A stretch of 64,000 bases of DNA from Malacoraja senta (Eukaryota). This document shows, in pieces, positions 1 through 64,000 of this stretch; within the stretch, counting starts at the first letter, position 1, and the number at the start of each line of letters is the position of its first letter. A model generated the notes under the pieces. That model was not told the DNA's origin. It did not search any database and was given only the letters and a program-made list of their open reading frames with translations. The position numbers and the translations under genes were made by a program. Location of the stretch: contig CM075990.1 in NCBI GenBank assembly GCA_038087875.1, positions 8,868,001-8,932,000 of the forward strand, in the 5' to 3' direction.

Positions 1-459
1 AGATTAATGAGGAGTTAATCCGTAGCCAAGACACTGAGTGTGGCCGGGAAACCTACTGCACCCTGCTGGTCATTAATAGAATTACAAGGGCTGTTCCAGA
101 CTCAGACAGGCAATTCAATAGGAATTAAATACTATAATAAATAATTCTAATGCTAGAAGCCGTTATCACTACAGGATGTAAAACTATCAGATTGTTTGTA
201 TTTTAATTATTATTTTTCAACCAAAGCTACAAAACACAGGCTTATTGTTGTAGGCTGTTCTTTCAATAGCATTGAGGATTTATTAACGCTTCTGCAGATT
301 AATTTTCATGTTACTGCAATTCTGTCGCAAAGTCTGAACAGGAGTAGAAATCAGTCCAATTCCTGGAATGCCAGTGCTGACCCCTGGATCTCACCTTAAC
401 CTTGTTGGGAGGTCCTGTACTTAACTGCAGACTTCAGCGGTGAAAAATGATTATTAGAG

Positions 460-1410
460 AAACGAGGAACTGCAGGTGCTGGTTTACAAAAGAAGATACA
501 GAGTCCTGGATTAACACAGTGGATCAGGCTGCATCTCTGGTACAGTGAAATTTGAGTTACCATAAAGCCATATGAATAAAAAGAACACAATACACAATAG
601 AATTTAACATAAACATCCACCACACAGCACCAACAACTGTGATGGAAGGCAACAAAATTCAGTAATCTTCCTCTTTGTTCACCCGTGGTCGGGGCCTAAA
701 ACCATCCACAGTCGCCACTACGGACGGCCCAATGTACAGGCCCTCTTGCCGGGATGATCGAAACTCCGGCGTCGGAACGGATCGGAACACACTCAGCGGC
801 TTGGAGTTTCTGAACCGGACGCTTCTTACCGGAGACCGCGGCTTCCGAAGTCCACAGGCCGAGCTGGGCGGAGCTCCAACACTGGCGATCCTCGGCAAAA
901 GATCCTAGGCCTCCACGATGTTAAAGTCAGTTCTGCGCCCGTGGCTAGAAGCTCCGCAGACCACAGCTCCACGGTGTTAATGTCAGCAGGCCCCGCTGGA
1001 CCGAGTTCCAACACTGGCGATCCTCGACAGGATCCCAGGCTCCGCGATGGTAATTCAGCGCTACGCCTGCTGCTGAAGCTCTGGGCCGGTCTCCGGTAGG
1101 AAAGGCCGCACCAATCCAGTTGGTAGGCCTCGAGGGGGGGAAAGGAGCGACATGGAGAAAAGACGCATCTCCGTCCAGGTAAGTGACTGAAAAACGTTTT
1201 CCCCCTATTCCCCCCCACCACCCCCCCCCCCCCACATAAGACATACTGAGAAACATTAAAACATACAATTAGATGCACTAAAAATAACAAAAAAGGCGAA
1301 AGGACAGACGAGCTGTTGGCGAGGCAGGCACGGCAATGGCGCCACCAGATGGATGAACATCCATAGGCGTTGTTTCGGGTCGAGACCCTTCTTCAGACTG
1401 ATTGTAGGGG
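460..1410 (-). mobile_element. Penelope-like pLTR fragment with hammerhead-like motif, split by a GC-rich insertion (halves ~460-540 and ~1353-1410)
   Basis: ggaactgcaggtgctggtttacaaaag...gcatctctgg resumes as gaacatccataggcgttgtttcgggtcgagacccttcttcagactg. This matches the tail attached to the GIY-YIG fragments at 45.2 kb and 58.6-59.2 kb. Confidence 0.75.
539..1352 (-). mobile_element. GC-rich non-autonomous retroelement with Rex1/Babar-like 3' tail
   Basis: Minus-strand 3' end aaatttcactgtacc resembles the Rex1-type tails at ~5040 and ~25485. Internal ~55-bp imperfect repeat (875-930 vs 1007-1058). Related element at 31647-32460. No credible ORF. Confidence 0.6.
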
Positions 1411-2385
1411 AGGATGGAAGAGATTTGGAAGGGAGGATAGGAAGGACAAAGACAAATGAATAATGTGTTGCCTAGTTACTAGCAGTTTCAGCATTCCATG
1501 TCATCCTTAAAGAGCACCTTAAAGAGGCCTTTAATTAATTTCTTATGAAGTATTAATGGTTCATGTGTAAAGTATTAATTATTAAGTAATAACTATTAAC
1601 ACAGGAAGAAGCTGTGTTTACTGAGTGTGGAAAATTAAGAACCGCTTTAGTAACACAGATGAGTAATTCTTTAGCGAGAAATGTCAGGCTAATGTATGAT
1701 CAGGATAAAGGTGACTAAGTTAGGGTGATCTAACAGCATTTGAGATCAGATCTGGATATTTGATTGTAAATTTCAAAGTCAATGTGATCTCATTCAGATA
1801 GAGCAACCACTGCAAGAACATGCTCACATTCAAAGTGGGAAATTATTCATCCATTTGCCTTTTAAAATTGATAGGTTCATTTTTCGGACCTGCACCGAGT
1901 CCTGAATGAATATCAAGGTCACAGGAATTGAACTAGATCTTACAGAGAGCCAGCACCAGCTTGATAGGCCGAATAACTGTCATCTTCAGTGATTTTGGAG
2001 ATGAAGGGGAACATTGGTTTAGTGCCACACACTGTCACACCTGGTCTCAGGATAAACCCTGAGCTAGATCACTCTCATTGAATGGAGGGAATTCTTTGAT
2101 CCATTCCTCTCCGCAGATGCTGCCGGACCCATTGACTTCCTCCAGCACTTTGGTTTCTGCTCAAACAGCCAGCACCTGAAGTCTCCTGTTTCTCCTGCTT
2201 CATTCAGTGTTGTTATTTTGACATTGGCAGAAGTATTAAACTACACCCTGCGTAAATGTCCCCTTTCATTGCACCAGTGATAGACACAAAGTGCTGGATT
2301 AACCCAGCAAGTCAGGCAGTATCTCTGAAAAAAAAGGATGGGTGACGTTTCGGGTCGGAAACCTTCTTCCTAAAGAAGAACTAAA

Positions 2386-2673
2386 GGGGCGGCACAGTGG
2401 CGTAGCATAAGAGCTACTGCCTTACAGCGCTAGAGATGCGGGTTTGAACTTGACTGCGAATACTTGTCTGTACGGAGTTTGTGTGTTCTCCCTGTGTTTT
2501 CTCCGAGATCTTCGGTTTCCTCCAACACTCCAAAGACATACAGGATCGAAGGTTAATTCGCTCGGTATAAATGTAAATTGTCCCTAGTATGTGTCACTGG
2601 TTAGTGTGGACTCAACGGGCCAAAGGGCCTGTTTCCTTGCTGTATCTCTTAACTAAATTAGACTAAACTAAAC
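2386..2673 (+). mobile_element. tRNA-derived V-SINE (HE1-like)
   Basis: ggcggcacagtggcgtagc A-box head, B-box-like gggtttgaact, core ggtttcctccaacactccaaagac, CR1-like 3' end gggcctgtttcc and (actaa)n tail. Confidence 0.85.
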
Positions 2674-3569
2674 AGGTCCCCACGTCATTTGGCCAGTACT
2701 GCCTTTCAAATGTTAACTATTTTTTTCTCAGATTTTCTCTTTGCTTCAAGTTTCCTCCATCTTTCCTCACAGTTCCATCTCACGTCACCTGCCCCCATAT
2801 ATCCTGATATCCTTACAAATGAAGAGGAAGCCATTACGTCTATCCAGTCCGTGCCAGTCACAGAGCTAAACCATTCATTCACCCACTCATTTTGCCTTGT
2901 AATCTACCCCCTCCCCCCCTACACATTATCATCAACTCTCCAGATTCCACCACTCACCTACACACTAGGGATAATGTTGTGGCTTTTTAACCAAAACCCC
3001 CCCGTGTTTTTGGGTGACGACCAGAGCACCCAGAGGAAACCCACACAGGAAGTCACAGGAAGAACGCCCAAACTCCACACTGACAGCACCTGAGGTCAGG
3101 ATTGAACCTGGGTTGCTGAAGGAGTGAGATAACGTTGCTATGAGTTGCACCAGAGATTGCATGCCCCATTGTGCTAGCTTCACATGACATCCTGTTCCCC
3201 TCATCCCCCATTTTTCCCAACCTCACGTCCCCTCACATTCCTATTTCTCCTTCCAATCCCTAATCCTGCACATTCCAGCTGACTCTTTACATCCCTCTAA
3301 ATATCTCCCTAGAACACTTCCCCAGTCCTTCCTCATCACCTCCCCCCACCCCTCCTTTGCTTATCACCAATCCTCTCCTCTCGACCCCTCCGCAAAACCC
3401 CCCCATCGTATCTCCCCATCACTGGCATCGTTCCTGGGGATCTGTGAGTGAAGCTAGAACATAGAACAGTGCAGCATAAGAACAGGCTCTACGGCTCACA
3501 ATATCTGCACCAAACAGGATGCCAAGACCATCACTTATGTATATGCTCCTAATCAATATCATACTTACC

Positions 3570-3684
3570 ATACTTACCTGGCAGGGAAGATTTGGTGGTC
3601 ACGATGGCCAATATCCCAGGATGAAGCTATCCCAATGCACTTTAGTTGTGCTGGATGTCATGATGTACCCAAATGTGGGATACT
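3570..3684 (+). pseudogene. RNU1: Diverged, 3'-truncated U1 snRNA copy
   Basis: atacttacctggcaggg...tcacga...cccagg...aatgcact...gtgctg...cccaaatgtggga is colinear with the first ~115 nt of U1. The Sm site and stem-loop IV are absent. Confidence 0.85.
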
Positions 3685-3960
3685 AGAGATACAGCATGAA
3701 AACAGGCCGTTCGGCCCACCGAGTCCGTGCCGACCAGCAATCCACATACACTAGGTACAATTTACTATTTACAGTAGCCAATTAACCTACAAACCTGTAC
3801 GTCTTTGGAGTGTGGGTGGAAACCAGAGCACCCGGAGAAAACCCACATGGTCACGGGGAGAACGTATAAACTCTATACAGACAGCACCCATAGTCAGGAT
3901 CAATCCACGGTTTGTGGTGCTGGAAGGCAGCAACTCTACCGCTGTGCCACTGTGCCACCC
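3685..3960 (-). mobile_element. V-SINE (HE1-like)
   Basis: Reverse complement of the SINE consensus (head gggtggcacagtggcacagcggtagagttgctgcc). Confidence 0.85.
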
Positions 3961-4079
3961 GCTTAATAACTTGAAAATTAATTTCTCCGTACGATATCAA
4001 AGATAAATTAGCAGACGATGAAACCTGTGTCATGGAGAAGAGCTACATGAGCTTAGTGTCCTGAAATAGTAGGTTGCCT

Positions 4080-5075
4080 CAAGATGGCGGCGGTGGATGG
4101 TGGCAAAACGACAGTGCCAGTAAGTGGGTTGTGGTGTTACCTCTCATGCCCTCATAAACATCTGGATGCCACGAGATCGGCTGTGGAAGACGACCCAGGG
4201 GCACAAACACTGAACGGTGGCTGTGTAAAGCGAGGGACGACGGCTCGCGGGTTGATGTTTCTGGACAGAGGCATCGGTGGAATAGGCCACTAGAGGCTCT
4301 GCAGCAGCATGGGGCTCAATTTGATTTGATGTCACTGCAAGACGCTGGGTGCACGGATCGTATGCGTCCTGCAGCGGCACGGAGCGGTGGAGCAGCAGTG
4401 GAGGACACCTACAAATTATAGAGTCTTATATACACACTTATGTGATCTTATAGAGATGTATAAAATCATGAGAGGAATAGATCGGGTAGATGCACAAAGT
4501 CTCTTGCTCAGAGTCTGTGAATCGAGGACCAGAGGACATAGGTCTAAGGTGAAGGGGAAGAGATTTAATAGGAATCTGTGGGGTAACTTTTCACACAAGG
4601 GGTGGTGGGTGTATGGAACAAGCTGCCAGAGGAGATAGTTGAGGCTGGGACTATCCCAGCGTTTAAGAAACAGTTAGACAGGTACATGGATAGGACAGGT
4701 TTAGAGAGATATGAACCAAACACAGGCAGGTGGGACTAATGTAGCTGGGACATATTGGCCAGTGTGGGCAAGTTGAGCTGAAGGGCCTGTTTCCATGCTG
4801 TATCACTCTATGCCTATAATTTCACTTGGTCCAGCCAACCCTGCAATGTTGCCAGGACAACAGGCCTTTATGGCCAAGTTAACACTACATTTTTAACAAC
4901 TTTAGACTTGAATTGTGCAAAATGGCGTCAGAAACATGGCAACTCTGGTGTACTGTCTCAGTGTAAGCTACTATTTCCATACACTTGTACAGTGCTTATG
5001 TATAGTTATGTTTTTACTGAACTGTATGCAAAAAATGAATTTCACTGTACCTCGGTACATGTGAGAATAAAGTCA
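4080..5075 (+). mobile_element. Non-autonomous element (5' caagatggcggc, Rex1-like tail) interrupted by a CR1 3' fragment
   Basis: GC-rich head, 3' end tttcactgtacctcggtacatgtgagaataaa, CR1 insert at ~4440-4815. Confidence 0.5.
4440..4815 (+). mobile_element. CR1 (HER1-like) LINE 3' fragment
   Basis: DLIEMYKIMRGIDRVD...RTRGH motif and CR1 3'UTR gggcctgtttccatgctgtatcactctat. Confidence 0.9.
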
Positions 5076-5894
5076 ACTTGACATTCAAGGGAACTGGATC
5101 CTTCAAAAATCTAAAATCAATTCTCTCACCTACATCAGTTTACTTCACTGAATTATTCTGCTCACATTACCTTTACATACCTTGATATTCAAGTGAAATT
5201 GAAATGCATCACCTGTGCTGCATGAAGGAATGCAATACTTCAGGAAATGCTGCAGATAATAACCTCTTCTATTGAACCTGATGTGGGATATAATACTGAA
5301 CCGTATGAGATCACATAACAAACGAGGATTTTAAAGTGTGCTGTCATAACATTGGGTAGCAATAACGGTGCGCTGATCCACAATGATGGTGATATTACAG
5401 GGGCTGAAATCATAGCGTTGAAAATATTACAGCATGTCGATGAATGATGGCGGGAATATTATAGTGTGCTGATGAACAGCGACAGAGATATTACAGTGAA
5501 ATCCCGCATCACTAATGAACAGTGATTGGGGATATTACAGTGTGGTGACACCAACAGCAATGGAGATAAGTATGCTGAAACAACCGTGATGGAAATATTA
5601 CAGTACTCTGCCACATCAGTTCGCTGATACACTGATTTTATTGTGCGAGGCAAAAATATATTAACAGAGATAGTGATATTATCTAATTCACTGAGCATAC
5701 GAGATGATAGTTCTCACACGCAACACAGCGATGTAAATGTTAATGTGTGCTGACTCACTGTGCTGGGGAAATTACAGGGTAGTAACACTCAGTGATGTGC
5801 TTAAACACACTGACAAAGATTTTATAGTGAACAATAAGGAGAGGCCATTGTAGTTAGTTGCCACAAGAATAATGGAAATATTACAAATATAACA

Positions 5895-6185
5895 GGACAT
5901 AGGTTGAAGGTGAAGGGAACATTTAATAGGAATCTGAGGGATATTTTTTTCACACAAAGGATACTGGGTGTATGGAACAAGCTTCCAGAGGCTTCCAGAG
6001 GAAGTAGACGAGGCAGGGACTATCACAACATTTAAGAAACAGTTAGACTGGTACATGGATAGGACAGGTTTGGAGGGATATCGACCAAATGTGGGCAGGT
6101 GGGACTAGTGTAGCTAGGACATGTTGACCAGTGTGGGCAAGTTAGGCTGCAGGGCCTGTTTTCACACTTTTTCACCCTATGACTA
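5895..6185 (+). mobile_element. CR1 3' fragment
   Basis: ggacataggttgaaggtgaaggg...gggcctgttt, near-paralog of 4530-4815. Confidence 0.85.
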
Positions 6186-7540
6186 ACATTATGTTGAAAA
6201 TAGTACTGGAGGTGTTATAGCAATCAAGATATTACAGTGTGCTGGTCCATTGCAATACACATAATGCAAGCATCTGTAATGATATTCGAGTTATCAGTGA
6301 ACTGACAACATAGAGTGGTGCTGCTCAGATTTGGGGATATTTCCAAGTTCTGAAACAAAAGTAAAGGAGATATAATAGTTTGATGAAAAAACAATAAAGG
6401 AAAAAAAAACAGAACTCTGACATAACAGTGATGCGGATATTAGTGTAGTGACAGTCATGAAGATAGGTTTGACAAGTGGTATGGATATCAGTATGTTAGC
6501 ACAACTGTGATGGGATGTTACAGTGTGCAACTATGAAAGCAGTAATCCAGCATGCTGAGACAATATGATGATGGATATATTACAATGAGATGCAAGGAGA
6601 TGCAAAGAGATGCAATGAGATGCAAAGACAAGAGTGATGGAAATATTGGAACTTGGAAAATAAGAGCATCAGTAGGCCATTCAGCCCTTTGAGCCTGGTC
6701 TAGTATTCAATACGATTACGCCTGGCCTTCCACTTCACTTTCCTCTCACCATTGCCTTCGATACTTTTGGCATGAAGCTTCTCTATCACCTTCTTGAATT
6801 AGTTTAATGGCTTGGTCTCCATTGTCTTCTGTGGTAAAGTATTCCACAGGTTCACCACCTTCTGGGAGAACAAATTTCTCCTGATCTTGATTCAAATTGG
6901 CATTCCCCAAACCCTGAGGCTATGACCTGCCTGTCCCGCTGAGTTACTCCAGCATTTTGTGTCTATCCTGAGGCTATGACCCCTGTTTCTGCCCTCGTAT
7001 GACCTTTGGCAACCTCCTCCTTGTGTCTCAATGATTTTGTCTTGTTTAGAGTTCAGTAATTTCTAAGAGTATTTTCTCATTCCTCTGTGCTTCAGTGCTT
7101 AACTGAGTCAATCTCTCCTCGTATGTTAGTTCTTCCATACCAGGAGTCAGTCCAGTTAGCCATTACTGCACCTCGATTCTCTCAATGGCAAGAACATCTG
7201 TCTTCAGAGAAGGAGACCAGGATTGTGTATAATACCTTCAGATGTGATCTCCCAAGGCCTAGTAGAATTGTAACGAGACTTCCTCAAATCATCTTGCAAT
7301 GAAGGCCAATGTAGCTTTTACTTTCCCAGTTGTTTGCTGCACTATTGCGGGGACATTGCGGTGAACACTTGCTTTCAGCAGCTGCTGTAGAAATACACCC
7401 AGCTCTCATTGTACTTTCCTTTGCCAATTTATCACCATTCAATAATACTGTAGAGATTCATAAAGTTCATGTTCAAAGGTTATAGCAGCAGAATTAGACT
7501 ATTTGGCCCATCAAGTCTACTCCACCAATCAATCATGGCT

Positions 7541-7577
<37 letters not shown>

Positions 7578-9067
7578 CATTCCCCTCCTCATACCCTCTG
7601 ACACCCTCACTGATCAAGAATCTGTCAATCTCCATTACACAGCATGAAAGCAAGACCTCTGGCCCATCTTGTCTATGCCAACCAAAATGCCTATTTAACC
7701 TAGTCCAATTTGCCTGTTTGGCCCAGATCCATCCAAATCTTTCCTGATCATTTACCTTTCTAAATACATTCTAAAATTTGTAATTGTGCCCACCTCTACC
7801 ATTTCTGCTGGTAACTCATTCTATATACCCTCTATCCTCTGTGTGAAATAGTTGTCCATCAGGTAGTCTATAAATCTCACCTTAAACCTATGATCTGTAG
7901 TTTTAAACTCCCCCACCCTATGGAAAAGAAACTGTGACCATTCACCCTATCGATGCCCCTCATAATTGTGTACACCACGACCTCCTACTTTCCAGGGAAA
8001 ATGGCTCCAGTTCAGATAACTTTAGACGGCCTTCTTCACTGTCTATTATAGCACCAATTTTGCTGTCGTCTGCAAATGTTCGAATCTATCTTCCTGTTTT
8101 TGGAACTAATGTGGATAACTTCCAGATTCCCCATTGAATTGCATCTCCCCTGCATTTTCCCACTGACTCAACATGTCTAGATCACAATGGGGCCACTCAG
8201 CTCACATTAAAGTCCACACCCATCATCCCCCCCGCAGCCTTTTCAGCATTGCCTACATAATTAGAGATATGACAGTGTGCTGCAAGAATAATGGTGAGAA
8301 CAATGATGAAGACATCGTGCGGTGAAATCACAGCAGTGAGGGAGACATAGCAATGCGCTGAAACACATTGATGGATAGTTCGCATTGAGCTTCCAGAACA
8401 TTTATGAGAATATAAGTGTGCTGAAACAACAGCAGTGGGGATATTGCGGTGTGATGCTACAATACAGGAGGGGATATTACAGAGTGCTGCACAACAGAGA
8501 GGCTGTGTCGCACAACGGAGAGGAATATTACAATGATCGCTGCAAAAAGTAATGGAGATAGTAAAACACAATAATGAAGGAATCATCTTCAGCTGCCACA
8601 ACACCAATGGGGAAGCACAGTGATGGATATATTAAAGGGAGCTTTCACACATTTAAAGTGATTTAGTAATGTGCCAAAACAATAGTAATGGGGATATTAC
8701 AGTATAGTGCTGTAGCAATGGTGGAAATATCACATTAACCTTCAACTAAGTTTTTTTAATTTTTTTAATTTTTTTATTTTATTTTATTAGAAGTAAGTAC
8801 AGAAATATGGCACCAACGTGCCTAATATATATTGACATGTTACATTTTATGTACAGCTTCTTTTTTTTTTTAATAATGAAAAAGAAAAAGTGAGAATAGA
8901 TAATAAAAGATAGAAAAACGTGTGATATATATTGTGTGAAAAGGAGAAAAGGGGTGAAAGAAGAGAAATGAAGAAAAGAAGATAGAGAGAAAGAGTAGAA
9001 AGTAAGAGATTAAGATCATTATCAATATTCTTGACCATCCCTCACCCAATCCTGAAACAGTTAGCTT

Positions 9068-12000
9068 CTACAATTGTGTTGCACCATATGCTTCCAAAAA
9101 ATCAACAAATGGAGACCAACTCATTAAGAATTGGTCTGATTTATCTATTAGGAGGAATCGCATTTCCTCAAGATGTGCGGTGTCCAACATATTTGAAATC
9201 CACATTTTCAGCGTTGGTATGGGTGTATTTTTCCAAAATTTAAGTATATGTTTTTTTGCTATTATTAAACCATTATTAAAAAATAAATGTTGAGATGAGT
9301 TCAATTTATTCCCATCTTCCATTACTCCAAATATAATCATTTCAGTATTAGGTTCCATTTTTATCTTGAATAATTTTGTAAATATTTCAAAAATATCACT
9401 CCAGAATTTATAAAGTTTTATGCAGGAAACAAAAGATGGGGGAGGTATTTGGATAGAATTTATTCAATCTAGTTTTTGAATAATATAATCTATGTAAAAT
9501 TTTAAATTGAATTAAATTATGTCTTACATTAATCGAACATTTGTGTATATATATCAAATACTTTTCCCATGTTTCCTTCGTGATTTTTTATCAATAATTC
9601 CCGTTCCCACTCTTCTCTAAGTGCCTCTGTCGATGGTAGGTCTATATTAAAAAAACTATTATATAAATATGATATTAATTTCTGTGAGTCAGCCTTAATA
9701 TTCGTTGCTTCTTCCAGTGGATCTAAAGTTATGTTTTGATATCTTTGTATGTATTTCTTCATGAAGTCGCAGATCTGAAGATATTTAAAATATTGGTTAT
9801 TTTTCAGTTTAAATTTTAATTGTAATTGTTGGAATGATAACAGATTTCCCATTTCATACATATCACCGATCCTTTTAATTCCCATTTTTTCCCATTGATT
9901 ATATGTTTTATCAATAAGAGACGGTTTAAATGAAGGATTATTCACTATTGGCATTAACAATGATAGGTTTCTTAATTTTAAAGATAATTTTATTTGTTTC
10001 CAAATTCTTATTGTATCGTGTATAATTGGGTTATTCTTATATATTGTGTTGTTCAGTTTTATCGGGGAGAAGAGGATCGCTCCTATGTTACAAGGAGAAC
10101 AATCCTCTTTCTCCATTCTTATCCATTCTGTCTGTTGGGTAGAACTATCCAACCAGTAAATTATATTCTTAATATGCACTGCCCAATAGTAATACAACAA
10201 GTTCGGAAGTGAAAGTCCCCCGACATCTTTTGGTTTACACAAGTGTTTTCTTTGAATTCTGTGTGATCTATAGTCCCAAATAAAATTGGTAATATTAGAG
10301 TCTAGTTTAAAAAAAAAGATTTTTGGTATATATAATGGTATAGATTGAAATAGGTATAATATTTGTGGTAAAAAGATCATTTCTATAGCGTTTATTCTGC
10401 CTATTAATGATAACGGAAGTGTTTTCCAGAATTTAATCAACGCGTTGAGTTTATTTAATAAAGGCATAAAATTAGCATTAAATAATGCTTTGTATTTTCT
10501 AGTAATTTGAATACCCAAATACTTAATTTTTTCTGTTGCAATTTTAAAGGGGAATTTTAACAGGTATGTAGATTCTTGAGGTTTTAACGTCATGATTTCA
10601 CTTTTATTCCAATTTATTCTATATCCAGAAAAAGAGCCGAATTCCTCTATTAAATTTAATAAGTTTGGTATGCTCATTTGTGAATTTGTAATGTATAAAA
10701 GTATATCGTCTGCATATAATGAAATTTTATTATTTGAGTCCCTAGTATTATATCCCTGAATATTCGGATGAATTCTTATACTTTCAGCCAGGGGCTCTAT
10801 CATAAGGGCAAATAGCAGAGGTGATAAAGCACATCCCTGCCTATTCTATTGCCCCTCGATAATTGAAATTTTGGAGATAACATATTATTGGTTAATATTC
10901 TTGCCGTCGCTTTATCATATAATAATTTTACCCATACAATAAAATTCTCTCCTATAATACATTTTTGCAGTACTTTATATAAATACTGCCAATCTACCTG
11001 ATCAAATGCTTTCTCTGCGTCCAGAGAAACAATTGATATATCTTGTTAAAGAAGGAACTGCAGATGCTGGAAAATCGAAGGTACACAAAAATGCTGGAGA
11101 AACTCAGCGGGTGCAGCAGCATCTATGGAGCGAAGGAAACAGGCAACGTTTCGGGCCGAAACCCTTCTTCAGATATATCTTCTTCCTCCGTTTTATGTGA
11201 GTACATTATATTAAACAGGCGTCTCAAATTATTAAATGAATGTCTTTTGGGTATAAACCCCGTTTGATCAGGATTTATCAATTTACTAATGTATTTACTC
11301 AATCTTCTTGCTAAGGTCTTTGCTAAAATTTTCTGATCTGTATTTAAAAGTGATATAGCTCTATATGAACCCGGTTCATCTAAATCTTTATCTTGTTTTG
11401 GTATAAGCGTAATATTTTTAATATTTTTTTGGTATTCAGCTAATGTTTCTGGTAGTTTATTTTCTTTAAAGGCGTGAGTATATAAATTAAGTAAGCGTGG
11501 AGCCGTTATCTCGTGAAATCTTTTATAAAATTCGTTACTAAAACCATCTGGTCCAGGCGTCTTACCATTTTTCAACGATTTTATTGTTTCACCTATTTCT
11601 TCAAGTGTAATCTGAGCTCCTAATTCCTCTTGTTCCGAAAGGTCAAGTTTTGGAAGATTACAGTTATCTAAAAAAATTATAATTTTACTATCTTCTATTT
11701 TAGTTTTAGATGTAAACAAATTTTGATAAAATTGAGCAAATCTATTGTTAATATTCTTAGGTAATGTTAGTAATTCACCTTTCTCTGATTTAATTTTTGT
11801 GATAGTATTTTCCTTTTCTTGTTTTTTCAATTGACGAGCTAAGAGTTTATGTGGCTTGTCACCAAATTCGAAATGTTCCTGTTTTGTAATTTGGAATAAT
11901 CTTATTACTCTTGCCGATAAAATTCGATTAAGTTTAAATTTCAATAGTATTATCTTATTATGTTTATCTGTAGTTGGATCTTTGGCATTATCTAACTCTA

Positions 12001-12988
12001 ATTGTCCAATTTCTTGTTCTAGCATCAGTTGTTCTGTCTTATTCTTTTTATTTTGAAAAATTTGATATGAGATTATAACTCCTCTGATAAATGCCTTGAA
12101 AGTTTCCCATAATAAAGAAGGTGAAATACCTGGTGTTTCATTTGTCTCAAAAAAAAAATGTCATTTGTTGTTTTAAATATTTATAACCTTGTGGGTCGTT
12201 TAGAATTTGTGAATTCCAGAAAGATTTTTTACCCGGCATTCCCTCAAATTTTAATAGAAAAGTCAGCAGAGAATGATCGGAAATAATACTGGTGTGGTAT
12301 GAAGGATTAATTGTATCTGGAATTAATTTTGTATCCACTAAAAAATAATCAATTCGTGAATAAGTTTTATGTACCGATGAGTAAAACGAATATTCCCTTC
12401 CAGTAGGATTAGCAGTTCTCCATACATCTGTTATATTAGTATTTTTTATATATGTATTTAGAAGTTCACTAGTCTTAGATTTTAAATTACCCCTCCTTTG
12501 TTTTACTGATTTGTCTAAATATGGATCTAAAACACAATTGAAGTCCCCCCTATTATTACATTTTGGTAATTAAACTCTGATATTATATCTATAATTTTAT
12601 TTAAAAATTGGGCGTTATCAAAATTCGGAGCGTAAATATTGATCATAGTCAGTGGGGTTGAATAAATTTCTCCCGAAACTATAATATACCTTCCCTCTTT
12701 ATCTGAAATAGTATTCTTTAATTTAAATGGTATACCTTTCCGAATAATAATAGCCGTACCTCTAGATTTAGAAGTAATTGAAGAATAATATGTTTGACCT
12801 ATCCAGTTTGCCTTCAATCTGATCTGTGTTTGTTGTTTCATGTGTGTTTCCTGCAAAAACATTATGTCAGAATTTAATGATTTTAATTGGGCAAAAATTT
12901 TACCCCTCTTAATTGGTTCGTTGGCGCCCCTTATATTCCAACTGCAGAATGTAATTCCTCTGTTCTTTATTTGTCTATCGTTTTGCAT
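9068..12988 (-). pseudogene. L1 ORF2p (APE endonuclease plus RT), multiply disrupted
   Basis: SWNIRG, FLQETH and NIYAPN (endonuclease); SDH; GKTPGPDGF, YRAISLLNTDQKIL and LYADD (RT). Several frameshifts, a Penelope insert at 11045-11171, and a deletion of most of the CCHC knuckle near 9435 relative to the 48-50 kb copy. Confidence 0.95.
11045..11171 (-). mobile_element. Penelope pLTR fragment with hammerhead-like motif inserted in L1 ORF2
   Basis: 10-bp TSD gatatatctt (11035-11044 and 11172-11181). Minus strand reads ctgaagaagggtttcggcccgaaacgtt. Confidence 0.85.
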
Positions 12989-14112
12989 TATATATCAGTT
13001 TAATGGTTTTGACTCATATGGTGCAACCAAAAACCTCAGAACTCTGGGTGCTGGGTGGTCGTCCCGAACCTTTAAATTTATGTTACATCTCCTTCCTGTA
13101 TGATACCTTAATAAGAAAAAAAAGAAAGAATGTGATGTGAAATTAATTTTAAAAAAATTAAACAAATAGGAATCATGATAGTGATTTAAAAAAAAAGTGA
13201 TGTTAAGGTATCTAAGAGAAGATACCTCAAAAACGAGAAGCCACCTACGTTGGCGAAAAATGTATCGACTTCCGTTGATGTTGTTGTACAATGAGCTCCG
13301 TCCCCTTAACAGAGTCTCGTGAAAGACTGCGGACCGTTTCATATATATATATATATTTTTTAAATAAATTTATCAAACCAGAGCAAATAAAAACAGAAAA
13401 AAATCAGAAAAAGAGGAAAAAAATAAAAAAACAAAAATAAAACACAACGTATGTTCAGTTCTATAAGTATATATGCCTTTCCAATTTATCTAACATCTAG
13501 TCTAAACTTTACCATATATATCCACCCAAAATTATTACATTATATCCCATTCTTTATCTTTAATACAAGCAGGTTCCAAGGGGTTAAACAAAACAACGCA
13601 TCTGGATCTTTTCCAAGTGTATGATGCTCCTGCCTCTTTCACACACAATATTAGTTTGTTAGTATTATTATGAACATTTTAGTTAATTACTGTATATTAG
13701 TATATATCATCAATATTAGTTCATTTTCCGTAAACTATTTTAAATTTATTTAATCAAATTTATGTGCACTCCCATTATCTCCTTCCCCGCTCCATGGGTT
13801 ATTCATATTTGCTGCTTACATTAACAGATAATTAGTATTATTAAATTTGTTGGATTAATTGATTATTTATTATTAAAATATAGTAATAACAGATTTTTAT
13901 ATTCCAGTCAGTAATGTCTCATTCCATGTCCCTTATTAATTCCCTCATTAATTCTGTATCTTCAACATCCTTTTGTTTATCTTTAAGTTTTCCATTCAAG
14001 GTGAAACATGGACTGTACTCTCGAAAACACATTCCAGACAGATAAGCATATCTGGTAACTGTCTGGAAAAGTTCCGCCATCTTAATTAGAGCAAAATCTT
14101 GTATTAAAAAGT

Positions 14113-15141
14113 TCAATCTTCATCCTTGTCGTCATCTTGACCCACTGTTTTCTTTACGATATCCTGTGCATACTTAAAAGGATTTTCGGGGTCCGTGAAT
14201 GAACGTTCAGTGTCCTTATAAGTAATCTTCATTTTTGCTCGATAGACCACCCCATATCTCACTTGGGGTATTCCTTTCAGAATATTTCTTGTCTGCGTAA
14301 ACAAGATCCTTTTTTGGACGACTTCAGGGGGGATAATCACGGAAGAATATTATCCCCAAAATATGTAAGATTCTCCCCGTGGATAATCTTATTCAATATA
14401 TTTTCCAGTGAAGAAATGTCGAGGAATTTCACAATTATCTGTCTTGGGGGAGCACTTATCCCTTTTGGAACGCGTCCAACCCGGTGAGCGACATCTATTC
14501 TTGGGTATTTCAGCAGTTTAAAAACATCTTTAAGTAAGTCAGCAACGAAAGTACGTGTATGAGATCCACGCCCCTCTCGTCCTTCCTTTACTCCAACAAT
14601 TCTTAAATTCTGCCTTCTCGATCTCGCCTCCAAGTCCAAACATTTATCAGTCATTCTCACGAGTTGCTCCCCCTCAGATTTTTGTGCTTTTTTCAGACTC
14701 GATATTTCCAAAACCATCTCTTTCATTACAGTCTCCATGTCTTCCATCAGCTTATCAGACTTTTTCATGTTCTCATACATTTTATTAAATTTCTTATTAT
14801 AGTCTTTTTCCATTTTGACACATTCTCCTGTTAATTTTTTATCAAGCTCCTTATACAGCTTCTTCAGCTCCTTTAACTCACCACAAGCAGACTCAATTTT
14901 TTTAGAAAGATTACTCTCCATACTCTCCATTTTCTCCAATGTAGTATTCATTGTAGTATTCATGTCTGTTAGCATTTGCTTCATCTCCTTCTCCTTTTGC
15001 AGCCATTTCAGACAAAGATCCTTGGAAGTAAAACTCTTTTTCTGAGCTTTCTGCTGTCGTTTGCAGAGTTTCAAAAGTTTACTGAAGCTTGAGACTGATA
15101 GTAGCTTTCTTAGGTGCTCGTGAGCGTTTCCCTTTGCTCAT
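14113..15141 (-). pseudogene. L1 ORF1p (coiled-coil plus RRM/CTD), frameshifted
   Basis: Coiled-coil followed by DLEARSRRQNLRIVGVKEG, AHRV and PRQIIVKF. Frameshifts near 14340 and ~15075. Confidence 0.9.
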
Positions 15142-15567
15142 TTAAAACTCCCGTTAAACTCCCGATTTTTCGCGGCGATTTCTGATGACGTCACTTACAC
15201 GACGCCAAACAGCCCCGGTGAGTTTTTAAAAATCGGTCCTGTCTCTCAAAACGGCTTTTTTGCGATTTTAACGGGAGAGGAGCTCAATGCTGCGCCCTTA
15301 CAGCTCCATGGCGCCACCGGATGTCCTAACCTTCAACTAAGTTGATGGGATATTAAAGTTCTCATTGAATAGAAATGTAGCTGACCCACACTGCTGAGGC
15401 TGTTACGTAACACTGGATCCACAGTGATCATCATCATCGGCGGTCACTCGAAATGAGTATGACTGTCCTCTCCATAGGGTATGATGTTATAGTGAACTTG
15501 CAGAAGGATGGATGGAGACTCCACTACATTGATGTAAATATTATAGTGAACTACCACAACCATGATT

Positions 15568-15740
15568 GAGATATAAGATTCTGAAATAACAGCAATAAAG
15601 ATACAACATTGAGCTTTCATATTAGGGATGGAGATATAAGATTCTGAAATAACAGCAATAAAGATACAACATTGAGCTTTCATATTAGGGATGGAGATAT
15701 AAGATTCTGAAATAACAGCAATGAAGATACAACATTGAGC
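15568..15740. repeat. Near-perfect 63-bp tandem repeat (~2.7 copies)
   Basis: gagatataagattctgaaataac starts at 15568, 15631 and 15694. Confidence 0.95.
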
Positions 15741-16506
15741 TGGAGATATAACTGTGCAGAGAACAATTCTGGGGATATGACACTATGCAGCATAAGAGGT
15801 GGATATCATACTGTAGATACAAGGATCTGCATTTGCTGGTTTACAAAAGAAGATGCAAACTATTGGAATAACCCAGTGGGTCAGGCACACCTCTGAAGAA
15901 CAGACTGAAGAAGGGCCCCGACCTGAAATGTCACCTATCCGTGTTCTCCAGAGATGCTGCGTGTCCCGTTTTGTTATTTCAGCACTTTGTGTCTTTTTTA
16001 GATCACACAATGTTCTGGCACGCAGTGATGGGACATTACAATGTGCTGCTACATAGTGATTAGGCTGTTGAATGTGCTGCCTCCACAGTGATTGTGATAT
16101 TACCGTATTCTGACACAAACTAATGGAGATATTTCAGTGTGCAGACACATAGCTGTGGAGAGGAGGCAGGGCGGGTGGAATACAACTGTGAGCAGCCATG
16201 ACAATAGACATATGAAGGCAGATATTGTAAATCTCCTGAGCCTGGTCAAATATATCCATGGACACTGTGGAAAGCCAGGGAAGAAATTGCAGGAGCCCTA
16301 CCTGAGAGATATGAATCATTGTTAGACACGTGATGTCCAGAAGACTGGAGGGTGGCTAATGATGAGTTTATTTCAGAAGAGCTGCAAAAAATACATTTGT
16401 GAGCTATAGACTAGTGAGCCTAATATATGTGGTAGAAAGTTACTGGAGAGGTTTCTGAGGGATAAGATACACATCCATTTGGACATGCAGGAGTTGATTC
16501 GGGATA

Positions 16507-17722
16507 ATAATAATAATAATAATACATTTTATTTGTATAGCGCTTTTCAAGGACTCAAAGTCGCTTTACATGGAGAGTCAAGAACAAAACAAAATAGAGC
16601 AGTAAGACAGAGATGCAAAGGGGAGGGGGACATGGGACTAAGGGTATGCAGAGGTGAAGAGATGGGTCTTGAGGCGGGACTGGAGGATGGTGAGGGACTC
16701 AGAATTTCGAATCAATTGTGGGATGGAGTTCCAGAGCCTGGGAGCTGCCCTGGAGAAGGCTCTGTTTCCAAAAGTGCAGAGGTTGGATTTCGGAATGGAG
16801 AGGAGACCGGCTGATGTGGATCTGAGGGACCGTGAGGGTTGGTAGGGAGAGAGGAGGTCAGTGAGATAAGGGGGGGCCAAGTGGTTGAGGGCTTTGTAGG
16901 TGAGGACCAGGATTTTGTAGATGATCCGGTGGGAAATGGGAAGCCAGTGAAGTTCTTTGAGAACTGGGGTGATGTGGTGCCAGGATTTGGTGTGGGTGAT
17001 GAGTCGGGCGGCTGCATTCTGGACCAGTTGGAGTCGGTTGATGTTGCTGGAATTAATGCCAAAGAGAAGAGAGTTACAGTAGTCCAGTCGGGAGGAGATG
17101 AAGGCATGGATGAGTCTTTCAGCAGCGGGGGGTGTGAGAGAGGGTCTGATTTTGGCAATGTTGTGGAGGTGAAAAAATGATGTTTTGACAACATTGGCGG
17201 ATGTGAGGCTCAAGGGAGAGGGTTGAGTCAAAGATCACGCCAAGGTTGCGGGCCTGAGGAGATGGGGAGACAGTGGTGCCGTCGATAGTGAGAGTGGGGT
17301 TGTTAATTTTGGTAAGTGTTGATTTGGAGCCAATGAGGAGAAATTCTGTTTTGTTACTGTTTAATTTAAGGAAGTTGAGTTGCATCCAAGATTTGATGGC
17401 TGACAGGCAGGAGTTGATAGGGGAGAGAGGGGGGTGGTGGGGGGACTTGGTGCTGAGATAGATCTGGGTGTCATCAGCATAGCAATGGAAGTCCAGGTTG
17501 AAGTGACGGAGTATATGACCAAGGGGGAGGATGTAGATGATGAAGAGGAGGGGACCGAGAACGGAGCCTTGGGGAACGCCTTGAGTGACAGTCGCTGTGG
17601 CAGAGGTGTGGTTATGGAGAGAGATGAAGTGGGATCGGTTGGAAAGGTAGGAACGGAGCCAGCTGAGTGCAGAACCTTCAATGCCAAGGTCTTTAAGTCT
17701 GGTAAGCAGGATGTTATGGTTC
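16507..17722 (-). mobile_element. 5'-truncated L2 LINE with RT C-terminal region
   Basis: GVPQGSVLGPLLF, HCYADDTQ, ISSRLDYCNSLL and LHWLP; (taa)n tail; cgggata duplicated at both junctions. Confidence 0.92.
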
Positions 17723-18841
17723 ACGGGATAGTCAGCATGATTTTGTGCACACAAGATCATGTCTCATGAATGTATTGAGTTTTTTGAAGAAGTAACCAAG
17801 AAGGTTGATGAGAGCAGGGCCATAGATGTTGTCTATATGGACTTCAGCAAGGCATTTGATAAGGTTCTGCATGGAAGGTTAGATTGCATGAGATCAAGGG
17901 AGAGCTAGCTAACTGGATGCTGGACTGGCTTCACGGAAGGAAGCAAAGGATGGTGGTGGAATGTTCTTTTTTGGATGGGAGGTCTGTGACTAGTGGAGTC
18001 CATTGCTGTTTGCCATTCACTTTAACCATTTGGATGAGAATATACAAGGCATGATTAGCAAGTTTGCAGTTGATACTAAAATAAGTGGGATCATAGACAG
18101 TGAAGAGGGTTATCAAGAATAAGAGTGGGATATTGATCAGTAGGCAAATGGGAAAAGGAATGGCTATTGGAGTTTTATCCAGATAGATGTGAGGTATTGC
18201 AGTTGGGGAAATCAAACCAGACCAGAACCTTCACAGTGAATGGTAGGGCCCTTGGGAATGTGGTAGAGCAGAGGGATATAGGATTACTACTTCTCTGAAG
18301 ATGGCATTGCAGTTGGAGAAGAAGGCTTTGGCATGTGGTTTTCATCAATCAGGGAATTGAATTTAGAAGTTTAGACATTATTATACATTTGTACAAGACA
18401 CACTTGGAGTATTGTATTCAGTTTTGGTAACACACCTGTATGAAACTTGCCATTAAGCTGGAAAGCAAGCAGAGAAGATTTATTTAAATGTTGCCAGGAC
18501 TCGAGGGCTTGGGCTATAGGGAGAGGTTGGGCAGGCTAGGACTTTATACCATGGAGCGCAGGAGGCTGAGGGGTGTTCTTATAGAACTGAATAAAATAGT
18601 AAGATTAAACGAGAACTTACCAGTTCAAAGTTTGATCATTATTTTACTTCGGAGTCACATGAGTGACTACGTGAAGATTTCAAAGCTCTGTGATTTCATG
18701 CCGTGGAAACGAGTCCATGCATCACATCTGCCTTAATGACTATGGGAGGAATTGTGTTAACATGTTTAGACATGAATACGACATTGACATCCATGATAAA
18801 TTTATTAACACCAAATTATAGCCCCTATTTATGGGGTGAAA

Positions 18842-19774
18842 TTATATTACAGAACTTAAAATTGTTTCTGCAAACGTTCCAGGTTTAATTACTGGTTTAT
18901 GATAAAATAGTTGGAAAGTTTTCTCCCTTGACCATCCTGCTGTCTTGAGGATTTGGTCCATCGGAACATCCAACTGCATAGCTGCCGATGTAGCTGCAGC
19001 CCTGGTGGAATGAGATTTGAAAATGTTAGTATCCACCCCAGCATTTATTAGAACCTGTTTCAGCCATCTTGAGATGGTCTGGACCGTCACTTTTTTGTGA
19101 GGTTGCTTGTGGCTGATTAATAGTGCCATCTCTTTGCCTCTGATGATTTTCGTGTTCTCCATATATAGCAGTAAATGTCTTACTATACAGAGACGATCAT
19201 CTGTCGGGTAAGCCCTAAATTCTATATTGAGGCCTGCTGACCCCTGTCTGTTCTGCTTGACTAATTCATAAATATGACACGTTATATTTCCAGATGAAGA
19301 AGTCATGTTGTCCAGTCTTAATTTATGTAATGACTGTACCCTTTGTGCTGTGACCAATGCCATCAGCATGACTGTTTTCAGTGTCAGTCTTTGTAGGGAC
19401 AGAGCTGTTGCTGGAGACCAATTCCTTAGCATAGTCAGGACAATACTCACATCCCATATTTGGGAGTACCTGGTTCTTGGGGGATTGATATTAAAAATTC
19501 CCCTCATAAGTTTTGTTACCAGGGGGTGAGTCCCAACAGAATGACGCTCTGTTCCTTGGTATAGATATGTTGACAGGGCACTTCTGGCGCAGTTGATGGC
19601 ACTATAACTGAGCCCCTCATCGTAATGGAGGCCTGCCAGGAATTCCAGAACAGACAGGATGTTCATTGATCTGTAGGTGATGTTGTTTCTGTGACAGTAC
19701 ATCTCCCATTTCCTGATGTATACCAGGTACTGTTTTTTGGTGGACTGTCTGTGGGCCGCTGAAATAATGTTCAC
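18842..19774 (-). CDS. DIRS tyrosine recombinase (open frame, 310 aa)
   Basis: LSYSAINCARSALS; catalytic residues R (AQRVQS), HxxR (SHSTR), W (AGW) and Y (FQLFY). Confidence 0.92.
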   Translation of the reverse strand: MNIISAAHRQSTKKQYLVYIRKWEMYCHRNNITYRSMNILSVLEFLAGLHYDEGLSYSAINCARSALSTYLYQGTERHSVGTHPLVTKLMRGIFNINPPRTRYSQIWDVSIVLTMLRNWSPATALSLQRLTLKTVMLMALVTAQRVQSLHKLRLDNMTSSSGNITCHIYELVKQNRQGSAGLNIEFRAYPTDDRLCIVRHLLLYMENTKIIRGKEMALLISHKQPHKKVTVQTISRWLKQVLINAGVDTNIFKSHSTRAAATSAAMQLDVPMDQILKTAGWSREKTFQLFYHKPVIKPGTFAETILSSVI

Positions 19775-19812
19775 TGTTCGGTCCGTCAGTCCCAGTTGCA
19801 GTAGAGGTACTT

Positions 19813-20382
19813 TTAGACTCTACAAATTAATAAGTTCATATGGTTATGACATGGGTGGCTTTCCCTTGTTACGGGATGAACCAGTAAATCTGGTCTATGC
19901 CAGATGGTGATGCATGGTTCTAATACCATGTTGAGTATCACAGGGAACCATGGTTGAGTAGGCCAATCGGGTACTACCAAAATACCAGACGCAGAGTCTT
20001 GCTGTATTTTCCGTAATATCCGACTGATGAGGCAGAAAGGAGGGAATGCATAAATAAACAATTTCCCCCAATGCAGCGAAAATGCATCTGTCGCCGCTGC
20101 CCCAGGGTCTGGTTCCCATGAAACATAATTTGATAACTGGTGATTAAGCCTGGATGCGAATAGATCGATATCTGGTGTTCCATACCATGCTGTAATATCA
20201 GCAAATACTTTTTTATCCAACATCCATTCGGTGTTTTCATTAAATTTGCGTGACCTGGTGTCTGCCACTGAATTTAGTTTACTTGGTAGGTAAGTGGCTG
20301 ATATCCAAATATTTTTCTGGATACACCATTGCCAAATTGTGTTGGCCAGATTGTCACATGATGTCGATTTGTTTCCACCCAT
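19813..20382 (-). pseudogene. DIRS RNaseH end plus Dam-like DNA adenine methyltransferase domain
   Basis: NSVADTRSR, IDLFASRLN, YAFPPF and VPDWPTQPWFP. Frameshifted from the upstream RT/RNaseH frame. Confidence 0.85.
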
Positions 20383-22330
20383 GTGATTGTTTCCACGGTG
20401 GTATTGTCAATCTAACATGCTGGTGATATAACCCAGAACAATATGACTTTAGGCCATGGAATGCACCCAACATTTCCAGGTAGTTTATGCCCAGTGTTTG
20501 TAACAATGACGCCTCTTGTGCATTCCATCTACCTCCACAGCTGGAGATGGAATTGGTAGCACCCCAACCAAGTGCACTGGCATCAGTTTGCAGCACCATA
20601 GAAGGGTTGCTGATAACGATTGGATTGGAACAATGCCGACTGTTATCTGTCCACCATTTCAGTTCAATTATGGCTTCGATTGGTAGCTTCATTGGTCTGT
20701 CAAAATGACCAGCATTAACTTTGAGTGCTCGTATTTTTGCCCTCTGTAAATTTTGATAATGTAAAGGTCCAAATTGTGTGGCTGGAAAGGCAGCCACTAT
20801 TTTGCCAATTATTCTTGCTACCAATCTGATGGATGGTTTACTGATGTCAATGAGGTTATTGCAAGCCTCTTTTAAGGCTATAGCCTTTTCTTTAGGCAAA
20901 GTCACCGACATGTGAACTGAGTTAATGGTGAACCCCAAATAATCCATTGTGGTGGAAGGGTTTAATTTAGATTTAACTGGATGGATGATAAACCCCAGTT
21001 TTTCAAATAATAGTTTTGTGGCTGTTACCATTTCTTTGGCCAAGTCCAAAGCTTTGCCCACAATAAGTATGTCATCTAGTTATGCCATCACCATGTGTTT
21101 TTGCTTCCGCAGAAACGATAGGGCTGGTTTCAAAATTTTAGTGAACAGCCTGGGGGCTGATGTTAGCCCATTTGGTAGTGCTCTGTACTGCCAGAGCTGT
21201 CCCATCCAGTTGAATTTTAAATAACATCTGTGGTCACCTCGTATAGGCACTGAATAGTAAGCATCTTTTAAATCGATGCTAGCCATGAAGTAACCTTTGG
21301 AAATCAATTGTTTAGCAGTAACAAAGGTTTCCATTTTGAAATGAATATATTGTACAAAAATATTCAAATTTGTCAAATCTATGATGATGCGACAACCAAC
21401 ATCTTTTTTGTTTTTGGTAAAGATATTGGACACAAATTCGAGCGATTCGTGTTTTTTTTTTCAATTACCCCTTTTGCGTAAAGGCTCTGTCTCACGGTGT
21501 TGCGGTCATCGGCGGTGAAGCGCGGCGTCGCCGGTAGAGGGGACCGCACGGCAACGGCGAGAGCGCCGAGCCTATGCCACGGGAGAACCGCACGGATGCT
21601 GCGCGGGGGCCGAGTGATTTAAGTACGGCTGGTCCCACGAGCTTGCGGTAAGTAAAAAAAAAGGGCGGGCCGACTGCGATGACGTCATTTCGGATCTGCG
21701 GGGCTGTGGCGGCGGCAGTGCTGATCGCGGCGCTGTGGCGGCGGCTGTGGCGGCGGCCGTGCTGATCGCGGCGCTGTGGCGGCGGCCGTGCCGCACACGT
21801 GCCTCACTGGCGGAGGCTGTGGCGGTGAAGGTTCTACTCACGGCGCTCGTGCCACACTGGCGGCGGCTGTGGCGGCGACCGTGCCGCACTCGTGCATCAC
21901 TGGCGACGGCTGTGCGGTAGGAAAATATTTTTGAACAGTGTTGGTTTTATTTTAGCACCGTGCGGTGTTGGGAACAACGCCGCACGGCCACGGAATTGTG
22001 CGTTTGACCGAGTGCGCGGTCTATGGCGGCCCAGGAGCGGTGGATTCTTCCTGTTTCACCGCCAATGACCGCAGACTCGTGAGACAGGCCTTTTAAGCCG
22101 CTCCAGTTCAGCATGTGCGTCTGATTTTTCTTTACCTGAAAGTACGAACATTCGGTTCGATACATGCTGAACTGGAGGGCTATGTTTGTGTATAAAATCT
22201 ATGGTATATCCCTGGATACTGCTTAAAATATAAGTGTCTGTAGTTAACATACTCCATGCATCCAGAAAGAAGTGTAATCTCCCACCAACCTCCATACTCC
22301 CTGCAATTCGTAAGGAACCAGACCCACCTA
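20354..22330 (-). pseudogene. DIRS reverse transcriptase/RNaseH, inactivated
   Basis: VGGRLHFF, IDLKDAYYSVPI and LPNGLTSAPRLFTK. The YLDD motif reads *LDD (TAA at ~21080). QTDASALGWG and INYLEM follow. Split by the MITE at 21482-22092. Confidence 0.92.
21482..22092. mobile_element. PIF/Harbinger-type MITE inserted in DIRS pol
   Basis: ~38-bp imperfect TIRs aggctctgtctcacggtgttgcggtcatcggcggtgaa and ttcaccgccaatgaccgcagactcgtgagacaggcctt, flanked by TAA and TTA. Removing it restores ELERLYAKGVIE. Confidence 0.8.
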
Positions 22331-23614
22331 CCTCCATAGTTACCAGTGGCAGGTTTACTTCTTTTTGTGAATCCTTCGTGGAGGTTGAGGCACCGGTGTC
22401 TGGGTTTGTGGTTGGATTGGCGTTGGGGTTTGCGCATCTTCCACGAAGGCCGGTCTGGGCCATGGCCTAAAAAAGACTGATGTGCGGTGTACCTGGCCTT
22501 TGAGCTTTCACCAGTTTGTCTTGTTGTACTGGTGGGTGCATAAGGGTGCTGTTTATGACTATAGTAGGTTTTTGATGATGCCGCTTTGATGAGCCCCAGG
22601 GTTTTTGCCTCCTCATCGAGCTCTTTGACTTGTTTGGATAGGTCACCTCCAAATAGTAAAATTGGTGGTTTTATATTTCCAGGTTTGCACAGACCTGCAA
22701 ATTTCGGGTTTAAAGCAGGTCGGATGGCACTCTTCCTGATGATGTTTAGTATTACAGAGCAGTGCCAGTGCATCCTGTTGATCCTGCGACATCTCCTTTT
22801 CATCTACTGTGCGGGCGAAAGCTGTTATTCCCGTTGTTAGGAGCTTCAGTACTTTTTGGAGTTTGACATCCATGCCTCTAACTCCTGCTCTGACGTGTTT
22901 CCATATGCAATTATTCACAATAGGAACATTCAGGGATGTACAGTTCCCTGGTGGCAAATGTCTTGCCGTGGTGTCCATTACAGCCTGTTCCTGTGGCTGC
23001 TTAAATGACATATAGTCAATACTGGCAGCTAGTTTCGGTTCCAGGTTTCGGCCAGTTTGGTCTGGCTGTATGAATTGGGACACCATGTCCAGTAGATTTT
23101 GGTCTTCCTGCACCCCTCGCACACTTGATGTTTGTTCTGCAAACCCCTCTTCAGAGTCAGCCCAGAATTGACCCCCAGTACTCTCCTCTGACGAGGGAGA
23201 TGCACTGTGCAGACCTACAAGAGGTGCTGCTGTAGGTGTAATATATTGCCCACAGTGACTTGACTCCATCTCCCGGAGCCTGCCACGTTGGAGCATTTGC
23301 TCCATAAGCCGCTCCATCCGGCTCCAGCGTTCATGGTCGCTGGCCGCTCGCGGCTGCTCAAAGTCGGACTCATCCGAGTCAAATACTCTATTAGACTTTT
23401 GTATTGCCTTACCGCCCGGCCGCGGTCTAGATTTGGCCAGTGCGGGGCCGAAGTCGGGCACAGCTGTTCCCATTACGGGTGATTCATGTGCCGCTGGCCG
23501 CTGCTGGCTGCCCGTAACTCCGCGGTCCTCCCTCGCCAGCTTTGTAGCAGCCTTCTTAGTTTTCCTTGTCTTGTCCATTGACTCCACACCTGCAACACAG
23601 TATGGAGAGAACAA
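22180..23614 (-). pseudogene. DIRS ORF1 (gag-like), frameshifted
   Basis: Lies upstream of pol. PGNCTSLNVPIVNNCIW, DVKLQKV, RPALNPKFAGLC and LLFGGDL are typical of DIRS ORF1. Confidence 0.8.
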
Positions 23615-24629
23615 AAAGAACGCAGAGTATCTCTTACCTGCAGTTCCCGGCTCTTAAATTTGCCGCTGAGGGGGAACATCGTTCCACCCGTGTGACTGTT
23701 TCGCAAATCGTGTAGCGATATGACACGCATGCGTCCTGGCGGGGTTCTTCACGTAGTCACTCACGTGACTCCGAAGTAAAATCATAATGGGCATAGATAA
23801 AGTGATTGCACAGAGGGTTACCCCCCCAAGCTATGGGAATCAAGAACTAGAGGGCATAGGTTTAAGGTGAGGGAGAAAGGATTTAAAAGGAACCTGCGGA
23901 TCAACTTTTACACAGATAGGGTGGTACGTATATAGAATGAACTGCTGGAGGAGGTAATTGAGCAGGTACTTTAGCAATATTTAAAAGACATTTGGACAAG
24001 TTATTGGCCAAACGTGGGCAAGTGGGACTATTTCAGATGGGGCATCGGCTGGCATGGACGAGTTGGGGCAGTTGTGCTGTATGACTATGATTCTGACATT
24101 AATGGCGATATTACAGTCTGCTGACACAATAGTGATGGTGGCGTTATACTGTATTGAAACAAAGGCGTATAATATTACTGTGCGCTGACACAGTAACAGT
24201 GTGATGCCACAATAGTAATGGGGATGTTGCCGTCTGGTGTCATACGAGTCATGGATACATGGGGTGTAATGGGGACATCTGCAATGTATAATGATACAGG
24301 TGATGAGATATTACAATATGCTGCAACAATAGCAATGAGGATATTGCAAGTATTTCCACCACAGCAGAAAATATAACTGTCCTGATTACAGTGAAGATAA
24401 TATTACAGTGCTCTGTAACAACAGTGATGGGGATATGACAGTGTGTGGACACAAATGTGCTGCAATCATGGCAGTGTGCAAGGATACATTGCAGAGATTG
24501 CAACGTACTGACACAAGAGTGATGTGGATGTCACACTGTGCTGAATAATGCTGTACTGTGGATAATATAGTATAAATGATGGTTAATTCACATTTTGCTG
24601 GCAATGTGATGCAATGGATTGTTACACGA

Positions 24630-25522
24630 TTGTTATCAGGCAACTGAATCATCCTGCCACAAACACAGAGCAGTGCTGAACTACTATCTACCTCTTCGAT
24701 GACCCTCGGACTATCCTTGATCGGACTTTGCTGGCTTTACCTTGCACTAAACGTTATTCCCTTATCATGTATCTATCTATACACTGTAAATGGATCGATT
24801 GTAATCATGTACCTTCTGAACCTTCTGGATTTGTAGTCGGCAGGGCAGTACTCTGCATATCGCCAACTTGGACGTGTTGTGCATACTAACGTGCTGTTAG
24901 TGCCCGCTTAAAACTGTCTAGTGAAGGTGATTTGACTATATTGTTGTCTAGTTTATTGCATTCCCTTAAGGTTCTTACAAAGAATGAGTTCTTATAAATA
25001 TCTGTCCTGGCGAATGGGGTTTCTATTTGCATATCATTTCTCTTTTTTGTTCTCCTTCCTGTTGAGTATGTTATGTATCTATCTGCAGTTATGCCCACGA
25101 TCCCTTTTTGAATCTTGTACAACACGGCTAGTCTGTTCCTTGCCCTTCTTGTTTCCAGCGTTTCCCACTCCAGGTCGGACAGCATCTGGGTGACACTGCT
25201 ACCTCTATTATAGTTCCCGATGCAAAAGCATGCTGATTTCCTCTATACCCCTTCTAGTTTGTTGATATGACCAGTTTTGTATGGGTCCCAGGTGCATGAA
25301 GCGTATTCCAGTAAAGGTCTAACCAATGTTGTATATGCTGTGGTTTTCACTTCCTTTGGGCAGAACCAGAGGTTTCGTCTAAGGAATCCTAGTGACCAAC
25401 TAAGTTGGCTTTAGTGACCGTGCTGTCCATGTGTTCCCCCCACGATTGTCTTTCTGCTGACAAGTTAGCATGTAACAAAAGCTTTTCACTGTACCTTGGT
25501 ACATGTGACAATAAACTAAACT
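24630..25522 (+). mobile_element. Rex1/Babar-type 3'UTR split by another LINE fragment
   Basis: ...gattgtaatcatgta (24811) resumes at ~25445 ttgtctttctgctgac...cttttcactgtaccttggtacatgtgacaataaa. Confidence 0.6.
24812..25398 (-). mobile_element. LINE 3' fragment of CR1-group/RTEX-like type
   Basis: LGFLRRNLWFCPKEVKTTAYTTLVRPLLEYASCTWDPY...LEWETLETRR...YKNSFFVRT; short cagaagg repeat tail. Confidence 0.75.
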
Positions 25523-27059
25523 GATCTTTATCCTGTTGAGGTTTGAAGTTTCTTCATTTTGTTCTCTGTACTGCGCTGAGCTTTGCTCACTTCCTTTACT
25601 CTGCAACCTGCAGGAATCTGCACTGATTGAGAAGGATTGAGAATTGTCTGAAGTAATTTGCTCTGGGCTTTTCAAAGCTCCTTTGCATGCCACTGGTCCC
25701 TTGTGTTCCCGACCAAACCATTGGGCTTCATTCAAAATGAAAAACTCATGGATCCAGAAGAAGTTCTCCAATTCAGGTTGAACACTTGTATTAATTACCA
25801 ACTCCGAAAATCCTCAAGTTATCTGCCATCTGACAACTGGTGAATTGCCTTTCTGTATGCTGACTGGTCAACTGTGAATTCTCAATGCTCAGTTTATTTA
25901 TGTGATAGGGATAAGGGATTCTTATGGCTGTAAACTGCCACCGGAGATATTCACAGGCACTTATTGACATGTTATAATAATACAGTAAACAAAAAGCATT
26001 GCCAGCCTCTTTATAGGGCACCGGTGCTTCGATCTAAAAGGCTTTACGCTCAGCTGCTCTGGAAAATATTCTGACAAAATCATCTTAGCTGAATTGATGT
26101 GTGATCAGAGAATAACGAATATGTTTTCATTCCATTCCCTCACCACTCTGAAACTCGGCATCTCCTTCACTGACCTGCTCTGCTGAACAAAAGATGGAAG
26201 ATGAATCTGCCAGCTCTCATAGTTTTCCCACTGCTGAGGCGTTTGGTGCATTTGTGTTGCACTCAGCCCTGTCCCTCAGTGAACGAACATTCCTTTAACT
26301 GGAAACACCATCAAAACAGTCAGCCACACACGTATTTTAGGCCTTGAATAAATGTCAAGCAGCATTTGTTTAATCTAAGGCGTGCTCGTGAAGCTGACGA
26401 AGGATTATACTGACTGGAAGAAATTAAATCACTTTCACCTTGTGTTATTATTCTCAGACCTCCAGTAAAAGTGACTGATCTGCAGCTTATGTGGAGATGC
26501 AGCTCATAGGATGTACAACATAATCTTGTTTTATATGTAAAACCACCAAATCATAACAGTGTGCTATGCTGAACTCCCAAAGCACTGAATTTATTACCGA
26601 ACTTTAAGATGATGGAGAATTTTATTCTGCCAGATATTTTCTCTGTTTACAATGTCCCATAATTTTTTGGAGGGTGTCTCGTTGGCCACGCTCCCCACTG
26701 ACTTACATTCACATTGCACTCCTCCACCTCATCTATAAAGGTAACGTTGTTGGCTAAGACAACCCATAGACAACTGAGCAAGTTCTGAATGACGACAGGG
26801 TCTTACAAGTCGTAATCATAGAGAGAGATACAGCATGGAAACAGTGCCCTTCGGCCCATCAAACCCCTGCCGACCGTTCGTCATCAATTTACCCTAATCC
26901 AACATGAATCCCTTTTATTTTCATTCTCGCACATCCTCAACAAGTCCGCCAAGATTCTCCACACTGGGGAATATTGTAGCAGCCAATTAACCTGCCAGCC
27001 CACACATCGTGCGGATGGGGGAGGAGGCAGGAGTACCCAGGGGTTACCTTGCGGGTTGT

Positions 27060-27378
27060 AGGGCAGCACGGTGGCGCAGCGGTAGAGTTGCTGCTTCACA
27101 GCGGTTACGGCGCCGGAGACCCGAGTTCGATCCCAACTACGGGTGCTGTCTGTACGGAGTTTGTACGTTATCCCCATGACCACGTGGGTTTTCTCCAAGG
27201 TCTTCGGTTTCCTCCCACACTCCAAAGACATACAGGTTTGTAGGTTCATTGGCTTGGTATAAGTGTAAATTGTCCCGAGTGTGTGTAGGACAGTGTTAAT
27301 GTGCGGGGATCGCTGGTCCGGGATCTGCGGACTTCCGCGCTGTATATCTCAACTAAACTAAACTAAACTAAACTAAAC
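27060..27378 (+). mobile_element. V-SINE (HE1-like), near-intact
   Basis: A box tggcgcagcggtag, B box gagttcgatcc, (aacta)n tail. Confidence 0.9.
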
Positions 27379-28157
27379 ATGTAAACTCCCATGTCTTTGG
27401 TGCTGTGAGACAGCAGCTCTACAAACTGCGCCATATGGAAAGCATTCCGAGCATGTGTACAGGAGAATAAACCTCATCCATGAAGCTCCTCAGAAAACAG
27501 GCCTGGTGTAAATGTGCACTTAGTGGCCAGTGTTGAAGGGATTGATTCTCTACTGTATGAGTCAATGTCTCTATTTAATGTAGGTAATAATACAGAAAAG
27601 GGCTTTTACGCTCAGATATGGAGTATCTGGCCACATGTTGTTGGAAAGGTTAAAAAAATCAACTCACAATTAGACCTACTGCGTCGAATCCGAGCTGAAA
27701 TGGAGCTGAATACTATGATTATCTTGTCTACTTACAGCAAGCTGTTCACTGACTGACTGGTTCCCTAAATCCAGCTTTGATGCTGCACATTAATCAGAGA
27801 TGGACTATTTACTCTGTAATCTGCCTAAAGGATTGTGTGCCAAATAATCGACATAGCATCGGGCGAGTACAGACCATCTCACACATGTATCTGCTAAATA
27901 TTACAACAATATTCATTGTTGAAGGAGATGAGGAGGAATTTCTTTAGTCAGAGGGTGGTGAATCTGTGGAATTCTTTGCCACAGAAGGCTGTGGAATCCA
28001 AGTCAATGGATATTTTTAAGGCAGAGGTTCTTGATTAGTACTGGTGTCAGGGGTTATGGGGAGAAGGCAGGAGAATGGGGTTAGGAGGGAGAAACAGATC
28101 AGCCACGATTGAATGATGGAGTAGACTTGATGAGCCTAATTCCATTCCTATCATGTA

Positions 28158-29240
28158 TCAAGTCAAGTCAAGTCACATTTATTTATATAGCACATTTAAA
28201 AAACAACTCTCGTTGGCCAAAGTGCTTTACATTTGTTATAAGAATAATATAAACAAACAAACTACATACATATATACATATAGCCCTCGCTCAGAGGACG
28301 TCAAGAACGGCTTGGGAGTATAGATAAGTTTTTAGTCTTGACTTAAAGGAGTCGATGGAGGGGGCAGTTCTGATGGGAAGGGGGATGCTGTTCCACAGTC
28401 TAGGAGCTGCAACCGCAAAGGCGCGGTCGCCCCTGAGCTTATGCCTAGACCGCGGGATATTCAGCAACCCCAAGTCGGCCGATCTGAGGGACTTGGAGGT
28501 GGAGTGGTGGGTGAGAAGACTTTTAATGTAGGTGGGGGCAAGCCCATTGAGGGCTTTGTAGACATAGAGGAGGATCTTGAAATGTATACGGAACCGCACA
28601 GGGAGCCAGTGGAGAGAGGCCAGGATCGGGGTCTCGCTGCGGCGTTTTGGACCAGTTGCAGGCGGGACAGGGACGATTGGCTGATGCCAGTGTAAAGGGA
28701 GTTGCAGTAATCTAGGCGGGAGGAGATAAATGTGTGGATGATCTTTTCGACGTCATCAAAGTGTAGGAATTGTTTTATTTTAGCTATCGTCCGAAGCTGA
28801 AAGAAGCTAGCTTTTACCATGGCATTGACTTGTTTGTCATATTTCAGTGCCGAGTCAAATATCACGCCAAGGTTTTTGACGTGAGGTTTGAGTAGTGGGG
28901 TAAGGCTTCCAAGGCTGCCTGCTATCATTTTGATTGAGTCCGAGGGGCCGAGAAGGATGACCTCAGACTTACTCTCGTTTAGTTGGAGGAAGTTCTGGGC
29001 CATCTAACACTTTATATCCTCGAGGCAGCGTGTAAGATTAAGCAGATTTGATTGGTTTTTGGGCTTCAGGGGGAGATAGAGTTGTGTATCGTCTGCGTAG
29101 CAATGGAAGGAAATGCCGTGCCTTTCAATGACTTGGCCTAAGGGGAGCATATACAGGGAGAAGAGAAAGGGGCCAAGGATTGAACCTTGTGGAACCCCAC
29201 AGCAGAGATTAGCTGGGGAGGAGAAAGAGTTGCCTATGTT
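28158..29240 (-). mobile_element. L2 LINE 3' fragment (second subfamily)
   Basis: GVPQGSILGP, HCYADDTQLY, ISSRLDYCNSLY and GDRAFAVAAPRLWN; (caagt)n tail; in-frame stop and an internal deletion. Confidence 0.9.
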
Positions 29241-29394
29241 AGTCCTTATAACTATGAATAAATGATCCTCAATCCAACTTTCAATTTCAGACCTGGGTGA
29301 AATTATCATGCACTCATACAAATACGAGACCTGATCAGACTTTGACACTCATCATATCTCAAGTATTTGTAACAGGAAAACAGTTTAACATACT

Positions 29395-29698
29395 TTTAGT
29401 TTAGAGATACAGTGCGGAAACAGGCCCGTCGGCCCACCAAATCCGCGCTGACCAGTGATCCCTGCACATTAAGGCTAACTACCAACACTAGGGACAATTT
29501 ACAATTATACCAAGCCAATTAACCTACAAACCTGTGCGTCTTTGGGATGTGGGAGGAAACCGGAGAACCCGAAGAAAACCTGCGTGGTCACAGGGAGAAT
29601 GTACAAACTCCATACAGATAACACCCGAGGTCAGGATCGAACTCAGGACACTGGTGCTGCAAAGCAGCAACTCTACCACTGCGCCACGGTGCCGCCCA
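29395..29698 (-). mobile_element. V-SINE (HE1-like)
   Basis: Reverse complement of the SINE consensus. Confidence 0.88.
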
Positions 29699-31339
29699 AA
29701 TTCCCAAACTCTGAGAAACGCACTACATTCAGATGTCCAAAAATCTAACCTGTAATGCAGAAAGATGATCTTAAATACCACTCTGGCAGTTTAATAGTTG
29801 GAATTCAATTTAAGAAACCAGGGAATAAAAAGGCTTGATAAAAGTATAGCTTCGGGATCATCATAAAATCTAATTCACTAATGTTAGTTAGGAAATGAAA
29901 TCTGTAATTCTTGCCCAGTCGGTTGCTATTTTCCAGACCCACAGAAATGTGGGCAATTATAAATGCCCTTTTATGGCTGAGTCAGATAGATTCTTGATTA
30001 GTATGGGTATCAGGGGCTATGGGGAGAAGGCAGGAGATTGGGGATTGGAGGGAGAGATAGATCAACCAAGATTGAATGGTGTAGACTTGATGGGCCTAAT
30101 GGCCTAATACTGCTCCTATCAACATGAACACAATTAGAGATTCAAGTCCATGGGAGTGTAAGAAGTGAACCATAGTGTACCTTTTTGTCCAACATTTTGT
30201 CTACCTTCGATTTTCCAGCATCTGCAGTTCCTTCTTGAACATAGTGTACCATTGTTGAGGTAAGAATAAGGTTTTGCCCACTGGTTCAAAAACCTAATAA
30301 TTGTAGGCAAGTAGCTGTTTCTGAACCTGGTGCCGTGGAACGTCAGGTTTTGTGTTACCTGTCCAACGGTAGCAGTGAGAAGAGGGCCTGGCATGGATGG
30401 AGGGGATCCTTAATGGTAGATGCTGCCTTCTTGAGGCATTGTCTCCAGAGATGGCATCGTCTCTGGAGTTCAGTTACATGGCTGGAATACGCTTTCAAGA
30501 CCACACACTGGCTGCACAACGAGAGGTAAATGAGCAGATCAGAAACCCCATTTGTTCCCTTGCTAATGACAGTGTTTAACCATACCTTGGGGGGAAGAAA
30601 TACACATCTTGTTGAAGTGTTTTTAATTAGTCATTCATTTAAATCTAGGCATGAACCGCTCTATGAAATCAAGCTCAAATGAATCATAAACAATGGTTTG
30701 CATTTATCTAATTATATATTTACACAGTCCCTCGTCACAACTCTCAGAAACTGACAGACATCTTGGGTACAACAAGATACTTTGAATCACACTTATTGTT
30801 GTTACAAAGGGATAAGGCCAGCAAGCATTCAGACACGGGAATATGATAAATTACTGGACAATTCATTTGAGTTGTTGGTTGAACAATAAATAGTACAGAC
30901 TAAAGTGATATTTCCCTATGCTTTAACAAATGGTGTCTCAGGAGCTTTGGTGTTCAACTGAGAGAGCAAAAAAACTGTCCAGACCATTTGGCAGAGTGTC
31001 TCATAGCTGAACCATCTTGGCAGGGTAGGTGAACTAGAGGGAATAGGTAGTGGAACTAGACAGGGGACAGATTGAATAGGAACCCAAGGGGCAACTTTTT
31101 CACACAGAGGGTGGAACCTATATGAAACTTGTTGTCAGATGGAATGGTTGAGGCAGGCATTATAACAACGTTTAAAAGAGACTTGGACAGGTACAAGGAC
31201 AGGAAAGGTTCAGAGGGATAATGGTCCAATGTTGGCAAATGGGATTAACTTATGTGGGCACTTTGGTCGGCATGGAAACGTTGGGTGGAAGGGCCTGTTT
31301 CCATGTCTTATGACTCTTTGAATCAATTGTTCTAAATAC

Positions 31340-31600
31340 TGACCGTGTCCCACTAACTCCACGATACCTCTCCCACAATGAAGCCTTCCCTCAACACCAC
31401 CACTCAGTACGTGTAGTATGTTCTCAATACTGCTCTCGCAGTGCAGCCCTCCTTCAGAACATTCCCTCGGACAATACAGTCATCCCTCAGCTGTACTCAG
31501 CTCAGCACCAGCCCTCCAAAGCCGCACCTTCTGCGAAATCCCCTCTCAAACCGCAGCACCTCCTCAATGCTACTCCTCCTGCAGTGCAGCACAGGCTTTC
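31340..31600. repeat. Degenerate tandem repeat of cagtgcagcactccctcagtactg type
   Basis: Recurring ccctcag / gcagc / cagtac motifs. Similar remnants at ~60250-60540. Confidence 0.5.
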
Positions 31601-31646
31601 CAACAGGGGGGGGGGGGACAGATGTTATGGGGAGAATACAATACTA

Positions 31647-32460
31647 TTTATTGTCATTTGAACCTCAAATGAAGTTCAAACGAAATTTTGTTTCTGCAGT
31701 CATACAACAAGAAAAGAACCAAGACACACACCAACAACATTTACACAAACACACATCACAGTTAATCTCCTCCCCACTGTGATGGAATGCAAAGTCTTGT
31801 CTCTCCCCTGCTCTCCATTCTTCTCCCGATGTCAAAGCCCCCGGCGGGCGATGGCAAGACCCGCGGCCATTAAGGCCACGCCAGGGTCTTGATGTTGGAG
31901 CCCCCGGCAGGTGCTGGCAAGTCCCGCGGTCGTTAAAGCCGCACTGGGTGATGTAAGGCCCCGCTCCGGGTCGCCTTCAACCCCACAACTCGGGCGGGAG
32001 AATTTGCCGTTGCGGCAGCTCCGAAAAATGGTCTCCCACCAGGGACCTGCGAGCTCCCGATGTCACCGTCCACCGGGCCTGCGGCTGGAGCCTCCGAAGC
32101 TCCGGAGTCGGGCCGCAGCAGCGCGCCACCACAGCTCTCCACTCTCCGAAGCCGGCCAGCCCCACGACGGTGAGTCCGCAGGCTCCGCGACTGGAGCCCC
32201 CGGTCGTTCCGGTTGGAGGCCGCTCCACGGTGCTAGGCCCCAACGACAACGGAGACCCGACAGGGAAAAGGTTGGGTCACCCGTACAGGGAAGAGATTTA
32301 AAAGTTTCCCGCACACATACACAGTTAAAAACAATTTTTAAAAAACACTACAAACTATACACTCAACGGGACCAAAATAAAAAATAATAATAATAAATAA
32401 ATAAATAAATAAAGACAGACGGACTGCAGAGGCTGCTGCAACGTCAGTCGTGCCACCTGT
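31647..32460 (-). mobile_element. GC-rich non-autonomous retroelement related to 539-1352
   Basis: Shared ctgtgatggaa and gacagacg...gccacc ends; 3' stem-loop tttgaacttcatttgaggttcaaa followed by tgacaataaa on the minus strand. Confidence 0.6.
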
Positions 32461-33540
32461 ATCATGAAGGCAGGAGAATGGGGTTAGGAAGGAGAGATCG
32501 ATCAGCCATGATTGAATGGCAGAGTAGACTTGATGAGCCTATTCCTTATGACCTTATAACATATGTGCTGCCGTAACATGCAGAGCTGCTTAAGTCTGCA
32601 GCTTGGATTTTGCACTTATCAGTGAAACAAGGTCTGAAACCACAGGCCTGGAACCCGATGAGCTGAACTCTGCAAGAAATCGTCTTGGCTCACCTTTCAA
32701 TGTTACCAAACCGTGAGGGTTGAGTTTGAGGTTGTGAATGCTGTACAGAGAGGTGTTTAGATTCATTGCTCTATTGTCATGTGAATGTGGAGAGCTATTC
32801 TATGGGTTGTTGTGCTCCAGAGTTTATGATGGATCATTCTAATCAGCATGCAAATTTTTGAGCAGCAGATTTAAAAACAGGCACGTATCGATGTGCCAGC
32901 TAATCAGCTGAATACATTACCCTCATCAACGAAACCCTCCCAAAGAACAGTTCCAAATCATTTCTGCATTTCATTAGGTAACAATGCCGTACCATGCAGA
33001 TCAGTGTGCTTGCCATGGACCGGAATACGGGAATAATAGTTGGGAAAAGAGGCAATTGTTTGCACCTTCTGCAAGTCTAATACGTCAATGATTGTGTGCA
33101 GTTAATTAGCACTAATTAGTATGCAAATCGCCTCATTAATATGCATGCATATGCTAAGAATGTTCAATATATTTAGAATCCATCCTCTTTCATATTCCAC
33201 TGCAAGTCCCTGGATAATTATTGATACAGTTTAGCAGATATTATTTCCAGATGATTAAATAAAGCTAATCATAATGTAGATTTACACTTAATTAACTTTT
33301 AAGATTATGATTATATTTCACCACAATTTGCAGCACTTTACAAAGAGGAAGCTGACAGTTGCAGCATCCTAAGCATTGAAGATTTCCAAGATATCTGTGG
33401 GGTCTCAAAAATCACTGCTCCGTCAAAGGGTTTTACCATTCTCTTAAACATGAAGCATTCAGAGGCTCAGCCTTGTGTTCCATATCGTGGTTAAGAGAAA
33501 TGGATCACCCTCAATCCTCTCATTGTATTTTGTCCTCTGA

Positions 33541-33833
33541 GTTAGTTTAGTTTACAGACACAGTGCGGAAACAGGCCCTTCGGCCCACCGAATTCACACT
33601 GGCCAGCAATCCTCGCACATTAACATCACCCTACACTAGGGACAATTTTTACATTTATACCAAGCCAATTAACCTACAAACCTATACGTCTTTTGAGTAT
33701 GGGTGAAAACCCACACAGGTCACAGGGAGAACGTTACAAATTCTGTACAGACAAGCACCCATAGACAGGATCGAACCCGGGTCTCTGGCACTGTAAGGCA
33801 GCAACTCTATTGCTGCACCACTGTGTCCCGCCC
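33541..33833 (-). mobile_element. V-SINE (HE1-like)
   Basis: Reverse complement of the SINE consensus. Confidence 0.85.
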
Positions 33834-34708
33834 CCTGAGGTGAACATAGAGTCATAGAAATATAAAGTTGATCAGAACAGAAATGAGCCCTTTGGCCCAT
33901 CTAATCCATGCCAGCCTTTTTGCCCATATACTGAATATGACTGAAAACTAAATTCTGACCATCTAGAGAAGGCGATGATGGGCCTACACACCAAATCACT
34001 CGAGAAAAGAGAAACCATTTAAGATTCAACTACATCGAAGATAGACACAAAATGCTGGATTAAAAGCAGGTTAGGCAGCATCTCTGGAGAAAAGTAGTAG
34101 GTGATGTTTGGGGTCGAGACCCTTGGGATCAGATTTCTACTCAGGTTCAACTACACTGGCGTGGGAATGGGAAAGCATCTAGCCCCAGACCAGGGAAACA
34201 CCGCAGTTACCTTCCCTAAAGGACTTTAATGAACTATTTAAGATCTAATCATAATCCAAAAGCTTTAAGGTCACCTTTACTATTTTATTTATTTTCACAT
34301 CTTACGTAAAACAGAACCTAAACAGCTGTGATGGGAATTCAACGTAGATTTTCCGATTTTGTGCGTAGACTTCAGGACAATTAGTGTAGTACCATAAACA
34401 CTACATTACTGAACTGCCACGGCGGAACAGGTTCTGTGGATGCAGAAGGGTAGAGGTGAAAACAGTTCCATTGAGGGTATCAGGGGATGTCTCTAATTCA
34501 ATGTTTGTGCTTACATGTTGGCATTCACCCAGCTCTCTAAAGTTATACTGTGGTGTAGATACAGTAGGTTCCTGCCTCTACCTTCACCCATTCTTCATGG
34601 ACACTGAAGGAGATGTGAAGTTTGCACGCTCTTCCTACGACCATGTAGGTTAATTGCCTGCTGTAAATCACTCCTCAGTATCGGTAGTAATCAAAAGGGG
34701 ACATTTTT

Positions 34709-35198
34709 TTTAATTTTTTTTTTTTTTTTAATATTTTAATTTTATTAGAAGTAAGTACAATTGTATACAATCATATTTTCATAATACCTTTTATGTACAG
34801 CTTCTTATTTTTTAAATTTTTTGTAATAAAGAAGAAAAAGAGAAAAGTTAGATAATGAAAAATAGAAAAATGTGAGATATATAGTGTGTGAAAAAGAAAA
34901 ATAGAGAGTGAAAAAAGAAAGTTGAGACATAGAAAATAGAAGAAAGAGAGTAAAAGAAGAAAAGAGAAGAAAAGAAACTAGAAGGAGATCATTTATAATC
35001 TTGACCATCCCCAGTCACGGATTAGCTTTTACACTTGTGTTGCACCATATGTTTCCAAAAAGACGACAAATGGACACCAACTCGTTATGAATTGGTCAAA
35101 TTTATCTATTAGGAGGAATCGCATTTCCTCAAGATGTGCGGTATCCAACATACTTGCAATCCACATTTTGAGCGTTGGTATTGGTGTATTTTTCCAAA
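34709..35198 (-). mobile_element. 5'-truncated L1 3' end (same family as 8753-15326)
   Basis: FWKNTPIPTLKMWIASMLDTAHLEEMRF; polyA; TSD aaaaggggacattttt at 34693-34708 and 35199-35214. Confidence 0.92.
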
Positions 35199-36000
35199 AA
35201 AAGGGGACATTTTTGAGCAACTGAGAGCTATGTTCCAGGGCCGCGAGGAAATATAATGAAGGGGATTAATGGGACAGCTCTGTTTGGGATTTGCATGGAC
35301 ATGATGGGCTGAATGGCCTCCTGTGGTGTATGTTAACCATTACTCATTGTAGAACACCAGATCTTAAATAACCTGTAACTTCATGTTTCCCCAACCTCAA
35401 TGATCCAGGAGACCACCTCGTATATGTCCCATTAAAATGCCTCCATACCATTACAGCTCATTTATTTTATCCAGGCTGAATGCAGCTTAAGAGTCAAGTG
35501 AGCTTAATTGTCATATGTACCAAAACTGAACAATGAGATTCAGTTTAATGGTTATTGTAATATACTGTAAATAGGCCTTAGATTTCCAGATTTACAATCC
35601 TCACTTCACTGCCTCTGTTTAACGGCCTATTCAAAAAGTTTCTCTGCTGCAGTTTACATTATTCAATTCATTAGAACTCTGGTCCCAAGCCATTCCCCAA
35701 GATTTCCCAGTTCCCAGTTTTGGCACAAATGTTCTGTAAACTGAAAGCTATTTTCCTTTGTGCCAAGTGTTCATCTCTTTGATTTATTGCTCTTCTGCTT
35801 AGGCCAAGAAGCATGTAGCTCGGGTAGTAATCTGGAGATTATTACCTCGGTGGTTCTGCTTTCTGATTTGGTCCAGCTGCTCCCAATCCTTCAGAAGAAC
35901 CTTCTTCATTGCTCTGTCCCGGTTGTTTCAGAATGGACCACTTCAAATGGATGTTTGCCTTCAAAGAGCAAATTCCTCTTTATCCTTGTGGCCAGGAATT

Positions 36001-37018
36001 TATGATATACGATATGATACAATAGAACTTTATTCATCCCAGGAGGGAAATTTATCTGCCAGCAGTCATAAAACACAAGATACAAGAAATTAAAGTGACT
36101 AGTGGAAAGGATTGGGGATGTGCAAAGATTAGGGAGAGAGGGAGAGATGGGAAGGGGGGGGGGTGTAGGGGGGGGGGGAGGGGGGCGTGTAGGGGGAAGG
36201 AGAGTCAGTCTCAGTAACCCCACAACAGAAAGGGGAGATGTTGTACAATTTGATAGCCACAGGGAAAAGGATCTCATGTGGCGTTCTGTACTGCATCTTG
36301 GTGGAACCAGTCTGTTGCTGAAGGTACTCCTCAGGTTGACCCATGTGTCATGGAGGGGGTGAGCTGTATTGTCCAAGATACTCCGCAGTTTGAGGAGCAT
36401 CCTCCCTTTCAAAACCACCTCCCATGAATCCAACTCTGCCCCCAGGACAGAGCCGGCCCTCCTGATGAGCATGTTAATCCTGTTGGGCTCCGTGGCCTTC
36501 GCCCGGCTGCCCCAGCACACGACAGCGAAGAAGAATGCACTGGCTACCACCGATTGGTAGAACATTTGCACCACCGTACTGCAGATGTTGAAGGAGTGGA
36601 GCCTTCTCAGAAAGTAAAGCCGGCTCTATCCCTACTTGTACAGGGCCTCAGCGTTCCTGGACCAGTCCAGTTTAATGTCCAGGTAAACTACAAGGTATTT
36701 GTGCACCTTGGTAAACGACACATCTACACCATTTATGGAAACTGGGGAAAGGGTTGATCCTCTCCTACTAAAGTCCACCACTAATTCCTTAGTCTTGTCG
36801 GTGTTGAGCTGCAGGTGATTCAGCCCACACCACTCAAGAAAGTCGTGGTCTACACCTCTGTATTCAGCTTCCCTCCCCTCATTGATGCATCCCGCAATTG
36901 CAGAGTCATCTGAAAACTTCTGCAGGTGGAGTTATATCGGGTCTAAGCTGCAGATGGTGAACAGATGGAGTGACGACCGTCCCTTTGGGGTCCCCCGTAT
37001 TGCTTACTACCATGTCCA
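36001..37018 (-). mobile_element. Rex1/Babar LINE 3' fragment
   Basis: FYQSVVASAFFFAVVCWG, DNTAHPLH and FSDDSAIA; (tatca)n-type tail. Confidence 0.85.
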
Positions 37019-37471
37019 AGACAGTCTAATTAGTATAATTAGAGAATTATGCACAGTATAATTTGAGAATTATAAGGAAGATGAGTAGTTTATGATATGG
37101 TTAACCATAGAGTTACTGGGGAAGCATGATGGTAAACATGCAAAGAATTTAGTCAGAATAGCAAAGCTGAAACATTGTGCTGAAAAACAGACTTCCTTAT
37201 CTATTGAGGGGGGTTCGCAGATCTGCCTAGGTTTTAATCTGTTGCATTCTTGCGATTACATTTGCTCTTCATCACTGTGTTTGACAGGCAAGTCTCCTAA
37301 AGGTTAACGATGACCTCTTTAACGAGAGGTCCCCTTCAAGCAAGTAGAATCTTGACATTTATGGTATCAATGTGAGATATATCGGAGGGAGATTCAAAAC
37401 AAGAGGAAAAACGTAATATTAAAGTTAATCCTGGGGAAAGATAAAGATGGAAGGTTACAGAGATATTGATT

Positions 37472-37760
37472 AGAATCATAGAGTGATACAGCGTGGAAAC
37501 AGGCCCTTCGGCCCAACTTGCCCACTTGGACCAGCCAACATGTCCCAGCTACACTAGTCCCACCTGCCTGCAATTGGCCCATATCCCTCCAAACCTGCCC
37601 TATTCATGTACCTGTCTAACTGTTTCTTAAACGTTCGGATAGTCCCAGCCTCAACTACCTCCTCTGGCAGCTTGTTCCATACACCTACCACCCTTTGCGT
37701 GCAAAAATTATCCCTCAGATTCCTATTAAATCTTTTCCTCTTCGCCTTAAACCTATGTCT
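37472..37760 (-). mobile_element. CR1 3' fragment
   Basis: FCTQRVVGVWNKLPEEVVEA plus CR1 3'UTR. Confidence 0.88.
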
Positions 37761-38172
37761 TGAAACCAATGATTAGTGGTTTATTTCAACTCCGTAAGTA
37801 ACCATCGTGTCATGAGGATATAAAAATGTTGTGGTTACTACAACTTGTGGAAGCAGTTTGGGTTTGCTCACACTTTTACCAATGTACATCGATAAGGCCT
37901 TTAATAAACCGACTTGTTCAGTAGAGTCACAATGTTTATTTTATTTTATTTTGTGTCTGTGCATATCTGAGTATAGTCTGATATAGGGTACAGGTATAGC
38001 ACAAAATTCCCACCTACAATCCTTGTGGAACTGACCGTAACTCTGGAATCAGGCAGGTAACACAACCTCCTAGACTCACTCTCAGACATGTGGAGAGCAG
38101 TAGTTATCCACTCAAATACACTGCTCCCTGACACTAGTACATTTATTTTAACTCCAAAGAACTACAATCAAC

Positions 38173-38515
38173 GGATGTGGAGAGGATGTTTCCATTAGTG
38201 GGAGAGTCTAAGACCAGAGTCAGAATTAAAGGACATACCTTTAGCAAGGAAATGAGGAGGAATTTCTTTAGTCAACGGGTGGTGAATCTGTGGAATTCAT
38301 TGCCACAGATGGCTGTGGAGGCCAAGTCAATGGATATTTTTAAGGCGGAGATTGGCAGATTCTTGATTAGTACGGGTGTCAGTGGTTATGGGAGAAAGGC
38401 AGGAGAATGGGGTTGAGAGGGAAAGAAAGATCAGTCATGATTCTATGCCAGAGTAGGACTTGATGGGCCAAATGGCCTCATTCTGCTTCTAGAACGTATG
38501 AACCTATGAACTTAT
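38173..38515 (+). mobile_element. CR1 3' fragment
   Basis: EMRRNFFSQRVVNLWNSLPQ. Confidence 0.88.
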
Positions 38516-39419
38516 GAATAACCCCCTGCAGCACGGTGCTGTCAGTCTGCTTATTGACGATGTAATCTCTACTCTCATCTACATCAGGTACATGAACTGC
38601 TCTCCTGTTGGGCAAGTGTAAAGACTGAGGCTCCTCCAACATCATCTTCTTTATCTACCCTATACCTGCCTCATTATGGTCAGACAACTGCCTGGGCTGA
38701 AATATACCAGTAAACCTTACCCCTCCCTGGACCGCATCACAGCAACTGAATCTCAGACTCCAGCTCATTAACTCGAACCCAAACCCCCCTGCACTACCGG
38801 CACTTGCTGAGGATGGGTTACAATGGTCTCCTTCAGCTCCCATGTTTCACACTTGCAACAGATCACCTGCCCTACTATTTCTGTCTTAGTTTAACTGCCC
38901 TGTATAACTCATTTTATGAATTAATATACACTTTTTTAAATATTGAATGGCACTGTTGTCCTTACTTCACCAACATCCCTTATTTACCAAGCCCACTACC
39001 CTTAGGCACCACATTCATTGGATACCATATAGGGTACAGGATACATCGTGTCAGAATGCACTTTGCTTAGCTGACCCCCATAGACTGGGCTTGCAAACTG
39101 GTGGTTAGTATGGAACCTATTCAGGCACACCATGTTATAACTTCCTTTCTCATCTCTATTGCCTTTTCTCACCTGAATTCTTATGGAAGTGAAAGAATTT
39201 GAGTGTCACCTGTCATGCCAGCAAATGGACCAATTCCCTCCATTAAGAGCCTACTACATGTGGATCTCACCCCTCCAGTGTGTGACCCTCCACTTCCCTC
39301 CATAATGTGATCACATATACCATGGTGACCTTCTCCTCCTGCGCATCAGCCTCCCCTCGACAGAACATAGAACAGAACCGGCCCGAACATGATGCCAAGC
39401 CCAACTCTCATCTGCCTGC

Positions 39420-39775
39420 ACATCTGGAGGCTGCAGCGAATCGTCCGATCAGCTGAGAAGGTTATTGGCTGCAACCTTCCCTCCATTGACGAACTGTACA
39501 CTGCAAGGGCCAGGAAGCGAGCGGGTAAGATCATCTCTGACCCCTCTCACCCAGGTCACAAACACTTTGAATCACTTCCCCCTGTCAAAGCCACCACAGC
39601 CAGACATAAAAACAGCTTTTTTCCACGAGTAGTAGCTCCACTCAACAACCAAAATTCTATAGCCTCCTTTTGCTCTGGTATTTTATTTAATTCGCATGTT
39701 TAATCGATAATGTTTTATTATTAATGTTTAATTTTTAAGCACCAAACAAATTCCTTGTATGTGAATATACTTGGC
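39420..39775 (+). mobile_element. Rex1/Babar LINE 3' fragment
   Basis: RLQRIVRSAEKVIG...IISDPSHPGH...KNSFFPR. Confidence 0.85.
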
Positions 39776-40315
39776 TGTTTGGTATATACTGACTGTTTGG
39801 TAGTCACCTGCCATCCAATTAGCATGGCCCCGATCCTCCAGCAAATTTGACCTCACTTTAAATATAAATCATAGCTTATTTGTAACTTATCTCCTGGATA
39901 ATAATGTTAATGTCATGTTCCAAAGGATTTCATCTCTTGTTTAACAAGGCATTTGAGTCCTATTTAGTTGATGCATTTCTCTACTTTAGTGGTTTTGTTC
40001 CAACTCCTAGGTTTCTGAGGAAAGAAATCTGCTTGCATTAACAATGAGTGAGTCTCATGATGATGCTCAGTAGTCATCAGAGAGATGAAACGTATCTGAG
40101 CTCTAAACCAGCTTCAGCTTTAATACGATCAAACACACAATACCCAAGAGTCATACTGGAATTTCATTTGTGAAGCTTTGTGCAAACAGTGGGAGGTAAT
40201 CCTTGCCCTATTGTCACAATTAGTTGAGTCAGCTGTGCGTTTCTTGTCCACTGCGCCAAATGAACTTGCAGCAATGGGAGTGGTGAAGATAGTCACGACC
40301 ACAATCCCTTTGATT

Positions 40316-40528
40316 ACTGTAGGAAGGAACTGCAGATGCTGGTTTAAACCGAAGATAGACACAAAAAGTTGGAGTAACTCAGCGGGACAGGCAGCATCTC
40401 TGGAGAGAAGGAATGGGTGACATTTTGGATCATGACTGTCTGAAGAAGGGTCACGACCCGAAACGTCACCCATTCCTTCTCTCCAGAGATGCTGCCTGTC
40501 CCGCTGAGTTACTCCAGCTTTTTGTGTC
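40316..40528. mobile_element. Penelope-derived fold-back insertion with hammerhead-like motif
   Basis: ~65-bp inverted arms; ctgaagaagggtcacgacccgaaacgtc at 40440-40467; TSD tccctttgatt. Confidence 0.85.
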
Positions 40529-43500
40529 TCCCTTTGATTTCTAAAGCTGGCTGAGGATGAAGCGAGGCGAATCATGGCAAACCCTGCATTTTTCATGAGT
40601 AGAGCATCAGTATCAACAAACTGCATTTAACATCCAAAACATCTCAAGTAATTCAGGAGGGGGTGAGATTGGAATAAACCTGAGCCACACAAAGAGATCT
40701 TAGGACAAGAGCGCAGAAGCTCAGTTAAATAGGATAGGTTTTAAGGAGGATCTGTACGTTTTTTTTTTGCTTTTAAAGATACAGATTGGAAACATGTAAT
40801 TTGGCCCACCAAGTCCGCACCGACCAATGATCACCTATACACTAGTTCTATCCTACACACTGGGGACAATTTACAGAGGCCAATTAACCGAAAACAAGCA
40901 CATCTTTGGAATGTGGGAGGAAACTGGAGCACCTAGAGGAAACTCACGCAGTCACGGGGAGAATGTGCAAACTCCCCACAGTTAGCACCCCAGGTCAGGA
41001 TTGAACCCTTCTTCAGACTGGGTCCAAAGAGGGGTCTCAAACTGTAATGTCACCCATTCCTTCTATCCAGAGATGCTGCTTGTCCCTCTAAGTTACTCCA
41101 GCATGTTGTGTCTATCGTCGGTGTAAACCAGCATCTGCAGTTCCTTCCTACACAGGACAAAGAAAGCAACGGGTTAATGGGTGCAAGGTGAAAGAGGATA
41201 GTAATATGAAATAGGATTATGCTAACATCGTCCCCCTTTCTCCCATTCCTTTGTATACATAAAATGTAATGCCTGCCCATTTACTTCCACCTGTCTGGCT
41301 GCCGAGGGTCCCAATTTCTCCTTCTACAGGAAGCAGCAGTTTGCGGTATCCATTGCTCACATTATGAGTATTATGTACTTTGTGGAGCCAAACTATAGAT
41401 TGGGTTGCACTTTGTAGAATGCTCCTGTACACACTGCAAGCATTTAAAACATCTGTGCCACCCCTGAGTTTCCAGCCACCTGTCACTTTAACCTGAAGAT
41501 AGACACAAAAAGCTGGAGTAGCTCAGCGGAACAGACCTGATCTCTCTGCTCCCAGCCTAAACTATGAGGGGAATATGAGGGGATTGGATGGGGTGAATGT
41601 GCAATTTTTTACCCAGGGTATGAAAATTATGAACCAAAGGACATGTTTAAGATGAGAAGGGGAAGATTAAATAGGAACTTGAGGGGCAACGTTTCACTCT
41701 GAGGGTGGTGGGTTTATGGAACGAGCTGCAAGAGGGGGATTCAAGGAAATGCAGATGATGGTTTACAAAAAGACACAGAGTGCTGGAGTAACTCAATAGG
41801 TTAGGCTGCATCTCTGGAGAACATGGATAGATGATCAGTCTGAAGAAGCATCCTGATCTACAATGTCACCTAGCCATGCTTTGCAGCAATGCTGCCTGAT
41901 CCGCTGAATTACTCCAGCACTTTCCAGAATTGATTCCATATTTGTCGGCAATTTCAGTCAGTTATCACTCCTGCCCTCCATCCAATTACGAAACTCCATT
42001 GTGTTCCTTTCCCCCAACCCACCCCCTGTCCTTTTACTGCATCTTAATAGATCTTTTTGTCAATCATGTTTCTCACCCCACAGATGCTGCCTGACCTGTG
42101 GTTTATTTCTGGTTCTGATTCAGTGTAAATATTTCCTGCAGAGACTGAGCATTAAACAAAGCAGAGCAACAATCCCAGGCCACACAGAGGTCACGAAGAT
42201 TGAATATTCCCTGTCTAATTAATACTCTGCTGATGGATATGAATGATTGAGAATCATTCTGTGCAGCAGTTTTGGAAATGCATGATTGCAAGTGTCATCT
42301 GTGATTAATTTATATGCAAATAGTCTTGCGCTTTGAATTTAGAAAAAAAATCAATTTCACTTAACCTGTGACAGTACTGTATTTGATGAATGTGGGTCCA
42401 ATGGCAGACACAGGAACATTCTTTGGGTAATAATCTTGGACTGGCAACCCAGAAACTTGTGTTCAAATCAAGGCAGCTGTGGAATTTAAATTCAGTTAAT
42501 GATCTAAAATTGACCCCGAAAAAGTTAGTCATTGGTAACAATGACCACAAATTTTCCAGATTGTTGTCAATCCAGTTCATTATGCTCTGCAGATGAGGAA
42601 AACCATCATCTTTCTGACTCCAGACTCACTGCTGAAATTGCCTAGTACACCATTCGCTTGGTATGTTGAAACAAAGAATAAATAAAAGTGGACAGATCAC
42701 CTGGTGTTGAAAAAGGCAGTGCAGACCCACACAAAGTCACTACAAGCATAATTGTGATCTATGCTCTATGCTACAGCCTTCTCATATGGTTTCCCAGGCC
42801 ATCTTGTTCCACAGATCAATCAAGGATATAGCCTGAGATGATTGTCATAGAATAGTATTGTACAGTTAAAATGCCTGAATCCTCAATTATACTCCTCTGT
42901 TCTCCCTGTACCAAAGCAGAAGAGATGACCAAAAGGTGTGAGATGGTGTATGGTTGGGATTTATCAAATTTGAATCCAGATCCCATGAAGTCACTTGGTA
43001 TCAAGCCAAACATGGGCCAGTAAAACCGTGTTCTGATTGCAAATGACTATTCTCCCTCAACTGATGAATCAGTACTCCTCCAAATTGAGCACACTGCCAG
43101 ATCAGGTCTACAGAAAGTAAAGAATTATTCAATATGAGGGATATACCAACCTGGCCTCAATCTTCACTAATGTACAGTACCTATGGTAAATGCATCTGTC
43201 CATGAAAGCATTTTTAGGAAGGACCACACCACATTCCAGCGGGAGAAAAGTACTGTCATCACGCCAAAGATGTGTTGTGTAACATGACAATGATGTAACT
43301 TGGATGGGTGGTTCAAACTGGGTGTTTGACTAAAAGGTTAATTCTGTTCCTCTATCCACAGATGCTGCCTGACCTGCTGAGTGTGTCCACTATTCTCTAC
43401 TTTTGTTTCAGCTAAAACTAGCCCCTCACCAATAACCAGCATTCAAAACCAAGAACATTGCAATTATTTTAATTCAGTAAACGATTCCAAAGACATTAAT

Positions 43501-45194
43501 AGGTCGTTATATTTCCATGGATTTTCATTTTAAGCAAAGCTGTAGTTAGATGAGATACAGATTTATTTTTGTTGGTTTGCATGCATTAACATCCATCAAC
43601 CATTGCTTAAACGCAAGCTTAGGTATTTTTTTAGGATGAAAGAAATTAAATTGTTATTTGAGAGACATATGTATAATTTGAGACCATCCAATAACTATTT
43701 TCATCTTAACCCAAATGATCACATCATCAGATAATTCTTGCAAGGCATTATAAAAAACATTTAATCAAAACACACACTCATAGCAATCACATACATAGTT
43801 AACTAACAAAAAGACATACAATTTTAAATCAACTTAAGTAATTCAGTGGGATTCAAAATGTTGCCGGTTTTGGGGAGAACATTTTTGATGGCAAGGGAAT
43901 TATTACATACTTGGAAAGGAAAGATTTTCCATGTTGTGGGGAAGCGTGGGATGAATTGGAGGGGACTTTTATAGAGCCGGTACCAGCACAATGGGCAGAA
44001 TGACCTTCTCCTGGATTGTGAGACTTGACATCTCCATCCGTGAGCTTTCCAGAGGAGACATGATTCTCCATAAACTGGCCACTGACTTACCATGAGATTC
44101 TACTCCTTTTGGAAGGATTCCCTCCATCCACCCGAAAGCGGAGGCAGAGTGGCACAGCAGTAGAGTTGCTGCCTTACAGCACTAGAGACCCAGGTTCAAT
44201 CCTGACTACGGGTGCTGTCTGTATGGAGTTTGTACATTCTCCCTCCGCTGCATGTGTTTTCTCTAGTTTTCTGTGAGAGGAGAGACAGTTAACTTTTCAG
44301 ATCAAAGAAGTTCATAACGAATAGGTGTAAAATTAGGCAATTCAGCTCATCAAGTCTACTCTGCCATTCAATCATGGCTGATCTATCTCTCCCTCCTAAC
44401 CCCGTTCTCCTGTCTTCTCCACATAATCTCTGACACCTGTATGATGTTTCAGTTATGTTGAAAAGACTTCGACAGAAAGTGTTAATGACAATGATCCATG
44501 CTACATTTTCCTTGACCTTCATCCCCTTAGATGTCTAGTTCTCACCTTACAATTCCTTATCTCTGTGTCTCCCTCTCCCCTGACTCTCACTGAAGAAAGG
44601 TCTCAGCCCGAAACGTCACCCATTCCTTCTATCCAGAGATGCTGCCTGTTCCGCTGAGTAACTCCAGCATTTTGTGTCTTTCTTTCCAACAATGTGGCCT
44701 GAGCTGTGGAATGGTTCCAGCATTTTACCTTATTATTTCAGATATCCAGCATCTGCCATTTCCTTGTGATTTTCGCCAGCTAGTGAACTCAATGTAGTCT
44801 CATTGTCTCATAGTACAAGGAGCCAAGTGATATCTGCAGACGTGAGGCAACAACTGCCCACCTGCCCGATGGAGAACTAGTGCCAGGCAGAAACATCACA
44901 ACCTGGTGAATGACCCACCTGCCAACTACCAGCAAAGTGAATTACAAAACCCAACCTCCTCAATTGTCCACATCTGGCAGCCTAGGCAAGAGGTCTCCAC
45001 ATCCTCCTGTGTATTGTCACAGTTTACTATCAGCATCAAAACAATAGTCTTAACTGTGCTCAGCAAATTTCACCGGTTAGAGATACATCATAAAAGGTAA
45101 TTAGGTGATGGCAATAGAACATAGATTATAGTACAGTACAGGAACAGACCCTTCAGTCTAGAATATCTGTGCTGAAAATGATGCCAAATTAAAC

Positions 45195-45782
45195 TACCCC
45201 TCCCCCCTCGACTCCATTCAAGGACCTAAGCAGTCGTTCCAGGTGCGACAGAGGTTCACCTGCATCTCCTCCAACCTCATCTATTGCATCCGCTGCTCTA
45301 GATGCCAGCTGATCTACATCGGTGAGACCAAGCGGAGGCTTGGCGATCGTTTCGCCGAACACCTCCGGTCGGTCTGCAATAACCAACCTGACCTCCCGGT
45401 GGCTCAGCACTTCAACTCCCCTTCCCATTCCGTATCTGACCTCTCTGTCCTGGGTCTCCTCCATGGCCACAGCGAGCAACACCGGAAATTGGAGGAAATG
45501 CACCTCATATTCCGCTTGGGCAGTCTACATCCTGGGGGCATGAACATTGAATTCTCCCAATTCTGCTAGCCCTTGCTGTCCCCTCCCCTTCATCAGCCCT
45601 CTGGTTGTCTCCTCCCCTCCCCCAGCCCTCGGGCTCCTCCTCCGCCTTTTTTCCTTTTTTCCTTTCTTCTCCCCACCCCCTATCAGTCTGAAGAAGGGTT
45701 TCGACCCGAAACGTTACCTATTTCCTTCGCTCCATAGATGCTGCTGCACCCGCTGAGTTTCTCCAGCATTTTTGTGTCCCTT
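45195..45782 (+). mobile_element. Penelope-like element 3' part: GIY-YIG endonuclease (45243-45569) plus pLTR with hammerhead-like motif
   Basis: FTCISSNLIYCIRCSRCQLIYIGETKRRLGDRFAEHL...PGGMN, followed by ctgaagaagggtttcgacccgaaacgtt at 45688-45715. Confidence 0.92.
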
Positions 45783-46016
45783 CTGCCAAATATCTGGCCA
45801 AATATCCATATCTGTCCTTCCCTGCATATCCCAAAACCTCATAAACGTCACTATCACACCAACATCCACCAACATTAAAGCAGTGTGTTCCAGGCACAAA
45901 AATTAAGTTCAAAGTATTTTATACACTTTTAAGCTTCATTCTGTCAGTGGAGAATCCTTTAACGCTGTTAATTAAATTGCGTATTTGTTATTAAATCACA
46001 GCAATCTCACATGCCT

Positions 46017-46244
46017 GTTTAAGAAGGAACTGCAGATGCTGGAAAATCGAAGGTAGACAAAAATGCTGGAGAAACTCAGCAGGTGAGGCAGCATCTATGG
46101 AGCGAAGGAAATAGGCAACGTTTCGGGCCGAAACCGCTTCGTCCAAAAGTCAGCCCGAAGAAGGGTTTTGGCCCGAAACGTTGCCTATTTCCTTAACTCC
46201 ATAGATGCTGCCTCACCCACTGAGTTTCTCCAGCATTTTTTTCT
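46017..46244. mobile_element. Penelope-derived fold-back insertion
   Basis: Inverted arms; 14-bp TSD aatctcacatgcct (46003-46016 and 46245-46258). Confidence 0.85.
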
Positions 46245-47770
46245 AATCTCACATGCCTTTCTGCTTCATTTGGTTTGTAAAGTTTCCCTTTGTGGATTAC
46301 GGAACAGTTAATTAAGGTACAGATCTCTTCTGATTTAATCCAATATCAGAAGGCACTTTTTGATGATCCCACTGGTGTATCCAAAAAAAGGTCCCCACAT
46401 TTATATTTTCTTAATCTTCTATCGACCACTATCAATTGATAACAGTTCAACCCTTGCCTCGTGAGAAATGTCAAATATCTCCATCCTCTTACTCAATTCC
46501 CAGCACACTCTTGTCGTAACTTGCATGGATTCATTTAATGTTAAACACACTGAGATTCATGTTATACTGAGACACTTCCCATTACACTTGTGTGAAAATT
46601 CTATTTCTCAGTCTAGTGAGCTCTGTAAAACAACTGTCAACATCAATGTCATGTCCATTCCTTCAACACGAACATAGTTTCACAGTCTTTGCCTCTCTCT
46701 TCTCCTCTGTCCATTTCTCCATCTGCTTTTTTTATGCTTCTTTCCCTCTTTATGCCATTCCGTCTCATTCTCCCCGTCCCCATCCTTCGCTCCTAATTTC
46801 CTCTCTTTCAATTTCTCCCTTCCAATTTATCTCTTGTTTTGGTTTAGTTTGGAGATACAGGCCCTTCGGCCCACTGAGTCTGTGCCGACCAACGATCCCC
46901 ACAGACGAGCATTACCCGACACATTATTGACAATTTTACAATTTTTGTCCAAAGCCAATTAATCCTGTGCGTCTTCGGAGTGTGGGTGGAAACCAGAGTA
47001 TCGGCGTAGTCACAGGGAGAACGTACAAACTCCGTATAGACAGCACCTGTAGTCAGGATGGAACCCGACTACAATGTGAGGTCATAAGTGATAGGAGTAG
47101 AATTAGGCCATTCGGCCCATTAAGGTCTACTCTGCCATTCAATCATGGCTGAACTATCTTCCCCTCTTAACCCCATTCTCCTGCCTTCTCCCCAACACAT
47201 CTGACACCTGTACTAATCAAGAATCTATCTATCTCTGCCTCATAAATATCCACTGACTTGCCTCCACAGCCTTCAGTAGCAAAGAATTCCACAGATTGAA
47301 TGAATCCTTTTTTCCTCATCTCCTTCCTAAAAGTACGTCCTTTAATTCTAAGGCTATGACCTCTAGTCCTAGACTCTCCCAGCCACTCTACCGCTGCACC
47401 ATCTCGTCGCCTCTCTCTCTACTTCCTTCTCTGTCCTGATCACATTCACCTGCCTCTAAATCAGATCGCCGTCTCCCCTTTCTGACTATCGTCTCCTTCC
47501 ATTCTCTCTCTGAGTCTTTTTTGGAGTCATTATCCATGTTTATCCTTGCTCTCCAAAATGCTATTGAATATCAGTGAAAGAAAAATAGAACAATTTAAGC
47601 CATTTTAACTGAATAAAGATGTCACCTACTCAAATTGGATAGTGCACAGGTTTGTAGATGGGGAAAATCACGGGTTATAGTGAGTAAGTGGTGAAGCAAT
47701 AGCATTGACACTGACCTTGATAGAACCCATTCATAACAATCAAACAAACCTGGTTACAAAGCCTTCTCCA

Positions 47771-48057
47771 TTGCTCAACCCACTGTTAATTCAAGTGGAA
47801 CACTAGCATCCAGTAGATAGACACAAAATGCTGGAGTAACTCAGCGGGACAGGCAGCATCTCTGGATAGAAGGAAGAAGGGTCTCGACCCAAAACGTGCT
47901 GAAGAAGGGTCTCGACCCATTCCTTCTCTCCAGAGATGCTGCCTGTCCCGCTGGGTTACTCCAGCATTTTGTGTCTATCTTCAGTTTAAACCAGCATCTG
48001 CAGTTCCTTCCTATACACTAGCGTCCAGTAGCTGTGATATCATATCATAATTTATAT
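47771..48057 (+). repeat. 287-bp direct repeat, copy 1 (contains a Penelope fold-back)
   Basis: Identical by eye to 50767-51053. Confidence 0.95.
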
Positions 48058-50766
48058 ATATATATATTTTTTTAAATTTTTATTTATTAGAAGTACATTA
48101 CATTACAACTACATACATTAATACTCGTCATTTATATCATCTTACAATTAATGTACTCCCTTTATTTATTTTTTTACACTAGAGAAAGAAAAGATTGAAA
48201 GAGAGAAGAAAGTGAAGGAAAAAGTGCAAGTGTAGAAAAGTGTAGAAAATGTAACAACAAAAAAGGACGAAGACCCTATAAGAGCGAAATTAAAAACAAA
48301 AAGAAAAAGAGTTAAGAAATAGGCCCTAAGAAAAGAAAAGAGAAAGAGAAAAAAAGAGAAACAAATGTTTTTTTTTTTTGAGCATCACGTAAATAGGACA
48401 TACCAACTCTTCAACTATCATCCCCCCTTACCCGACCTCAATTTTTTTTTTTTTTTAAAGTACTTTTGCACCCCATGTTTGTAATAATTCTATAAATGCA
48501 GACCACGTCAGGTGGAAGTGATCTGGTTTACCTGCTAGGAGGAGTCTTATCTCTTCAAGGTGTAATGTTTCAAACATATTTGAAATCCACATATTTATAG
48601 TTGGTATTGGAGCCTTCTTCCAAAATTTTAGAATTAGCTTTTTTCCAGTTATTAACCCATAATCCATTAATTTCTTTTGAAACACATTTAATTCTGGATC
48701 ATCTTCCGTTATTCCGAAGATAATCCATTCTGCTTTGGGTATCAGTCTTGTTTTAAATAACTTTGTAAAGATTTCAAAAATTTCATTCCAAAATTTTTGA
48801 ATTTTTGTACAGAAGACAAATGCGTGCGCTATAGTTGCTTCTTGGGATTGACATTTATCACAAATAGATGATACGTTTGGGAAAATTTTATGAATTTTAG
48901 TTTTCGAATAATATAATCTATGTAAAATTTTAAATTGTATTAAAGTGTGTCTTACATTAATCGAGCATTTATGCACTTTTAATAAGTATTCATTCCAACT
49001 TTCCTTTGAAATTTTAATAGCTAACTCTTGTTCCCAGTCTCTTCTGATACCCTCCGTAGATGGTATTTGTGCATTTAAGATAATATTGTACAAATATGAT
49101 ATTAAGTTTGCTGATTCCGCTTTTATCTGCATTGCCTCGTCCAGTACATCTGCTGGGTTATTATGATGATCTTTTATATATTTTTTCAAATAGTCGCATA
49201 TTTGAAAGTATTTAAAATATTGATTATTTCCGAGTTTATATTTTATTTGTAATTGTTGAAATGAAAGTAATTTTCCAGTTTCATACAAGTCACCAAGCGT
49301 TTTAATTCCTAGTCTATCCCATTGTGTATAAGCTTTATCTATAATAGAAGGACTAAACGAAGGGTTATTGACTATAGGTAATAAAAGTGATAAGTTTCTT
49401 AATTTTAAATTTTGTTTTATTTGTTTCCAAATACGGATTGTACTATGAATAATTGGGTTCTTATTATAGTTTATGTTATTCAATTTCATTGGAGAGAGGA
49501 GGATCGCTCCAATGTTTCTAGAGGAGCAATCCTCTTTCTCCATTACAATCCAGTCTACTTGCTGGGCGGAGTTATCCATCAGTTGAATCATGTTTTTAAT
49601 ATTTACTGACCAATAATAATACATAAAATTAGGTAGTGCTAGACCCCCCAATACTTTAGATTTATTCAGATGGGTTTTTTGTATTCTATGTGATTTATAG
49701 TCCCATATAAAATTAGTGATATCTGAGTCGAGTTTTTTAAAAAACTTCTTAGGTAAGTATATAGGAATTGATTGAAATAGGTATAAAATTTGTGGTAAAA
49801 ATATCATTTTTATTGCGTTTATTCGGCCTATTAAAGACATCGGAAGCGTTTTCCAGAATTTAATTAATGTATTCAGTTTATTAAGTAGGGGGTCAAAATT
49901 TGCCCTGAACATACCTTGATATGCTCTGGTAATTTCGATTCCCAAATATTTAAATTTTTCTGTAGCTATTTTAAAAGGGAATTTTAAAAGATGTGTTGAA
50001 TCTTTCGGTTTTATTGACATAATTTCACTTTTATTCCAATTTATTCTATATCCAGAAAAAGATCCGAAGTCTTCAATTAAATTTAATATATTTGGTATAG
50101 TGATTTGAGGTTTTGTAATATACAATAATATATCATCCGCGTATAAAGATATTTTATTATATGAGTCTTTAGTATTATATCCATGAATATCAGGGTGTAT
50201 TCTAATTTTTTCTGCTAGCGGTTCAATAATGAGAGCAAACAGCTGTGGTGATAATGAGCATCCTTGTCTATTTCCCCTTGATAGTTGAAATTTCGAGGAT
50301 AATATGTTATTAGTAAGTATTCTAGCTGTAGGTTTGTTATATAGTAACTTAATCCATAAAATAAAATTCTCTCCCAGTTGAAATTTTTGTAATACTTTAT
50401 CCATATAATTCCATTCTACTTGATCAAATGCTTTTTCAGCATCCAGCGAAATAATTGATAATTCTTGATCTTCAGATTTGTGTGAGTGCATTATGTTGAG
50501 TAGACGTCTCATATTATTAGAAGAGTATCTCTTAGGGATAAACCCTGTCTGATCTGGGTTTATTAATTTACTAATGTATTTACTTAATCTTCTGGCTAAT
50601 GTTTTCGCTAATATTTTTTGATCTGTGTTTAACAATGCTATAGCTCTATATGAGCCAGGTTCTTCTAAATCCTTATTTTTCTTAGGTATTAATGTAATCG
50701 TTGATTCCGCTAATGTATCAGGTAGTATTCGTTTTTTAAAAGCGTATTGGTACATTTTTTGTAATC
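48058..50766 (-). mobile_element. Young 5'-truncated L1
   Basis: Uninterrupted ORF2 fragment, 3'UTR and A-rich tail. Confidence 0.95.
48455..50755 (-). CDS. L1 ORF2p RT plus C-terminal CCHC, 766 aa open but lacking the endonuclease domain
   Basis: SLDAEKAFD, RQGCSLSP, LYADD, KYLG and CDKC...HAFVFC. Confidence 0.9.
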   Translation of the reverse strand: MYQYAFKKRILPDTLAESTITLIPKKNKDLEEPGSYRAIALLNTDQKILAKTLARRLSKYISKLINPDQTGFIPKRYSSNNMRRLLNIMHSHKSEDQELSIISLDAEKAFDQVEWNYMDKVLQKFQLGENFILWIKLLYNKPTARILTNNILSSKFQLSRGNRQGCSLSPQLFALIIEPLAEKIRIHPDIHGYNTKDSYNKISLYADDILLYITKPQITIPNILNLIEDFGSFSGYRINWNKSEIMSIKPKDSTHLLKFPFKIATEKFKYLGIEITRAYQGMFRANFDPLLNKLNTLIKFWKTLPMSLIGRINAIKMIFLPQILYLFQSIPIYLPKKFFKKLDSDITNFIWDYKSHRIQKTHLNKSKVLGGLALPNFMYYYWSVNIKNMIQLMDNSAQQVDWIVMEKEDCSSRNIGAILLSPMKLNNINYNKNPIIHSTIRIWKQIKQNLKLRNLSLLLPIVNNPSFSPSIIDKAYTQWDRLGIKTLGDLYETGKLLSFQQLQIKYKLGNNQYFKYFQICDYLKKYIKDHHNNPADVLDEAMQIKAESANLISYLYNIILNAQIPSTEGIRRDWEQELAIKISKESWNEYLLKVHKCSINVRHTLIQFKILHRLYYSKTKIHKIFPNVSSICDKCQSQEATIAHAFVFCTKIQKFWNEIFEIFTKLFKTRLIPKAEWIIFGITEDDPELNVFQKKLMDYGLITGKKLILKFWKKAPIPTINMWISNMFETLHLEEIRLLLAGKPDHFHLTWSAFIELLQTWGAKVL

Positions 50767-51053
50767 TTGCTCAACCCACTGTTAATTCAAGTGGAACACT
50801 AGCATCCAGTAGATAGACACAAAATGCTGGAGTAACTCAGCGGGACAGGCAGCATCTCTGGATAGAAGGAAGAAGGGTCTCGACCCAAAACGTGCTGAAG
50901 AAGGGTCTCGACCCATTCCTTCTCTCCAGAGATGCTGCCTGTCCCGCTGGGTTACTCCAGCATTTTGTGTCTATCTTCAGTTTAAACCAGCATCTGCAGT
51001 TCCTTCCTATACACTAGCGTCCAGTAGCTGTGATATCATATCATAATTTATAT
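50767..51053 (+). repeat. 287-bp direct repeat, copy 2
   Basis: Identical by eye to 47771-48057. Confidence 0.95.
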
Positions 51054-51116
51054 TAATCCTGTTCTGTCACATTGAAGGATTTTCAACCGGAAGCAGAAAG
51101 TATAACATTACATTCA

Positions 51117-51498
51117 TAGAAACATAGAAACATAGAAAATAGGTGCAGGAGGAGGTCATTCGGCCCTTCGAGCCAGCACCGCCATTCATTGTGATCATGG
51201 CTGATCGTCCCCAATCAATAACCCGTGCCTGCATTCTCCCCATATCCCTTGATTCCACTAGCCCCTAGAGCTCTATCTAACTCTCTCTTAAATCCATCCA
51301 GAGATTTGGCCTCCACTGCCCTCCGTGCCAGGGAATTCCACAAATTCACAACTCTCTGGGTGAAAACGTTTATTCTCACCTCTGTCTTAAATGGCTTCCC
51401 CTTTATTCTAAGACCGTGGCCCCTGGTTCTGGACTCGCCCAACTTTGGGAACATTTTTCCTGCATCTAGCTTGTCCAGTCCTTCTATAATTTTATATG
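51117..51498 (-). mobile_element. CR1 3' fragment
   Basis: YKIIEGLDKLDAGKMF...FTQRVVNLWNSL; (catagaaa)n tail; attca at both junctions. Confidence 0.9.
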
Positions 51499-51727
51499 AT
51501 TCAATTTGAAATATTTTACAAAATATAAAGTAAAGACTGGAAAATAGCCAATAAATGGGCCAGAAGGAAAACATATCTTAAAAGAAATTTTAAAATACAT
51601 CTCTTCTAGGTTGAAATATTCCAAACATTATGCAGAAAAGTAGATTCGCAGGGAGAGGGGATTCCTTCGCAATTATTTTGGCTTAGAATTCCAAACAAAA
51701 CTCATTTAAACAACGGAGGAAATACAA

Positions 51728-52032
51728 TTTAGTTTAATTAAGTTTAGCGATACAGTGTGGAAACAGGCCCTTCGGCCCCCCGAGTACGCGCCGACCAATG
51801 ATCCCCGCATCTTAACATTATCCTCCACACACTAGGGACCATTTTCACATTTACCAAGCCAATTAACCTACAGACCTGTATGTCTTTGGAGTGTGGGAGG
51901 AAACCGAAGATATCGGAGAAAACCCACGTGGAGAACGTATAAACTCCATACAGACAGCACCCATAGTCGGCATCGAACCTGGGTCTGTGGTGCTGCATGT
52001 ACTGTAAGGCAGCGACTCTATCGCTGCACCAC
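51728..52032 (-). mobile_element. V-SINE (HE1-like)
   Basis: Reverse complement of the SINE consensus. Confidence 0.85.
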
Positions 52033-52344
52033 CTTTTACGAGTGTTTTACAAGGATAAGGTCATATTTACCTTAAATTTCTGGCCGCAGACCTGCTGGAG
52101 AGGATGGGATAAGTGCAGTCCATGGAGAGCCACTGAAACATTCACAACGGCATCAGTGTGGGTGGGAAACCTACAAATTGTTATCATTGTCACTGACATT
52201 AGTGAGTTTGCCATGGGTAGAGCGATACAACTGGTGCTGATACTGCAGCATCTGTGCAGATCAAAGGGAATCAAGAATAGGGGGAGCATAGAAATAATCA
52301 TTGTGTCAGGATCATTGATGGTCTTATTGGATTACATGCAAGAT

Positions 52345-52748
52345 TCTTCTTCATAGGCCCCCCTCGGTCATAGCTGACCATGGGTGTCTCCAGGGTGTTA
52401 TTCCCTATATGGAGGACGCCTATGCGTGACTTTGTTTAACGTGGGGAGAATGGTCCTTGACAGATCTGGGTCAGGATCCAGTGGCATGGAGTCCAAGACG
52501 ACCGGAGACCCGTTTCTGCTGCAGCCTTCATCCGCCTTCCCAGCCGTTCTGACGCTCCACTAAGGTCAGCCATCATCCTCCGCCTGTTACACCGATGAGG
52601 TCTTAGTTGGATTGCTCTTTGTCAAAGACCTCCCCCTCGACCCTACCGCCATGGGTGGCCCTACCAGGTGCATAGCTCCAGACGGCATTGCTCTCAGGAT
52701 CTCAGGTCCACACAAGCTTCTCCACCACGACAAGGTGACAATCCACAG
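52345..52748 (-). mobile_element. Short non-autonomous RTE-type element
   Basis: Minus-strand 5' end gtggattgtcaccttgtcgtggtggag resembles RTE/Expander 5'UTRs; (gaa)n tail; no ORF. Confidence 0.55.
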
Positions 52749-53693
52749 AGATGGGTGCAAGATTGAAGGTCTCCAACTTCTCCTGTTTCTTATAACTATT
52801 CTAAATGAGGCTACGCACCTTGCCAATGTGGACACTGCTGCAATACATTGAGACACAGTCATTAAAGTCAGCCATGATCATTATTCAATGGTGGGTCATG
52901 CTTGAGAGGCCAAGTGGTTTACTCCTGTCCCTACTTTCTTGTGTTCTTATGTGCAAGCCAGTTAAAGCAGCATATTCTGCTCCTCTGGGTCACTGTTATC
53001 AATGGTGGGTTGGTTTACGTTTGGAATTCAGTGCCAGGTTTTGTGGCAGAACTGGTTCTAGGGAAAGGAGAAAGGGAGAATTATAAGCATCTGATAGGAA
53101 AGAATTTGCAATGCTGAGGGGATAAGACAGAAAAGTGGGAGGAGGAGTTGCTCTTACACTGAGTGGGTATGGGCGATGGGCCAAATGGCCTCCTTCCTTG
53201 TTGTAACCATTATGTGGTCCTTGATTCTGTCATCTTTGTACAATCGACTTTTATGTAATTGTTTGTGGCAGAACTCAAACTAATTTACTTGATCCAAATG
53301 AACGCTGACAACTATTACATCTTGGAAAATAAGTTGGACTGCATTGAAAAATAAAACTCTATGATTTATATCCTGTCCTAGACTAATCCCCCATAACATC
53401 ATCTGTCCTTGCTAGTTCTCATTGCCTTATTGTTTATCTCAATACATATTTTTTAAGTTCTTACTTCTGTGTGGTTAACCTTTTCCAAAGTACTTGCTAC
53501 CAACTACACTGGTCTTCTCATGCTGTGCACATGAGTGCACATATCCCTTATGAATCCATCATGCTCCATTATAGACATTCTCCCTCAGTGGCTCTGGGGC
53601 ACCAGGGTCCAGTCCAGAGACTGCAGTATACATAACCATTCACAGGTTATCATGGTGAACCCGTGGGTGACATGGTAGCACAGCCATTGTAGC

Positions 53694-53990
53694 ACGGCAC
53701 AGTGGCGCATTGGTGGAGTCGCTGCCTTACAGCGCTAGAGACCCAGGTTTGATCCAGACTATGGATGCTGTCTGTACGGAGTTTGTATCTCTCCCTGTGA
53801 CCCCGGGGATTTCTCCAAGTGCTCCGGTTTCCTCCCACATTCGAAAGACGTGCAGGTTTGTATGTTAAATTAATTCTGTAAATTGTCTCTATTGATAGAA
53901 CGAGTGTGTGGATGATTGCTGGTTGGTGTGGTCTCGGTTGGCCAGAGGGACTGTTTCCATGCTCTATCTCTAAACTAAGCTAAACTAAAC
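53694..53990 (+). mobile_element. V-SINE (HE1-like)
   Basis: SINE head, core and ctaaa tail. Confidence 0.85.
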
Positions 53991-54530
53991 ACTGCCTCAC
54001 AACAGCAGAGGTGGAAGTTTAATCCTCACCTTGGGTGAAGCCTGTTGGATGTTTACACATTCTTCCTGTGGCCGCGTAGTTTCTTCTGTGTGTTGTAGTC
54101 ACCACCCACATCGCAAAGACATGCAGTTTAGTAGGTTAATTGGCCACTGCACTTTGCCCCCAGTGTATACTGAAGATGAGTGGTAGAATATGGGGGGGGG
54201 GGCGAGGGAGGGGGGACTTGATGAGAATTCTGGGAGAATAAAAATGGGATTAATATAAGATTAATGTAAATGTCAACATCAATGGTTGGCACAGGCTTGG
54301 TGGGCAAAGGCCCTGTCTCTCTGCGGTATTTCTCTTTGATTCTATGATTCTTTGAGTGAAACTGAATTTGGGTTTGTTCAAGTCCTGGCAATGGTATTTT
54401 GCATTCAATAGCTGAAATTGACTATTCAGAAACCCACTGATCACCACTTTCTCGGGTGCTGTCGGTGTGGAGTTTGTATGTTCTCCCCGTGACCTTGTGG
54501 GTTTCCTCCAGGTGCTCCTGTTTCCTACTA

Positions 54531-54985
54531 ACTATGGCCACACTACATATACTAGCCATGGCCACACTAGATGCATCTGCTATGGCTACTCTAGATGTAC
54601 CTCAATGGAACCCATTTATAACAATCAAACAGACTTGGTTGCAAAGTCTTCTCCACTGCTCAACCCACTGTTGGTTCAAAAGGAACACTGGCGTCCAGTA
54701 GCTGTGATATCATATCATAATTTATATTAATCCTGTTCAGTCACATTGATGGATTTTCACACACAACAGGAAGCGGAAAGCATAACTTTATATTCAATTT
54801 AAAAGACTTTACAAAATATAAAATAAAGAATGAAAATTGACCACACTAGATGTACCAGCTATGCTCACACAAGATGTACCAGCCATGGCCACACTAGATG
54901 TACTAACTATAGCAACACTACATATACTAACCATTGCCACACTAGATGTACCAGTCATGGCCACTCTACATATACCAGCTATGAT
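54531..54985. repeat. 24-bp minisatellite (atggccacactagatgtaccagct) split by a ~230-bp duplicated segment
   Basis: About 3 units at 54531-54603 and about 6 units at 54837-54983. Confidence 0.9.
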
Positions 54986-57035
54986 GCTACATAAAGCTGA
55001 GAAATCAGGTACAAAGTGTATTCATCTGCTCCACTCCACCGCACTCCAGACTTACACTGCCTTCCAGTCTGGTGTTTCCCCACAGAATCTCCCGACACAT
55101 TGCTGACGATTTATTCTGGCCCATTATCAACCACTGCGTGGACACACGATAGCACAATTCACCGCAGTGCATATTACAATTAATAAAGTGCTGTCTCTGG
55201 CCTTTCAGAGGCCCCAGAAGTCATGATGAGATTCAGGACAGGAATGTTCTTCACTTCAATTAGAGGAATTTCTTTTGCGATGTTTGTAATAATGCAAGTG
55301 GTGTAAGGTTGACATTGATGATTTAATTTTCTAAATTTAGGCTCCTGGATGACAGTTCCTCCTTGGATACAGGCTGCCAGGGAAACCTACAAAATCTGTG
55401 CAAAGTCAACTGGCTCATTCCAAATTGCAAAATCTTTTCCTTTCATCTGTAAATCAGGATTTTTCTCTGGTTTTATCAGTATCAATTTACCGGGCAAAAT
55501 ATGAATTCAGATGCACATTCAGGAGCACTCACAGAGATTGTGAATCCAAAGGTCGACAAAAATGCTGGAGAAACTCAGTGGGCGAGGCAGCATCTATGGA
55601 GAGAAGGAATAGGCGACGCTTCGGGTCGAGACCCTTCTTCAGAATCCAAAGATCAAAGTCTTAGGACCGTAATCTAAAGTCAAGATAATGAGCCCAAGGC
55701 ATATTTTGCAGATGAGCTGAGAAACAACTTTTTTTTTTAATTTGGGATTGGTTTGGGAACAAGATCACAGGTGATGCAGCACCTCATGTTTGTAACGATT
55801 GCTGGTTTAGGACCTTAATAGAGAGCTTTCAGCAGCCCCACTCTGAAGAAGGGACAATAACAGGTGATGCAGTCGAGTCCAGACATGATAATGATGTATG
55901 GAACGCCATCAACTGTAAATGACCAGAGGCAAGACTAGAACTGTGAACCTTGACAAAGTAGAGAAGAGGCAATTAAGCGAAGGTGCAGATATGGATTTAT
56001 AAATCACGCCAAGGTCAAATATTAGAACGCAAGCAAATCAAGTTGTCAGTCTTGCACATGCTCATTGTGAGGCTTCTTTCCTGTTGAATATATATTCCGT
56101 GACGTTCGCTGTTCAGTCTACAAATAAATAGCGGATTTCTTCTTTCAAAAGCTGGACAAAACTCTTATTGATAGGCTCCCAACCTAGAACGAAGCTTGCA
56201 AAAATGCTATTTCATAGGCAATCTATCAACAAACTCTGCAGCAAAAGGCTGAGGCACTTATACACCTAAGGACTGCGTCTCTCAGCCCTGAATAATATTT
56301 AACTCCTGTTACAGTGGGCGGTGTGATTATTAAAGACAGCCTGCGTTTTCCTGCTGACACTGTAAGTGAATCACATCAGTCAACACCGCACTTTTCTCCC
56401 CCACAAATCTCACTCCAGACTGGTTTAATGATTCATAATCATGGACATTATGTTAAAAAAAAAAAATCACTGACAAAATTAATGATGCCTTTTGGGATTT
56501 TTGCCATCTATACGACCGAGTGACATTGAACGCAGAGATTAATCCAGAACCATCCTATTACCCAGAGTGAGAAAATTAACCAGCTTTTGTTTTCTGTGCC
56601 CGTAAGCAATTTCACAGCAAGGAGGGTGACAAGATCAGGGCAGGGCTTGAGATATCGTCACATAAAGACAACTGCAGCTTATTATATGCAGCACATACAT
56701 CACGGTGAGTTACTTTTACTCAGCAAGTGATTTATTCCCTTCAGTAAATGGTTCACAAGTTGCTATTTTTCCATCCCAGTTGTTACATCAGTTTCTGTGA
56801 GTTTTTGGCTCTGAAAATAATCGGGAGAGCAGCAGAGAAATGAGGTGGCAAACCACCCAAGCATATGACCTCTACACTATGGAGAAGAGCAAGGGCATCA
56901 TTGTACGCATGTCCATGTGTTCCCCTGCAAGTCGCTCCTGTGTATCAGCAGTTATATCAGCAGTCCCTCATCGCCACTGGGTCTAAATCCAGCACATTGC
57001 CACCCAGCACTACAGTAAACATTATGCATTAAAGT

Positions 57036-57291
57036 GGGCGGCACAGTGGTAGAGTTGCTGCCTTACAACGCTTGCAGCGCCAGAGACCTGTACGGAGTTT
57101 ATACGCCCTCCCTGTGACCATGTGGGTTTTCTCCAAGATCTTTGGTTTCCTTCCACACGCCAAAGACCTACTTGGTATAAGTGAAAATTGTTCCCAGTGC
57201 ACGCTTGTGTTAATGTGCGGGGATCACTGGTCAGTGCGGGCTCAGTGGCCGAAGGGCTTGTGTCCCCGCTATATCTCTAAACTAAACTAAA
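57036..57291 (+). mobile_element. V-SINE (HE1-like), internally deleted
   Basis: SINE head, core and tail. Confidence 0.8.
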
Positions 57292-58218
57292 CCTTTACCA
57301 CAGGCACAGCAGAGATTAAAGGAAGTATCTTGGCACTTCTTCATAGCAGACGTTAGTTACTGGCACTACTTGCTGCTCTTTGCCAATGACACCCGCATCC
57401 CTCGATGAAAAATTCAAAATATATCTGCAAATGTAAAATGCTGCAGATGGTGGAAATCTGCAAGAAAAACAAGAATTGATGGAGAATTTATTTAGTCAGT
57501 GGGTGGTGAATCTGTGGAATTCATTGCCACAGAGGCTGTCATGGCCAATTCAATGGATATTTTTAAGGTTGAGATTGCCAGATTCTTGATTAGTAAGGGA
57601 GTCAGGGGTTATGGGGTGAAGGCAGGAGAGTGGGGCTGAGAGGGAACGATAGATCAGCCATGATTGCACGGCAGAGTAGATGTGATGAGCCGAATGACCT
57701 AATTCACCCCCTAGAACGTATTATCTTATGAAACTATGAACTACCAAATGATTTCCTCCCACGTCCCAAAAATATGCAGGTTGCCAGGTTAATTAGCCCT
57801 CTGTAAATTGCCTTTGATGAATGCTGGACAGTGGGGAGTTGTTGGGGATGTGGGGAGAATAATATTGGGATTAGTATAGGGTTCTTGATGGTCAGTTTAG
57901 AGTTAGTGGGCTGACAGTCCTGTTCCCATGCAACTTAATTCCATGAATGGCTCAGCATTTGTGGAGCAAGTATCATAATTAATGCTTCAGATCAATTGTA
58001 CACATAAGCTCCACAGTGAAGAGCAGTGAGTGAATATTCAGTGGAATGGATGGGATTGTGAGAGGCAGTATCAGTGGGATTGTCAGATGCTGCATTGTCA
58101 GAGGCAGTATCCGTGGAGAGAGAAATAGAGCTGATAATTCAGGCTGATGGTCTTCCATCAGAACCTGGAAAAGTTGGAAAGCAGGCCTGTTTTAAGTTGT
58201 GGAGAAGGGGGAGAGTTA

Positions 58219-58535
58219 AGGGGCTGTCCCACTGTACGAGCTAATTCAAGAGTTCTCCCGAGTTTCACCTGATTCGAACTCGGAGAATTACGGTAATAGC
58301 CGCTCGTAGGTACTCGGGGCTCTCGTGCACATTTTTCAACATGCTGAAAAATCTTCACGAGTCTTCACGAGCTTACCGCATTTCCCGAGTACCTGCTGTT
58401 AGCGTTACGAGCTGCAAAGAGACGTCCCGAGCTCTGACGTACCCGCTATTTACATTCTACGTGCTTACCACGAGTTTGATTTTTTTTTAAACTCGGGAGA
58501 GCTCTTGAATTAGCTCGTACAGTGGGATAGCCCCT
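58219..58535. mobile_element. PIF/Harbinger-type MITE
   Basis: ~48-bp TIRs aggggctgtcccactgtacgagctaattcaagagttctcccgagttt; TTA TSD at 58216-58218 and 58536-58538. Confidence 0.88.
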
Positions 58536-58555
58536 TTAGTTAAGAATATGGATTG

Positions 58556-59375
58556 TGGAGGAAGGAACTACAGATGCTGGTTCAAACTGAAGATAGACAC
58601 AAAAAGCTGGAGTAACTCAGCGGGACAGGCAATATCTCTGGAGAGAAAGAATGGGTGACGTTTCGGGTCGAGACCGTTCTTCAGACTAGTTAGGGAAAAG
58701 GGTAACGAGAGATATGAACAATGATGTAGAGAGATAAAGAACAATGAAAGAAAGATATTCAAAAAATAACAATGATAAAGGAAACAGGCCATTGTTAGCT
58801 GTTTGTTGGGTGAAAACGAGAAGCTGGTGCGACTTGCTGGGGTTACTTGAAGTTAGAGAAGTTAATATTCATACCACTGGGCTGTAAGCTGTCCAAACGA
58901 AATATGAGATGCTGTTCCTCCAATTGGCATGTAGCCTCACTCTGACAATGGAAGAGATCTAGGACAGAAAGGTCAGTGTAGGAATGGGAAAGAGAATTAA
59001 AGTGTTTAACAACTGGGAGATCAGGTAGGTCTAGGCGGGCTTAGCGAAGGTGTTCAGCGAAACGATCGCTCAGTCTACGCTTGGTCTTGCCAATGCATAA
59101 GAGTCCACACCCTGAACAACAGATACAGTCAATGAGGTTGGAGGAGGGGCAAGTAAACCTCTGCCTAACCTGAAAGGACTGTCGGAGTCCCTGGACAACA
59201 TCTCTGGAGATAATGAATGGGTGACGTTTCAGGTCGAGACCTTTCCTCAGACCCTTCTTCAGAGCCGAAACGTCACCCATTTCTTCACTCCAGAGATGCT
59301 GCCTGTACCGCTGAGTCACTCCAGCTTTATGTGTCAATCTTCGGTTTAAACCAGCATCTGCAGCTCCTTCCTACA
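58556..59375 (-). mobile_element. Penelope-like element with GIY-YIG remnant and inverted pLTRs
   Basis: RQRFTCPSSNLIDCICCSGCGLLCIGKTKRRLSDRFAEHLR; inverted terminal copies; hammerhead-like motif at ~58657-58685 on the minus strand. Confidence 0.88.
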
Positions 59376-60852
59376 CCTGCTGTAATTGCTAGTTAAACGG
59401 AGGTTCATTCTGTCTTAAGCAGAGTCTGGGGGTATTTAAAGCTTTAAGGCAGAGTAAGGATACAAAGGCTTTACCAAGAGCAAACCCAGTGTAAAATCTG
59501 TCATCGCACCATGGTGAATCAGGGCTCTAAAGGCAAGTCTGGGATTGGACTTTAAATGCGAGGCTGAAAATGAATCTACGAACATATTTAACATCAAAAC
59601 CTTTTTCTGGCAAACAAATCTAATGGAACTCGGCAGATTAAGGATCTTCTATTAGAGATTGTGAAGATTAAACTTGGAAGATTTATTCACATCCACCAGG
59701 TTTTCATTTAAGAGATAATAACGCACTTAGATATCAATAAAAGCTCCTTGCAGGAAAAAGCTAAGTGAGATAAGGTATAACAGTATTAACATGCTCGTGG
59801 ACCAAGAGTGTGAATCTCATTTTAAATCTTTTAATTAATTGGGAGAGATTACCAAATACTTCCACTGGATTCCTTCAATGTCTTTTGTCTCAAATATAAA
59901 TGTCAAATCAAAATTGGTCCAAGAATGTGGCTAAATCCCTTGCAAAATAAAATGTTGAAGGATAGATAAATGGACCTGGCACTGAACAGATATCTGTTGG
60001 ATTTGACGAGATTGAGCAAAAAGTAGTTTCCATTCAAACACTACCTTTTCACATCTCAAAAACATACCAAACTGCTTCATCTCCAAGGGATTGATTTGGA
60101 ACTCAGTGTCTGCTGTTCTGCAGTCAAATATGACGGCAGTTGTGCAGCATAAGATCCCACTAGCAGCAATTTTGGTACCATGAGAAACTTTGATCAGGAC
60201 AGCAGTGTGCTACAGGCATCTTCCCCACAGATCCAAAGGTCACCAGGGTCCACTGCCAATAGCAGTATTCCTTCACACATTGCAATACTTCCACCCACTG
60301 TACTTCAGACAGTAGAGCTGTCCCTCAGTGCTCTTCCTATACCACCCCAAGTTACCTCCACCCTTCAATATACAAGCACCCCTCAATATTGCACTGCATG
60401 TAAAGAAGGACACCTGTAGTACAGCCATTCATGCAGTGTCAACGAGCTCATGACTGACCTTGTTATTGTCTTAGAGTTGCTGTTCTAATGATGAAGAGTG
60501 CTGGAGCAATGCCCCTCCAATAGTGCAGCACTCCCACAGAGAGAAAGATAGAGATGTTGTGGGTGCCAAACAAACAGGTGCTTTGTTCTAAATGGTGTTG
60601 AGTTTCTTGACAGTTGTTGGAACTGCACTCATTTGAACAAGTGGAGGTATTCAATGATATTGTTGGTTTTCACCTGGATAACGAAAGTTGTCAAAGATGA
60701 GTCACTTGTCACGGGATGCTCAGCATCTCACCACTTAAAGACGTATATTTAAGTGGCTAGTCCAGCTTCTAGTCAACGGTGAACTATTTACTATCATTCA
60801 TTGGATGTCAGATTGAGACAAAATAACAAATTTGGTGACACCTAATTTCTAA

Positions 60853-61072
60853 AAAAGACACAAAGTGCTTGAGTAACTCAGCGAGTCAGGCAACATTGCT
60901 GGAGAACATGGATAGGCAACATTTCAGGTTGGGACCTTTTTTCACACTAAAGATGGGTGCGTTCTGAAATATTGCCCATCTCCAGTCTCCAGAGATAATG
61001 CCTGACTCACTGAGTTGCTCCAGCATTTTGTGTCTATTTTGTAAACCAGCACTTGCAGTTCCTTGTGTCTAA
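60853..61072. mobile_element. Older Penelope-derived fold-back insertion
   Basis: Degenerate inverted arms; TSD acctaatt(t/c)cta. Confidence 0.75.
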
Positions 61073-61463
61073 ACCTAATTCCTAGTTCTAAGTGCCCTAC
61101 AAAGAAAGCCATGTGACAATCAGATGTGCATTCAAAGAAGCCACTGGCATGTTGAAGGTGTGCTTCAGAACAGAACAGGTGGTCTACTTCAGCTGGGACC
61201 CATGGATCACTCTATTGACCAGTCCTCTGCTCATACTGAGGAGTAGTCTCATGGATTTTCTTTCTCATGAATTAAGTAATCCTTGATTTATAAAATAAAC
61301 AAAAATAACTTCTAGTGTCGCAAAGGGAAGAATATATTCTTATTGGCTAACATGCCCATTTTAATTTCTGTAGGATTTGATTCCAAGGTGTTTTGCTGAA
61401 GATTGTGTTCATTTCATTTGAACATCTGTTTAAAACTACAAAGGTCCCTAATCAAACTTCCAC

Positions 61464-61555
61464 CTGAAGAAGGGTCTCGACCCGAAACATCACCCATTCC
61501 TTCCACCCTGTGATGCTGCCTGTTCCGCTGAGTTACTCCAGCATTTTGTGTCTAT
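61464..61555 (+). mobile_element. Penelope pLTR fragment with hammerhead-like motif
   Basis: ctgaagaagggtctcgacccgaaacatc; TSD cttccacctga (61457-61467 and 61556-61566). Confidence 0.85.
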
Positions 61556-62427
61556 CTTCCACCTGAGTTGTTGGTTTGGCAGGTACTTAGAAAACCTCCA
61601 GCTGATTATCAGCAACAACAGAACTCCATTCAATGTCCAATGCAGTTTCAAACACTAAAACTTCTTCAGATACCGTTATTGTTAATGGGAAGGTCACATT
61701 CTCTGGCAGTAGCATTTTTTCCACCATTTATCATCCATTGTTTGATATCTTCCACAGCTTTCGGCCTTTCAATCTTTGCTTCCAAAATGAATGCTTCTCA
61801 CCACCTGCGTCAACAGTGTCACAAACTCAATGGGGCATGTAGCAGCACTAATCAATACTGTGCCATTAGCAGTGTGACACAAACACCTCTCTCATTCATC
61901 TGCCCGCTACCTGGGCTATAAAAGAAATCCGCTTCACCATTCCGGAAGGACAAATCGAAATTATTTGACGTCTCCATCGTAGACCAATATCACGGTCATC
62001 TCATTAATACTTTCATTCTCAGTTAGCCTTTTACTATTCCTGGAAGAAATTAACAAAGTAGATTACTTTCAATAATGTTATTTATGAAAAAAAATAATGC
62101 AAATCCCATAAGCTCTGTGCAATCAACTAACATCACTCCCAAACCTGATGTGGTTTAGTGCATAAAACTCCATTCTCATTATCACAACTCTCTACCTCGT
62201 GTCACAATACGATGTTCTCTATTGTATAAATCTCCCAAGCCTATCCATCAGGAGGCAAGTTTGTATTTGAGAGACACGCATACATGCATGTAAGAAATTA
62301 ATCTCTTCTCAAAAAATGTTAGCCCTGACCAAAGAGCATTCTCTCGGTAAAATTCCAATGCAAACATATCCACCTCTGAAACACCAAGCCATAATCTCAC
62401 ATAGACAACAGCCACTTTATATGATGT

Positions 62428-62742
62428 CTTAGTTTAGTTTAGAGATACAGCACAGAAACAGGCGCTTCGGCACACCGAGCCCGCAACCACCAGCGATCCC
62501 TGCACATTAACACTATCCTACTCTAGGGACAATTTTTACATTTATACCAAGGCAATTAACCTACAAACCTGTACGTTTTTGGAGTGTGGGAGGAAACCAA
62601 AGTTCACGGAGAAAACCCACGCAGGTCACGGGAAGAACGTGCAAACTCCGCACAGACAGGCGCCCATAGCCAGGATCGAACCCGGGTCTCTGGCGCTGTA
62701 AACGCTGCAAGGCAGCAACTCTACCGCTGCGCCACCTTGCCT
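62428..62742 (-). mobile_element. V-SINE (HE1-like)
   Basis: Reverse complement of the SINE consensus. Confidence 0.88.
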
Positions 62743-63554
62743 CCCTAAAAAGTAATATTCATTAAATAACAAGGCAGCTCACCAATCACCACTGATGCAG
62801 GTTTGTGGGCGGAATTTTATTTTGTAGAGAACGTTCAATCGTTGGAAAGTGAGACTCTCTTTAATTCTGCCATTTCAGCTTGATTCTGCTTAACTGACAC
62901 GAATTGTCCTCTCATTTAAATTCAATGCTCGCATTACGTCTCTATGAATATTTATGAAGAGCAGATTTTTTTTTCCAATAGGTTTCAACCAACGGCCTTT
63001 GTGATTTTTGACAGCGAGGAACTTCAAACATGTTCTTTAGTGGGTGGAGATTGAGAATTTTCAAGGACTCTAAAGAAATATTTGGTATCTTGACAGTGAA
63101 CCAGATTCTGATGTTTCCTGCCTAATGGAACTAAAGAGCCTGGGATTTTCCCGTTTTTTTGTCCCGCCATTGCTCTTCTATGGACTCTCCATAAGAAGGA
63201 CTCAAACAAACAGAACAATAGAAAACCACAACAGATTTTGATGGGCAATAAATATTACCACCATGATACAAATGGAAGGGCTGAGTGAAGACGGACAGAA
63301 GTACATGAAACAATATTTCTAAGTATGCACACGCCACTTAATAAAAGTTTAATGATTAACCTCTCGCTCCATGCTTACTGAAGCTGAAGATAATTATAAC
63401 AATAATGTCTCTGCAGGTATTACCCCATTGTTGTGCTGGGCAGTGGTGCTTTTAACCCTGAGACCTGTGTCTTTCAGCCTGCGATCAGAGGTAATCAAAG
63501 TTTGGTCTGTGAAGTCATTTCAAAGTCAGAGTGGATCACTGCAGATAGAAATGG

Positions 63555-63755
63555 GCTGGCAGAGTGGCGCAGCGGTAGAGTTGCTGCCTCACAGCGCCAG
63601 AGACCCGGGTTTGATCCTGACCATGGATGCTGTCTATACGGAGTTTTTATATTTTCCCTGTGGCTGCGTGGGTTGCTCCAGGTGCTCCAGCTTCCTACCA
63701 CACTCCAAAGACTTACAGATTTGTAGGTAAATTGGCTTCGGTAAAATTGTAAATG
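63555..63755 (+). mobile_element. V-SINE (HE1-like), running into a microsatellite
   Basis: SINE head and core. Confidence 0.8.
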
Positions 63756-63799
63756 TGTATGTGCATGTGTGTGTGCATGTTTGTGTGTGTGTGTGTGCG

Positions 63800-63871
<72 letters not shown>

Positions 63872-64000
63872 TGTGTGTGTGTGTGCGTGTGTGTGCTTGT
63901 TTGTGTGTGGGTGTGTGTGTATGTGTGAGCGTGTGTGTGTGTGTGTGTGTGCGTGTTTGTGTGTGTATGTGTGTGTATGTGTGAGCATGTGTGTGTGTGT
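63754..64000. repeat. (GT)n microsatellite, imperfect
   Basis: Directly visible in the sequence. Confidence 0.99.

Follow-up and report, generated by a model that had tools for sequence, protein, structure and literature searches.

A minimal hammerhead motif of a very high-copy Penelope-like element in Malacoraja senta and the short insertions that carry it

Introduction

A hammerhead motif recurs throughout the 64,000-nucleotide stretch of Malacoraja senta DNA analysed here (assembly GCA_038087875.1, contig CM075990.1, forward-strand positions 8,868,001 to 8,932,000; hereafter the window). We conclude that it is probably the minimal hammerhead of a Penelope-like element (PLE), likely weak and in need of both a partner and protein, that its copies are likely mostly inert, and that the templates of its short copies were uncleaved.

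Minimal hammerheads of metazoan PLEs were described by Cervera & De la Pena (2014; PMC4209133), whose account lists the consensus CUGANGAH-helix II-GAAAN-palindrome-NUH, a conserved additional nucleotide that separates position 9 from 10.1, and a helix I usually of 3-5 bp, with 2 bp for Culex, D. virilis and Oikopleura. According to the same account, the single minimal motif showed no cleavage and dimers showed low cleavage. Craig et al., in a study of endonuclease-bearing PLEs (10.1101/2021.04.23.441226), call the hammerhead's role in these elements unclear. [quoted passage not shown] The annotation also took the extra A and the very short stem I as marks of an elasmobranch variant; this has to be given up, as both features already appear in PMC4209133.

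Results

Anatomy and abundance of the motif

Positions are numbered from C3 of the hammerhead core as +1 (45688 in the window), -1 being the preceding base; cleavage is predicted between +28 and +29. At 45688..45715 (+), a minimal type I hammerhead motif passes our structural descriptor and matches the consensus given in PMC4209133. It comprises, in order, CUGAAGA, an extra A (45695), a 4-bp stem II of GGGU/ACCC (45696-45699/45704-45707) with a UUCG loop, GAAA (45708-45711), CG and U-U (45714-45715). Helix III is the palindrome ACGU, H17 is U, helix I has 2 bp (gu/ac), and cleavage is predicted between 45715 and 45716. Two further ideas were rejected: UUCG as a stable tetraloop, since a U-A or U-G pair closes the loop and the predicted partner of UUUCG is instead CGAAA, and a second cleavage at NUC before AGU, for which on inspection the helix I and helix III pairings do not fit.

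The motif lies where it had been annotated and exceeds chance: the pattern CTGANGAN{10,25}GAAAC has nine matches in the window against 0.69 expected, and none of 100 shuffles reaches nine, although the match at 61645 is unrelated sequence. A fuzzy search gave 17 copies, recovering every site annotated earlier, intact or decayed, except 34103, which appears in a search with the 3' half; the downstream-arm profile alone gave 30 arms. CUGANGA, GAAA and NUH in order, with a helix II of at least 3 bp, occur at 45688 and four other window sites. Five window copies are descriptor-positive: 11146 (-), 40440 (+), 45688 (+), 15905 (+) and 59250 (-). The first three belong to the eight sites that had been called intact or nearly so; the other five of those eight fail the descriptor.

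In the 1.94-Gb genome the exact 27-nt form occurs 42,567 times, and its reversed control not once. Across 120 regularly spaced 10-kb stretches of the large contigs (1.2 Mb), the arm profile found 476 arms and the descriptor 62 motifs, against 0-2 in shuffles; all 62 appear to be one superfamily. Simple extrapolation gives about 770,000 arms and about 100,000 descriptor-positive motifs in the genome, a density of about 50 such motifs per Mb. The Rfam check that the annotation had proposed, run on the window, returned no hammerhead family among eight matches, even at E <= 10; this null does not bear on the PLE type, because minimal hammerheads are not modelled in Rfam.

Among the copies, the extra nucleotide between 9 and 10.1 is A in 136/145, and the 10.1-11.1 pair is G-C in 103/139 and G-U in 26/139. 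Positions 15.2-16.2 are CG in 53 of the 62 descriptor matches, where the descriptor itself demands a pair, and CG is the majority there in all four subfamilies. Helix I has 2 bp in 38/62 descriptor matches and 3-4 bp in six, the additional pairs coming from junction or flank sequence; the third helix I pair is A-C in 127/144 copies.

The carrier element

Full-length units carry the motif in both pLTRs (at 753 and 4822 in locus L101, and at 715 and 4749 in L106). The L101 unit, of 4.07 kb, has a 968-amino-acid frame with a reverse transcriptase (RT), a zinc-finger linker and GIY-YIG, the Pfam matches to RVT_1 (E = 6.5e-6) and GIY-YIG (E = 0.0012) both falling below the cut-offs; the frame also carries the DKG motif and a CX4CX2C linker (CNRKRCNTC). 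A CX2-5CxxC finger between RT and EN is described as marking Neptune and Nematis (10.1101/2021.04.23.441226). Judged by these sequence motifs, and not by a tree, the carrier is a Neptune-type PLE. Intact relatives at three loci have their main-frame start beyond the tail, at about +164. A 41-codon upstream frame runs from +51 (L101 802-925 and relatives) and overlaps the main ATG out of frame in the seven loci examined; an intron after it was considered and dropped as unnecessary, given the position of that ATG.

Of the 464 arms, 277 are solo and 170 belong to head-to-head pairs; 13 are tandem, with another arm on the same strand no more than 160 bp away, and four lie at locus edges. Among loci of long copies with the N-terminal region, 22/30 run on upstream as partial tandems. 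The copies thus show known PLE anatomy.

Two tandem repeats were seen alongside. A 66-bp minisatellite derived from about +21 to +86 of the pLTR, without CUGAAGA and stem II, lies at L024 8523-8655, L029 1342, L149 4351-4483 and L131 3011. Locus L214 (G000:C1:3869900-3879800) is a tandem array of 2.0-2.45-kb units, each with one short pLTR insertion from +1, and a similar array lies at C1:4.00-4.03 Mb. A retrozyme reading of the L214 array was rejected, as its units carry a damaged passenger copy.

Copies in the window

The motif at 45688 belongs to a 5'-truncated Neptune-type PLE of the young subfamily A at 45199..45781 (+), which retains the C-terminal end of the endonuclease, the 3' UTR and the pLTR; over these 583 bp its identity with the 3' end of the L101 full-length unit is 97.9%. 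The open frame at 45162..45569 (+), which encodes the end of the GIY-YIG endonuclease from 45199 on, matches Pfam PF01541 with E = 1.7e-4 and 22.2 bits, slightly below the cut-off of 22.6, and has relatives of 96-99% identity among its best-scoring genome matches. A subfamily-specific pyrimidine-rich tract (45640..45682, +) precedes the shared TCAGT (45683..45687, +), which provides the 5' strand of helix I (gu) and is the likely start of a short RNA, with its A at 45685, where the 5' ends of short copies pile up. TCAGT is initiator-like and also resembles a 3' splice site; we infer the former. The downstream pLTR arm (45716..45781, +) ends at the first of the two 3' end sites (about +93) and has no tail.

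Three other copies are solo short insertions. That at 11044..11173 (-), 130 bp with the tail and starting at -1, lies inside an L1-type frame and has an intact core and a 10-bp target duplication; that at 55550..55643 (-), 94 bp and also starting at -1, has a damaged core (GAAG) and a 10-bp duplication; that at 61464..61556 (+) starts at +1 and has a broken ACGU palindrome and an 11-bp duplication. Head-to-head (fold-back) insertions are found at 40323..40540, where a long hairpin (MFE -166 kcal/mol, z -20.6) is predicted to enclose the intact core at 40440; at 46016..46240, with a tail on the left arm only and both cores damaged; at 47814..48019, with rearranged cores and an identical copy at 50810-51015; at 59200..59370, with a partly duplicated core, that at 59250 (-) having a chance 4-bp helix I; and at 15856..16000, an older insertion of subfamily D with its core at 15905. 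The copy annotated earlier at 44590 (+) is a subfamily B pLTR fragment (44557..44677, +) with a damaged stem II, the first pair being broken. The site given as 58657 (-) corresponds to a motif at 58684 in the pLTR of a longer 5'-truncated subfamily B element (58561..59193, -), in which G10.1 is changed and the first stem II pair broken, and the site at 1370 (-) is a core fragment with neither NUH nor downstream arm (1372..1402, -).

Several other features of the window were recorded. A 287-bp stretch containing a fold-back PLE copy is 100% identical at 47771-48057 and 50767-51053, flanking an L1-type RT frame (48455-50770, -); either insertion left an exceptionally long duplication or the assembly is at fault here. 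The fold-back copies at 46111-46190, 47846-47949 and 59202-59294 receive weak microRNA-precursor scores in Rfam, and such hairpins could supply small-RNA or editing pathways. A U1 snRNA-like pseudogene lies at 3570-3734 (+; 47 bits, below the Rfam gathering score). An element with tyrosine-recombinase (PF00589) and RT frames at about 18800-23700 (-) is presumably DIRS/Ngaro-like, to go by its architecture.

Ends of the short copies

The 5' ends were placed for 265 solo arms from the sampled loci, window arms being excluded and 42 of 506 arms without the anchor motif, together with four edge arms, having been dropped beforehand. Seventy ends fall at -3 to +1 and 85 at -5 to +1, against 55 at +2 to +27; around the predicted cut there are eight at +28 to +30, three of them at +29. 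Expressed as density, this is 17.5 ends per nt at -3 to +1 versus 1.7 per nt at +5 to +27. The fine spread (21, 21, 16 and 12 ends at -3, -2, -1 and +1, with five at -4) is better explained by a true end at -3, blurred by ragged loss, than by one at -1; the same estimator recovers ends planted at -3, -1 and +29. A weak post hoc excess at +28 to +31 (14 of the 81 ends between 5 and 45; p = 0.024), contributed mainly by old copies that begin at 30-31, allows for a minor class of cleaved templates. In the young subfamily, 36 solo copies were chosen by downstream sequence only, with five array copies and eight inverted arms excluded; 16 start at -6 to +8, one at -13 and 19 at -70 or further upstream, and none at 28-30. 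The peak is not due to missing subfamily references, because the flanks of the short copies are not pyrimidine-rich.

The 3' ends cluster at about +91-96 and about +128-132, two sites some 36 nt apart, in keeping with a tail that is optional; PMC11167929 shows a similar two-site pattern. Target duplications of at least 8 bp flank 26/120 short copies, against 1.2 in controls, so the short copies are genuine insertions. Their templates were uncleaved, because the copies include bases that lie upstream of the cut.

Only one of 23 long copies reaching the 5' pLTR (a set that includes duplicates) stops at -6 to +8, against 16/36 at the first pass (p = 0.0009). A start at -3 cannot be the main start of the long transcript, and a separate class of short RNA must therefore be assumed. 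Such a class, with a putative start at the A of TCAGT, is probably the simplest account. We take TCAGT to resemble a polymerase II initiator. An initiator-like TCACT is described in a rotifer pLTR (PMC3846280), and D. virilis Penelope is described as having an internal promoter with a downstream element (PMC2377424). A constant upstream exon spliced to CAG|U was rejected, there being no common flank among 121 short copies.

Conservation and folding of the core

Conservation was assessed in 145 copies, of four subfamilies, that reach -3 or further. Greater conservation of the core than of neighbouring pLTR bases, raised as a check by the first-pass annotation, is found across subfamily majorities, which differ at 0/13 core versus 16/61 downstream positions (one-sided Fisher p = 0.03), but not within subfamilies, where mismatches per site are 0.056 in the core and 0.071 in the flank (p = 0.16). 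The former result, drawn from four close subfamilies and this p value, suggests that the core has been selected in source lineages; inserted copies, in which the core behaves like the flank, appear to decay neutrally. Within -3 to +29 the subfamilies show five changes: at two bases of loop II, at H17 (C/U), and in two pairs that have gone from U-A to U-G. Loss of G12, which belongs to a CpG, affects 29% of copies (other CpGs 16-29%), and 58/145 copies retain H17 and every one of the 11 core bases. No alignment between subfamilies is possible upstream of TCAGT, on which at least six distinct upstream sequences converge.

A check of covariation across copies, also proposed at the outset, gave no two-sided covariation: stem I and II pairs show 0-2 two-sided changes each over 139-144 copies, the covariation score for 12 sequences is not above shuffles, and the compensatory changes between subfamilies, whose closeness leaves low power, are two one-sided U-A to U-G and none two-sided.

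Nearest-neighbour folding, in models that omit tertiary and protein contributions, predicts a stem II probability of about 0.01 or less for three natural copies and places the active dimer 11-17 kcal/mol above two monomers. Competing predicted folds would bury the core, by GUUUCG/CGAAAC pairing or by pairing of the core strand with the tail, and head-to-head copies are predicted to fold into long hairpins that would bury the motif. Among the 62 descriptor-positive motifs, 40 combine a 2-bp helix I with a Watson-Crick palindrome; of these 40, 13 sit in head-to-head hairpins, and the only same-strand pairs among them have spacings of 5.0 and 7.8 kb. The RNA from -3 to +133 (L101 750-885; z -2.18) is predicted to fold with its core strand GAAGAAGG paired to the tail. 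This fold would close the molecule and hide the core, and is possibly an off state that a tail-bound protein would open.

Discussion

The account that we favour runs as follows. The element protein would bind pLTR RNA, reverse transcription would begin internally at either tail site, as that of the anole PLE does in vitro, and copying of the uncleaved RNA would proceed in the direction of its 5' end. Read-through RNAs, long or in tandem, would yield the truncated and partial-tandem copies, and a short RNA from the A of TCAGT would yield run-off insertions of about 95 or 130 bp, solo or folded back. In source elements the core has likely been kept by selection for conditional cleavage; after insertion, it would decay neutrally. 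More tentatively, and with rather less confidence than in this account, we suggest that the short pLTR RNA starts at the front edge of the hammerhead and spreads in a SINE-like manner, with the hammerhead as a protein-gated off-switch. The protein would then make hundreds of thousands of 'strong-stop'-like run-off insertions of about 95 or 130 nt that carry their own internal promoter, and cut RNAs would almost never become insertions.

The main rival to a transcription start is that the pile of 5' ends marks RNA processing or 3' splicing at CAG|U, or a stop or nick that a specific sequence causes during integration. We regard this as doubtful, even though a pyrimidine tract and CAG directly precede the core in all subfamilies, the intron of D. 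virilis Penelope ends at the same place relative to helix I according to PMC4209133, the ends are ragged over -3 to +1, and long copies run past these positions without stopping. The flanks of the short copies are target DNA with adjoining duplications, and the 121 flanks share no upstream exon; the 5' end is independent of the 3' start used, which argues against a stall at fixed length; the spread favours -3 over -1; and a stall caused by the fold would be expected on the 3' side of the motif. Somewhat less probable still, and in our view unlikely, is that the motif no longer cleaves here, the stretch from TCAGT onward being kept for its function as internal promoter and as protein-binding module, and its resemblance to a hammerhead being inherited. 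The 2-bp helix I of all source-type copies would suit this, as would the predicted burial of the core by competing folds, the absence of two-sided covariation, a conservation that begins at TCAGT, upstream of the core, and the internal promoter described for D. virilis Penelope (PMC2377424). Yet all five subfamily changes in -3 to +29 lie at positions that hammerheads tolerate, a 2-bp helix I is listed for other PLE hammerheads (PMC4209133), and the anole PLE hammerhead is silent alone and active with protein (PMC11167929).

That the copies form a large set of working self-cleaving sites which cut host transcripts, as the first-pass annotation had envisaged, is very improbable. The numbers invite the idea (62 descriptor-positive motifs in 1.2 Mb, some 100,000 by extrapolation, and 42,567 exact copies), but the claim found weak support at best, most copies being damaged, lone or buried in hairpins. 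Wide cutting is unlikely because the core is kept in so few copies (58/145), the predicted fold is unfavourable, and, of the 40/62 strictly intact motifs, 13 lie in hairpins and same-strand partners are 5.0 and 7.8 kb apart. Neutral decay, moreover, implies neither retention nor purging; PMC4209133 reports no cleavage by single minimal hammerheads, and a 2026 preprint on retrozymes (10.64898/2026.07.22.740005) reports eight of nine Xenopus dimers without cleavage.

Nothing is new in the type of element, the motif (known since 2014) or the anatomy of the insertions, and the carrier family is a very high-copy addition to the known PLE hammerheads, ordinary apart from its scale. Our literature search found no description of such a family in cartilaginous fish or of the 5' ends of short copies; Repbase and some supplements may name such families. 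The 5' end positions provide a cheap and testable constraint, namely that the short-copy templates were uncut, and the young family, 96-99% identical with long open frames, is suited to testing it. If the tentative SINE-like reading were true, the genome would be an in-vivo record of uncleaved PLE templates and would counter a cleavage-and-circularization model for the short-copy class.

Comparison with known systems

As described in PMC4209133, the minimal hammerheads of metazoan PLEs share with the present motif the CUGANGAH core, the G10.1-C11.1 pair and the nucleotide before G10.1, as well as the loopless palindromic 15.2-16.2 and the location in the pLTR, and they likewise occur mostly as dispersed single copies with some opposite-strand pairs. 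The 4-bp helix II and 2-bp helix I found here stand at the short end of the range given there, and the 42,567 exact copies far exceed the roughly 4,000 of coelacanth and 9,000 of Xenopus. No row for shark, skate or Callorhinchus turned up in the searched part of its supplement; for one chondrichthyan, 10.64898/2026.07.22.740005 reports PLEs and tandem repeats that bear hammerheads, and there one of the nine Xenopus dimers does cleave. Neptune-clade PLEs, as described in 10.1101/2021.04.23.441226 and PMC3846280, have the same RT with DKG, CX4CX2C linker and C-terminal GIY-YIG, and the same partial tandems, inverted 5'-truncated copy, optional tail of 30-40 bp and target duplications. We found there no mention of the dominant class seen here, of about 95 or 130 bp, with 5' ends at the front edge of the hammerhead.

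The green anole Poseidon PLE (PAc; Frangieh et al., 2024; PMC11167929) has the same two 3' end sites bounding the tail. Its unprocessed RNA is the main substrate, its ribozyme is silent alone and cleaves only with protein, and its insertions too seem to derive from uncleaved RNA. The PAc frame begins at stem II, whereas here the main frame begins at about +164 and the +51 upstream frame is present. Non-LTR retrozymes (PMC7229834; 10.64898/2026.07.22.740005) are described as having the same type I hammerhead and an origin in PLE pLTRs, and are likewise non-autonomous and of very high copy number. They form head-to-tail arrays of 150-1000-bp units with a hammerhead in each, whereas the copies here are solo or head-to-head; no head-to-tail units with a complete hammerhead each were found, the only short tandem family, of 66 bp, lacking CUGAAGA. 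For axolotl, PMC7229834 gives 126,247 type I hammerheads in a far larger genome; against that figure the absolute number here is no record, but the density is higher.

Follow-up and report, generated by a model that had tools for sequence, protein, structure and literature searches.

Long target-site duplications (TSDs) have been described for several LINEs. In human cells, L1 TSDs of 217, 242, 275 and 277 bp have been recovered, and TSDs longer than 100 bp made up as many as 10% of the events in HeLa cells and the majority of the events in NER-deficient cells (PMC5223499, where Gilbert 2002/2005 are cited as sources of long human L1 TSDs). The passages of that report on long TSDs ascribe them to a distal, unrelated second nick and do not invoke a hairpin. 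The zebrafish element ZfL2-2 generated a TSD of 1228 bp in one of 25 wild-type insertions in DT40 cells (PMC2666801). For a LINE, a TSD a few hundred bases long is an outcome that is known but uncommon; the relevant passages of PMC5932605, PMC11260458, PMC12350158, PMC2912911, 10.1101/2024.08.27.596794 and 10.1101/2025.10.25.684559 hold only ordinary TSD lengths or passing mentions. The way in which the second strand is cut or joined during L1 integration is not yet settled (PMC12809410). Insertions with long TSDs go unnoticed by TSD callers whose upper limit is about 30 bp, and recombination between the two copies can remove them cleanly (PMC5223499).

The locus studied here falls in this long-TSD class. 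The window, i.e., the whole 64-kb stretch of DNA that was analysed, contains no N, and at 47771-48057 and 50767-51053 it carries two copies of a block that are identical at 287 of 287 bases, the match being not extendable. Apart from this pair, the longest exact direct repeats of the window are found in a tandem unit of 92 bp, in microsatellite runs and in 48 bp shared with a third site described below. Between the copies sits a minus-strand L1 of 2,709 bp, with the left copy on its tail side and the right copy on its 5' side. The first-pass annotation had proposed that two perfect 287-bp copies adjoin the tail and the 5' truncation of this L1, and both statements hold in the assembled sequence, with an (AT)5 intervening before the T-run of the tail. 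From the junctions, the length of the duplication can be put at about 284-288 bp: 284-287 bp because one to three bases at the 5' junction fit the L1 as well as the target, and 288 bp is allowed because the (AT)5 is readable as an expansion inside the TSD. At the other two L1s in the window the TSDs are exact and measure 17 bp (8736/15327) and 16 bp (34693/35199), as had been annotated before, and ordinary L1 TSDs are about 10-20 bp long. A hidden short TSD was not found, the longest common word across the junction contexts being 5 nt. The rarity of such long L1 TSDs, which the same annotation had pointed out, agrees with the published data, in which the class is already reported (PMC5223499, PMC2666801).

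Like the human de novo L1 insertions with long TSDs, this copy is 5'-truncated, has an endonuclease-like site at its tail and duplicates hundreds of base pairs of target (PMC5223499). However, the human cases were engineered in HeLa or NER-deficient cells, whereas the L1 described here is endogenous and presumably germline, lies in a non-mammalian vertebrate and has a fold-back in its target. With ZfL2-2 the locus shares the occasional very long TSD of a fish LINE, there in repair-proficient cells, but ZfL2-2 is an engineered element of the L2 clade that was introduced into heterologous cells (PMC2666801). The L1-mediated tandem duplications of tumours and L1-induced clones are similar in that an L1 bridges direct copies of the target (PMC7058536, bioRxiv 10.1101/2024.12.14.628481); they are somatic and span 1 kb to 22.6 Mb, whereas the block here is shorter than 0.3 kb.

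The L1 consists of an A-rich tail with the 3' UTR (48068-48454, minus strand), whose terminal motif is the same as in the L1s at 8.75 and 34.7 kb, and of a 5'-truncated ORF2 (48455-50766, minus strand) that encodes the RT and CCHC regions without a stop or frameshift. The frame is open for 771 residues from stop to stop and for 766 from the first Met, which confirms the uninterrupted 766-codon frame noted previously. It contains an RVT_1 domain (E 6.7e-40), YADD and a C-terminal CCHC motif, together with a zf-RVT match (E 7.7e-05) below the curated cut-off. The best L1 homologues are about 1266 aa long and 50-54% identical, carry PF03372 and PF00078, and one of them is named LINE-1 reverse transcriptase-like. 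Since the copy starts at about residue 500 of these approximately 1266-residue homologues, it is 5'-truncated, having lost the endonuclease and ORF1. An endonuclease and an upstream ORF are present in the window copy at 8.7-15.3 kb, which is 74-80% identical to the L1. Homologues and anatomy argue for an assignment to the L1 clade: a non-LTR RT with CCHC is combined with full-length relatives that have an N-terminal APE endonuclease, an ORF2 of about 1270 aa and an ORF1.

Both junctions of the L1 carry the signatures of TPRT, namely an endonuclease-like site and 5' microhomology, which are not expected of an arbitrary assembly join. The endonuclease-like site, TATT/AA, is found on the plus strand at 51051-51056, one base past the exact repeat, and would mark the first nick; the target ends at the other two L1s are AGTT/GA and TTTT/GA. 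The A-rich tail is thereby placed at a YYYY/RR-like nick site, one base off and with the (AT)5 (48058-48067) as a spacer. This (AT)5 is absent from the other two L1 tails and probably arose by slippage at priming. At the opposite junction, the L1 frame reads into the block as Ala-Arg-Leu. When the best 120 of 1030 homologues were aligned and nine without gap-free cover of the junction were dropped, a Pro preceded the 5' junction in 103 of the 111 remaining sequences, and the equivalent position in the L1 at 11.5 kb is occupied by a CCA codon. The homologue Pro and this CCA codon suggest that the first one to three bases of the block (50767-50769) are what the L1 itself would have supplied. The putative microhomology of 1-3 nt is deduced from homologues and from an approximately 75-80% identical relative rather than from the source element, and the conserved Pro forces one of the three bases. 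Such microhomology is typical at the 5' ends of truncated L1s (PMC4245944, PMC2912911). At the far (5'-side) end of the duplication an endonuclease consensus is absent.

The origin of the repeat is revealed by a third site at 54599-54843 (plus strand), where an older, diverged version of the ancestral site lacks the fold-back, the L1 and the repeat at 51117-51485. In one continuous run it matches 47714-47815, with the left flank and the start of the block (87/102 identities), 51012-51116, with the end of the block and the right flank (97/105), and 51486-51550, on the far side of the next repeat (52/62). It contains one copy of the TSD of the hairpin, with neither hairpin nor L1, and is located inside a 24-bp minisatellite. 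Because the third site is single and uninterrupted, the 287-bp repeat is a duplication of the target; it also implies that the ancestral site was single-copy and that the repeat ends in target DNA, not at element ends. The site was evidently copied locally once before the hairpin existed. A single copy is thus seen at this older paralogous site, a natural stand-in for the empty allele, and for the right block end also in another organism (see below). This third site had not been recorded in the first-pass annotation.

Along the block, about 30 bp of target are followed by a short repeat, the fold-back with about 200 bp, the short repeat once more and a last stretch of target of about 26 bp. 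The fold-back (47815-48014, and again at +2996 in the right copy) has inverted 3'-end arms of 61 nt with 97% identity and a stem of 166 bp (47815-47980). The whole block folds with -87.1 kcal/mol (z -16.7), and none of 200 shuffled sequences was as stable. In the left copy the insert of about 200 bp is flanked by its own TSD of 17 bp with one mismatch (47800-47816, partner 48015-48031), which is single at the third site. Its arm is 81% identical over 140 nt to an arm that follows a GIY-YIG-like C-terminus at 58.6-58.9 kb; the C-terminus similar to GIY-YIG at 58896 precedes an arm 81-92% like the block. A further GIY-YIG match (E 1.6e-4, 22.3 bits against a cut-off of 22.6) lies at 45162-45548, with a family arm at 45683-45783. 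The position of the arm downstream of the GIY-YIG C-terminus in other copies is that of a Penelope-like element. A pattern for the minimal hammerhead core has 12 matches in the window, nine of them within arms of the family; the block, whose centre is rearranged, contains none. Hammerhead was absent among the 17 Rfam matches, all of which were below the gathering score. Because the arm follows the GIY-YIG C-terminus and many arms carry a putative hammerhead-like core, the fold-back is the end of a Penelope-like element, and the earlier description of the block as mostly a Penelope hairpin of about 200 bp is supported. The family is represented in the window by 24 merged segments, seven of which, including both block copies, have internal inverted arms; strong fold-backs occur about once per 10 kb (six in the 64-kb window). 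The repeats have the appearance of cartilaginous-fish repeats.

Penelope inserts with inverted pLTRs and short TSDs have been described (PMC3846280, PMC4209133). The fold-back resembles these described inserts in its element ends, its own short TSD and the putative hammerhead-like core of its family. Unlike them, it has no coding sequence, its centre is rearranged and it is most likely an older passenger, the cargo of the duplication and not its boundary. The centre is private to this fold-back, contains broken hammerhead-like cores and differs from the family centre. Both block copies have the same rearranged centre and the same mismatch in the TSD of the fold-back, and the copies therefore derive from one locus and not from two insertions.

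To look for the locus in public data, Logan contigs of 24 runs were used. At least half of the words were contained in two of the 24 runs, X19 and X20 of organism G, with 0.77 and 0.73, respectively, of the words of 50400-53600. Contigs of four of the runs (X19 and X20, and X2 and X4 from other organisms) were matched to 48010-51700 at 88% likeness. The L1 junctions were not among the 32 pieces (of about 617,000), 15 joints and 24 loose ends listed, in a search swamped by repeats with more than 260,000 pieces per run. The exact 5'-junction pattern gave no matches in metagenome_contigs, a set that is uninformative for a vertebrate. In organism A, an unbroken contig of 154 nt leads from the hairpin end past the block end to the right flank and on into the following repeat (50987-51148), which implies that the hairpin predates the split of that organism. 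A contig of X19 (51035-51137) has its start at the point predicted for the 31-mer branch of the right copy and the third site; with 19 letters to the left of the block end it was not counted as bridging, and its start at 51035 suggests that the third site exists in the reads. The depth of X20 at 51056 was 121.4 (about 4 x 30.4), which, given the third site, is expected with or without the L1. The summed contig depth of the L1 3' UTR, a crude measure, was 1.5e5-9e5 in X19 and X20 of organism G versus 8-46 in organisms A and B, and the L1 subfamily therefore looks lineage-specific. At 48823, 49802 and 50594, 86-100% of the family depth in X19/X20 differs from the L1 copy (among the 40 of 221 difference rows listed), indicating that this copy has some private changes. 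The L1 is young, as judged from its 771 codons without a stop and the high 3' UTR depth in organism G. The probability of perfect identity between the block copies is 0.56, 0.32, 0.06 and 0.003 at a divergence of 0.1, 0.2, 0.5 and 1% per copy; such identity is fine for a very young insertion and suspicious for an older one.

The first-pass annotation had regarded the repeat as a long TSD made at L1 insertion, and the single-copy older site, the endonuclease-like site and the 5' microhomology support this for the assembled sequence. We consider it fairly probable that the insertion is genuine and that the duplication was made in its course, whether with a distant second nick or without one. For the specific case of a genuine L1 insertion with a TSD of about 284-288 bp, made during insertion by use of a distant second 3' end, we see roughly an even chance. 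The course of events would then have been the following. A Penelope-derived fold-back would have inserted into a single-copy site, with up to 17 bp of target duplicated in the process. Much later, the L1 endonuclease would have cut the plus strand at TATT/AA (51054/51055), and reverse transcription from the tail would have started with (AT)n slippage. Synthesis would have ended 2.7 kb into the element, after which 1-3 nt of microhomology may have allowed the cDNA end to pair with a 3' end located about 285 bp off on the opposite strand; strand displacement and fill-in would finally have duplicated the block on both sides. Because there is no endonuclease consensus at the second end, this end most likely goes back to a nick made by the host, in repair or in replication. 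The hairpin would be most likely a passenger that at most eased unwinding. We counted against this reading that the L1 junctions were not among the public pieces listed, that the microhomology is deduced from homologues and a relative, that the best endonuclease site lies one base past the end of the exact repeat and the (AT)5 calls for an extra step, that perfect identity would have a P of 0.003 at 1% divergence per copy, that the precedents are cell-culture or tumour insertions and not germline ones, and that the coincidence with a fold-back (0.7-2.7%, see below) is left to chance.

The proposal of a second nick about 287 bp away stands in so far as it fits the sequence, but copying from the cDNA end without any distant nick gives the same product. 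In that case, a free cDNA 3' end or a reciprocal end would have annealed to the same chromatid or to its sister, about 285 bp upstream, and the block would have been copied by synthesis-dependent or break-induced replication, and a hairpin in the displaced strand could have kept the loop open. We regard this route as rather unlikely. The microhomology at a far end without endonuclease consensus is compatible with it, as is the energy of the block, each single strand of which regains about 87 of the 385 kcal/mol of duplex energy by folding. Small L1-associated tandem duplications, called large TSDs, have been ascribed to break-induced replication, but the duplications so ascribed are 1-10 kb long (bioRxiv 10.1101/2024.12.14.628481), and the extra nucleotides at the 5' ends of ZfL2-2 insertions often come from flanking DNA (PMC4245944). 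On the other hand, copying errors and template-switch scars are absent from both copies, and a finished insertion cannot separate this route from a distant nick. An assembly artefact, in which one haplotype with a longer L1 and one lacking it were merged and the block was written twice or in which polishing homogenised the copies, is in our estimate unlikely. The perfect identity would agree with it, the block is mostly a very high-copy fold-back repeat that is troublesome for assemblers, and the junctions are known from assembled sequence. However, there is no N and no frameshift in the 2.3 kb up to the junction, the join falls on microhomology, and an artefact would leave a normal short TSD or an arbitrary cut, whereas a short TSD is absent. 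Moreover, the start of the X19 contig at 51035 is as predicted, and the local assembly on that side therefore agrees with reads.

Two further explanations were considered. The L1 could have inserted with an ordinary short TSD and a later break at its 5' end could have been patched by templated copying of the upstream block, or the block could have been duplicated in tandem just before the insertion. The site was indeed copied locally once before without any L1, as the third site attests, but two events would be needed within the short time for which the copies have stayed identical, with breakpoints within 0-3 bases of both L1 ends, and a single block end is seen in the third site and in the contig of organism A; we consider this very improbable. 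The chance that Penelope drove the process is next to negligible. The repeats would then either be two pLTR-like copies by which the L1 was captured or mobilised, or go back to two separate insertions of the hairpin element. Of the 287 bp, about 200 are derived from Penelope, and capture between direct pLTRs has been described in Adineta (PMC3846280), but the repeat extends about 45 bp to the left and 41 bp to the right of the element into the ancestral target present at the third site, it includes both copies of the TSD of the element and its private centre, and a TSD around the whole unit is absent. Capture by Penelope and independent insertions are contradicted by the third site and were rejected.

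The annotation had further suggested that a cruciform displaced the second nick. Structure-specific nicks would be expected at the junction or the loop of a cruciform. The ends of the duplication lie 44 and 77 bp outside the stem (47815-47980), off its base and loop, and after full extrusion 121 bp would remain between them instead of 16-17 bp. On this geometry the cruciform finds no support as a direct cause and was rejected as such, the ends fitting neither stem base or loop nor an ordinary spacing after extrusion. The cost of extruding the cruciform in relaxed DNA, without supercoiling, is about +73 kcal/mol. At the same time, the distance to the nearest fold-back is 31.6 and 5.6 kb for the L1s with ordinary TSDs and 77 bp for the one with the long TSD. 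A random 287-bp interval of the window would contain a fold-back in 0.7% of the placements and overlap one by at least 100 bp in 2.7%, figures that apply to a single case (n=1) chosen post hoc. An assembly artefact would likewise favour a fold-back repeat. In vitro, the L1 endonuclease responds to DNA structure and to mismatched hairpins (PMC12809410), and a link between target hairpins or cruciforms and long L1 TSDs was not found in the titles and abstract openings of a literature weighted towards open access. It is doubtful that Penelope-derived fold-backs beside an L1 nick systematically lengthen TSDs, the hairpin of the displaced strand stabilising unwinding past the element, which would then be duplicated whole; this version with a displaced-strand hairpin fits the geometry better than a nick displaced by a cruciform.

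A single case settles nothing on mechanism, and its value lies in the genome-wide question of whether long TSDs are enriched for fold-backs. If such an effect of fold-backs were true, the palindrome of one retroelement would steer the integration of another and be amplified by it. As a natural, apparently germline TSD of 287 bp in a non-mammalian vertebrate, the locus, provided that it exists in this form in the animal, would add to a class of insertions that the papers cited here describe from cell culture and tumours.

The L1 studied here, a young 5'-truncated element on the minus strand between two identical 287-bp block copies, shares the window with other L1 copies. The L1 at 8736-15343 is full-length-sized (~6.6 kb) and has a 17-bp TSD; its ORF2 is broken, its identity to the studied L1 is 74-80%, and a Penelope arm (3'-end sequence of the Penelope-like family) is inserted within it at 11044-11173. 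The copy at 34693-35214 is short (~0.5 kb), 5'-truncated and associated with a 16-bp TSD.

Strong Penelope-derived fold-backs, each of about -90 kcal/mol, were also detected at 40311-40560 and 46003-46260, and the latter seems to be flanked by a 14-bp TSD of its own. In the Penelope 3' fragment at 45162-45783, the GIY-YIG C-terminus is open and a hammerhead-like arm lies after it. On the minus strand, a DIRS-like tyrosine-recombinase retrotransposon (about 18840-23650) contains an RVT_1 frame together with Phage_integrase (E 2.5e-10) and Dam-like methyltransferase (E 3.9e-4) frames. In addition, the interval 15564-15741 contains 2.8 nearly perfect tandem copies of a 63-bp unit.

Both copies of the TSD belonging to the hairpin, the Penelope-derived fold-back within each block copy, carry A (47805 and 48020; 50801 in the right block copy). 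The matching position is G in the older diverged copy of the target site and in one contig each from organisms A and B, two other organisms compared with the window. Either these contigs represent a paralogue, or the hairpin's two short repeats have been homogenised.

The old target-site copy (54599-54843) interrupts a 24-bp minisatellite (54527-54983). It resembles a templated insertion with its source 3-7 kb upstream, one that would predate the arrival of the hairpin, the studied L1 and the 51117-51485 repeat.
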